From assembly GCA_036172245.1 (NCBI GenBank), contig JAYWIR010000016.1:2170001-2234000 (forward strand): DNA of 64,000 nt, in the 5' to 3' direction. The DNA comes from Raillietiella orientalis. Taxonomy: Eukaryota. The position numbers and the translations under genes are program-made. Under the pieces are notes generated by a model. It was given only the letters and a program-made list of their open reading frames with translations. It was not told where the DNA came from and made no database searches. This document shows, piece by piece, positions 1 to 64,000 of the stretch; the stretch's first letter is position 1; each line of letters opens with the position of its first letter.

Positions 1-870
1 CCTCTTCATTGAGGCAGATAGAGTTTTCTGGGTCGCACATTGCCCTTAAGGGATTAAGAGGATAAGTTGTCCTACTTCAATTCCGCATCTTATAGGGAGA
101 TCCTTGATTACTGATCGGCATTTGGACCAGAAGGCTCGTGGGTCTCCACGGAGCTTATTTAGGGGAGATTTTCTAAAGCCATTTAAGTAGTCTGTTCATG
201 GGAATGGGATTTCCTAGAGACTACCTCAAGGAGAGAGCACCAGGCTACGTTTGAAACGTTGATGCAAGGACTGGTTAATAATTTGAAAGCAGAACCGATT
301 GCCATAGTTGCCGACTCTTCGACTAGAGACATTGCTGCAAGGCATCCATCTTTGGTTCTTTAGTAAAGGTATTCACGTGATGAGCCTTGAGTAAGGGAAG
401 TATCGTTTGTTTCAGTTTATATTTCCTAAGTTTATTCATTTGTGCCCAGGTAGATAAGGGTTTATTTTCCACCCTTAAGTCATGACGAGAGAGGGAATAC
501 GGAAGCAATTAATGGCATCAAGTTTTTGTTGCGGTACTCGTTGAGCCACATATTGTGATCAGCTTCTGTTCGAATTCCTGAGTGCAGCCATAGCAGAGGA
601 AAGAAGGAAACCCTATTAGTATTTCCAGGCATTTGTATGTGTCCTGGGTCTCCAGCGCGGGGATCTGTTCACCATCGATGAAAATGGGGTTGCAACCACT
701 TGCGAAGGAGAGACAGTGTAGCAATAGGATGCACGTCTTTGGGGGTTCCAAGCATGCCCTTTTACCATATTAGTGGTAAAAGAGACGGCATCTTGTAGTT
801 CCTCTACAGGTGGGGCGATGATAGCAAGATCGTCAGCGCACGCTATTGGACGAACCCAATTAGAGCAATC
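1..870 (-). mobile_element. Degenerate non-LTR retrotransposon (LINE) reverse-transcriptase remnant, probably restriction-like-endonuclease clade (R2/NeSL/Utopia-like); 5'-truncated, continues off the left edge
   Basis: Minus strand near 860-780 reads VRPIACADDLAIIAPPVEELQDAVSL (YADD catalytic motif mutated to CADD). After a frameshift it continues EPPKTC...IFIDGEQIPALETQDTYKCLE (NPxKC and YKYLG remnants), then AFKLLTSPCINVSNVAWCSLLEVVSRK near 290-210. Multiple stops and frameshifts. Confidence 0.75.
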
Positions 871-2367
871 CTTTCTTACACCTGAGGCAAAGAATATTGA
901 TTGTCTGTAGCTTTCCGAGCTGAGTATGGAATTCCATCCATTCCAAGGGTGAAGTCCAAAGTTGAGTTTAACATTCTAACTCTCAACAAACACGCACTCG
1001 GAATTTTGAATTTACCACAGGAGAATGTAAGAGTGTAATGGGTAGAGTCACACTGAATTAGACACACGCAAGCTTCAAATTGATGAAATTTTTATTACAA
1101 TTTTCATTACATTTAACACATCGATGTTACCTTTCGGAGGCTTCCTGGTGAAATGAGGCAAATCTGCAATCTGTGTGAATTGACCACTGATGGCATCGCT
1201 CAAGAACACACACACGTTGCAATGCCAGCATGTCCTTTCTTCATTTCGGTAATCTCGAATGCACTGGACCGGTGATGCTCGACCTTCCTTCCTTCTCGGG
1301 CCACATACATTGGTTTGCAACATTACGCAGGCCGTATACAGTAGCTTATGTATTGTAATATAATCATGTTAAAAAAATAAAACTCAAAATCTAAACGAAA
1401 CCGAGCGTTCACTTAAAAATTAGTATTTGGTGTTGAGGCTTTTTGATAAATCAGATTGATAACTGCTACTCTTGATAGATCATCACGGTGAGAATCAGTA
1501 AGCCGATTCCTACATGTGTCGGGCCGCACACAGAGGGTCGGCAGGCCGTGGATTGAGTATCTCTGCATCATTGTCTCTGACAATCTCAATGGGGTTTCCC
1601 ATTTGACTGGTAGATTATGGCTACCGTGATTGTTTTGTAGGTTTGGCAGGCATTTAAAAATCGAATCCCATTCCTTGTGTCCTTCATTATAAAAATTTTG
1701 CAGTTTTAATTTTTTTAAAATGGTCAATCTCGATGAAAAAAAATTACAATTCAACAGCATTAAAGACCCAGTGTTAAAACGTGGTGTATTAAAACTCCAT
1801 TGAAATCCACCCGTCTTTCCAATTGCAAATTCATTTGCATTTACATAATCTAACTCATTTACAATGCTCAGAATAATATTTGGGCAAGTTATGCCACTTA
1901 CATTAATTGGCCCAGAAACACTTGCATGAAAGCTTTATTTATCATGGGAAACTTTGGATGCATGCTTTGTGGAAAAGTATGGTATCTGCTTAAAATATGT
2001 AAGTGGGACTCGAGTGCTAAATAGCTGAAATCAGTAGTTTGGAAGTAAACAAATGAAAAAATACAATTTTTTTGCTTTCATTGATTCAGCTGTCAAAATT
2101 ACAAATGATCTGTTAATAAAAGAACGTATGAAAAACTATGGAAACAAGAAACAGGAACTTACACCATGAAGGTGAACATGTGATGGGGAGTATACCCTAG
2201 ATATTCCTGCATGAAAAAAAATGTTAACCACAAAATCATTTCCCAATCATGATGGTCATAAATCAACTTGGTAAGAACGCAAAAAAAAAAAAAAAAAATT
2301 GTAAGTTTTCCTGATAAATCAGACTTCACTTTAATGGGTTTTATAAGAAGTTAATGCAAGCAGTTCA

Positions 2368-3679
2368 TTAAATAATATGAGTTTTACAGCATTCTGACTC
2401 ACTGCAGAAAGGATGATAATGAAATGCCTTGAGCAATTCAAAATGTTTTTCCAAACTTGGTGAATCATTCAAATAATGTACTTGATGCTGGAAATGGAAT
2501 GCATTTTTCTGTAGGCTTTCACTAAATATGTTTTCCTCTCTAGCAATCCATGGCCGTCTACTGTCACAGATTTGATATGGTGTTACATGAACTTGAATGT
2601 GCACCTCTCAAAATGAAAAAAACAATAACATAAATACGAAAATTTGGTTTCCTTACTCAATGACGCCAAAGTATCTAACAAACTACTGCTAGTAGGCCAT
2701 GTATCACTGTTTCCTGCATGTCCACCATCCAACCAATATAAGGAATGAATTTGTTGCATAAAAGCAAGTAGTTTATCATTATCCTTTGGTAATGTGTGAG
2801 CATAATGAAATTCTCGAACAAACTGATTTAAAACTACACAACCTTTGCTGAAACCAATTATATGCAATGCTGCTTCTGAGATATCAGGCACACCAACTTT
2901 CTGGAGATTCTGATCTTTTAGTTTTTTGCTCAAATTATACAGGAGTCTTTGTAAATGATAAAGGCTATTGTACATGGCAACATGCTGAGGTATCCCAAAA
3001 CTACTTGTAGGCACAAAGTTATCGTAACAGCTGAATGTTTGAGCTTCCATCCTGACTTAAGTATATTCAAATTAAAACATATATGAATCTGTAAAATACA
3101 ACCTTATAGCCTTTACTATGACGATGTAGCATGCACAAAAGCAGTCTCTCAACAACACAGAAATATTTTCTAAATTCCACTCTAAGTATTTTGGATTATT
3201 GGATTCCATCTGTTCAGGATAATCCTAAAACGCATGCTTTGTTTGGTTACTACCATCTTGGGCTAAATAAAATAGAACAAATGGTTACGCTGATTACAAT
3301 CGGGGTTCGTAAATGAAAAAACTTAAGAAACGACCACAGAAAAATTCTATACGCAATTTGTTTTCAAGCACGATTATTATATGTACTTGAAATTCATTTT
3401 AACCTGTATGTCACCTCCAAAAAATACAACCACTTGGGCAGTTTGCGTAGCACTGACACTTGGAGCATCTGTGAGGTTTTGCAAACGTCCACGATCACAG
3501 GAATATTTAGGAAAGCAAAATATAATATCATTACTTCTGTTTTCATAACCCTTCACCATTTCAAATCGAATCGCTGCAGGATTTTCCTTTATGCTTGCTT
3601 CAGTAGTCATAATCCTTTGCATCAGTTTTTTCCCTTGGAAGAATGCATTTTCGAACGATTTTCGAACGAAGTAGCACAT
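2368..3679 (-). CDS. C2orf69: C2orf69 / UPF0565 family protein homolog (mitochondrial, alpha/beta-hydrolase-like); 4 coding exons: 3679-3404, 3224-3103, 3051-2657, 2606-2368
   Basis: Spliced translation has VFFGGDIQ/DYPEQM...WNLEN, FSCYDNFV, IIGFSKGCVVLNQ, YWLDGGHAG..DTW, HVTPYQI.D..R.WI..E and PSLEKHF, matching motifs I recall for human C2orf69. GT-AG junctions keep the frame. The ATG at 3679 is inferred. Confidence 0.9.
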
Positions 3680-4190
3680 AACCAACCAAAACAATGTTGG
3701 GATAACGCTAACTTTGCGCACAATTATTGCATAGTGTCATAGAAAGAATAGAAATACTTCACTATTATCAAGTAAATCACTCCTAATTTTCATGCAGTCA
3801 CATGTGAGAACCGCACATATTCAAGGAGACAATCACCTGCCATGTTAAGTACTGCCAGCAGCCTCCACCCTAATTGGAAATTCATTATTGCAAGTACCAA
3901 ATACCAGTGAAGGATAATAAAATAGAAATAATAAACTACCTCAACATATAACGAAGTTGATACTTATTGGTGGTTGTAAAAATTTCAATCTCGTAATGAT
4001 AGTCAACTGTAGCTGAAGCCATGAATATTGAACTGAACTGTAGCTGCAATTAATGTATGCAGAAGGAAATGTAGAATTCTGTATTTTAATAACAATAAGA
4101 ACTGTTCTTTGATACAGTAACATTGGCTAACATTACTGGAGTCCTTGAATAACCTAATGAACTGAGATTGTCCATGTGCATAATATGACA

Positions 4191-4193
<3 letters not shown>

Positions 4194-4262
<69 letters not shown>
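4194..4262. repeat. (TA)n microsatellite, about 34 units
   Basis: Uninterrupted TA run read directly. Confidence 0.97.
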
Positions 4263-4268
<6 letters not shown>

Positions 4269-5960
4269 CTTTTACAAACGACTGTTTCGAAGCCGGTAGA
4301 TTTCCTGAATGAGTTTGTTTTTTTTAATGAACATTTAATCTAGCAGAGACTTATTTTCCTTAGAGAATTTTCTGAACTTAACTGGAGGCAGAAACGTGCT
4401 GTATGACAACGAGGAGGATTAATTTTTTGAATTCTCTTTGTGATTTCTGACTCTGATTTTAAGTTAAACTGAAAGGATGTCAGGAGTGACTAGTAATGGA
4501 AATCAAATTCTATTATAACATGCTCACTGATAGCACAAGGGTATTTCCGCCTTGGAGATTCATTTGAATAACCAAGAAAATTAAATAGGCATTAAATCTT
4601 GTTCCGTCGAAATATTGTCGTTCCATTAAAAAAAAAAAAAAAACATCGTGGCATCACAATATCCATCTGCTCATATTGTGAACATTCATATATTTCAATA
4701 TTGGCGGTGGACTTTTCTGCACCTGTGATATGAGCACAGAAATGAATTAATGACTCTAGCCTGCGCCTGTTTTTCTGACGATTTGTTTTCATCACAAAGG
4801 ATAGTGAATGCGAGGCTCCAGCATTTTTTACAGATACTACAGAAGCAGAAACTCCTATTCAGTGCATGGTAAGCAGACAGGAGGTCCAACGTAAGTAAAC
4901 ATACTTTAGGAGTAAATTTACTCAAGGTTTCTAGTTTCTAAGATAGGCAGCAGAATCTCGAGCTTGGAAGAAAAGAAAAACTTTCCTTAGGTCCATAAAG
5001 TTTGGAAAGAATTCATCGAAAGATCTGATTTTCCAACATGGAAATATGTATCACCACAAATTCCAAGGCAAGAAACATTCAACATGAAAATTCTTGTGGA
5101 AACTTTATCACTTCCACCATCTCTTGCTTATGCAAGGAAGGTGTCCCTTAACAAAGAAAATTCATCCTTTTTTCCAAATTTCTTCAAAGACTATCTCACA
5201 CTGTGTAACTCGAATTCGATGAAAGTTGATGCTATCTGGTTGCTTGGTACTCCACAGCATCTGAGATGTCAAGGTCTGTAAGGAACAGGAGTCATTTTTA
5301 ATTTCTTTTCTGTGTTTGGATAAGATGAACGTGAAAAAACACTGGGTTACATGACACACAACTGATAATGCAATGAAAGGTGCTTCCTTTGAAATACCAT
5401 TATTACCATTATTCTTAAAGGGTTCTCCTGAATCATAAATTAACAAGTAATAGGCAAGGTTGCGCAAAGGCTAATGTTCAAATAAAAAAAAAAACAGCTG
5501 TTAGACTGACGAGAGGTAACGTGGTTATTTATAAAGATGGCAGAATCCTTAGAGCCAATTTTTTGCAAAAACATTTTACGTTTCATCTCCGGAACAAACG
5601 GATAACAAATCATTACTCTTTTCAAACATGTTAAGGAAATGATAGGTACAGACGATATGTGAGGTTTAATCTTTTGTAATTAATGATTGGCAACATAAAA
5701 TGACTTTTTTGAAAACGTGTTTAAGAAACACAAAGCCATTCATTCTCCAAAGAGAAGTGCTGCGTCATATCCAATGGCGAACTTAAAAAATAATCCTTAG
5801 CTCCTCAAAAACATTTCATTCAATGGAATTGAATTTCTCTGACATATCTTCTCACATGCATACACACAAATATATATTCATACATACACATATATACGTA
5901 TTTCGTTTTTACACATTTTCGCAAACAAGACTTTTCCCATGCCCACAGCTTTACCAGAGC

Positions 5961-8180
5961 GAATGCCGATGTCTCCCATTCGAGGTCTCCACACCCTCAA
6001 TCTCAACCAATTTACTTCCGCTTTCTGAAGAGTGGTATACGAATGCTCGAATGAACGCTCCCCACTCCCCAACTATTCGGTTCGTTGTCCTATTCGAGTC
6101 GTCGGTGCCAGAGATGGGCTCAAAGAACACTGACCGCAAGATGGCAAAACAAAAACTGTTTTTTTCTTAAGCGACATTAAGGTTCGTAAACATGAAACAG
6201 CAACCACAGCAAATCACGTTGGAACTAGGAGCACGACCCCGGCAGTTGGTTGCGTCACCCTTGTTTCTCAATCGGGTCCAACTTTCCTTCTTTGCATTTT
6301 GTCATTCGCAGCTTCTTTTTCTCGAGCACACTCAACGTATCCTTCATATCTCCTATAAAAACTTTACCTTTTCTTCCTAGCCGCAAACGGATCGAAGGAA
6401 GCGCATTTCATTTCATTTTGTTTTTTCGCACATCTCTGTGCACGTTTATGGCATTCGTCATTCTCCCGCGTGACGCCTAAGCGCATAACGCATCCCAGCG
6501 ACATCCCAGGTATCCGTTCTTAATCACTGCTGGTCCCTGCATGTCTTCCCGCTCGTGCGAGCTTCTTCACGTCGGCACGGACTTTCAATGAGCAACGCGG
6601 AGGTGTCTGTGAAGATCTCCACCCTTGACATCTCACCATGTCACTTGCGAGAAGGCGATCCTCGCCGGCGTGTTCTTCCCGCCTGCAGGCAAGTCCTTCT
6701 GTCAAACCATTTGGCTTTCCTGTTCGGAGACACGCATTCCCCGTTAGCAGCAGCGGATGGCCTCCGGTCCGAAGTGTAAATTGGTACGCGCGAGCTGGAG
6801 CAGCCACTGCGGCTCACACCGAGGGGGTGGAGCAGGAAACAAGTGGCGTGCCACCCTGATTGCATCCAGCACCACGAGCCCTTGTTCCCCGATTCTTCTC
6901 GGGGCTTTCGACATCCCTTGCCGCATTAAGCGCCAGAGGACGGAGGACGTCGGTTGCCTCGAGTCCTTGCCATCCACCTTCGCACAAACACACGTTTCCT
7001 TTGAAAGGCGCTCCGAATCACCTCACCCTACTCTGAAGATTCAGTTCTGCCGAATGGGCAGCGACATTCACAAGAAACGATAAATAAGGCGGACGATCGT
7101 TCCGCCCGATTTCGGGGGACCTTTCCAATCTGCGCACGACTCGACTTTCGTCTTCCTTGAGCTCCTGGAAAGGAGCTTCACCCTTCCCGAGCACCACCTA
7201 ACATGGAAACAGCACACAAGAGGCGCATAATCTGCCCATAATTTAACCGGCAATGGCTTCAACCGACAGCAGTCAAGGCATTCCTGTTGAAACATCCTGA
7301 TGCATGATCCGACGCGGAACCTTCTGGATTTAGACCCCATTCCCCCCTAAACGTCAATTTCGCTTGCAGCAGCCCCTCCAGACGGTCGCTTCTCCCACCC
7401 ATCGATGCGATCCGATGCACATCCGTCCGTACACGCGCGAGCTCTTCGCATCGCCAGTTCGGTTGTGGGGAAGCGTGGTTCCACTTTCCCGCCACTTGGA
7501 ACGAATGCAAACGAGTCCTCAAAACTGCTGCCCTCCTTGTCCACCGGGCTCGGAAGCACCCAGAAGGGGGCCGCGTCCATGTACCCGTTGTCTGGTGGTG
7601 GACAGAAGTAGACTTTCGCTCTCTTCGCGTTCGTTTGCACGCGAGTCCGTTCAGGGAGGTTGGGTCCCGTGCGACCAAACCAGCACTTCGGCCCTGACCA
7701 CGCTCGAGCTCCCCGCTCGCGGCTTCCCTTCGAAACTGCCCGTCCGCGCGTGGTTGCAGGTGCTCGGCAAAAGAACAGTTCAGCCACCGCGTAGCTCTCT
7801 TGCGTGCACGGTGCTGTTACCATCTTCCAGCCGCAGTTCTGCCCTTCCCGGAGTTGGTTTCCATCTGCACGCACGCACTTGCCCCCATGCCGAACTCCGA
7901 CCTTTGGAGCTGTTCGCGTTGCACGCTGACCGTGCCGCCCTTCCTTCCGGCAGGAAAACTTGGGTAGCCGTGGCGGAAGGAAACTGCGGTGCTCATCGCA
8001 CGAATGTGTTCCCCTGCCACCAGCAGCACTGGACGTCTTGGATCGGTGACGTGGATGACGATATGCCAGAAGAAGACCTCAAACGAAAGGTCCGCGAATT
8101 GAAATGCACTTCTTGCACATCCGCTTGAACGTCCCCCCCCCCCGTCTTCCTCCTCCCCCCAAATATCCTGAGCCATGGCA
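5961..8180 (+). repeat. 2.2-kb direct repeat, copy 1 (copy 2 at 19731-21953)
   Basis: Line-by-line identity at offset 13770. By eye about 5 substitutions (5968, 6808, 7287, 7329, 7341) plus a 3-nt indel at a poly-C tract. The ORF track is duplicated. Confidence 0.97.
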
Positions 8181-9760
8181 AATCACTACGATAGGAAGTA
8201 GTTGTACAACGAGAGGCCATTTACGGTAAATGTTTTTTATTATTATCTGCTTGGAAACATCGTTTTTTGAGATTGGGAGTCTTACAAGATTTTTGTATTA
8301 CCAGAAGTAATTCATTTGGATTTTACCTTGGAATGTGCGGGGCGGTACATTTTTGTCCAGGAGCTTCGTAATGAGGAGTTGAATTCCATTTTAAAAAACG
8401 TATCGCAGGCTGTGCATGAATCCTCTGCAGCTCTCAATGCCTGCCTGTGTCTGGCATGTACTACGCACTACGTGATCTCATATCTTTAATGTCGTATCGC
8501 TCTCGCTGGCTGATCAACGAGCAGTACCCCCTTCTCTTCCACCCCCCTCCCCTTCTTCCCCGAGTTGGAGCGCTGATGATAGAGCATATTGGAAAGTCCT
8601 GTTCGCACATTTCTTCTCAGTTGTGGTCCAAACTGAAGGCAAACAAGGAAGAAATCGACACAGCGGGGTTGCCTACAACAGCCATGATGTCAGCCTGGAC
8701 CAGTGAGTGACCACAGCAGTCGTGGAGTCAAGACGTAGGTATCCTGCGCCACGAGGACAGCTCCCATGTCGAGATCCGCTGCGTCCCTCTAGAGCATCAC
8801 AAACGAATTGACTTGGATGAAGACATACGCAGGGTTGACGACAGCTCGTTGAAAGCTTGGACTTGAAAACACGCGCTCTTCGTTCGATGGTCTGCTCCTT
8901 TGACGAAAAAAGAAGCACGTACTTTGAGGACCTGATGGCCACCTCTTTGAGTCCGATTCGACGATCGACGATCGTTGTCAGGTACCCACGGCACACATCA
9001 CGAATTGTGTAGGGTGAGCCATCTAAAAACGGCGCTCCTCACTTCCGGCTTCGAGGCGGGACGTCAGCGTGCACTACCAGCTCGGCGTCATCCGGCGGCA
9101 CAATCCAAAAATTGCAGTTGAGAGCGGCCGTCCTCAGGTCTGCCTTTGAAGAGAACGTGGTTAGAGACTTCCGCCGGGCCAGCCTTCCAGAGGCCGACCT
9201 CGTGTGTAATTATGGCCCGAGAGTGCGTTCGGCCTGCGAATTCCTTCTTGAACCTCTTTCCGAAGCCGTGGTTGTCCTCGTGCGCGTACCTGTGCGCGTG
9301 GCGAAGAAAGAAGAAATCGATTTCAGACGGCTTCAGGCGCATCGTTCTCATTCAGGGTTGCCTGTCGGCTGGGCTTCCGGCTTCCGCCCGTCGGTGCCGA
9401 ACCGCTTGCTCTGACTGCGACACTGAGGAGGAAGGTTCGCTCTGTTCCCGTCCATCTCGGCGGAACCCGCTTCCGGAGATCTGCTTTGGAGAAGCTGCAG
9501 AGCGAGGCGAGTTCCGTGAATGCTCCGGAAGAAAAAACTAACTTCTTTAGGAGGCGGAAGAAATCCGAAACTCCCGGGCGCCTGGAAGACGCGCGAGCTG
9601 GCGGATGCCGCCGCACCACGTGCGCAGGCGGTGGGACTTCTTCGGCGGAGCGAACTCCGAGCTGCTGATCCCCGAAGAAATTGTGGTCCCTCCCTTGTGC
9701 AGGAACACTTTGGTGTTTCCGGTTCGCTTGAGGCACGAGGTGCTGCTGTTTTCTTTAGTG

Positions 9761-10132
9761 CAGTCGGCGTCGGTACCTTCTCTCTGGGGGGGCTGCTACG
9801 TTCCCGAACTGTTCCAGGACTGCGGTGGTGGCTTCAGCGAACCGTAGAAGAAGCTGGCCTTCAGCTCTCTTCTGCACCAGGAGGACACCGCCCATGACCT
9901 GCTACCGCGCTTCTTCGCGCTTGGTGGACCATTGGCAGGCGCGGTGATCACGACAAGATGTCGCGTCTAGCCATGGTCACGAGTTGCCGCGTCTTGGGGA
10001 CGCCAGCGCAGTCCTGGACCAGCCGCCAAGGGAGGTCACCCGCGTGGCTGTCGCCTACATGAGGGCAGCTACGAGGTGATACCAGAAGAGGAAGTCAAGG
10101 CGGAGATCGACTTCATCCAGCACCGGTTCTAG
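9761..10132 (+). pseudogene. Possible decayed coding fragment of unknown family
   Basis: GC3-rich codon runs in shifting frames: GCYVPELFQD...EP*KKLAFSSLLHQEDTAHDLLPRFF, then DASAVLDQPPREVTRVAVAYM, then GSYEVIPEEEVKAEIDFIQHRF*. No family recognised. Confidence 0.2.
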
Positions 10133-12660
10133 GAAAAAGAAACGGCCAAAGGCAGTGACCTCAGTCCCTCCCCCTTTTGTTTATTTATTTACTAACCCCT
10201 TCCATCCGTTCCGGACCTCTGGAATGGCCGACCTGCGTTGTCGGCGCGTCCTCTCTTGAAACTTCATTTTGTTTTCCTCCAGGAATCTGCATTTCCGACT
10301 TGTTTGCCCATTTTCCTTGCTTAGTAAGCGTCCCAGCGTGACCGGGGTTACCGATTTCTTTCGGAGGTCGAGGTGACCAAGCCCACAGCATTTCTCGGGG
10401 AAAGCAGGAAGGGTAGCGGGGGGAAGGAAGGGAGGGAAGACGTTTGCTTTATGGGCACACCCACTGCCGAGTCTACGGACTGCTACAGGGGCAGGAATTT
10501 CACCTGCATCGCGTCTCCAGAGCCAGCCGCGGGACCAGAACGTTCATGGGTTGAAAGGGCGAGGCAAGGAGGAAGCGCCCTCCCCAGTCCTCCTCGGAGC
10601 ACCCGGAATGCTCGCGGCCGATCGGGTGTCAGGTTCAGCTGGCGCCGCAGGAGGAGCATGAGGTTCCCGCTTCGAGTTCCGGGTGGGAGGAACGGGTCGC
10701 CGCCATATCCGGGCCTCAAAGAGAGGCGGCGGCGGTGGCCGCCGCGCTGTCGCCTCGCCCCCGTTCCGCGCAATTCGCCTCCGTGAGCGCCCCGCTAACG
10801 AGACATATGAAATGCCTTCGCAAGATCTTCGGCTCCCGGTACTCTCGCGTGGCCCATGCCGTTTTTATTGTGGTTTCGTGAGCTGTTTGGAGCGGCCGTC
10901 TTCGTGGTTACGGGATCCCGCCGTTCGCGCTGCCGGAGCCGTCACGGTAGCCATCGGCTCATCTTGTCATTTCAGTCGATAACCGCAGCAATACTGGAGC
11001 CAACTGCAGCGTTTTCATTTCGGAGAAAGAAGAGGGAGAGGGGGATAGAAAGGGAGGAGGAGTTTCCCTTCCTCCTCCTGACCACAAGGTCGGCGAAGCC
11101 GTCTCTGAGAACTCGTGAGACCGGCGAGGAATCGGCGGCTCTCGTTCCACAGCGCCTTTCCGGAGCAGCGGGCAGCAGTGGAAGTTCCCTCCCGGTCCCT
11201 GCGCGGCGGCAGCACTCGTTCCGGAAAACCACGACCGCTCCCCATCCCACACTACCCCACCTTCCGGGATGCGCGGACGCACCCGTTGTTTCATAGTCCG
11301 CGGCCAAACTGGAGAGAGGGAGCGGCTCCTCCCCAGGGACGAGGGACTCGAGGCGAGTGAAGCGCGCGACCTGGGCCGGGAAAGAGTCCGTAAGGCAGGA
11401 GGTACCACCTGACCGCGCGCCTCGAAGAGGACCACCCTCTTCCCCTGCTCTAAGTCGCGCGCGCACTGAGCGTCTCCTCCCTTGACCGCGGGCCGCCGCT
11501 GGCCGTCGTCGATAAGAAGGAAGGACCTCCCGGAGCAGCGGGTGAATCCCTGTCCCACACACTCTCCTCTTCCCGCCGGAGCGAGCGCCCCGTCCGAAGG
11601 GGGTGGAGGGGCGAAGAGGCGCTGTCGCCGCCTCACATCTGGGCAACATCGAGTCGCCATGGAGTTTCCCCCTTCCCTGGACTCTTTCCTTCCTTGACGA
11701 CGCCTCTTCCCTCCGAAGAATCGCGGGGGAGGGGAGAGGAGAAAGAGAGGGAAGAAGGAACGAAAGCAGGAATAACCGACCGGCCGGCATCTCCCCTCGG
11801 ACCTCCGAGGGCAGACGCTCAGAGATGAAGAGATCTTTGCCCGCCTGGCTCCATGGGGGCGGTCGGAGTCGGCATCTCTGGAAAAACGGGGAAAGGGGAA
11901 GAACGAGCGCTTTACCTCTTCCTGTGCGAAAGGAGGTTCCGGCCGAACGTTCCCAGGAAAGCCAAGGGCTGACCCTCCTCGCATGTCTGCAGTTGGCCCA
12001 CTTCTTTCCCTCTCCCTCCCTCGCGCCGAATGCCCATCATGCCACAACCCCCCATTTTCCTTCGATCCTGTGACCGAGGACGATGCCGGCTTGAGCTGGA
12101 GCCTCAGGGTTCTTCCCCTGAGCGCTGGCCGGGAGCAGATGGCAACTCCAGTCCTCGCGGCGTCTCACGAGGTGCGGAGGCGCTAGCACCCCTGACAGCG
12201 TGAGCTGAAACGAAAGCGGAAGTAAAGTCCGGCCACAATTGCCCGAGAGACCTTGCGCGTTCTCGAAGGCAGGTCAGAGGTCAACGGACGCCGATTCAGA
12301 AGGAGATCCTAGGGCAGGTCCTCCTGGGACACCACTTGCCCAGAAGCTCCCCCGGGATACGCGCCTCCTGACGAGCAGGCAAGGCCGCCTCACCGGAGAA
12401 GCGGGAAAGGAGAGGGGAAGAGCAGGTGACTCACCGCTCACCTCTCCGGAAAAGGTCAGCGGATGGTCCGGAGCATGGCTGGCTGGAGGCGGCTACAAGG
12501 AGTGGCACACGCAGGGATGGGGCAACCTCTTCGAGAAGAGGGGCCGCGCCCGCCATCCTGCGACGGTTCCTCCGTGTCAGATCTGGAGTCCTCCCCTACC
12601 CGGAGACAAGGGTTCTGCATGGAGTCTGTATTGCCGAGGGGGGCCAGGGGTGTCAGGGGG

Positions 12661-13179
12661 TCAGAGCATGAGCACGGGAGACGGAGCCGCCGCGCCGTCT
12701 CCGCGGCAACCCTCCGAGCATCGTCGGGGGCAGCGGGACTTCTTCTCGCAGAGGGCGGCCAGCCTGGGCGGCCGGCAGACCTGGTAGACCAGCACGGCAA
12801 GGCCGAGCAACGTCGCCAGCAGCCCCGGGCCGAGGAGGAGGTACCGCTCGAAGGGCAGCAGGTCGCTCTTTGTGGCTCCCGGGATGGTGATCACCAGACC
12901 GAGGAGGAAGACAAGGGCGCCAGCCTGCTTCGTGGAAATGCGGAGCTCCGACCCTCCCTGAGGGCCTGCCGACCTCCGCCGGCCCTCTGCCGACAGGCGG
13001 TCGGCCGAGCTGCACTCTGACGCCCGCTTGCCGCTCCCCGCGCTCCCGGCTGGCGAGGACGACCGCGCGGCAGCGGCGGCCACCACCAGCTTCATCGGAA
13101 AGGCGCGCACCTTCCCGGACGCCGCCAGCTTCTCCCTCTCCCGGCGGATGGCCGCGGCTGACAGGGCGGCTCCGGTTAT
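12661..13179 (-). CDS. Terminal coding exon of uncharacterised two-transmembrane protein (paralog A)
   Basis: Strong acceptor (long pyrimidine tract ...ctttctctcttgcag|) at 13180, phase 0. Reads ITGAALSAAAIRREREK...AGALVFLLGLVITIPG (TM1)...YLLLGPGLLATLLGLAVLVYQVC (TM2), Cys/basic tail, TGA at 12663-12661. Similar to the ORF at 17123-17845. Confidence 0.7.
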   Translation of the reverse strand: MTGAALSAAAIRREREKLAASGKVRAFPMKLVVAAAAARSSSPAGSAGSGKRASECSSADRLSAEGRRRSAGPQGGSELRISTKQAGALVFLLGLVITIPGATKSDLLPFERYLLLGPGLLATLLGLAVLVYQVCRPPRLAALCEKKSRCPRRCSEGCRGDGAAAPSPVLML

Positions 13180-16100
13180 CTGCAAGAGAGAAAGAAAGAC
13201 AAAGGGAGGGTGTGAGGACAAGGAGGAAGGGAGGAGGAGGAGGATGAAAGGAAAGGGAAGAAGAACCATCGCTCCGTATTTTCGGACCGATGACCTTCGG
13301 GATAGCCTTCGCCCCTCTACGCCGGGATCGCACGCCATCTGGAGAGCAGCGCTCTCTCTCTCCAAGCCACGCACGCCGGGAGGCATCGCCGACCTAGAGG
13401 CGATGACCACTCCAACCAAGCTTATCGGACCAGAAAGGGGGTGACCCTTCTGGCTCGCTGCCACGGGAAAGTCAGAGGGAGGGGGAGAAGCGCGGGAGCC
13501 ATTAGGGCGGAGAACAGAAGCGGACGGCAGCGGCGCACAGCACAAAGGGCGCATCGAAGGGACTCAGGATCTGCCTCCTCTGAACCTTAGGGTCGGGAAG
13601 GAGGGGGGAAAGAGGGGAAGCTGCGTCGTGCGTTGCCTCCACTTAGGAGGGGGGAGGGACACGATTGCAGAGCAGAGCAGCAGGCACGAACCCCTGGCCG
13701 AAGTGCGCTGGCACCGGCCGAGGGACTGCGCGCGCAGATGCCTATGGAACCGGAAGAAACGACCGGTCGGCTGGACCGGCCTTGGATACCGTCGGAAGCC
13801 ACGACCTGCCGCGTGACCTCCCCCGTGGCACAGGGACAGAGGAGGGTAAGACGGAGTGGATGAGACGCTCGCGGCGTCCTCAGTCTCCAGGCCAGCCAAC
13901 AGAGGGCAGGATGAGACGTTGCCTTCGGAGACTCTTCCATCCCATTCCCAGGTCCTCCTCCTCTGCTGGATCTGCTCCGCGATCCCGTTGCCGCTCCCCT
14001 TTCTTGCATGTCGGAAAGGAGGAGGCAGGAAGAGGCGTTCATCCGGGAGACCGGAACGTTTTCCTGGAGACGCCCCGTGGATGGCGAGCAGAGGACTCCT
14101 GACCGGCTCCGGGAAGTCCGAATGTCCTAGGCAGGAGGAGGGGGAGCAAATTCCTCTCCTACCCTCCTGTCCGGCACCTCATCGGGAGGACAGCAGCAGG
14201 GGCAGCCCGGAGGGGCGTTTGCCGTGGGACCCGGAGGAATATCGGACGGCAACGTGTCAGGGAAGGAGGGGGAGGCGAGCAGGAAGGTCGGCCGCTCCGG
14301 GCGCGAGCGACCGGATCCTCCGAGAGATTTGCCGTGGAACCGCAGAAAGAGCGCGAACCGGGATGATTCCGCCTGCCGCCGCTGACGCTGATGACGATCG
14401 CTGTTCCCGCATCCATCCGGCCCGCAGAAGCGAGGAGCTGAAGCGGAAAGCGATCCACGGTAGGAGGTCGACGACCCAGAATTTTCTGTCCGGCAGAATT
14501 TTTCGGAGGGATCGATCCGAATCTCCTCCCCTGCAGAGGCGGGAAGAGGAAGAGCGGGAAGGGAGGGAGCACTCCCGAGCACGACACGCGGGGAACGATC
14601 CTTTATCGATTTTCCTCCTGTTCCTCTTGGAAGCCCAAGGAAGAGCAAAGAAGCCGAGGGCAGCTGCACAGAGAGACTTCGACGCGACGAGAGGGAACCG
14701 AAAATAGGCGGGAAGCGCGCCCTCGCGGATGGTATCCATGGAGACACCGCCGTTGGACCCGCCCTCCGAAAAATAAGCTCGCCGGAAGAAGATCTCGAGA
14801 TCGAAAGTTCCGGCTGGGGAGATGCAGAGCACATCATCATCGGTCGCACCTCCTTGCAGACAGGCAGACGCTCCAGGTTCCCCGAATTCTCGGGACCCCC
14901 CCCCCTCTCTTTCTCTCTCTCTACCACTTCGAATCCGGTGACCGTTGAAGAAAGTAATGGGGGTTGGCTGGATGGATTCTTCAGCCGTCCTGGCTTTTTC
15001 TAACTTTCCTCTGAGAGGTGACTCGATCCCGGTGACGTCTAAGGAAGGGCGCTTCAACAGCGGCACGATGCACCCCCGCGCATGCGCGGGGCCTCCCTGC
15101 TGGTCGAGCCGGGCAAGCAATCTCAACGTCAAAGTAGCACGCAAAGCGAGAGATCAAAATGGCTTCAAACCTTGAAATGAATCATCAAAACACATCCATG
15201 AAGGGACGCAGTTTTTGCTGCAGAAGTCTCTCTTTCACGGCAGGATGGCCACATGTGTGAAGTTGACGAAATTTCGCACGAAACTCGCCTTTTCACAACA
15301 GGATTGCCACATACGTAAAGCGAATGAGATGTCGACGACCAGCTGGCAGCTGGCCATCGACATTTCATTAGTGCTTCCATTTTAAAACGCATCGTCCGTA
15401 AGTTCAAGTTGATCCCCAGCTAGAGCAAGCAATCGATTCGATTCAAAGCGGAAGATAGGCTGATAGGATAACGTGGGACAGGGTAATTCCGTGGGACTCT
15501 GACTGAAAGATTTTCTCGAGTGTGATTCGTCGAGTCAAGCACGAAAGTCACAGTCCTCTCAAAAGAACACTCCCGTTTTAATCATTGGGCATCCGGAAAA
15601 CCCCGAATTATAAGGAAAGGGGTCTATCTTCTCGCGTCACATCTTTTAAAAATTTCAAGCACGAAATATCGATTTCCCATACTTCGCACTATGGGAACTG
15701 TTCGGTTCTTCCCAAGGCATCGTGGATGAGAAGCTTGATGCTACTTTACAGGAAACAGTGATCTCTGAACACAAAATCTGATGGTTTTCTTGAATGCTGA
15801 ATCCACGCCAACGCCTTTCGCGCGCTCCGGATTTCCTACACACAAGACTGTCACTTCCCTCCCAAGGGCGGGATCCTCGGGAATGCAGGCAACCTTCGAG
15901 GAAGCCAGAGGCGCGAGGACAGCTTGCGCGCTGGGAATCAGAACGGAGATGAGAAAGGGACTGCAATTTTGGACGTCTTGCGGGAGATTTTCTTGAAGCA
16001 GGGAAACGGAGCCACCATTTCCTTGCCTACGGCTTGAAACGGAAAACGTGTTGACCGCGCGGGCGAGGGTTCGCCGCGGACTGCTGCACAGTCGCGAGGC

Positions 16101-17122
16101 TCCGGCAGAAAAGCAGGACGCCAACTTGCCGAAACCGAAGAAACGCGCCTTCCAAGAACGGGCAGCCAAGGAATGCTTCTGTGCATCACCACGACAGAAT
16201 GAGAAGGAGGAGGAGAAGAAGAAAACGCATTCAAAAAAATCAATTTTATTTTTAATCTGCCACTCTTCGAAGCATGAAGATGTCAAATGAGGTATCACTG
16301 GAATGGTTTAGAACACAGTTTAGAGGATTGTCGTTTCTCCAGAAGCTCGTTCCACCAGCCTCCTGGCATTCCGTGCTCACAGATGAAGCCGCGAACATAA
16401 TGCGGAATGCATCCCGAAGATGCTTTCATCCTCGCACGAAAATAAGAGTCGGGTGCTCAAGGCACACTCACGTTGACTTCGATGTCTCCCATGCCTGCCC
16501 CGGAAGGACAGCACGATACTCCCGTGACCCGTTCGACACAGCACGAGGAAGGCAGAGAGAAGCGACGTCCGGGCCGTGCAACAGAAAGTGCAAGCATGAA
16601 AATTAGGAAAACACGCGCACACATACACAGTCGGTCCAGGGAGGAGGTTTCTGCCCAGACCCCCGACCAATTCACTCCCAAAAGTCATGCATTACAATCG
16701 AAAGCGAAATTGGACCGATCGCAACTTCCTCTGCGGCTCGAGATCGCCCCCTTTGCCTGAGAGAAGGGGGGGGGGGGAATGGGGTGAGGTGTCAACAGTT
16801 TGGGCGTGTGGTCAACTCATGAAGCAAGCCCGGCAAACGGTGCTCGCAAGCTGGCAACGATCGGGTGCGGATAGATTCCCGGAAGCTATTCGTGTAACCA
16901 AGCAACCAATCCCTCAGCAGGGAGGGCACACTTTGTGAAGAAAAAAAAAGGGTCACCACCGTTCAGTACTGTCCTCAGACTGTTCCCCTCTTTCGGATTA
17001 CCCTCCACGGTTGCCACCGTCACCCCAGTCCTCCCCTCTCCCTCCCCCCTCCACCGCATCTCGAGGGCACATCTTCGGCACCACTCCGCAGCCATAACGT
17101 CTTCTGCAACACTGGACCCATC

Positions 17123-17845
17123 TCACAACACAGTCTGCTTCTTGTATTCGCCAGTCAGCAAAACCACTTTTTCATTATCGGTCCCTCTGTCGTCCAAGAG
17201 GCAGTGCACGCCGTTCTGATCCGGAAATGCCGCTGCTGCGTCGCCGGACTGCGCAAGCTGTGAGGATGAGGGCTTCTTCGAATTGCATGATGGCGCAGGA
17301 GACGGTTCCTTCTTGCTCTGCCTTGTCTCTTTCGAAAATGGGTGCGGGTCGTCTGCGTGATCTTGCAGCACGCCCTCCATTTTGCTCTTCTTGCCTGTCG
17401 GCAGCGTCAGCCCCCTCTCCATGTTCACCAGCCGCTGGGAGTGCGACAGCTGCTTCTTCACGTACTCGGCCAACTTTTTCTCCTCATCGTTCGAAACCAT
17501 CTTGTGGATGAAGACGAGCAGGCATCCGATGAGCGACAGGAGGATCCCGACTCCCAAAAGTTCATCCCACATTTTACCGGATTCGTTTGCTGGAATGATT
17601 CTTCCTATGGTGATTATGATGCCCAGGACGATGAAGATCACGCCGAGGTGGAACATGGTCAAGTCGCTGACCACTTTGGTGTCAAGGAGGGATTTGGTTT
17701 GTGCGCGAGAAAACATCTTTGTTCGGCCATCCTTGCTCAAAGAATGCTTCCTGTTGCTGTTGCGCAAGCTGCTGTTTCTTCTGGCGTTTATCTCCCTTTG
17801 CCGTCTGATCGCCAGCGCGGACTGCACCGAGTGAAAAGCAGGCAT
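17123..17845 (-). CDS. Uncharacterised two-transmembrane protein (paralog B), 240 aa, single coding exon preceded by a splice acceptor at 17901
   Basis: MPAFHSVQSALAIRRQRE...MFHLGVIFIVLGIIITIG (TM1)...LLGVGILLSLIGCLLVFI (TM2)-HKMVSNDEEKKLAEYVKKQL. Protein-like composition, unlike neighbouring shadow ORFs. Acceptor ctttgtgtttcag| 55 nt upstream of the ATG. Confidence 0.8.
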   Translation of the reverse strand: MPAFHSVQSALAIRRQREINARRNSSLRNSNRKHSLSKDGRTKMFSRAQTKSLLDTKVVSDLTMFHLGVIFIVLGIIITIGRIIPANESGKMWDELLGVGILLSLIGCLLVFIHKMVSNDEEKKLAEYVKKQLSHSQRLVNMERGLTLPTGKKSKMEGVLQDHADDPHPFSKETRQSKKEPSPAPSCNSKKPSSSQLAQSGDAAAAFPDQNGVHCLLDDRGTDNEKVVLLTGEYKKQTVL

Positions 17846-19730
17846 CTTCAAGACACGGTTTCTGAGAAGACTGCTCCTACTGTCTTCCGAGGGTCCGGAT
17901 CTGAAACACAAAGATGGAATTACACTGAGTGACCGCTGGCTCTCCCCGACTCAACCAAGTATCAACGGAGATGTGACCAACCAGCGCCGTGAACCATCGC
18001 GGGTGGGACTGAACTCAAGGGCACGTGACCAGGGAATGCAACACGCGGCATCTCTGTGCAAGTCTGAACAAACAGAGAGCTGGGGAGAAGTCAGCAAAAT
18101 GCTCCCATACACCCCTGCCCCCTCTCACATCCCTTGATCTCAACGCTACCATCCGTAGGTAATAAAAGAGTACTTCGTACTACTGAAGTACTTGATATTT
18201 TTCTGGAGTTCCTTTAACCCCTAATGCTCCAGCGTGGAGAAAGCCCTACGAAGGCGCGTAGCGATCTTTGACTTATGGATTCTGCATCTTGGAAGTTTCC
18301 TTGAACTCCCCATCAGTGTGAACTTTCTGACCTTGCCGCTAGCGTTTTGCTGACGCACCTCAATCCCGAATTCATCAGATGATCTGCGCCACAAGGAAAA
18401 CTGGATGAAGGAATGGAGAGGAATTGGGTAGGTGGGCGGAGGGGAGGGGATCGCTTAAAAGTGGGCCTTTTGCAAGACAACTGGATTGGAGGGCAACGAT
18501 TTTGAAATCAGATTAAGTGAACTGCATGTTTCATTCGAAAGAAACTTCGCTTCCTCCAGGTTTCCATCCTCGGCCCTTTTGTAAGCCGCTACCTGAACAT
18601 CTACATTCCTGCTGCTCGCCTTCCGTTTCCTTTCGCGTTTTAAGGGCTTTTTTTTTTTTTTTTTTTTGTCGCCATGCAGTTTCCAGCTTCGAAAGAGCCC
18701 TATGGCACCGGGAACGCTTCCGACACGGAAACTCGTCGCGAAAACAAACCGCAGGTATCGGAGGACGTCTTGCATCGTCAGCAGCCATGACTGTGCCCGT
18801 GAGGAAGGACACGATCACAGCTCACAGTTTGCACTGAGCAGTAGGCTCAAACTCCCAGTTCTGTTGGCTGGGGTGGTCGTCAGCACCTCTCCACCGCCCT
18901 CATGTGATCCAGATGGAAGGCGCTTCAAAACTCGTAAGAGGTTCTGCGCCCTTGAAACCCGTCGAGTCTTCTTCTTGTCATTTCCGCCAAGATACTTCCC
19001 GAAATTCGGAATCAGGTGGCATGCCAGTGCTAGCCGATGGCTTGATAGACAGTGGAAACACAGACGCAGAAAACCTCGCAAATGCAAAGGAAATCCACAA
19101 TAAATCCCTTCCCCCATGCACAAAATCCAAGGACATGTTCCCTGATAAGTTCTGCCTTCTTCATGAACCAACATATCCCATTCGAGAAAAAAAGCCGCCA
19201 AAGAACGATAGAGAATTCCATAAATAAACTGAACTGATGAAAGATCTGATAAAGCATTCATAAACAAGAAAGGCACAGCCATTTCGAAAAAAATTCTTTA
19301 TGATTCCTCACAAGGAGGAGATTTTGCTCCCCACATTAATCCGGCGCACCATAAGCATCATAAAGGCATTTTGAACAGATCTTTTACTATTATTTTTTGT
19401 TTTTCTATAAGGAATAATGATAAATAATGAGTGTGGACGAGTGGTTAAACGACACAGGAAGACAAAGATGTTTTTACGAGGAACAAGAGAACATCAACAG
19501 CTAACCACGAATCGTTTCCTTGTTCCCTGAAAATCCCCCTGAAGTGCATCCGCTTCCGGGTGATCTGGTTTAGCAAGAGCAATCTATTGCCCACTGGCGC
19601 AAGATGACATCAACTTTCTTGAAACCGTGACAATTTGCTCGCGAACCTTCAATCTTTCAATTCAGCCACGGGGAATCATTTTGTTGCAACAGGCAGCACA
19701 TTCCTTCAAAGTGCACGACGAGGTCACAGT

Positions 19731-21953
19731 GAATGCCCATGTCTCCCATTCGAGGTCTCCACACCCTCAATCTCAACCAATTTACTTCCGCTTTCTGAAG
19801 AGTGGTATACGAATGCTCGAATGAACGCTCCCCACTCCCCAACTATTCGGTTCGTTGTCCTATTCGAGTCGTCGGTGCCAGAGATGGGCTCAAAGAACAC
19901 TGACCGCAAGATGGCAAAACAAAAACTGTTTTTTTCTTAAGCGACATTAAGGTTCGTAAACATGAAACAGCAACCACAGCAAATCACGTTGGAACTAGGA
20001 GCACGACCCCGGCAGTTGGTTGCGTCACCCTTGTTTCTCAATCGGGTCCAACTTTCCTTCTTTGCATTTTGTCATTCGCAGCTTCTTTTTCTCGAGCACA
20101 CTCAACGTATCCTTCATATCTCCTATAAAAACTTTACCTTTTCTTCCTAGCCGCAAACGGATCGAAGGAAGCGCATTTCATTTCATTTTGTTTTTTCGCA
20201 CATCTCTGTGCACGTTTATGGCATTCGTCATTCTCCCGCGTGACGCCTAAGCGCATAACGCATCCCAGCGACATCCCAGGTATCCGTTCTTAATCACTGC
20301 TGGTCCCTGCATGTCTTCCCGCTCGTGCGAGCTTCTTCACGTCGGCACGGACTTTCAATGAGCAACGCGGAGGTGTCTGTGAAGATCTCCACCCTTGACA
20401 TCTCACCATGTCACTTGCGAGAAGGCGATCCTCGCCGGCGTGTTCTTCCCGCCTGCAGGCAAGTCCTTCTGTCAAACCATTTGGCTTTCCTGTTCGGAGA
20501 CACGCATTCCCCGTTAGCAGCAGCGGATGGCCTCCGGTCCGAAGTGTAAATTGGTACGCGCGAGCTGGAGCAGCCACAGCGGCTCACACCGAGGGGGTGG
20601 AGCAGGAAACAAGTGGCGTGCCACCCTGATTGCATCCAGCACCACGAGCCCTTGTTCCCCGATTCTTCTCGGGGCTTTCGACATCCCTTGCCGCATTAAG
20701 CGCCAGAGGACGGAGGACGTCGGTTGCCTCGAGTCCTTGCCATCCACCTTCGCACAAACACACGTTTCCTTTGAAAGGCGCTCCGAATCACCTCACCCTA
20801 CTCTGAAGATTCAGTTCTGCCGAATGGGCAGCGACATTCACAAGAAACGATAAATAAGGCGGACGATCGTTCCGCCCGATTTCGGGGGACCTTTCCAATC
20901 TGCGCACGACTCGACTTTCGTCTTCCTTGAGCTCCTGGAAAGGAGCTTCACCCTTCCCGAGCACCACCTAACATGGAAACAGCACACAAGAGGCGCATAA
21001 TCTGCCCATAATTTAACCGGCAATGGCTTCAACCGACAGCAGTCAAGGCATTCCTGATGAAACATCCTGATGCATGATCCGACGCGGAACCTTCTGGAGT
21101 TAGACCCCATCCCCCCCTAAACGTCAATTTCGCTTGCAGCAGCCCCTCCAGACGGTCGCTTCTCCCACCCATCGATGCGATCCGATGCACATCCGTCCGT
21201 ACACGCGCGAGCTCTTCGCATCGCCAGTTCGGTTGTGGGGAAGCGTGGTTCCACTTTCCCGCCACTTGGAACGAATGCAAACGAGTCCTCAAAACTGCTG
21301 CCCTCCTTGTCCACCGGGCTCGGAAGCACCCAGAAGGGGGCCGCGTCCATGTACCCGTTGTCTGGTGGTGGACAGAAGTAGACTTTCGCTCTCTTCGCGT
21401 TCGTTTGCACGCGAGTCCGTTCAGGGAGGTTGGGTCCCGTGCGACCAAACCAGCACTTCGGCCCTGACCACGCTCGAGCTCCCCGCTCGCGGCTTCCCTT
21501 CGAAACTGCCCGTCCGCGCGTGGTTGCAGGTGCTCGGCAAAAGAACAGTTCAGCCACCGCGTAGCTCTCTTGCGTGCACGGTGCTGTTACCATCTTCCAG
21601 CCGCAGTTCTGCCCTTCCCGGAGTTGGTTTCCATCTGCACGCACGCACTTGCCCCCATGCCGAACTCCGACCTTTGGAGCTGTTCGCGTTGCACGCTGAC
21701 CGTGCCGCCCTTCCTTCCGGCAGGAAAACTTGGGTAGCCGTGGCGGAAGGAAACTGCGGTGCTCATCGCACGAATGTGTTCCCCTGCCACCAGCAGCACT
21801 GGACGTCTTGGATCGGTGACGTGGATGACGATATGCCAGAAGAAGACCTCAAACGAAAGGTCCGCGAATTGAAATGCACTTCTTGCACATCCGCTTGAAC
21901 GTCTCCCCCCCCCCCCGTCTTCCTCCTCCCCCCAAATATCCTGAGCCATGGCA
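19731..21953 (+). repeat. 2.2-kb direct repeat, copy 2
   Basis: Near-identical to 5961-8180; shared sequence starts gaatgcc and ends ctgagccatggca. Confidence 0.97.
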
Positions 21954-23929
21954 TACTCCTTCGTAAGGGTATATGCCCTCTTTGTCTTATGCCACCGCTC
22001 TGCTGGCATCCACTAGGAGCTAGCCTGCCAGTAAGAGGATAAAGCTAAATTCGAACTATTGCTGGATGAGTAAACAAGAAGAAAACATCCGTAATAACGA
22101 GAGTAACTTATTCAGGAAAGGGCCGTTGGAAGAAAAATTGCCGGTACGGTAATCCACACTGAATTTTCATTATCAACTTTTCGATGTGCCACGTGCGTAA
22201 CTGTTGGAGTGGCATCAGGAAGTCTCATAACGAGATGGTTAATCACGATTTCGGAAAACTCCAAACGGCCGCACAAAGAAGCTCTTCGAACCGCACGCGT
22301 TCGGGGCAGCGGCTTCCTCGTAGCTGTTTGAGTTTCAAATGCTTTTCCTGAAGACCGGGAACACAGTTTGCAAATGTCCGGAAACCGTACGGAAGTTCCT
22401 AATTTGATGGAATAGAATTATTCCACGAGGCGATCGTGACAAATTCGATAGAAGTTTCCCTCCGAATGCAAATCGCATTAAGCTACTTTAAAAAAAGAAA
22501 GGGAAAAGAAGAGGAAAAACAAAGAAAAAAAAGACGCGCTTTTGACGTGAACTGAATTGCCGAAATCAGCAACGGATGCTGGTGGGATGAGGTTCTCTGC
22601 AGCTCGTTTAACTAATCCGTGTTGAGGACAAGGGGTTTCAAGATGGCGACTCGGGGGCATTGTTGGAGCGGCGTCTCTTGGCTTGATCATGTGTTCCCAG
22701 TGCCTGTTTTCATCCCAGCGTTGGAAAAATTAAAAGGATCGAAGAAAAAAGAAAGAAAAGAAAAGAAAGAGAAAAAAAACACCAAAACCACCAAATGCTT
22801 ATTTTCCCCTTTGGAGTCACTGATACGCTTTGCAACAATTTTCTTAGCGACCTCGTATGACTATGATATGAGCTACACAGCAGAAATGCAGTCAGTTAAA
22901 ACCTTTCAAACATCGGGAAAACTTTCCAGAGGCGAAAAGCGAGAAAACAATAGGTGAGATTGATCGGAGGGGACGGAGGGGAGCAGATGAAGATGCATTG
23001 CTTTTAGCTGCTGAGGGTATTCTGCGTTCTAACGGAGGATTCCAAGTGAAAGCAGGAGCATGTCATTTACTGCAACGCTTCGGATCGCTTTCCTGGGATT
23101 ACGTCAAAACCGCACTCACGATCTCAAGTATTTCAACAGAGGAAAGAACGCAAGAGTGGGAGTTCCGGCGCGCGAAAGCAGCAGAAATACCTGCGTTCAC
23201 TGTTCCGCTCTTATTGCACGTATTGAGCAGTCGATAAAAGACTTTCCAGCATGAGCTATTGGTGTGCTCGTTCTGAGCTCACGTGAGATCAAAGGGTATT
23301 ATCGAATTTGGCACAAGGGATCGACGCAAGGAACAATTTGCTCCGGAGCCTTCGATCGCCCTGGGTCATCGTTAACTTTACGATGACCCGCGCCTTCTCT
23401 CGGGGTGGAGGTAGAAGTTTGACTGTGATCATTCCTGTATGATGTGCTGGATTTCCTCTTTCCTGCATCCTACTCGCAAAACGCTGCACACCACGTCCTC
23501 TGGGGACAATTCTTCCTTCCTTTCTGTTGCCAGGGGAGGAGCACCCAGAATCAGAGTAGAAGAGCCTCCTTCCTTCATGTTCGATCAAAATCCCGAATAT
23601 CGAAATCTCGAAAGGTCATAAAAAATAAATATATGTGCTTATTACTTATATACATATTTATATATAATAAAGATATATTAACTGAATATTTGAATATCGA
23701 ATTATGAAAAAGATAAGAACGTAGTGGCGACAGTTGAAACTAGTGGAGAAAAATAAAACAAACAAACAAATTAAAAAATGAGCATATGAAAGCGTGGATG
23801 AAACGAGTTGTGGTATCCCTTGCAACACAACTTCAATGGCCAGGAAGGAAGGGAAGGTGGAAAAGAGTCACCACTTTTATTTGTAGCTGTTAACTTTGAA
23901 AACAACGCAGGAATAGATTATGGACAATT

Positions 23930-24200
23930 GCATAATATACTGTGTATATTATGCAATGCATATATATACATATATATATAATATCTCGAAAAACGATCAA
24001 AAAATAAATTTACACGTTTATTATGTATATGTATACATATAGATGGATAGCTAGATTAATATATATATTATGTATGCATATGCACTCATATGCATAATAA
24101 ACATATATAAAAAACACATAGTATATTATATACATGTATGTGTACACACACATATATATATAATATACATTGTTTTTCTATACATACATAATGAACATAC
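23930..24200. repeat. Degenerate (TA)/(CA)-rich low-complexity tract
   Basis: Interrupted tata/cata/caca runs within an AT-rich island in otherwise GC-rich DNA. Confidence 0.7.
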
Positions 24201-27200
24201 GTATTTTTTTTTAATGATCTTTCGAGATTATCACAAACATTTCGAGATTCGGGATTTCTATCCGAGTCCTTCCCTTCACAGGTCTGAGCACACTCCGCAT
24301 CTCAGCCCTTCTCGGATACGCGAGGTGGACCGCAGATGTTGGGCGCGATCTTTCCCGGCACCAGGGGAAGGGAAGACGCAGGGCAGCTGAGCCACCCATA
24401 CGAACTAGCATCCGGCGAAGGAATGGGCCTCCCCACATGGAGCAGCGGCACCTCGCTCTATCCCCTCTGCTGCCACCGCTTCTTCCTCTCTTCGCATCCT
24501 CTCTTTTTTCTTCCTGACCGCTGAGACACATGCGACAGCAGGGATTCTTCCGATCCCAAGGAAGATCTTCGTGCCTAACCGTCTCCACACCACGCGTCGC
24601 CTCCTCCGAAAACCCCAAAGCGGCCATTCTGAAGAGACTCCCAGGGAAGGAAGGATCTCTGAAGTGGAGGAGGTTTCGAGGGGCTGCCGGATCGCTCCCC
24701 TGGGAAAAATCGCGTTGAAATCCCGGATTGGGAAAAGGAAGGAAGAGAAGGAAAGGGGGGGGGAAGGAGTATTCCTTTCGAACAAGCATCCAGTAACCAG
24801 GGTAACTGTCAGGAGGTTTTGCTATTTTCGCCTTCTCCCTTCTGGAAAGAGCCTCCTCCTGTTCTTGTTGCCACGCAGCCGGGAGCAGGAAGCGAACGGA
24901 GGCAACCGATGCTCGCATCGCATCTCGAGCCCACGCACTGCCAGCTGGGAGCAGCTGCGCTGCCCTTGCTCGGAGGCATTTTATTTGCACCGCCTATTAG
25001 CATCGTGTAAATAGGGAGGTCTGTTGGTCTTTCTGTTTACACGAGCCAAATCTGAGCCGCTGCTCCCGAACTCCTCCTTCGTGTTTTCGTCTTCCAGACA
25101 GAAAGGAGAGAGAGCCCCTTCCTGGGCAGATGCGACCTCCCGGCCTTCCTTGTGGCGATTTTTCCTCCCTCCCCTTGCATTCACGGAGAAAGGCGTTGAT
25201 AGAGAATCACTGACAGGAAGCGTGGTGCCTCCAGGAAAGAGCAGGAAACCGGGATGGAGGCAGGGGACCCGGGAATCAATACGCACACACGCAACAGCCG
25301 GGAAGCTCTCTGGTTCACACGGAAGAAGCGGCAAAAGCACGTCCGGAAGCGCGCGTTTCTGATCTTTCGCGAGCAATCAGAGATTTCCTGGTTCGCTGGT
25401 TTCTTGGTCCTGGGGCTGCACGCGGGATTACACCTTGCACACCTTGCGCGCACCTCCTCCCCACTCCTAGGTAACGGAAATTCTCCCTTTTTCCCGATCC
25501 GAACACGGCAAGAACGCCGTGTCGAGTTGGTACCGCACCGCGGCGGTGAAAGCGCTGCCTGCGTGCCATTCGCTGTCGATTTGGAACGCACCAAGCGGAA
25601 TGGGCCGATGCAAATCAAATCTTCAGTCGTTTGGAAGACGGGAGCACACCTTCCCACGGTTTCCTCCGGATCTCCGCGGAACTCCGGAAAACAGCAACGC
25701 GCGCGGGGCTGCTGCTGTCGCGGAGGGTGCGCTCGTCCTCCTCCGTCCTCCGCGCGGATCGGGGTGGTGCTGTCAAGATGGCCCTCCCCTCGCTCTCACT
25801 CAGCGGTTTCGCGGACATCCCGGGTTGCTGCAGATGCTGCTGCCACCCCCTTCCACCCCGCGTACGCGACCGGCGCGTCGATCTCGCAGGATGCAGGTCG
25901 CTAAGCGACTTCGAAGCGCTGTCGATACGAGCGGCATCCGACGATCCGGCGATTGCCACGTGGGCCGGGAACCTACTTTCCGCTGGACTGGGGAATTTGT
26001 TAAACAAATCAACGGACCTTCCTGGCCTACGGCAATCGTTGTGCACGTGCACGCGTTGCCTTGTTCCAGGGACAGTGTGTGCAACCCAAATTGCTGGGAA
26101 GGATGTTGAGACCGGTGCTGGCCAGAAAACAACTCGTTTTCTACGGGGTTTCCCCTTCTATTTTTCACTCTCTCTTTTTGTAGGATTGGCAACAACGGAA
26201 GCCTGGGATAGGAGTTTGTTGGTTGCGTCCTTCTTTCGATCTAAGGTACTCTACGACAAAACTGTTATCGGGAAATATTGCACGTTGACAGGCGCAAGCA
26301 TTTGCATGCCAGTTGATTTTCTTCTTCTTTCTTCCCGTTGCTTACTCCTGTGTGCCTACTCCTTTTCATTTCTTTTGTTCACTTCTCACGATGTTTGGTT
26401 GAGGAAGCTGGTCTTGCGAAAAATGTGAAAAAACACCATGCGAGTAGTGCCCGCCTTTCTGCATCTCGGAAGCAGAAGAACAGTTTTCTCGCTATGAGTT
26501 TCCGGAGGCCGCATTTGGCTCCATTTGTGCATACTGTCCACATAAGTCCGGTCTGTGGAATCACTTTCTCACTTTCCTCAGCATGCGGTGCCAAACAAGA
26601 ACGATCAATCTGTGCAGTGCCTATCGCAAAGATTTTAAACTTTGTTTGCCTGCACTGGCTGTGTCCCACTACCACCAAACTGCGTTTCTTCCCGTCTCCT
26701 ATGCCTATCTCTCGCCGTTAAGCGCCGGGCGTTCCAGATAACAGGATGTGAGGCTCCAGAAAAAAGGTAACTTTTTCTCCAGAGAAAGCGTGAGGAAAAT
26801 CCATTTTTATTTACATTCCGCGTAGTTTCCCCGGCAGTTTATTTCGGTGCTGGTAAACAGTGTGTACAATCTTGTGCTCAGTGGACACTTCGAATTGACA
26901 GTTATCACGACAACCGAATGCACAAGGACCCTGAAGGGCGTCTTCTACATTCGACCCGCTCTCATACTTGGGCGAATTGGGTCCCTTTTTCGGATGCCAT
27001 CGCCTGGTGTTTAGAACCTTTGTTTAGAACACGATTCAGGAAAACGGAATTTCTGCGACGGAAGAAGATCGATGTGCATTAGAAAATTCGGTGCTTCCCC
27101 TGTGCTTGAAAGACTTTGAATCGTCTTGTAATGGACGATGAGGAACGGATTCGTTACTCTATTTAAGCCTTCCACAGCAGAATCTTGGCATTCAAGTGTC

Positions 27201-29396
27201 GCTGCTAATGACCTAGAATGTTTTCGAGGAGCAAACAGCTCTCCTGGGGGCCTTAAAACTTGGTGCAAGCGTGCACTACCTATTTCTGGGGAATGGGAGC
27301 GTAAACCGTGGGTGGGAGCAAGATGGCGAGCTGAAAAAGCCGAAACAAGCACATCAACAGACGTCAATCAAAGAAACACTTCATAATAAGAAAGGAACTT
27401 GTTGCTCAACTCGTTTCTTCTGCTAGGCACAGCAGGGAAAAGAATTCCAGCAGAAATAGCACTCTTCCGTTATTTGTCCGTCCTGATCTCCAGTTCAACA
27501 GAAAGGCAAGGATCGTTCTGAAAAAGTTGCTGTGGAAACAAGAGGGGGAAGGAGAAGAATTAGTTCGCAGCTATCCACGGACCTTCGTGCTGTTGCACAA
27601 ATGGACTGAGTGTGTCTTCCAGTCAGAAAATTTCGTGTTTAGTTCACGTTTCTCCACGAACTCATTCAGAAATTCGCCAAGTCGTCCCCCGGACGGCAAA
27701 TCCTCTGCATCGGAACAACAACTTTCCTCTAAACCTATCTGCTCCTTGCAATTTTCACAAAGGGTGCCATCACACCTTCCGCACAGAGGCTCATCCCGCA
27801 CAGGCATTTTTCTGACGATCTGTCATGAATTTTCAAGATGCCAAAAGAAAAAAAAAAAAAAAAGGAAAAAGAAAAGCCGCAGCTGGCAGACCGAGCGCGA
27901 AGCGGATGTGATCAGAGTTACCACAACAATGTGAAAGCAAAGCGGCGCCATTTGTTTTCGTTTTTTTTTTTTTTTTTTCATTTTCGTTTTGTTTTCTTCG
28001 TGCACGACCGCTAACGAAGGCGAGTTCCTGGGAATTCAGTGCAGCAGGAAGTCACCACACGCTCGCTTCGTGACTGGGAAGTGGTCGGGTGCGAAAACTG
28101 TTGCATCATACGCACGGGGGAAATCGGGACAAGCAACGATAAATGACTTACCTCTTGGTCCGAGGGAACTATGCTTGCGAGTTCAAAAAGTCATGAGCAT
28201 CGGGGAATCCATGCTCTCGTCCCCCGGATTTTCACGTCTTCTGTCCATTTTCCGAGACTGGGGATCAACAAGCGTGAAGATGAAGCACGGAGCGACCGAT
28301 TTGAATATAAAGGCCGTGGACAATCAGCGAGGAATCAATCGCACAACTGTTCCAGTTCGCAGTCCTCTGCGCAGGACACGACTTTTTGCAGAGCTGCTGC
28401 GTCAGTACCTCCCCAAGCTCATTAACTCGGGAGGAGCACTCGATAGAAGATGCTGTTTTCTTGTCAGATAAACATTCTTTGGGTTTTCGACTCGGGGTCG
28501 CTTCGATAACTCTTGATTTAAAGATGGGGCCGTCTTTGGGGGCATCCACGAACACGGCAGTCAGGGGTACCCATGATATACGGAAGCCTATCAACGATAA
28601 TAATGATGAAAATGATCATGATAGTGGTGGTAACGACAGAGATGTGCATTTTCCCATCTCGCTTTCTCAGAAATGTCGAGAAGATCGAAGGATCGAGTCT
28701 GCTGTGCTGTGAGATAGTTTCGGGAGGCTGCATCTTGCGCGCCTCTCCCCGATCCGCTTCTGAGGCTTTCGGAATCTCTCGGACAGCCGAAAGAGAGGGG
28801 GGAGAGGGAGGGAAGGAAAGGGCCTTTTCGAATCTTCCCCTTTTAGAGCAGGTGGAGGACCGACCTGTTCTCTCAGAGGAGGAAAGGGAAAGGCGCTGAA
28901 AGACGTGACCGTCATCCCTTCCTCCCCCCTCTCTCTTTCGCCAGAATGGTGTAAGGGAAACAGAGCGAAGGGGACCTCGTCTCCAGGGAGTTGCTCAGGC
29001 TGCTTGCCTCGAAAATCGTCCGGGTGGCCCGAGAAAAGAGGAAGAAGAGCGAGGCTGCAAAGGTGGTGGCAACCCTGCTCCTGTCGTCTGGAACGTTGGA
29101 ACATGAGAAGGAGAAGAAAACAGTTCCGATAGGTAGGAGGAAGAGGCGAACGTCCTTTGCCTTTGTCCTTTGTCCTTCATGAGAAGGAGAGGAAAAAGGA
29201 CACAAGGGGAGGAGGGGGAGGAATAGGAACCGCCGCTTTTTTCCTAAGTCATTGTCTCGGGGCGTAGCCCTTCCCGCGAGCTGGAGGGAAGATAGCCAGC
29301 CCACGCGGAGGTGCGCTGGCGGTTCCGAGGGAAGGGGAGGGGAAAGGGGCAGAGCATCAGGAGGAGCAATGGGAGGGGCGAGCAGGCTGTACTCAC

Positions 29397-29405
29397 GCTA
29401 GGCAT
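29397..29405 (-). CDS. Candidate micro first coding exon (Met-Pro-Ser) for the two-TM gene(s)
   Basis: Minus strand reads ctccaccATG CCT AGC|GTGAGT: Kozak-like context followed by a consensus donor, phase 0. Joined to 13179 it gives MPSITGAALSAAAIRRERE, which aligns with paralog B MPAFHSVQSALAIRRQRE. Confidence 0.5.
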
Positions 29406-32400
29406 GGTGGAGTCCCTCCAGCTTTGAGAGGAGGGACTGCCCGGGGGGCCGCCCTCCGCTCAGGCGAGCTACTGGAGCACCGAACAACCCGATCGCCGGC
29501 TCCCGGTTCCACACATCACGCGGAGGGGACAAGGTCCGGGGAACCCGCGCATCTCATCTTCCAAACAAGAACTGGGGATTCCCTCCCGACTCTCCGGCCG
29601 CCCGGGTACGAGGGAAGACGCCCCCGAAATACTCTGCGCCAGTACCGCGACCGATCCGCTGGCCGAGTCGATAGACGCCGGTTCCAGGAGAGGGCGCCTC
29701 CTCTCGCATCGTCTTCGTCGCAGTCTCGGTCCTTTTTGCAGCATCCCGCTAACAACGCTTTCCGGAGGAGGAGCAGGAACGACGGAAGCGAGGAGGAGGT
29801 GGTGGAGAAAAGTGCCCACGCGCACGATCCGGCTCCTCGTCGATGAGGGCGTCTCCACGATAACAGCAGTGAATTAGGGGGGGGGGGGAGGGGGGGTCGG
29901 AAAGGGATCACTTCCTCCAGGAAGAAGTCCTCCTTCCCCCGCTCGCTGACTCTCCCTCTCCTCCCTTCCTGCCTCCGCTGTCGTCCAGAAGACGACGCCC
30001 TCCCTTCGAGTCTTAGGGACAGGAGAGGACGGAGAGGGAAATCCTCTAAACTCCCATCGCCGTCGTCGGGCTTCCTCTTCCCTTCCCCTCTCCCCATCGC
30101 ACTTTCTCTCCTCTCCTCCTCCCCCTCTCCGTCGCCGCAGGCTGGCAAGAACGGAAGACCTCCATGAACTCGCATCGTTCACAAGGACTCGAAGGACCGT
30201 CCAGCTAAGCTGGCGAGGTGCCACAAAGAAAAAGTGCCGAGGCGACACTCCGCATCTCGGCGAAAGTTTGGGCGCGGCAGCTTCTTTGAACGTCATTTTT
30301 TCTCCCTCTTTGTAGAAAGAGGGAAAGAAAGAAAACAGGGAGACCAAGGCAAGTGAGGAGGAGGAAAGGGAAATCCCAGGGTATGGACTGCCGTTCCTGA
30401 CGGCTTCATGGCATACTTTCGAGATTCAAGTTTCTGGAGCTCGCGGCAATATGGCAATATATACTACCAAACCGTCCAGATCAGATGCGCGTAGCGCTTG
30501 CTCTGCACGGCTTGTGGACCTTTCAGTAACCCTTGAAGCCGTCTCGGATCCAGGAAGGCCAAATCCAGCGTCTCGTTCCACAAAGCTTGTCTATCTTGTT
30601 GCTACGCAATAAAAAACTAACGAACAGCCACCAGAAAGCTTGTAACCGGCACAAAACGGAATGGTAAGGTGAAGTTACATTGGAATGAGGCTTCCATCAT
30701 CTTCTTGTGCAACAAATCGCCTTAATCGCCTGAAATGTGCAGCAATATGCATCTAAGAAAAAGAGCAACTTTGATCTGGATTTGCTGCGCCCTTAGCAAA
30801 GCATTGCATCTCTTTTTCTTCTAGTTCCTCTGCTTGGAGATTCCCTTCGTTCAGCTTATGGTGGCTCACGATCTTCCAAAGCTGAAGAGAAGCAAGAAGT
30901 AAGGGAGAAAGTACTGAGAGAAGAAACGAGGCGATTGCTAAGTCTTGCAGATGTGTTTGGTTCCTCCTAGAGAGGAATGATCTCCTCCGAAATCCAGCTC
31001 ATTTGCAGTTCCCGATGATATGTGCAAGAGATGCATGCAGCAAGTCTCCCCAAGCATCAATCAGCTGGGCGGATAATAAGGAAGGGATGATGAGAGTTGT
31101 GACCGGAAGAGTGCTAGAATTCCTCTAAGATCCGACGAAACCAAAGGAAAAGCATGGAGATGAAAAGAAAGCAAAGGAGAGGAAAGATGATGGTGGAAGA
31201 AAGCAAATGAAGGGAAGAAGATGATGGTGAAAGTACGAATAAGGCTAAGAAGGCGAGCATAAAGTCGGAGACATGCGTCTACGTTATTCTTTTAATCAAA
31301 TAACTTCTCATTTTTCCTTCAAATTAAATAGTTTCGATGATCTTGAATCAAACACTTTTAATCATGTAGGGCAAATTAAAAAAAATTTTGTTCTTTAAAC
31401 TTCGATTTGCTTCAGCAGAATTTAAAGAATCAATTAAATATGTCCCTATAACACATTTTCAAAAAGTACGTTGTAAAATTGTGGGAAGAGAGCGTCTGGG
31501 ATCACTGAATAATTCGTTCCGTGACCGATTCTCCTAGAATTAAAAAATCAGATGCCGACAGGTCCTAGACCTGATTATTCCTCATTTCGGCTCTCTTCAC
31601 CTTCACTTTCAACATCCATTCTGATTCTTTCGTATGCATTCCAAGCATATAGAGGGAATGCATACTTTGTTGGATCCTTTGTCTGTAGTTGCGTTACATC
31701 TATATTCATAAAAGAATTGATTACATTATACTCATAACCATACATCGTGGTCATCCTGAGCTAGAATATTGTCCAGTTGCACCAAAAGCATATCTATTTA
31801 TCTATAAAATAGATACAGATTCTTTTTAATTCCCCAAAAGCCAGAAAAAACAATTCATCTGTAATTAGCGTATAAGGCGATTCTCTCCACTCACGTAGTC
31901 ATTAAAAATAGATCAATACATAATGTTGACTGAATTTTGGATTGGCATGCATAGTTTATACTGAATCGCTTTTGATTTCATCTTTAGAAAATCATGTCAG
32001 TTAATCTGGATGCATTTTTTCTTCTAAGAGAAATTCAATTTGTTCAGTATCAGATAAAACATTTGAAATGCTTTTCACTTGCTCAAATCACTTTTACAAA
32101 TTAATTACAAATTAATATTTTGTTCTTGTAAGAATACCGCATCATCATACTTCCGGAGATCTTTTGGTTATCTGGAACTCTTGATGAACCCTCGTCTCTA
32201 AACTGAATACATATAAAAGAATTAGACAAGTTATACTCTTCGTTGTAATCTTACTCTATTGCAGCATATATTCATGCCATACTAAAACCTGAATTTATAG
32301 ATTATTTCAAATTATTGATCAACGAGCTATCAATCTTTTTGAACTAGTGTCATAGATTATCTAGTTTTCAAAGGAACCCATTTACTCTACCGGATGAAGA

Positions 32401-33285
32401 TCCACTAGCCAATGAAATAGCACCATTTAGATTTAGATAACCACGAACTTAAATCTGAACCAGTTTAGGAACCAATTTAACTCCCAATGCCAACTTAAGT
32501 ATTGAGATATGTCTGCTGCATGAAACTTAGCATATAATGCTCGTCTCTCATTGACAAACTTGCTTTTTTTTCCAGAAAAAGGAGAACCACCAAGTCTTTC
32601 TCTTAAATTTTCGGAGACTCTGTTTTCTTTCTTCAAAAGTTACTAGGGTTGTATGAAAACAAATTACAACAGAGGAAGGAGTTGATGTTTGAAACATTAT
32701 CTCGGACATGGCAACAATACTTATTCTGCTAAGAAGTTGAAGTACTGGGAACTCCTAATAGAGTTATGCTTTAAAAGCCTCTTCATGATTTCTGTGCAGA
32801 GGATCAAAGAATGCAAGACAAATGCATAAGGATCAATCAAAGTGCCCTTGGACGTCTTGCTCTTAAGATGAAGAAAATGCTACGTAACTGAACCTACTCA
32901 AGCGTAGTATTATGTAATCCAACCACTTCGTTTCATTCCTCACAACAAGGCCTTACTTCCTGATTTAGTGAACATTGGCTTTGTGTAATTACACACTCGA
33001 GTTCTGTAAACTGAAACTGGCTTGAAAAAAAAAAAAAGCGGTAACAGAAAAATTGCAGTCTTTTTTTCTGAAAAAAGGAAACACAGATGGCATTCCCTGC
33101 CCCCTGAAATTTCGGAAAACTTGCAGTGCTTTCAGTTGCGCAGAATCTCAGCTAACGTTCAAGAATGATGTGAGATTTTGAGTCAAGTCGGGAAAAGTTC
33201 AGGTTTTATAGGTGACGACTTCGAAAAGATGGGAAAAAGGATGTGCACGCATAGTTGTTGTTAAGCGTAATGCTTTGTCATAAAG

Positions 33286-36200
33286 ATGGCAGCATCCGAG
33301 CACATTGACAATTGCATCAAAAGCATAAACAATCTTTTGGTGCAGAATGCAGATTGCCAGGATTTCGATAATTCTGATGCCAATTCTTCGGCATATGCTG
33401 AAATTGTTGACTCCATGAGAATACCTTGTTTCTATGCAGTAACGGAGACACTAGAAAATAATGGCAAGTGTTCACAAACATTGTATTATTATGTCAGATG
33501 TACAGTAACCTTTAGTCGCAATCACATGTAGTGTACATTTCTTTGCCTTTCTCAACTAAAGTAAATGTGGGCAACACATAGTGGATAATTCCAGTGTGAA
33601 TTCCATTGAAATTCTCTCAGAAGGGTGCTGAAAAACCTTAACTTCGTAGCATTAATATTGAGATATATATAAAACATTTATGTAATGAAGAATATGTCAC
33701 ACACACAAAAAAAAAGGTGCCACATCATTTTGGAATCCCACATTATGTTTTATTCATTTTAGATTGCATCAGCAATAGTTTATTGGAGTACTTGAAAGGA
33801 AATGCTTCTACTATCGTTTTTTCTACACCCCATTTCACAACAGAAAAATGCTATCAAAAAAATGGAAAGTATTGCAAAAGGTAATATGCAAATAAGAAGT
33901 AACTTTGTAACTGTGATCCTTAAACTTTTCTCATAATTTTTGTAATTGTTTCAGATGTGTGTTTTTATCAAGTATTCTTGAAAGCCTTGTTAAGCTTGCA
34001 CAAATACTTGTGAACAAATCAGAAAATCCTACCAACTGTTTATTAAACCTTCAGCAACAGAAGACAATTAAAAACTCATTGAACTGTTTATTTCTCATTG
34101 GTGTTAATCCTTGTATAATGGATGGCATGCCAATACTAAGGAAATCAGATGATTGTCAATGTTCCATTTCCAAACTTGGATGTATTGCCAATGCATCTGC
34201 TATCCAGGTATTTCATGAATTCTGATTTGAATCTGATTTTTTTCATTTATTGCTATTCAATGGAAAAGAATCTCATTTCTTTATTTAATGGTTAGAAACA
34301 TCAGCAATTAAAGTACATCACAACAGCACTTTTGGAGCTTCTTTCAGAATCATACATTGGATGCCTCTTAACATCAGTTTACTTAGGAAATATTCTTCTA
34401 GCATTATTGCAGTTGACTTGCATTTCTCAAGAACCCATTTCGTCATCAAAACAGTTTCGGGATCATAAATTTGAAACTGCATTGAGATTTGTTATGAGCC
34501 ACTCAGTAAAAGTTGATCTAGTGAAAGAATTGCTATTATTGCTTGGCCCATCCCAATGCAGCGCTTTAAATCAAAAACAGGTGTGAATGTATGTTAAATA
34601 ATTAACATAAATTATATTTCTGTCTTAGAGAAAAGCTTATTTAGTCCATCCAGCAGTGAAGAAATATTGTGTTCAGCTATTAAATGAAGTGCTCATCCAG
34701 CCTTATGGTTTAGAAGCAGTTTTTCAAGGACTTCTCACAGAAGAATTATCTACTCCCGTTGTAGATAATCAGGAACTTATCACAAAAATCATTGTAGCCC
34801 ATCCGTTGAGAAAACACAATATTAGGAAATTCTATGCTTCTCTTGCACCCCAGGTACTTGTGAAGTAAGCAGCACTTGTCAAGCTCAAAATGTGTGTACT
34901 TGTAGTTGTTGAAAGCATTTCATGGTTCATACATAAAAGTGACTTGTTCTGTCCTGTACAAGTTGAATCAGTTAGATCCTGCTGCTAGCAGAGAATATCT
35001 CATTGATCCTCTCTTAATGCCATTAGTCAAGCCTAAAGGAACCAGTTTAACTGAGCCATTAAAGACACTGATGCTGCTCGTGACCAACATCTCAGATCCT
35101 GGAGACTTGCTAAAAGAAATGATGGCTGTGCTCCCCCTCTTAGTGCATAGTTACTGCATTTTGCATGGAACAGTGTCATGTGACAGCAGTCTAGTTAAAG
35201 AGCTGATTATTCAATTCTTGCAGCACACTGATGTTCCCAGATGTGTTCATGCCATTTGCAATACTGTTTGTCCAGTGTTTAAGCAGGAAGACTTATGTCT
35301 ATTCCATGCCTTTCTCAATTCAGACGCACAACTTTGTGTAACCATATTGGAAGAACCAACAGATTCTCCACTTCCAAGTGAGGAATCTGTTGCACATGCC
35401 CTGTTAAATTTGTTTAGTTTTGTGCCTGATATTTTTCAAACTCATTTCCTCCCCACTGTGTTCCACCAATTGGTTGTCTTCCAAAATACATCTCAGATAG
35501 AGAGCCATGAAGATGCTATTGTTCCAAGGAGCTTTCTTATAATTTGGAAGCTTTTAGAAGAATTAAATAACCGAACTGATTTGTTGGAAACTTTGATGAG
35601 TAAACCTGCTCAAACTTTGACCTTTGTTCAGGTAGGATAACTTACTGTGTAAAGGTTCTTCTTTTTTCTCTCTAGACCCAGTTGGATCAGTGTGCTACTG
35701 CTTTGCTCTCCGGCTGCCAGACTGGTGGTGAAGTTTTGATCAAACAGTTTCTGCTATTGTCTCTTACATTGGCATTGCATCTGCTGTCTGCACAGCCAGC
35801 ATGGGAAAATGCACAATCTTTATTGGACTCCCTGAATAAAATCATTTCTGCAAATCCTGCATCAGACATCTTGCAGTTGGCTTCTCAGCTAAAGTTGTTT
35901 TTGTGCACCAGAGGGACTTCCGGCAATTCTGAAGTTGGCTGGAAACACATGGAATTGTCTGCTTTCCAACAGGCACTCAGTGATATTTTCAGTCCCGAAA
36001 TTTCTGTGCAAGGTCATGGAATCATATCCATTGCTAAGCTCATATTATCACGTGATGAAGAAACCTTGCAGCACAAGGAAGAACTGTTTCATCTTTTCAA
36101 AGTATTAAGTGAATTAGAAACTGGTGGGACCTTGTTGATTTGATTTGACCAGGAACGTCTGGAGCACAGTGATTCTTATGTGTATTTGTTGGCTATTCAA

Positions 36201-36984
36201 GGCTTAGTGGCATTATCTGATAGTCACTGTGAAGAAGTACTTCATGTACTTATTCAGCAGTATTTGGATGCTAGTCAGGAACTACAACTCCGCCTTCGGA
36301 CTGGAGAAGCCCTAGTACGTATTTGTCATCTTTTGGGTATGAATTTATTGCTGACTTGAAAATATGAAACAATGGAACAATTTTAGGTACAATGAGTGCT
36401 AAATTTAAAAGTATGTTACTTCATTCTTTTTTGGTTGGATGTCGGGATCCCAGTGCATTGTTGAGGACTTCTAGCCTTGTCAATTTGGGAGAAGCATGTA
36501 AAGCTTTGCAGTTCAGCATCCTTCCATGTTTACAAGAGGTACTTGAATTTGTACAATCAGATCCCTATGCATTCCTACTTTTTGCAGATTTTTGCATGTG
36601 TAAGTTCTCTTGGTGAGTGGGACACTTCTGTTGAAGTGCGACGTGCTGCCATGCAGGCTTTGGTATTACTTTTAGAAGGGGTTCAAGGAAGTGTTATAGA
36701 GGTATTATAAGTTTGAAATTATTTTAAGTGATTGACTGTTCATTGGAATGCTGTTAAGAAGGCATTACTTTTATGAGTTTCCTATCAAGAATTTATAGTT
36801 ATTAGGTGATCAAATCCAGGATCTATACAAGCTGCTGAAGAAGCTCCACAGATATGACCATGATGATGTTGTTAAACTACAAGCACAGTTAGCTCTGGAA
36901 CAACTCAATATTCTTATCAAGAACCTCATGCAACCTTCAGAAAAGCTTAGCAAGCAAATCCAAATATTGAATTTCAGTCATTGA
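33286..36984 (+). CDS. TANGO6: Transport and Golgi organization protein 6 homolog (TANGO6/RTP1, HEAT/ARM repeat), about 11 coding exons
   Basis: Spliced C-terminus LEHSDSYVYLLAIQGL...LRTGEALVR...LLHSFLVGCRDP...RTSSLVNLGE...VEVRRAA...DLYKLLK...DDVVKLQAQLALEQL matches the TANGO6/RTP1 C-terminal region as I recall it. Exons phase together from ATG 33286 to TGA 36982-36984. The N-terminal exons are supported by frame continuity only. Confidence 0.9.
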
Positions 36985-38099
36985 ATTTCCCACATCTAGA
37001 AATCTTGAATACCTGTATCTGTGCATTCTCCAAACTGATAAAGAGACATGTAATCCTGTACGTTGAATGCTGCACAAACATGAGCTCTTATGTATTGTAT
37101 TAACTGTTTCAGAGTTGATTCTTCAATAGCCATAATGTTTGTATTTGACATTGCATTTACATCTTGCTATTTACATTTCTATGAAATATAGTCACTACCG
37201 TTTTTAGAACCTCTGGGTTTTCATCGAGTCTTTTTTTTTTTTTTTTCATATTCCTCTGTTCAAAATTTAACTGCAATGGCAAGTTGTATTTATCCCTATA
37301 TTGACTTGTGAAAGGTTTTGATTCAGCAATTCCTTACTGCTAGGACATTTGGGGGTTTTTATTCAACATATCCCTCGTTAAATGGCAAGAATTAAGTATG
37401 CCGGAAAATTCCTGGCAAAATGCCATTCAGCTGGCGATCTCGTTCTGGATTCGCTGATGATCTCTATGTATGACCTTAAACAGTTAAAAGAATTTAAATT
37501 ACGTTACGGAAGATATTCTCAAGACAAGGATGTAGCATTTGTGTGATTCATATGTTAAGAAATATTTTTAGAATTTCTTGCGTTAAGTCCGAAAATTGCC
37601 GTTGCTGTTGCTTTAGAACTTGCATCTATCTCTGCAAGTGCAAATGTTCCACAGAGCGATTGTACATATTATACCAGGAATCCACGGGCATTGTATATAG
37701 TTTCGAGTAAAATAAAAGCAAATTCATTTAATTGAAAGGTAGTGACAAAATCTGTTTTTCAAATCAATGTGCTTCTGCGATAATAAATGTGTGTGATGCA
37801 TGGCTTGGTTCATTTTTAGACCCATTAGGGCTATTTTCTGAAATTATCTTTTCAAAGTCTCCAATTTAAATAAAATGTAAGGAAAGAGTGGAATTTCAAA
37901 GTAGTGTATCAAGTCGATTGATTTACAATCTTGTAATTCTGGGCCATTTATTATAAATTTATGAATCCTGTGCATCATGCACAGTGAATTTGCACAAGAA
38001 ACACAAGAGGAAATATAACGAAGCTGAAAGTTAAAGAGTGACTTCGTGCTGGCGAGGAGTGAATAAGAAATAAACAGCAATAGTTTGGGTCAGATCCTC

Positions 38100-38700
38100 A
38101 GTATTAATGATTTTCGGAGGAAATGGGAGGAAAAGAAGCTAACAAGGGAGAGAGTGGACCTGCCAGTCATTGATTCCATGCCCGATCAAGGCCTAAAACA
38201 TGGGTGAAGTCTTGCATTCTGGACGATTCCACAACGTATCGATACTTCCTGATTCCAGACTGCAATATACAGGAAGTTCAAGAGTTTTTTTTTTTTTTAT
38301 CAGCTTTTTTTCAGGAGGAAACCAAAGGACACTCTTATTCGCTGCTAAGAAAGAACAGTGCAAGCTTTTTGCAGCCCACTGTTTCTAAATTGAAGCTGGA
38401 AGGTAGGCACCATCGAGACACAGAGTATCTATAAGTATCTATAATTAGGGCCATCTGAAACATGATTTGAATCGTCATGAGTTGTCGTATCAAGAGGCTC
38501 ATCTTTGTTCCTAGTGTGGCTGAGGTCTGACTCACCAATTCTTTCAGGTTGACTTTCGATTTTGCGTTCTCCCATAAGAATTCCCAAACCGCCTATGTAC
38601 ATTTTTTCCATCTTTTGACGAAACCTGCCCAATACCTATCCCATAGATTTAAAGCATCACAGTCAAGTGAATTTATGATGCACTGTAATATTTACCCCTC
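38100..38700. mobile_element. Possible very old LINE fragments
   Basis: Plus strand ETKGHSYSL/KEQCKL (frameshifted) resembles the CR1/L2 ORF2 end TRGHSxKL.KExCRL. Minus strand VWEFLWENAKSKVNLKEL resembles the L1/Tx1 FxFLW..K..+ segment. Short motifs only. Confidence 0.2.
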
Positions 38701-39291
38701 AGCAGGTTTCATTTTTCCAAATATTGCAAGTTTTTAATTTGATAAAGTATCTTTGAAAGTTGATTTTTCTGGTATTTAATAAATGGTTTTTAGCCTCAAA
38801 TTTCTCTATATTAAGATTTTATAAATATCGGAAAATCAACAGGACACGGAACAGATAATTCATAGTTACAGTTAGATAATGTTATTTGCTTCTTGGAAGT
38901 GCTTTACATTTAAACAGAATGACAACTTCGAAGTTGTAAAAATATCAAAGTACACAAAAAGACATAACACCTAATAAACATGATCTTTAAATTTGCAAAT
39001 AAATGCAATAAATGCAATAGTTTTACGTCTTATACCTGTAATTTATATTTTTGCACAGCACAAGCACATTGATGAGCAAATGAATACATGCATTCTTATA
39101 CATATGTGACACATGATCTAATTAGGATAGGTTTATAAAACAGAGCATGTGAATGTAGTACCGATATAACTATTTAAAATCTTTTTAATGTGGGTTTTTA
39201 ATAATGTAATGTCATGCTATTTTGAAATAGTTAGTATTCTCGACTTTATGCATTATGGGTATCCCTGCACATATTGAAGCGATGTATGCAA

Positions 39292-39302
39292 CTTCCTTTC
39301 TT
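39292..39302 (+). promoter_or_regulatory. TCT initiator / 5'TOP pyrimidine tract of RPS11
   Basis: cttcctttctt fits YYC(+1)TTTYY and ends about 10 nt upstream of the RPS11 ATG, as is typical of ribosomal protein genes. Confidence 0.75.
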
Positions 39303-39312
39303 GTAATACATC

Positions 39313-40260
<948 letters not shown>

Positions 40261-43025
40261 ATAAACTTTAGATAAAAGTTTGTGAATCGGATTTCAAATT
40301 AGTTGCTTTTAAGATCTCATTTCAGATAGTTCTGGATTTTAACTCACAAAATCTTCATTTTCTTGTCTTTAATTAGATTGTTTACAAATAGTCATTAGTC
40401 TTCATTTCATTACAGATGTGACATCATAGTGACATAGCTGTTTTACATTAATCAGCTATTAAGTGGTGCATGTTTCAGTCATGCTTATCAAAACATGAAT
40501 TTTTTGTCGGTTTCGAGAAAACCTATAAAAGATTCATGAGGTGACAGTGTGGGAGTTTGCACTGATTTTTCAGTTGGTGCTTTTGCCAACTGTCAGTTTG
40601 AATGGATCTCCAAAATGAGGATCAGCCATGTTCTCCAGATACCATGCTCATCAAAAGTGAATAGAATAAAGGATGAACCAAAAAAGTCTGGGATGCTTTT
40701 GGACATTTGGTGTTATTTAAAGAGATGCTTTGGTTTGCTTTTGAATTCATGGATGTTCCAGTTTCAAAGCACAGTGAAATATAGGTCAGCTGCCAGCCTA
40801 TCCAAAGGTGAAAAGTGCCTGTCGATCACTTTCTTTATTCTGAAATCTTGAGCTATGGCCATCTCCGTATGATGTCACGAAGAACAATTTGCAGAATCTC
40901 AAGACTTGTATTTCCACGTGTGGGAGTGAAAAGGAATAGTAAAATGGAAGTAGTGTTTTCAGTACAATTGACAGGATTACCGTGGCAACGTGCATCGTAG
41001 GCAAGGCTTTCGTAGGCGAGTTCCTGCGGGCTCGAATTCACGTGCACGTTTGGCTTGACGCATGTTGTTTTGGCACCTGTGAAGAAACCATGCAAAGAAA
41101 AGAAAAAAGAAACACACGGAAACATGCTCTGTGAAAACCGGTATGCATTCAAGCCGGTACTGCTCGTTAAACACCACGGGAAGAAATACGCGTTCGTTAT
41201 CGTCATTTTGTGGGAGCCTGCGAGACTTTGAAGACGTGATCTCCAACCCATTCACCCTCGCTGCTCCTACTTTGGCTCCTCTCAGAACTGTTTCCTGCCC
41301 ACTGCACGCCAAGAGCGTGAGCCGCGCAAAGCGCCAAACCCGGGAGCTCACCGAATCCTTTGGACCTTTTTTTTAAAAAAAAAAAAAAATCCTTCGGACC
41401 GGCGACGACTGGCGCCGGTCCAAAGGATGCTTGCTCCTGGGATTCCCTTGTGGGAGCGCGCTCAGACCAGCACAAAAGCGACGGTTCCACATGGTCAACC
41501 GTTGGCGTGTCACTTAGTGAGGAAGCAAAGGTGCAGTTTTTCCCGCGGCAGGCGAGCGACGGTTGCTGGGAAAAGTGTCCGGATCTACTGTTTCGCGAGC
41601 TGGGGTTGTCGGGCCGACGAGTCTGTAAGAAAAGGTGTCCCGTCTTCGTTCCCTCAGATGCGTCCACGCAAGGGGGACGTGGACGCAGCACCCGACCGTT
41701 CCCACATACCTACGGTGGCGAAGAATAGGGGGCGAATCTTCACGGTTTTGCGCGCAGGGAGTTGAGAGAAGCGTCAACGTGAGGACGCGTCGCGGATCCA
41801 TGCCAGCGGCTGAGAAGGTTCGGCGGGCCGCGCGGTCCACAGAGCTTGGGACACAACCAGGGCGGAGCTCGGCACAAACCGCAGCGGTGGGTGCGGGACT
41901 CGGAAAGGAAACCTCCCCCTTCCCTCCCCCCTCACCTCAGGCTGCTAGAAGGACAGGAAGAGCAGGAGGGGAAGCGAGTTGCGTCCCCTACTGCTCTTCG
42001 CATTCCAGAAAGGGGAGCTGCGCCTTTATCAACAGCGTTCCAGCGCTCCTCAGAGAGAGCTCTCCCTTGCCCGGTGCGCCGGTAGCGCATGGCTTCTCAG
42101 TTATCGGCGTAGTCACCAGCGCCAACGGAAGGCGTGCAGTCCGGAAAGGCGGGAAAAGGTCCAGACCTCCTCCTTCATCCCTCCCCTTCACGAGCGCTCG
42201 CATGGCATGTGGGCACCAGCGAGGGGACAGCTGCAGCGTTCCGCTGCTATCCCTCCGGATGGAGCGCGCTTCTGTTCTCCCGGCACGATGCAGGCCTCTT
42301 GTTCCGTCTCCCGGAAACCAATCAGACAGGACCACCAAGGTGAGCGAAGACGGAGCTGCGCCGGGAGACTCGTCCACGGCAAAAGACCGCTCCCGTGCGA
42401 GGGCAGGGGCGGCAGCGCGCCCACGGCCGTCGGGGATCGTGAGGCTTTGCCGAGGCTCCGGCAGCCAGTTGCCTGCGCCTACTACTGTAGGGAACTCATG
42501 TACGCGCAAAGGCGCCACCTCCTGGGTGCGTGGAACACCGGAAACAGGAGGAGTCCTGGATGGGAATGGAAAAGCATCCCTCCCCATTCGGGACAATAGC
42601 GAGCCGTTCGGATGTTCGAAAAGCCTTGCGGGAACGGGAAGGCGGGAAAACCCGACGCTGTCTTTCGATCCTTCTGATGTCGCCGGGTGGAAGAAAAGAA
42701 AAAAAACGCCGAGTATCCAAAGAAGCTGAAGCGGGGGGTCTCGGCAGGGCGCGGAAAATTCTGGGGAGCGGGAGGGAGACACGCAAGAAGCAGCCACGCT
42801 CCTCGTTTTGTTCCGTTTCTGGGAGTCCTTGTGGAAGCCACTCTGGCTGGGAAAGGCCTCTCCCAGCGCTGTCGGGCTCGCACTCGAAACTTTCCCCTCT
42901 TTCACAGTTCCCGACCGTGGGTTGCCTCGACAGTCGAAGCACTGGCGTCGAGGTGCTTCTGCTGAACTGCAGCACCCTTCCGGCATGGGCGAAGTCCACT
43001 CGTTGAAACGCTTGAGGAAGTTCCT

Positions 43026-43500
43026 GAGGAGGACGAGAGATGCTTCACGCTGCACCATCCCCGCCGCGGATCCAAGGCCTCCAGGGCTGGCGTGACTGCT
43101 GGGCTGGCGTGTCTTTCGGTTGCCTCGAGAGGACGGACAGAATAAACGACGGTGCTCCTTTTTCTTCCCGCAAAGGGAAGAAGATACCCGAGAGATACAG
43201 ACGGGGACGGACAAGCGGGGGTTTCTGGTCGAGGCCGCACTCGTGGGCCAACGCGGATGCTGGAAAAAGTGGCATGGATGGTGCCGGTCATGGGTCACGC
43301 TCGTTCATCCCTCGTTGTCCGACCTGGAAGGTGCGACTCCGGACGGAGGAAGGGGGAACCTCGTCGAGGAAGCGTCCGGAGGATTTTTTCGTGGGAAGGC
43401 AAGAGGTGATCCCATCGGGTGCCACTTGCGCCTTCGGGCCGCGAAGTCAGCGGAAGTGCCATCGTCTGCATAGAGGCGAGTCTGCGAGGGCATCAACGAG
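43026..43500 (+). repeat. 475-bp inverted repeat, left arm
   Basis: Reverse complement of 47864-48338; 4 mismatches seen by eye (43110, 43439, 43481, 43493). Confidence 0.95.
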
Positions 43501-46500
43501 CGAAGGTTACAGCGGCTTTTTGTCACGTCTCACGCCCCCAGGCCTTTCCCCTGCATCCCGACCAGTTTGTTCTGGAAAGGGATTGCCGCGACAGTACCTG
43601 GGAGCGGCACGAGATGCCGACTGTGAGCCGCGCGACACACCGCGCCGCTTGCAATGCCGCGGCAGGCACGCCCTTTGTCAGCCACGCTTGCGTGCGCACG
43701 CACACACCAGAGATCCGGAAGCCGGATTCACGGTCTCATGCCGGTATCCCGGAGAGGATGGGAGGAGGAAGTGTCTCCCGTCCGACAAAGAAGCTTCCAA
43801 TGGCGCCGCGAACCCATCCGGATACCGCCGTGCTGAGCGCCGGAGCCCGATCGTTGCATGCGGATGCGCCGCCGCTGCAGCGTGGCAGCACCTCTCCTCG
43901 GAACGGCAGCAGGAGGCGCGCTCCGTTCCCGTCACAAAATCAATCCTTTGTCACGGAAGTCCCGGAATTCGATCACGCACGGGGCTCGGTGGAGGGAAAC
44001 TCTCCAGAGCGGCGGCGAGGATCGAGGAAAGGCACCTTCGACGTGCCCCAGCGGACGAGGGGAAGGCGAAGTGTGCGGACATCCGCACTGGAGCTGCAGG
44101 GAAGACCCCCTCTCGCGTTCAGACTGGGTCCAAGGGAGATGACGCGCGCGTGCGCGAGGGGGGGAAGGGAGGGGTTCTCCCGCTGACGTTGCTGCGGCAG
44201 TGAAACTCCACTGAGGAGCGCTCGGCACTTGGATGCGGAGCCAAGGAGATCCCGAACACGCGAACCTGCGGGATGGCGGTGGCTCGGTCATCGCTGCACA
44301 AAAGGGAAGGCACCCGACGATCTCTCCGAAAGCGCAGCTTGCCTGGCATCCGACCGGCGGGGCTCCGACCTCGGAGAACTCTTCCGCAAGGCTGCGTCGG
44401 TGCAAGAAGGAATTTCGGACGGAGGGAAAGGAAATGAGGCTGCTCTCTCGAGCGCTCGCTCTTCGGCTGAAGTGAAAGCAGCCCGGCCGGTGAGGAAGTA
44501 AGCCGGAATCTCCATCCTGCTTCCTTTCTTTTTTGGAAGCGGGATCCCGCGGTCTGGAGGGAACCCCGCTTCTGATCCCGAAGCTCGATCTCGCGGGTGA
44601 GAGAACGGCACGAACACGAAGGCTCCGCCATGGGCCGTGAATTCCTCGAAAGGTCTTGGAAGCTTCCTCGGAGACACGGGGATCTTCACGTGGATGACCC
44701 CCCTTGACCCTTCGCACTTCTTACCCCTACTCCGCCCGCCAACACGATCCAGCAGGAAGGCAAGCCGAGACTCCGAACCAGGCTGCTCGGGCGCGCTCCA
44801 CCAGGAGGTCTGGGACGAACAGGAATCGGAGGCAAAAGCCTTCCACCAGAGTTAACCAGTTAACACTTGTCTTCCCTCCCGCGCCGTGGCCGTAGCCGTT
44901 CTCGTCGGGAGGGAAGGTGTCCCGACGCCGACGCAACCGAGGCCGCCACCCTCCCATTAAAGTGTCAGGAGCCAGCGTTGATGCTGCTGCACTGGGGTCT
45001 CTCGTGCCACGCCCCCCGGCATCACTGGACACGGGAGGTGGGGGCTGGATCCGAACTGGGCCAGGTGCGGGGAGCGCGAATCCCTCCCCCACCTGCTTGT
45101 GGCACCTGTGTTGTCCTCCGGCCCCTCTGGAAACGCTTCTCCACGGCCCCAGAAACCCCGGCGGCAACTCCAAGAACGCTTCAAGACCCCTCCTCCTACG
45201 AGACGCCCTTCGGCCGGCAGCCTTGCTAGCAGCGCTCTGCTGCCTGCGCGGGATTGTGGCGGCCTGGAGCGACGCGAGAGGAGCACGGAGCGACAGGGGT
45301 GCCACATTCACTTTGCCGTCCGCTTCATGAGGATGGCAACAAGATGACCCCCCACTTGGAAAACAGCATGCAGCAAGAGCTTGCCGGCATCCTTCAAAGG
45401 ATGGAGAAGACCGCCCTCGGCAGGATGTGATCCCTTCATGCACCCCCGCAAAGTTTTTTTATTTTATTTTTTATCTTTGTTTCTTTTTCTTTTTTGTTTG
45501 CCCCCTCCCCTCTGCTGCCGTGGCGGCAGAGGGGAGATTTTATTTTTATATGAAATAAACGCCCCAGAGCACCCGGGTGATCATGCACAGCAGCATTCGA
45601 CCCTACGGAGTTTCGCAGACGAGGATCCGCGCGCTTGCCATCATTCCGTGCAGACAGATGAGCATCCAGAGCAAGGGCGACCCGGAGAATTCTTTTGTGA
45701 GGGAAGGGGAGGGGGATTCCAAGTTGCTCCTGAAAGTCCAGAGAGGACAAAAGCTGCATTCAGCTTGTTATTACCGTCAGGCACTCTTTCCCGTTTGTCA
45801 GGCTCATTCCCGCTAGGAACCTAGATTCAAATCGTATCTCTTCACCCCCCTTCCCTATTGAATCGGCTTCTTGACCAAGCACCACGGTACTCAGAAAAAA
45901 TAAATCACTCGACGAGGATCCGCGGGTCATTATCGCGGAGGAACCACATGATCTATTCCTTTGCTCTTCCCCATCATTACTAAGCTGATAGTACGAATGG
46001 GAGCATAAAGCCTATAATCCTCCTGGAAAACGCCAAAGTCCTAATGAATACGCCCCTTTCTTCCTCTCTCCGTTTCAAATAAGCTTCATGCGAACGTATA
46101 GGGGTAAGGGTTAAGCTAAGACAGAACAGGAGCTGCCATTCTCGTTCTCAGTGCGCTTGCAGTTCTCAGTGCGAACAGGAACGCTGCTTTTGGAAAGTTT
46201 GACGTTTCCAATCAACACAGCCTGAGGGGCAAGGGCAACGCAGCCTGGGGACAGGTTCCGAAGATGAGGCTACTTGAGATGCTGGGTGCTCTCGGACCCT
46301 TCTCAGTGCGGTCTTGAGCGCCTTCTTCGAGACCGAGCGCGGTACCTCAGGATCTCATGACGAGGGGGTCATCACACAGCGCACGAGGTCAGAGAGCGCT
46401 TTTAGTCCCAATGGTGCGTCCAGGAAAGGCGTGTGTGTTCAGTGGGAGCCAAACCCATCAGGATAAGAATCGGAGTCCTGTAAATAGGGTAGCAATGTGG

Positions 46501-47696
46501 AAGGAAACCAAAACGTTGAAGCCTGCCGACGGCATCATCGCAGGGTGAATTATTAGGCCGTAGCGAAAGCGAACACATAGGTGGCCTCGATAACTTAATA
46601 ACCAAAGGCCGAACCCTCCCGAATAGGGTGGAGACGGCTGAAGTTCGAATGATACGGCAGATCTGCTTTGGCTCCCTGCTGTAGCCGGGAAAAAGCTGGA
46701 GAGAATGAGGAGGGGACGGGAGAAAAGGAGGAGGGCAGTTTCTGGTCCAGGCATCTGAAATCAGCGCAACCCGACACGCGTCGACGCGAAAAACTTGGAA
46801 ATGACAGTGCATACGAATTTTGTTGTTGTGAAGGTCGATGGCGTGGAGCCAGTCGACGAGAAATCTTCAGGTCTGAAGCCCTCAGCTTGGAGTGGATCTT
46901 TCGGACTCTGTGAGTCATGAGTTCATCGAGAGGCGGCCCTCGGGTGCCCCCAAACCGAAAAGACTACTTGAAAATTCAAGGATGCGCCGATTTTTGAAAA
47001 GACTGGAGGAGTGACAGAAAAGGGGAAAACAGGAACCGGAAGGAAAGGAAAAAAAAAAAAAAAAGAAGTTGGAGAAAGCGAAAGCGCAGTACAAAGTAAA
47101 TTTTCATCCGGTTGGAAAATGAATCCTAGAAAGTGAACGCATCAAAGGTCTGCGAAGCATCGGAAGAGAAACACCGTTAGCCATTTTCGAAACGGATCCC
47201 ACGATGAGGATCTCGAACGGCAATCCCCCACGAAGTCAGGAGTGAGAGAATCCCCGAGCCAGGATTGCAAGGAAGCTAACAGATCTCGATTTCATAGAAC
47301 ATACGCGTAAGCAGACCTGAAGGATATCGAAATGTTCGTGCCTTTCACACTCGTATAATAAGCACGACAAACTCCAGGAGTTGGCCTCTCCGGCAAAATG
47401 AACGCGATAAAAACTGCTCAGAACTCAAACTCCTGGCTGCTCCGACCTGACTGCATTTTCCTTTGTGTCTGAGCAGCCCGGAAACGCTCATTTTTCCGAC
47501 GGTTTTTTCGAGCTCACAATTCGCATGCAGCTTTCCCTTAGCTCACATCTGATTCGTGCATGGATCCCCCTAGTAACAGACTCATTACCAACAACCGCAA
47601 TCATTCTTCTCACCTAGAAAAAAGTAACCTGTCAGATCCCTCCCTCCCTCCAGGCAGAATTTTCGTAATGCTTTAGTTTAACCGTCACTGTTCCTT

Positions 47697-47709
47697 CCCC
47701 CCCCCCCAA

Positions 47710-47740
<31 letters not shown>

Positions 47741-47750
47741 CACACACACA
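47697..47750. repeat. Compound poly(C)-poly(A)-(CA)n microsatellite
   Basis: Read directly. Confidence 0.9.
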
Positions 47751-47863
47751 TTGTGATTTCCATCGGATGACTTGGGAAGGTACTGTTGTTGTCTTAGCAA
47801 GGACATTCCTTTCCTTCCTTGCTCTAATTAGGTCCTCTCTCAGCTCACGGCTTCAACTTAAAT

Positions 47864-48338
47864 CTCGTTGGTGCCCTCGCAGGCTCGCCTCTATGCAGAC
47901 GATGGCACTTCCGCTGACTTCGCTGCCCGAAGGCGCAAGTGGCACCCGATGGGATCACCTCTTGCCTTCCCACGAAAAAATCCTCCGGACGCTTCCTCGA
48001 CGAGGTTCCCCCTTCCTCCGTCCGGAGTCGCACCTTCCAGGTCGGACAACGAGGGATGAACGAGCGTGACCCATGACCGGCACCATCCATGCCACTTTTT
48101 CCAGCATCCGCGTTGGCCCACGAGTGCGGCCTCGACCAGAAACCCCCGCTTGTCCGTCCCCGTCTGTATCTCTCGGGTATCTTCTTCCCTTTGCGGGAAG
48201 AAAAAGGAGCACCGTCGTTTATTCTGTCCGTCCTCTCGAGGCAACCGAAAGACGCGCCAGCCCAGCAGTCACGCCAGCCCTGGAGGCCTTGGATCCGCGG
48301 CGGGGATGGTGCAGCGTGAAGCATCTCTCGTCCTCCTC
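47864..48338 (-). repeat. 475-bp inverted repeat, right arm
   Basis: Reverse complement of 43026-43500; mirrored ORFs appear in the ORF track. Confidence 0.95.
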
Positions 48339-50112
48339 GTGGAATGGCACTTCCTCAACTCCCCCAAAACTTCGGCAGTCCTGTCGCATTTTTAGAGCCT
48401 ATTACTCTAGCGTGAGGCATATTAAGACCCTGGATTTTCAGCTAAAGTGCTCTGATTAACAGCCAACTACCTGAATGCACTGAGCACTTGTTCTCAGCCA
48501 AAGAGTGTACGAGATTCTGGTACACATGCCAGAGCAAAAGGGTGCCTCATTTCACCAACAGATCTGTTTCTTTCGATCGCCACTTCGAGCTTGATTGGTG
48601 GCGGTTCATATTTGAAGACGTCGACACTGAACCTTTTGTTCACTGTTGACGCCTGACGGCTTTCGTAGCAACTGTTCCTCCAGCATCCTCTCTCCGCTTT
48701 GTTTGTTTGCACGCACCACTAGCTGCCACTTCCGTTTTCGTCTCCAGCTTCCTTTCACGTACCGTACGGGAGGATGCCTAGTCTTAGAACTCCACACCTT
48801 ACTCCGGCCAGAGCATTCTTTCTACCATAATCAGGACGGTTGCCACGATTTCCCAGTTGTCGACAGTCGGTTTGGCCGCTTTTCTTTTTTTTTTTGTTCT
48901 CGCCCGTCCCGTGCACCGCGCGTGTGTACTTCCGTGACGTACGGTCGCAAGCCTGCTGCCTGATCCCGTGTACACACACACCGCTCGCTCTGGAGCACCT
49001 GCGCTTGCAGGGGCTCCGTTGGAATGCAACCGCCCAAAGGGGACGAACAAACCGGGGATCCGCGTTCACGGGCGAGTGGACGGCGTCCATCTGGAGCGCG
49101 CGTTGAGCATCGGCGGCCAGACCCAACGGACGGACCGTCGATCGATTCGTCTGCGAGTTGGCAACGTTTCCGGTCCGTACACACCCTCCGAGACGTTTCC
49201 GTCCTCTTCCACGGAACTTCTCCTACGCCCAAAGATCGCAGGGCTTTTCGAGCCTTAGCACGGGGCGTGGGAACGGGGCTTTACTTGTACCACCGCGACG
49301 ATCGGGATTCCTGTACGGGAGAGCGCACGCTGTACACAGGAGACCGTGTCGCAGGTCGCCATCATCTCTCAGGCTAACCCGACAGGTTGCCACGCAACGG
49401 TCCGGGAGTTTTTTCCCGCCCGCTGCCGCTACGCTCGGGAGTGGACAAGAGTACGAACGAGAAATGTGTACGAGACAGGAGCAGGGGTACGCATTCCTGG
49501 ACGAACAATGCTGCCGGGAATCGTTCGTTTTGTACATCGTCCGAAAGCAGGCAGACAGCTTTGCCTCGTTCTCCGGTGAACAAGGAAATGTGGGGACGGT
49601 TGCAAACGTATGCTGCGATAAACTTCCCAATGTTTGTTTATCAGCGATCATTTATGGCAACTCGAATTTCATGGAGGAGTAACTCGATAGACGCATTTCG
49701 AATTCCCTCACATAACGGAAAACACCGGAATTTCAATTCTGATGCTTTTACACAGCTTGAAAAGTTCAGTGAAAGATACAATGCACCATGCGTGATGATG
49801 TTGTAAATAATAAGATGAAACTGTAGGATATGGCACATTGGTTTCTAACCATCCGTTCTATTAAATTTAATCAATTTGACTGCTAACTAATAATTACTTT
49901 TATTTTCTTTGAAAAATACAACAACTTTTTTTGGAATGATCTTCACTTTATCACAACTGAGCAAGGCTACATGGGGCATACAAGATTGAAATTGATTAAC
50001 AGTCTACAGCAGCGCTCTCCTTTTGACTAGCATGAAATTTGGAACCAAATGGTAGTGGGCAACTATTTAGATTCCATTGTGGCAATCTTCAAATCACTTA
50101 ATTCACTTTTGT

Positions 50113-52867
50113 TCAGTCCAAAGCTTCCAAAAGTATTAGCAGTTCTCGAAACATATTTCCTAAGCGCCCTTGCAATGTCTGGCGCTTTAGAATAAAGGCA
50201 CGAATGGATAGCAAGTGATTGTAACAACTAACACACTTTTTATATCTGGACGGAAAATGAGTAACGCAGTTGTGGGGGCAACAAACTTACCGTTCTTCTC
50301 TGCACAAATCTACCCCCACTGTCTGAATGGGGCTCACAATATTGCTTTTGATCACAGAAGAAAAATTACACAATATTAACTTCAATGCATCACAACCAAC
50401 TGCTATATAGCTGCCAAAAAAAACACATCATGAGGTCCAATTAGATGTACCTGTACCTTTCATATCGACTTTGCAAAAGCAGCAAAATAGATGGTAACAG
50501 CGTGCGACACATATCCAAGTTCCAAACTGAACTACGTACGCAAAAAAGGGGTAAAATGAGTGATCTGAATACTTACGGACGGCATATAAATACACTTAAC
50601 AAGTCCACAATCAGTGAATGATCATCACGTTCAACAATGTAGTCAATAGCAGCCTAAATTAAATGGTGTGAGCTGAATATACGCGAACCTGGAATACGCT
50701 TTTACCTTAGCATCCTTTCTAGCCCATAAATTGTGAGCAACCTGAAAGCATTGCCTTCTGGCTGTAAGAATACGTAACATTGATGTATGTTTACTCATAA
50801 TAAGGGTCAGAGTCTCTGCTTCAGACATGCTGGATTTGGCTTTGCCAGATATATTTTTCTGCAAGTTCTTCTGCAGAAAATGTCAAATTAAAACAAAAAA
50901 CATCTATGCAACATGAACTTACCGGAAGAAATTCTTCTATTTCCAATTCAACAGGTTTTGTACTTTGCATAGGAATAATGGAAACCTCAGAATCATTTTT
51001 ATCTAATCCATTCACAGATTTGCTTGCAGGATGCAAGTTTTGCTCAACATGCATTCCTACTTCTGACATGCCAAGATGGAGCAGTTGCTGATTAATGGAA
51101 TGAACCGACAGTCTAATATATAAACACTTGCATATTGAAAATGGATTTTTTATGCATACCTTGATTCTAAAGATGTTCTGATTTCTGAATGGGAACGTGC
51201 ATGCTGCAGCGATAGCCTAAGGCAGTCTGCTTTCTTATTTTGTAGTACAGGCTTCAAAGAGTCATCTGATGGATAGCAATATGTGTATGTCTGAGGCAGA
51301 TCTTTGGAAGGAGGACTCGTGGATAACTGGTTACTTGATTCTGGATGAGCACAGTAGATTTCAGCGTGATTAGAAAAACCTAACCTTCTTCTAAAGAAAG
51401 TGGAAAAGGATCTCGAAGAGGAGGTGTGTGTCTCACTTGAAAGAAAATTGGGTAATCATGTTCTAATCGTCAAAACCCTTACAAGATCTGTTTCTGGGAT
51501 GAAACACGGCTTCATAGTCGTCACCATCATAGATACTGGTAAGCTGCATACATTCTGCATCAACATCTGTAAGGACTGAACCTACACGCTCGTTGCGATG
51601 TTTGCTACTGGAGTAAAACTAACACATTCAAAAAATTTCTTACCTGATAATGGGTGGCCGGCAAGAATGCATAAAACTCCTCCGTACAGACTGGCCTGGG
51701 CAAAAGGTTTTTTCAAAGGATTTCAATTTATTTAAATTTACAACATACAATGCTACACTTGATAAGTAGCTGCTGGCTGCTATCTACGAAAATTATTGGT
51801 ACAACTAAGTAGGAAAAAAAAATACCAACCAACTGATTCTGTGCAATTGCCATGTCTTGAAGTTTACCCCATCCTGTTATGAATGTATCTATTACCCGGC
51901 CAGGCTCCCAAACCAGTAACTTTAGGAAACCTTGACATCCCCCATAAAGGCTTTTTCCATTACTACTAAAAAGCAAGCACCTGAATAAAACAACCGATAA
52001 AACAATTAACCATCTCAAGGTGAGACATCTACCGCAATGCTGAGCACTCTACATCTATGGAAGAAACAATTTGGAAGTTTTCAAGATCCCAGAATAAAAC
52101 ACGAGAATCTGTAGAACCACTAGCTAAGAGGAAATCTTCTGGATGAAAGCAAACATCCATAACTGCACTGGTATGTTGACGATACTCTGTTAACATGCGT
52201 CCTGCTTTCAGGTCCCAAAGACGTACAGCAGCATCATCTCCTCCTGAGCCAATCCACTGGCCATCAGGACTGAACTTTAATGCATTAACAGCTAAATCAT
52301 GTCCTTTATACGTAAAAATGCATCCTTTTCTACGAATGTCCCACAACTGCATCACCATATTTTGGTTTGGTCAAAACAACCCACCTTAATGTGTGTGTCA
52401 ATTGATCCTGAGGCAATGAAATGGCCATATGGATGGAAATCAATGCAGCTTATGCTTTCTTTGTGTCCTGTTAATGTGCGTATTAATTTTGAAGCTTCCA
52501 GGTCCCAGATTTTAAGAGCACCACAAATAGAACCTGCACATACTTGATCTTCTGCATGTCCAAACTGTACACACATTACAGAGGTGCTGTAGCCGGATAA
52601 ACTCTAGACGAGATCAGAAATAATTCTGGCAAACACACAAAATTTTTTTTTACCATAATACAGTTAGGTTTTCCTACAGCCCATAAATTCACCTTCTTAT
52701 CATCTCCACCAGTGACCAACACACGACCGGATTTTTTCCCAAGAGCAAGACATTTGACATCTGCACTGTGTGCAACAAATTCTTCTAAATAAGAAATGGA
52801 TAACTTAAAGAGAAAAACACATTTGTTACTCACGTAATTTCCACGAATACTTTGAGGATGTAGACAT
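50113..52867 (-). CDS. KATNB1: Katanin p80 WD40 repeat-containing subunit B1, multi-exon
   Basis: [17 protein letters not shown]...[34 protein letters not shown]...DFHPYG...[11 protein letters not shown]...FSPDG.W...WDLENFQ...WEP...WGKLQD. The C-terminal con80 region reads WNLD.C..LLP.I..LLQSRYESY...GVDLCAEER..KC. Stop TGA at 50115-50113. Confidence 0.96.
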
Positions 52868-55800
52868 TTTCACTGCTACCTGGCATTCCAAAAAGCAAAG
52901 TGGATAGGTCCATAAGAATAGGAAAATTCAACTGTGAGTGCCATCAACTTGCCATGATTATTCTGTCCCATAATTTGTAGCCAATTGAAGAAACAAATAA
53001 AGCATCTGATGCTCACATTCTTGTGAGAACAATAAAAAATCAATTACTTAAGATCCCATGCTGCAACATGAATTAGATAAGGGATGTGCACATAAATACT
53101 ACATACATAATTAATATTTATATGCGTATGTTTTTAATTATAATTTTATACACACAAGACCTTAACAATGCCATTTTCTGTTCGAGACAACCAACACATT
53201 TATCAAAATCAAAAAAATACGAAGCGAAATTCAACTAACATAGATGCCATTTCCACACCATTAGTTCAAAAAATGCCTGAAAACGATATTAAATTTGCCG
53301 TGATATCAGATCAAACCTTTGTTTTTTTATGTGTACTTGAATTTACTGTTAATATTCAAAGTAGGTTCCTTCAGGTATGTTTGGAAATGACAGTGCCACA
53401 TTTTACAAACATTAAGTAATGCTTCAACAAACCAAATCTCTAACATAAATTATACAAAGAAAAATCTCCTTTAAGATCCCACTTTTGATTTCAAACAATT
53501 CCATCTGCAGAATTATAGCACCAACATGAAAGCAAAAGAAACCCAGATATTTCTAATGATGCGACAGAAATGAAGACTCAAGAATAAGTAGAAGTTTGGA
53601 CAAATACAAGTTTCATGTTTTAATGGTTTCAAGCTAATATTTGTATCTTCTCCTAGATACAAAATTGGACATGAGGTTCTAAACTATAGGAATGTAAGCA
53701 AACAAGCAAATACTGAAATATTAATATATTCAATTCCAGCACTGGCCTTTTAGGATGACTAGGAGTTTCTAACAGAGATTTACGCTTGAAATGTAGTATC
53801 ATCTATTAGCATTAAATAAATTAGAGTAACTAAATTAATTACCAACATAATTTGTAAGACATATTATCGAGATCTACAAATCCAATAAAGGCAAAAACTT
53901 GCACTGAATAACACAACTATTCACGAAAATTTTATAAAAGTCAATGACAATCAATCAATCACTGCTATGAAACATATTTCACCTAGTAAAAATCTATACA
54001 AGGCCTAAACAACTAAGAATTTCACATATCAACTACAAAATGCAAATCATTCTAAAGAAAAAAAAAGTCAGCAGATCACACATGATTACAAAAAGAAAAA
54101 AAAACTAAAAATCCTTTAATCAACTGCATAAGTATTGCAAGAAAAACAATCCAAATGCAAACAAATAATGAAAAACCAGCATATTACCTCGCTGCCATGA
54201 AAAAAAAGGCAAGATTTCAAATTAACTTTCTAAAGAAGACCTGCTACAAAAAGACACACAAAGAGATGCCTGTTAATGAGATGAAAATTATACACAATTA
54301 TCATTTGCAACATGCTTTTGAGCCAGATGCACACAGTCAGTGAGAATCCATGACCATTAAGAATTGTTATCAATGCTTAGGAGTACTGTATGTTATGTGT
54401 ATCTTGAAATAATAGTCCTGAGTTTATGCTACTACTTCAACTGCGAAATGACTTTTTTAAAAACCAAAAATATCGAACTCGAAGCAAAGTTAATCACATA
54501 ATTATTTATTAACTTTAATCTAAGTTGATTATGAAAATATGCATCATTTGTATGCATTCAATACAATACGGACTATCACAATTATACTAAATTCAAGACC
54601 ACAAAACTCTACTTCAAATGCATTTATTTTTTAATAATTGTACAGCTACATAATAGCTTATTTCTGGTCCTCCTCCAATACACTAATATAATTCTTAGTT
54701 TGTATATTTGATAATGCTAGCAGTTCAAATTAAATTGCTCAATAATAGCTTCTTTGCTCTTTTTTTCCTTCTTTTTTCTCCAAATTCTGTTACAACTATT
54801 TTCCAGACTAACAAGTCTTACAGTTACTTTAAACTTCACATTATAGAAAGTTTACATAATTCATAAATGTACAACAATTCATTCTCCATTAGCATGAATA
54901 CTTTTTATTATTTGTGAATATTCAAATGAATCTTATGATTTCTGCCCTCTTCAAATTTGCTGCATGGATACAGAAGCACGAATACTGAAAAAATCACCAT
55001 TACTTTTAAGTGACATTCAAAGAACAACAGCTTTCAGCAGAAAACCTGCACTATCTTTGTAGATATTTGATACAAGAAGTAGGGTATTTAAGCGATATTA
55101 GGAAAAGGCGATCTTTAGCATTGTGCCTAGTTTCTCTGTTAGTTGAAATAGAATGCCCTTCACTATATAAGATAGTGATCTTGGAATCATTAGTGACAAT
55201 CCCACTACTCCATATGAAATTGCACGACTTTTACATAATGCTGAAATTTCGAGAATTTCCTGGCGGTGCAGTCAGCAGAAAACGAGCAAAAGCACTGGCA
55301 CCTTCAAAACACAACAGAGTATCTCAATTCTTGACATGAATGACAAATGTTCAAGGGCACATTCTACTGCCGAATCTTAAAAGGGCGACATGAGAAAGCG
55401 GCTTGAGGTTTTTTGAGTACCGAGATCTTTCCAATCAACTGAACATGGGTACGGTAAATGAGAACACTCAAAGCAGGCGACAAGTGTTGGCGTGAACGGC
55501 AAAAACCATGAGGATTCCACTCGGCTACACGATTGCTTGGAAGTGTTTTCGGAGGGTAGAACATCGAAAGACAACACTTCGACACGGACATCATTCGAAA
55601 AAAAAAAAAAAAAAAAAACGATTTTGCATGGTAACAATCAAGTGCCAGTGTGAAAATGCTCACAGGAAACTACCTTGTCGGGGCTGGTGACGACGATGAA
55701 TTTTTTACATTTCCCACGGAAATTTTTCTGTTCATTACGTTTGGCACATTACTTGATGTGCAGGCCTGGCTTCACAAAAGACAACTGCGGTTCTACCTGT

Positions 55801-55955
55801 ACGATCAAATGTGTACAAACTACAAAAGATCAAGCCAAGAAGGCTTCATTAGTACACATGCACACAATAAAAACAAGGAAGCTACCTGCCTGGAAGTGAA
55901 AATGCTCAGCAAATTTGGAAGAGGGGAGGGGGGGGGAGGGAGTACTAATGGAACA

Positions 55956-55956
<1 letters not shown>

Positions 55957-55989
<33 letters not shown>
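55957..55989. repeat. (ATG/GAT)n trinucleotide microsatellite, about 11 units
   Basis: Read directly; it explains the poly-Met and poly-Ile ORFs in the track. Confidence 0.9.
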
Positions 55990-58926
55990 CGCCATTACTG
56001 TAACGTGATTGCACGAAGCTCGCAAAACTGCGTTTCAATTTCAGTATCACTTCTTTTATAACACATGCTGAACCGAAATATGATTCATCGGGAACATGGA
56101 ACCAGAAAACTGCTGCTGACCGATGTCGGGCGAAGCCTCGGACTTCAGCCTTTAATGCCGGACCGCAAAGGCTTTGCTGCTGCACGCAGCCGTTTTCTCA
56201 GCCCACTTCTGACAAGGATTACAATCTGCCGAAAAATGGGCCTACGAAATAGGGCTCATGAAACGGATGACCTTTGCGAGTGCAGTGGAACGAAACACAC
56301 AACAACATTCAGCTGCAGAGTTTCTACGGGAAGTGCAGCACTCAAGTACCACAAACGTCAAACTTCCGCGAACAGGAACATCGGGAACACCTCAAAGAGC
56401 GGCAACGTCCATAACCCATGACTCAGTGTGCCCACGAGCAAGGGAAAACGGACGACTCCTACACCGACGTCGGACCACTCAACACTTGAGATGAGAAGCG
56501 CAAAGAAAGTCACCTTTAGGCACCCCCCCCCCCCCGCTGCCCCGCCCCCGCCCCCGTCCCTACAACAACTCTTGCTTGCAATTTTCCAACCTGACACGGA
56601 TACCGTATGGGAACCACACAAAGCCACTCCCTTTTAAGCAGGGCTGGGCTCCCTGCAGGAAGTAGGGTGCAATCCAACAGCGTAAGAGGAAAAGAAGAAC
56701 AGCGGGAAGACAAAACCGACCTGTTGAATGCCTCCCTAAATGATTGAAACAGGAATGAGATTTGACCCGCGCTGGATATTCAGATAAGGTGACATAATAA
56801 TCCAATCTGCTGAAAGCTACTTGTGCATGGTGGCAATTTGGACGCGTAGGTCGTTCCAGAAAATGGAGCTCCCCTCAACGGAACCCCACGACGACGGCAG
56901 AACACGGGAAAGCATGCAATGCAGGAGCTTCACTGTGCTTGCACGAATGCATCACGAATTGCATTGCGTTTCTTTTTTTTTTTCTTTTTTTTCTTTTTAT
57001 CCCACCGTAGCTCTACCGTTTCAGTCGGCTTCCATTACACACATCTACTTTTACGGAAGGACCGGAATGACTACGATGCTCGGAAAATTTTGACTAAGAT
57101 GCTCTCCCATTTTGGATCCCAATCCGGGTAAAAACGCTCTCCGGATTTTGATCAAACGACCGTCCTCTTTCAAAATGCTCAGAGATAATAAGAGCAGTTA
57201 TCTTCTCCGATTCGGCACAAGAAGGAGGACAACCATCGCAGGGCCGAACAACTGTCAGGTCACATCTCGGGCAAAAAAAATGAACTACCGTTCGCGATTG
57301 AAAAAAGAAAAAGAAAAACACAGTCTTATCCGCCAGAACATCGATTCGGAGGTTACTGAAAAAGAAACACAGCTCACAGTGCACGGTCCGTTTTCCACTT
57401 TTCCCCATCAACGTCACTGGCATCAAAACGACCGGTGTGAGCTTAACAGCCAGACTGAGTCTGCAATTAAGGATTCCTTGAGAGAAAAAAAAAAAAAAAA
57501 AACCAAAGGCACTTTATAATTAATGATGTCAGTGTCTACTGTGACGCAATTTGATATCAACCGCTGCTTTTTAGAAGATCATGGAACGCTCCGAAAATGA
57601 AATGAGCATTTTTGCAGGGCTCCAATTATTGATAGGAGTTAATATTGGTTTTCGATTTGATTTGGTCTGTGATAGGGCTAAAAATTACCGATGAGACTCG
57701 ATAAGATTCTCCTAAAAAGCTATTATAAATATGTATGTCACTGTTAGGATCGGTAAGGGAATGTCGCTTCATTCACTGAGCAGTTGCATAGGAAAACTTG
57801 GAATTTGTTTTTTGGTAGTGAATAATTCAAAGTCGGCAAAAGAGTCGCACGCATACACTTAGTGCCACGAATACTGTGGAGAAGATCTGAAAGTGAACCT
57901 TTTAAATTTGCCATTTGTCATTCACGTAGAGTGTGACATAGAAAGCGACATATGAACCGAAAATCGTGTTTAAAAAACGGATAATGCATCGTCATCAACC
58001 CATATGTTAAAATGTTCAACACTCCCTTGTATGTAATAAGCATTAGCCTTCTTTGAGGGTGTTCATCTGTTTATTGACTGCTTTCTATTTGCTTGTGTAC
58101 ATTCGCTCCCAAAAGTTCCTGTTCCTACACATAGGCATCCATTGTACAACAGAAATCCTGACCTTCAAACTTGCATGCTTTCAATTCATTTCATACACTA
58201 AAACAATAGTGGAAGTGTTTCCAATGAGAAAATTAAAGAAATAAATTAAAAAATTAAATTAAAAAAGTGCAGCCACCTGTTTATACGAAACTATCATTCA
58301 CCCGCACTGCTGCTGCATCCATATAAATCCTGAAGAAATAGAAAACCTGCAAACTTTCCCTAAGTGGAAGGAGAAAAAAGAAATATATCAGGAAAAACGA
58401 ACACTTCATGGATAGAATTAGCAAGGACAGATAGCAAACGAGACATTATCTGCTGAAGGCTTCACTGAAAATATTTGTCAGCTGGTTCCAATGTCACTGT
58501 GTGGTGTGGTGTACTGAGGTTAACTGTGGAGAAGGACTCGCTTGATGAGACTTATTATCGATAAGCAAGACTGACTATCACATCAAGAATTCTTGATAAT
58601 AAACATTCGTCCAGTTTCCAAGTATGAGGTACGCTTTGATCGTAAATGGTGACGACTTGACTTGCAGCATAGCAAGTGTCCTGAGTCTATTCGCTTTCCT
58701 AAGGACCTTCCTTCTGGTGAATAGGATGCAAGTTGACGTGATGAGACAAACATCGGAATTTTTCGAAGTGCTCTCGGCGCCGATCGCTGATGGTCGATTC
58801 GTAACTGCAAGCTCCTCCTGTGAGTCCCTGCAGTTCGCCGTCGCGTCCCGCCACGTGCCTTTTTCATATGTCTTCCAGATGAATAACATGTTATGCGAGT
58901 TTCTGAAAGTGGTCAGTAAAAGTCCT

Positions 58927-58944
58927 GTGTGTGTGTGTGTGTGT
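58927..58944. repeat. (TG)n microsatellite
   Basis: Read directly. Confidence 0.85.
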
Positions 58945-61900
58945 GCGTGCTTGGATGAGACGTGTTCATCAGTGCATTAGGATAGAGAGCGAAGTAATAT
59001 TTTGCAATAACACCAAACGCTCAAAGACCTTTCCAACGTGCTACGGAGTGTTGGGGCTACAAATCGGAGAACCTACAGTATGCACCGGCCATCCCGATAA
59101 TGGTGCTGAGTCAAAAAAGAGAGGAAAAAATAGAGGACTTCACTTGAAGGAAGATCGTTCCGAGCATTTCCTTCTGGATGTGCAAGGAAGCTTCCTCCTT
59201 CGCTACCGGCATTCTGGTCGGTCCTGTTCCTCACCGTCTATCCACCTCTAATGAGAGCGTGCGCGCATTTGCTTTTGGAGCATGTGCTCTGTAGACAGGG
59301 ATAGTTTGCCCGAGCGCCATTCCCTTCCTCCCCGGAAGCAAACCTCCCAAGGGCGCTCGGGAAGAGCCAAAAGAGTTCATTCGTCTGCCGGTGCACGGAG
59401 AGAGAAGGGAAGGTGGACGAAATAAGGTGGCTACATATCGCCACACCATTCCATCCCGTGGCAGCTCTTGGAAAGGAAGGATACGGATTTCCACCGACCC
59501 AGCACTCATCCATCGGACTTGCACGCCGCGATTTCAGTTAAGAGGGGGGGAGGGGGCGGGGGGGGCTTTCTAGTGTGGAATCACAACTCTGTAGCCGACC
59601 CGGACCGGCCTGCGTTGTCATATGCTATTCTTCCGGAGGCACGGCCACCCAAAGACCGGAGGCATCGACTTCCTTCCCTTCATCACAAAGCATTCTCTTC
59701 CCAGTCCAGGTTACCAGAGGCTCCAGCATCCAAGCTGCGTTTGCTTGAAGGCAGTCGAGAGAGCGCTTCGTACAAGGAAAGGCCCGCAGGATGCCGGAAG
59801 GCTCGGCCTGTCGATCGGACCCTCGGCAAACAGAAATGGCCATGTCATTTTCCTTCCGAAGAAGGAAGGCAAATCGCGTGGGAAGGCGGAAATTCGTACT
59901 TTTGAGCGAAATTTTTTTTCCTTTCTTTTTTCTTTTTTCCTCTTCTCTCTCTCTCTCTGTTTCAAAGGTGGCCCAGCCTCTCCCCTCGAACTTTTTGTTC
60001 CGAGTGTGCGACAAGCTGATGGTTCTCTTACACGCCCTGGTCTGGCAGCCTTGACGCGTGAGGGGAGTCCCGCGAGGCGGGGGCGCCTCAGCTGCGCATA
60101 TTGTTAGGAGGAGGGGGAGGGAACGTGCGCGCGGTCTCCGCGCTCGGACCATTGTTGAACGGTTTTCTATAAATAGCACCGCTCTGGTGGAGATGCGTTC
60201 GCGCAGTCCGCCGTGGACGAAGCGTCTTCCACGGCGCGGACGTCATCCGTCTTCTTCTTCATGTTGCACGACGGAGCTGCGCAAAATTCGACCGCGAGGT
60301 TCAGTTTCCCGATCTCAAGATCTCGAAACCGCCATTTTTTTCCATCTCTCTCCCCGAGCCCTGCCACGGCACCTCGAGCGACAAGCAGCCGGGTACGAAG
60401 AATCCTGACGCTACGGGAGACCGGAAGATCTCTCTCTGCCTCTGGATCCGGGGTCTGGATGAGCACAAATAGGAAAGTGGAAGCGGAAGCAAGAGGGAAC
60501 GCCAGGACGGCTTCGGAACGGAAGATTTGACGAGGGAGGAAGGACGGGCCTCTCTTGTGGGAAAGGGAGCGCTGGAATTCCGGAACCGCTCTCGGCTGCC
60601 CCCCAGCTGCGGTTCGCAAACGCTGAGCTCTTCACCGCTGGGCGGTCCTTCCTCGAGGACTAGAAGACGCAAAGCTAAGCGGAGCGCTCAGGTGCGTGAG
60701 CACGGTCCCGTCTTTTAGGCATTCGACCGACGCTGACCTGCATCCACATTCCCGTGCGTCCTGCAAAGACCGCAAGAACGACAACGCAATCGTTCTTCTC
60801 TTGCACGATTCGAATCCTGCGCAGAGGGAAAAACTTCGAAATTTGGGGTCACGCCGTCCTTGGAGCTCCGTTGTGGGGTCGCCTTGACCCACATGCACCT
60901 GCCCCCATGGCTCTCCGCCGAAAACCAGCGCGGGAGCAGTCATCAGAGGTCGCTGACCGGATCTCTGCTGTGAGAAGGACTCTTGGATCCCAAGTAAGAA
61001 AAAAAAAGGGAGGGGGAGGGGGGCAAGTCGGAAACTCTTGAGCGTGGAGGCAACCTTTCTGTTCCGGAAGGCAAGCCAGCCAGCAACCGAGGCAACCTTC
61101 AGTCGGCAGCGCCCAAGCCCGTGCCAACCTGGATCTGAAGGACTCTGCTCTCCCTGCAGTCCTGCCAACTGCGCTTCACCGCCCGCCCATCCCCACTTCT
61201 CCTTGCCTTCCGAATGGTGGAATCGAGGGATACGACCCCATACTCCCCCCAGCCTCGATGAACCGGAATGGCGGTTGAAAGCAAATCACCTCCTCTTATC
61301 CTCCACCTTTAGGGGGCGCCTCACGGGCAGGCCTTCCTGCGTTTGAAGTTTACTCCTCCTCTTCATTCTTCGACTCATCCCATCCAGTCCTCGATGCTCT
61401 CTTCCTTCCCATCTGGGGGACTCGGGGAATGCCTGCCAGCGCCGCGCGCGCACCTTCTCTCTCTCTCTCTCTCTTTGAACACTGCAGGCGTGCGTAACGC
61501 GAACTTTCGGGAGCCCCGCTGTTCTTGGAGTGTGTGCAGCAGCGCCGAGATGCTCTCCTTGGCCACCGACGGGCTATCGGACACTTCCTGTCGGCCGTGA
61601 CGGCGTTACGGGGGAAAAGTGAAAGTACGGCGATGGCCTCCTCCTCGCCGCGGCTTCCCGTGCGCTCGCGCGCGCCGCTACGCTGTTCGCCCGCTCGCCC
61701 TTCCTACAGCACACGAACACGCCTGCACCTCTGCCACCTTCCCTTCTTCCTCTCTCTGCAGCAGAAGCGAGCGGAAGGAGCATGGCAAGCGTGTAGTAGA
61801 CGAGGAGGGGGGCCCGTAAGACGCAACCGGTGCCGAGCAAAGAATTTTCCCAGCTCGACAGCGACCGCCCTGCCACGCTTCATGCAGCGGAGGTACATGA

Positions 61901-64000
61901 AAGGCGGGTAAGCAAGTAGAGAGGAACAGTGAAGCGCATCCTGACAAAGATCCAGATAGTGATCTACAAGCCATCGACGAACGCCGGACGAAGCGGCTGA
62001 GGCAAAGCACCAGTTAAGGATCGCAGGGCGGATAGCGTTCCTCTCCCGACTTCCTGTTCGAGCATTTCACTCCCAGCTGCTGTGATCTTGCTTCGGTTCA
62101 GGAGTCAAGTTAGGTAGGGCGATTTTCCCGTTGAGGAATGACGCACGCGGACGGCATAACTCGTCCTCCAAGAGCCTCCCCATCCCTGCTCCTAGCACAA
62201 GAGAGCGATAATCTTCATTACCGCTTGCATGTGTAGCAGCAGTGGTGTTGGCACCACTCCTCTCGATTACGGGAAAGCTTTTTGATATCGGTATGTCGGA
62301 GTCCTGAGGAAGCCGCGGAATTGCCTTGCGACTGTGCGTTTTACGGGCGGCAGGTCGCGCAAGTGCTCATCGGCATGCAACGTGAACTCTTTCACGTTCG
62401 CTGCTGATTGCCTGTTTATGAAGATTGCAGCCGCCGGAGACTTTGCGGGATTTTCAGAGTCGCAAGCTGTGAATCTGCTCCCTCCCTCTCCCCGATCCCT
62501 CATCCCTGCAGCGCCCACATGCGAGTTCCACTGCCGGTTCCGAATCGAAAAGAGCCACAGACGAAACCTTTCCGCATCATTCGCTCCGTACGCCGTTCGC
62601 TTTTGTGTGAAGAAATTTACGATGGTAGTTAACGCGCCAGGCAACGATTAGCTTCTCAGATTTCCTTTTCAAGAGGAATCATCCTAATAAGTCACATGCA
62701 TCTTCCGTATTGCATGCTGTGTTGCGTTAGCTGCGTTGGCCGAGCCACAGCATGCAATACTGTGCGAGCATCATGGCATTCCGTTCCTTTTGGATCACTC
62801 GCGTTTCGCCCAACCCGTGTGTCGTTCAGGAAAGAACTGGCGTCTTCGCTCCCGCTTTTTTTTTTTGGCTTTTCTTTTGTCTCCTGGCGACATTTCTTCT
62901 TTACGACGTCGAGCGCGACGGAGACTTATACGGTGCTCTTTTGTACACAGCGTGTCCACCGGATCTGCCGGGAGCTCTCGACGCGTGTCCGCGCTCGCCC
63001 AAGTGGCCGCCATTCGGAGTGCAAAAAATCTTCCTTGCAATACACATACGGATGTACATATGCGCACAGAAAACATGGCGCCGAAAATTCTTACGTCTCG
63101 CCTGAGGAATCACAGCAATGCGATGGTTCTCTGATGCTGCGGACTGTCGTGGGTCGATTCCCAGTGGCTCCACGATTCCAAGTAGAAATGCGCGCCTTCG
63201 GACTGCACAGAATTCTGCGTGGGAGCAAAAGCATCTTCCGCGAGCACTGACGCTGCTGCTGCTGGATCGCGGATCCGAATGGTTGTGCTGGACGCCACTG
63301 AGAATCGACCAGGAACTCTGAGGAGACGAAAGGAGGGGGACAGAGCGAAGGGTCCACATCCTCGACATCTTCCGTGCTGTGCGTTCGTTCAACGGTTCTC
63401 CGCTGCCCCCTCGTCCCTTGGCCCCGGGTGACGCCGCTACCGGAAAGCACCCTCCGCTGTTTCGCTACCTCCCCTTTTCCCTGCTTGCGAGAGGCTCCAA
63501 AGCCGACGATTCCGGGAGAGACCTTTCTGCGCGCTCGATGGCCTCAGGGAGGTGGAACCGGGAGGAGGGAAGGGGGAAGAACATAGTGCTCCCATCGAGA
63601 CTCTCAGACGGCGGCGGGGACCACCGGTGACCGCGCTTCGTTCCCGTACCGGTGCCCGGCCGGAGTTCACCGCCACGGGACGTGAGGGGTCGATCGAAAG
63701 TCCCCAGGCGGACCCTCGGGGCACGAAGCACTCCCCACACGAGGCCGCGTTCCTACCTGCTTGCTGGTCACTGCGAGTGCCGCACGCGGAAAGAGAGGAG
63801 CAGGCGCTCGCGTTGTCCGCTGCTTGCCTGAGGAGTCTCGTGGATCACCGCACCGCTGCTGCTGCTGCTGTCGTCCGCGTCTTGGCGGTGGGGCGCGTAG
63901 AGGCGGATTGCGGAGACGCGGTAGCCGCGCTCCGCGCGCGCGAGGCGCGGACCTTGCCGAGAGGGACGCTACGCCTCGGACGTGGGATGCGCTCGGAGGT

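What the first reader, a model, noticed from the sequence alone, without database searches (positions are those of the whole stretch)
12661..29405. One micro-exon, two paralogous terminal exons: possible splice-and-uORF switch
Seen: minus-strand ccaccATG CCT AGC|GTGAGT at 29405-29397. Splicing to acceptor 13179 (16.2-kb intron) gives in-frame MPSITGAALSAAAIRRERE, restoring an N-terminus that matches paralog B, which would then be nested in that intron on the same strand. Splicing instead to acceptor 17900 gives a 10-codon uORF (MPSIRTLGRQ*) ending about 30 nt before paralog B's own ATG. Inference: a single promoter could choose between the paralogs by alternative last exon, with the same ATG acting as start codon for A and as a uORF for B.
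Basis: partly seen in the sequence, partly recalled or inferred. Interest (0 to 1): 0.75.

Follow-up and report, generated by a model that had tools for sequence, protein, structure and literature searches.

The report
Start-less gene copy borrowing an upstream start
Two very different tandem copies of a small, unnamed membrane-protein gene lie here, and the downstream copy has lost its own start codon, so it probably borrows a three-codon start from an exon 16 kb upstream; no RNA data could be found to prove this.

Summary

- **What A and B are.** They are divergent members of an unnamed two-helix membrane-protein family. All five organism names obtained for relatives are pancrustaceans.
- **Family gene structure.** Relatives usually carry the whole protein in one ORF. 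In 10 of 20 fetched loci a strong splice acceptor lies 0-8 nt before the ATG.
- **Copy A.** A keeps an acceptor at that position, the best-scoring of 3996 AG sites on the minus strand. The codon in the family's start-Met column is ATA. The coding signal (GC3 0.86) begins exactly at the acceptor. A therefore needs an upstream exon ending in phase 0 after an ATG.
- **The candidate exon.** The MPS exon at 29405-29397 is the best candidate. MPS before A's isoleucine mirrors MPA before B's phenylalanine. The pattern is expected 0.06 times per window.
- **Cautions.** There are 36 other short ATG-to-donor candidates. A second, apparently unrelated MPS|GTAAGT site exists at 50585.
- **Not tested.** No RNA run was listed, so the junctions and the uORF switch remain untested.

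Verdict: partly supported, moderate interest.

The parts
29397..29405 (-). Coding end of the candidate first exon: ATG CCT AGC (MPS) in ccaccATGc context. It would be the first AUG if transcription starts within about 110 nt upstream.
29391..29396 (-). Donor GTGAGT, phase 0. Its matrix score is modest because the exon side reads AGC.
   Evidence: rank 168 of 3411
13180..29396 (-). Putative 16,217-nt first intron of A, with B nested in it on the same strand. No Pfam family was found in 147 ORFs of 85 aa or more between 4 and 32 kb.
13180..13265 (-). Pyrimidine-rich tract of about 85 nt ending in ttgcag: the acceptor of A and the best-scoring acceptor on the minus strand of the window.
   Evidence: rank 1 of 3996
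13177..13179 (-). ATA (Ile), the first codon of exon A. It aligns with the family's start-Met column, so the ancestral start codon is lost.
   Evidence: Met in 35 of 38 relatives; acceptor 0-8 nt before the ATG in relatives
12661..13179 (-). Paralog A coding exon: 172 codons plus stop, two hydrophobic helices, N-terminal AIRRERE motif. The family's motif after helix 2 is missing.
10864..10869 (-). First AATAAA on the minus strand downstream of A's stop; a possible 3' end of A about 1.8 kb after the stop.
17122..17845 (-). Paralog B: a complete 240-codon ORF with its own ATG, and a typical family member.
17846..17900 (-). B's 55-nt leader after acceptor 17900. It holds no ATG and would carry the tail of the uORF (IRTLGRQ*, stop 17879-17877).
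16245..16256 (-). First ATTAAA/AATAAA on the minus strand after B's stop; the probable 3' end of B, about 870 nt after the stop.
16472..16492 (-). Rival start exon ATG GGA GAC ATC GAA GTC AAC|GTGAGT (MGDIEVN), phase 0, with a better donor score. It lies inside B's probable 3'UTR.
19725..21953 (+). 2229-nt repeat inside the putative intron, 99.55% identical to 5955-8180. The two direct copies bracket A and B.

Best explanation
The minus strand between about 10.8 and 29.5 kb carries two very divergent tandem copies of an unnamed two-helix membrane-protein gene. In most fetched relatives the whole protein is read from one ORF, and in half of the fetched loci a strong splice acceptor lies 0-8 nt before the start codon, which implies an intron in the 5' leader.

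Copy B (17845-17122) is intact and has its own ATG 55 nt after acceptor 17900. Copy A (13179-12661) keeps an acceptor at the family position, but the codon in the start-Met column is now ATA. Its coding signature begins exactly at the acceptor.

A full-length A protein can therefore be made only if an upstream exon that ends in phase 0 supplies the AUG (inferred). The best candidate in the window is the exon ending ccaccATG CCT AGC|GTGAGT at 29405-29397. It would give MPS followed by I..., matching B's MPA followed by F... in length and in the first two residues. That would place B inside A's 16.2-kb first intron on the same strand.

What is shown: the sites, the paralogy, the loss of the start codon and the exon boundary. 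What is inferred: the splice partner. What stays open: whether the same exon also joins B's acceptor, which would make a 10-codon uORF.
For: - **Family.** Searching with B gave 100 hits at E<=1e-3 and 40 at E<=1e-10.
- **One-ORF structure.** In 18 of 20 metagenome loci the match runs from the N-terminal motif onward in one ORF.
- **Acceptor before the ATG.** A strong acceptor lies 0-8 nt before the canonical ATG in 10 of 20 loci: L001, L005, L008, L009, L010, L011, L013 and L015-L017. Several are near-duplicates of each other, so this is about 4-6 independent sequences.
- **A is a member.** HMM E 8.2e-4, second best of 1568 ORFs. A keeps 5 of 5 invariant columns and 12 of 28 columns conserved at 80% or more, and its Ile-1 falls in the Met column.
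- **Coding signal.** GC3 is 0.86 in all of A and in its first 28 codons, against 0.54-0.78 in flanking 150-nt blocks. The stretch just upstream of the acceptor reads 0.57/0.33/0.60. A's periodicity is about 3.9 SD above the window mean.
- **Acceptor strength.** Acceptor 13179 ranks 1 of 3996.
- **The MPS exon.** It is the only MP-giving candidate of 18 or 36. The pattern is expected 0.06 times per window. It is the first AUG after an in-frame stop and has A at -3.
- **Domain.** The exon lies at the edge of the CpG-undepleted domain at 6-31 kb that contains A and B.
Against: - No transcript evidence of any kind was available.
- The donor score is mediocre, rank 168 of 3411.
- 36 alternative short start exons exist, one of them (16492-16472) with a better donor.
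- A second ATGCCGTCC|GTAAGT, also reading MPS, lies at 50585 with no family ORF downstream. Such sites therefore do occur without this function.
- Introns of the neighbouring genes are roughly 50-400 nt, so a 16.2-kb intron that skips a whole same-strand gene and its poly(A) signal would be unusual here.
- N-terminal lengths vary from 9 to 12 residues in the family, so the MPA/MPS correspondence rests on an ambiguous alignment.
- The 5' flanks of the micro-exon and of B's ATG show no similarity.
- A has lost the conserved motif after helix 2 and has no detectable ortholog, so it could be decaying.
Confidence: 0.45

Rival explanations
1. A is spliced at 13179 to a different upstream exon. Candidates are the MGDIEVN exon at 16492-16472, an exon not recognisable from sequence, or a trans-spliced leader. 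The MPS site would then be a coincidence.
For: - The donor at 16472 is GTGAGT with a higher score (7.6 against 5.3) and a good ATG context.
- It is only 3.3 kb from A, closer to the short local introns.
- 36 candidate micro-exons exist.
- A second MPS|GTAAGT occurs, apparently by chance, at 50585.
Against: - The 16472 donor lies 5' of B's first poly(A) signal, so it is inside B's probable 3'UTR, and upstream ATGs precede it.
- Its peptide has no likeness to any family N-terminus.
- There is no evidence on trans-splicing either way. The Rfam scan found no spliced-leader RNA in the window, though such genes would usually lie elsewhere in the genome.
Confidence: 0.22
2. A is a relic: a duplicated coding exon that lost its ATG and is no longer translated, or is used only as a non-coding terminal exon.
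For: - The start-Met column reads ATA.
- The conserved motif after helix 2 is deleted; 7 of the 28 conserved columns are gaps in A.
- The HMM score is only 15.7 bits.
- The language-model search found nothing usable for A.
- Long ORFs are common in this GC-rich block in all frames.
Against: - A strong codon-position GC pattern runs exactly from the acceptor to the stop. It should have faded over a divergence large enough to erase all DNA similarity to B.
- A keeps 5 of 5 invariant residues and two hydrophobic helices at family spacing.
- 172 codons remain open.
Confidence: 0.15
3. A is translated without any upstream coding exon. Either translation starts at the first AUG of the exon (13095, Met29), giving a protein without the N-terminal motif, or it starts at ATG 13269 in an unspliced transcript, adding 30 residues read from the pyrimidine tract.
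For: - 13095 is the only ATG in the first 200 nt of exon A, and it is in frame.
- ATG 13269 is in frame, with G at -3 and G at +4.
Against: - The 28 codons before Met29 have the same GC3 (0.86) as the rest and keep A10, A12, R14, R15 and R17 of the family motif.
- The 30 codons upstream of the acceptor show no coding pattern, 0.57/0.33/0.60, and are simply the acceptor's pyrimidine tract.
- The context of 13095 is weak, with C at -3.
Confidence: 0.13
4. The reader's full model, which extends the best explanation and is not exclusive of it. The same first exon is joined either to A, where its AUG is the start codon, or to B's acceptor 17900, where the same AUG opens a 10-codon uORF ending 31 nt before B's AUG. 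One promoter would then choose between the paralogs and damp B's translation.
For: - Both copies begin with an acceptor and so need a 5' exon.
- Duplication of a lone coding exon downstream of a shared leader exon would give exactly this layout (inference).
- The proximal acceptor is weaker (rank 52) than the distal one (rank 1). That the upstream site of an alternative-last-exon pair is usually the weaker one is my recollection, not a result here.
- The uORF reading is correct.
- Two same-strand tandem copies also occur in L014.
Against: - Untested.
- Other acceptors lie upstream of B: 18400, 18383, 18079 and 18063. B could also have its own promoter.
- A strong-context uORF ending only 31 nt before the main AUG would leave little B translation, so this isoform may be unproductive rather than regulatory.
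- No complementarity was found between the start of the intron and the regions before either acceptor.
Confidence: 0.2

Closest known systems
Cholinergic gene locus (ChAT/VAChT), as described for Ixodes ticks in PMC7524744. I read passages of the abstract, methods, results and discussion.
   Same: A gene whose whole ORF sits in one exon lies inside the first intron of another gene on the same strand. A short first exon (82 bp in Ixodes) is shared, and alternative splicing gives one mRNA or the other.
   Different: ChAT and VAChT are unrelated proteins, whereas here the two would be paralogs. The passages I read do not present the shared exon there as supplying a start codon for either gene; here it would supply the start codon of one gene and a uORF for the other. 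For ChAT/VAChT the sharing was shown by RT-PCR; here nothing is shown.
Alternative last exons made of duplicated, paralogous 3' exons, such as Drosophila lola and mod(mdg4). This is recalled; no call supports it.
   Same: Common 5' exon(s) are joined to one of several tandem terminal exons that are paralogs of each other.
   Different: In those loci the common part encodes a large shared domain. Here it would be three codons, and copy B does not need it for its reading frame.
uORF control that depends on the splice or promoter isoform of the 5' leader. This is general knowledge, recalled.
   Same: An AUG in good context in the leader, a short ORF, and a stop shortly before the main AUG.
   Different: The same AUG would be a genuine start codon in the sister isoform. 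The existence of the isoform is untested.
Small two-helix hairpin membrane proteins of animals (TMEM275-like, TMEM174, TMEM100, PIRT). This is a language-model lead only.
   Same: Size, two closely spaced helices and a basic N-terminal region. The TMEM275-like cluster scored 0.92 by features for B.
   Different: There is no alignment-based support. Pfam gives no family for A or B and only weak generic membrane matches for the 38 relatives, best E 1e-4. The five organisms named among relatives are all pancrustaceans.

Membership tests
Unnamed two-helix family (consensus N-terminus MHAxQSAMAIRRxR...), defined here hits | Significant match to a family profile built without A or B | tested here: met
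   B 1.5e-43 (145.9 bits) and A 8.2e-4 (15.7 bits, collinear over profile positions 12-119) among 1568 ORFs; the next best ORF scores 0.63.
Unnamed two-helix family | Invariant residues (A10, G68, G75, G100, G107 in B numbering) and two hydrophobic helices | tested here: met
   B has all of them, and A has 5 of 5 plus two helices at family spacing.
Unnamed two-helix family | Conserved motif after helix 2 (N-R...E-E..L..Y-V...L) | tested here: not met
   present in B, with H and K in place of N and R. In A these columns are gaps, so A is at best an aberrant member.
Unnamed two-helix family | Start Met in the coding exon, directly after a 5'-leader acceptor | tested here: not met
   A has the acceptor but ATA in the Met column. 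B has F in that column, its ATG three codons upstream, and its acceptor 55 nt before the ATG.
Shared-first-exon nested locus (ChAT/VAChT type) | A single-ORF exon of one gene lies in the first intron of the other, on the same strand | tested here: inconclusive
   This holds geometrically only if 29405-29397 is A's first coding exon. That is not shown.
Shared-first-exon nested locus (ChAT/VAChT type) | cDNA evidence that both mRNAs carry the same first exon | not testable with these tools
   No RNA run was listed, no genome is held, and no identical or close protein is in the collections.
uORF-regulated mRNA | Upstream AUG in good context, a short ORF, and a stop before the main AUG in a real mRNA | tested here: inconclusive
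   The sequence logic holds. The mRNA itself is hypothetical.
TMEM275 family | Alignment-based homology to TMEM275 proteins | not tested
   Only a feature score of 0.92 for B, and no usable hit for A. No TMEM275 sequence was available to align.

The most novel reading that the evidence does not exclude
A start codon has moved across an intron. After a lone coding exon was duplicated, the downstream copy lost its ATG (now ATA, directly after the conserved acceptor). It is rescued by a three-codon ATG-bearing end of the shared leader exon 16 kb upstream. The same AUG is then a uORF for the nested upstream paralog, so one promoter and one AUG serve two paralogs in opposite ways. B's contiguous MPA-F may be a fossil of that spliced junction.
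Probability: 0.2. Interest if true: 0.6.

Novelty: new variant of a known kind. Interest (0 to 1): 0.4.

Why it matters
If confirmed, this would be a compact natural case of three things at once.
- A gene surviving the loss of its start codon by taking an AUG from its leader exon.
- A tandem exon duplication turning a two-exon gene into a pair of alternative last exons, with one paralog nested in the other's intron.
- One AUG acting as a start codon in one isoform and as a uORF in the other.

It also matters for annotation. A gene finder that demands an ATG in the coding exon would miss A, or extend it into the pyrimidine tract, as some database models of relatives appear to do.

The family itself has no Pfam model, and none of the names obtained for its members in the look-ups gives a function. 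Without RNA data the locus remains a well-founded gene-model hypothesis, not a demonstrated mechanism.

Tried and rejected
- **Whole genome.** None is held.
- **Word-indexed protein search.** No hit for B, for A, or for a TANGO6 piece tried to place the organism.
- **Earlier findings.** Nothing by place, by sequence or among relatives.
- **Pfam.** Nothing for A or B, for 147 ORFs between 4 and 32 kb, or beyond weak generic matches for 38 relatives.
- **Language-model search for A.** No usable hit.
- **Third paralog in the window.** None found by HMM, motif or BLASTP.
- **Second MPS|GTAAGT at 50585 as an alternative first exon.** Rejected. It has a poor ATG context and sits in an AT-rich, CpG-poor region. 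It appears to be the 3' end of an open 77-nt exon of another gene in which this ATG is out of frame; that is my reading. TANGO6 and RPS11 also lie between it and A.
- **B as a retrocopy of a spliced ancestral mRNA.** Kept only as a speculation. The 5' flanks show no similarity and family N-terminal lengths vary.
- **Long-range pairing between the start of the intron and the regions before the two acceptors.** The longest perfect complements were 11 and 8 nt, reached by 11 and 96 of 100 shuffles.
- **An acceptor directly before B's ATG.** Score -3.1, rank 2116 of 3996.
- **Bidirectional promoter with TANGO6.** Dropped, because TANGO6's ATG is at 33286, 3.9 kb away.
- **Placing the organism by RPS11.** The best PDB matches score 139-141 bits, against 124.9 for entry 4v6w. 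My recollection is that the top entries are vertebrate ribosomes and 4v6w is the Drosophila ribosome. This is not informative enough.
- **TMEM275 literature.** 7 papers hold the term; 6 were listed, only the listing was seen, and none has it in the title or abstract. A search for shared first exons among paralogous last exons gave nothing relevant.

Full report
**Observation.**
- The micro-exon reads ggactccaccATGCCTAGC|GTGAGT, with the ATG at 29405 and the last exon base at 29397. It translates to MPS.
- At 13179 a pyrimidine-rich tract of about 85 nt ends in ttgcag|ATAACC. The frame then reads ITGAALSAAAIRRERE... for 172 codons, with the stop at 12663-12661.
- At 17900 tgtgtttcag|ATCCGG opens a 55-nt leader before B's ATG at 17845. 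B has 240 codons with its stop at 17124-17122.
- Read from 17900 in the frame set by the micro-exon, the leader gives IRTLGRQ*. That yields the 10-codon uORF, ending 31 nt before B's ATG.
- The leader contains no ATG. The 110 nt upstream of 29405 contain none either, and an in-frame stop lies at 29462.

**What the two ORFs are.**
- Pfam has no family for either, and the word-indexed protein search found nothing.
- An exhaustive HMMER search with B found 100 proteins at E<=1e-3 and 40 at E<=1e-10. The best scored 4.6e-21 at 37% identity.
- I looked up 30 of these hits. The five organism names obtained are all pancrustaceans: an ostracod, Artemia, an isopod, a barnacle and a lacewing. The rest come from unnamed assemblies.
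- The family consensus is an N-terminal MHAxQSAMAIRRxR, two helices with four invariant glycines, and an acidic motif after helix 2.
- A profile built from 98 hits, without A or B, was run over all 1568 six-frame ORFs of the window. It finds B at 1.5e-43 and A at 8.2e-4; nothing else scores below 0.6.
- Added to a 38-sequence alignment, A keeps 5 of 5 invariant columns and 12 of 28 columns conserved at 80% or more. It lacks the motif after helix 2.
- Both proteins have two hydrophobic segments at family spacing.
- A and B are therefore real but very distant paralogs. A is aberrant.

**Is A a coding exon, and where does it start?**
- GC content by codon position in A is 0.69/0.61/0.86. The first 28 codons alone give 0.68/0.64/0.86.
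- In the flanking 150-nt blocks the same third position reads 0.54-0.78 with no consistent pattern. The 30 in-frame codons just upstream of the acceptor, from ATG 13269, read 0.57/0.33/0.60.
- In a window-wide scan for this periodicity, A stands about 3.9 SD above the mean. The other peaks are B, TANGO6 and C2orf69.
- The coding signal therefore begins at the acceptor and ends at the stop.
- With a simple matrix, using recalled frequencies and so approximate, acceptor 13179 is the best of 3996 AG sites on the minus strand.

**What relatives show.**
- I fetched 20 metagenome loci that encode relatives.
- In 18 of 20 the match runs from the N-terminal motif onward in one ORF. L007 and one copy in L014 are split. 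L014 carries two tandem copies on the same strand.
- In 10 of 20 loci a strong acceptor lies 0-8 nt before the canonical ATG, typically ...ccag|gATGCAY. Several of these loci are near-duplicates, so this is about 4-6 independent sequences.
- The other 10 loci have no such site at my threshold. They may be transcripts or may have weaker sites.
- Several database proteins also read through such a site, with ...C-R-M-H-A... before the Met.
- A leader intron ending just before the start codon therefore recurs across several family lineages and looks old.
- A's acceptor is at that place, and A's first codon, ATA, falls in the column that is Met in 35 of 38 relatives.
- A has thus lost the start codon that normally follows the acceptor.

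**Consequence.**
- The first ATG anywhere in exon A is Met29 at 13095. The 28 codons before it look coding and keep the family motif.
- A full-length A therefore needs an upstream exon that ends in phase 0 after an ATG. This step is an inference, but I consider it well founded, at about 0.7.

**Which exon?**
- Scanning the minus strand from 13180 to 40000 for phase-0 ATG...GT exons gave 18 candidates at donor score >=5.
- From 13180 to 33000, restricted to exons of 16 codons or fewer at score >=3, there are 36.
- Only 29405-29397 gives MP. It has three codons, as B has three (MPA) before its residue in the Met column. It also has the best start context.
- ATGCCNNNNGTRAGT is expected 0.06 times in the window and occurs twice. 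Scaled to the 20 kb searched, chance is about 1%. Allowing for the freedom of the search, I would say a few percent.

Cautions on the choice of exon:
- The second match, ATGCCGTCC|GTAAGT at 50585, also reads MPS. It has a poor context and sits in AT-rich, CpG-poor DNA. It seems to be the end of an exon of another gene (my reading), and there is no third paralog in the window. Such sites can therefore arise without this function.
- The donor is only rank 168 of 3411.
- The rival exon at 16492-16472 has a better donor. However, it lies 5' of B's first poly(A) signal at 16245-16256, that is, inside B's probable 3'UTR.
- Neighbouring genes have introns of roughly 50-400 nt.

**Context.**
- The window is a mosaic. 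The bodies of TANGO6 (plus strand, ATG at 33286) and C2orf69 (minus strand, 2.6-3.1 kb) have CpG observed/expected ratios of 0.14-0.25.
- The stretches 6-31 kb, 41-50 kb and 56-64 kb have ratios of 0.8-1.1 and are richer in GC.
- A, B and the micro-exon all lie in the 6-31 kb block, with the micro-exon near its edge.
- No Pfam family was found in 147 ORFs between 4 and 32 kb.
- A 2229-nt repeat (19725-21953 and 5955-8180, 99.55% identical) brackets A and B.

**The switch and the uORF.**
- Both copies start with an acceptor, so both need a leader exon.
The proximal acceptor is the weaker one, rank 52 against rank 1.
- Nothing tests whether exon 1 is joined to 17900. Other acceptors lie upstream of B.
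- A strong-context uORF ending 31 nt before the main AUG would leave little B translation.
- No long-range complementarity was found.
- No RNA run was listed, so all junctions remain hypothetical.

**Comparison with known systems.**
- The closest known architecture is the cholinergic locus. There VAChT's single ORF exon lies in ChAT's first intron and both share a short first exon, shown by RT-PCR in ticks (PMC7524744, passages read).
- Here the two genes would be paralogs. The shared exon would carry an AUG that is a start codon for one gene and a uORF for the other.
- Duplicated alternative last exons (lola, mod(mdg4)) and isoform-specific uORFs are recalled parallels.
- I rate the locus a new variant of a known kind if true.

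**Probabilities.**
- MPS exon joined to A: 0.45.
- Another upstream exon or a trans-spliced leader: 0.22.
- Relic copy: 0.15.
- Internal or unspliced start: 0.13.
- Full switch-plus-uORF model: about 0.2, lying within the first figure.

Noticed in passing
window 46440-46568 (+): Full-length match to Rfam RF02003, group II intron domains D1-D4 (73.2 bits against a gathering score of 49, E 4e-14). It lies in a GC-rich, CpG-undepleted block of a window whose other genes (TANGO6, RPS11, C2orf69) look like animal nuclear genes. No domain V/VI match turned up in 44-51 kb, and the large ORFs around it gave no Pfam match, so no reverse-transcriptase or maturase ORF was seen. It may be an organellar or bacterial DNA insert, or an assembly chimera.
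   Followed up: partly
window 5955-8180 and 19725-21953 (+): Two direct copies of a 2229-nt element, 99.55% identical and with sharp ends. No terminal inverted repeats or target duplications were seen, and there is no Pfam hit. The copies bracket paralogs A and B, so recombination between them would delete or duplicate both genes.
   Followed up: partly
whole window, 1-kb bins: Sharp mosaic of CpG depletion. TANGO6 (34-37 kb) has observed/expected ratios of 0.14-0.23 and C2orf69 (2-3 kb) 0.25, with excess TpG/CpA. The stretches 6-31, 41-50 and 56-64 kb have ratios of 0.8-1.1 and 45-65% GC. This looks like gene-body methylation of housekeeping genes beside large unmethylated domains.
   Followed up: partly
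window 50571-50585 (-): A second ATGCCGTCC|GTAAGT, which also reads MPS before a consensus donor. It appears to be the 3' end of an open 77-nt exon (acceptor near 50654) of an unidentified minus-strand gene in the CpG-poor stretch at 50-55 kb.
   Followed up: partly
window 33286-37000 (+) and 39482-40260 (+): A compact TANGO6-like gene (start MAASEHI..., introns of roughly 50-400 nt) followed by an RPS11 (uS17) gene. The tested RPS11 exon scores 139-141 bits against the best PDB uS17 chains and 124.9 against entry 4v6w. My recollection is that the top entries are vertebrate ribosomes and 4v6w is the Drosophila ribosome.
   Followed up: partly
L014 1316-2298 and 4313-5113 (+); L007 2145-3116 (+): In one metagenome locus two family members lie in tandem on the same strand about 2 kb apart, an independent parallel to A and B. 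In L014 copy 1 and in L007 the ORF is interrupted between the N-terminal motif and helix 1, by a frame change in L014 and by one in-frame stop in L007. This could be a short intron or damage.
   Followed up: no
window 9600-9900: A codon-like GC periodicity (contrast 0.24-0.26, among the top windows) with no recognisable ORF product or Pfam match.
   Followed up: no
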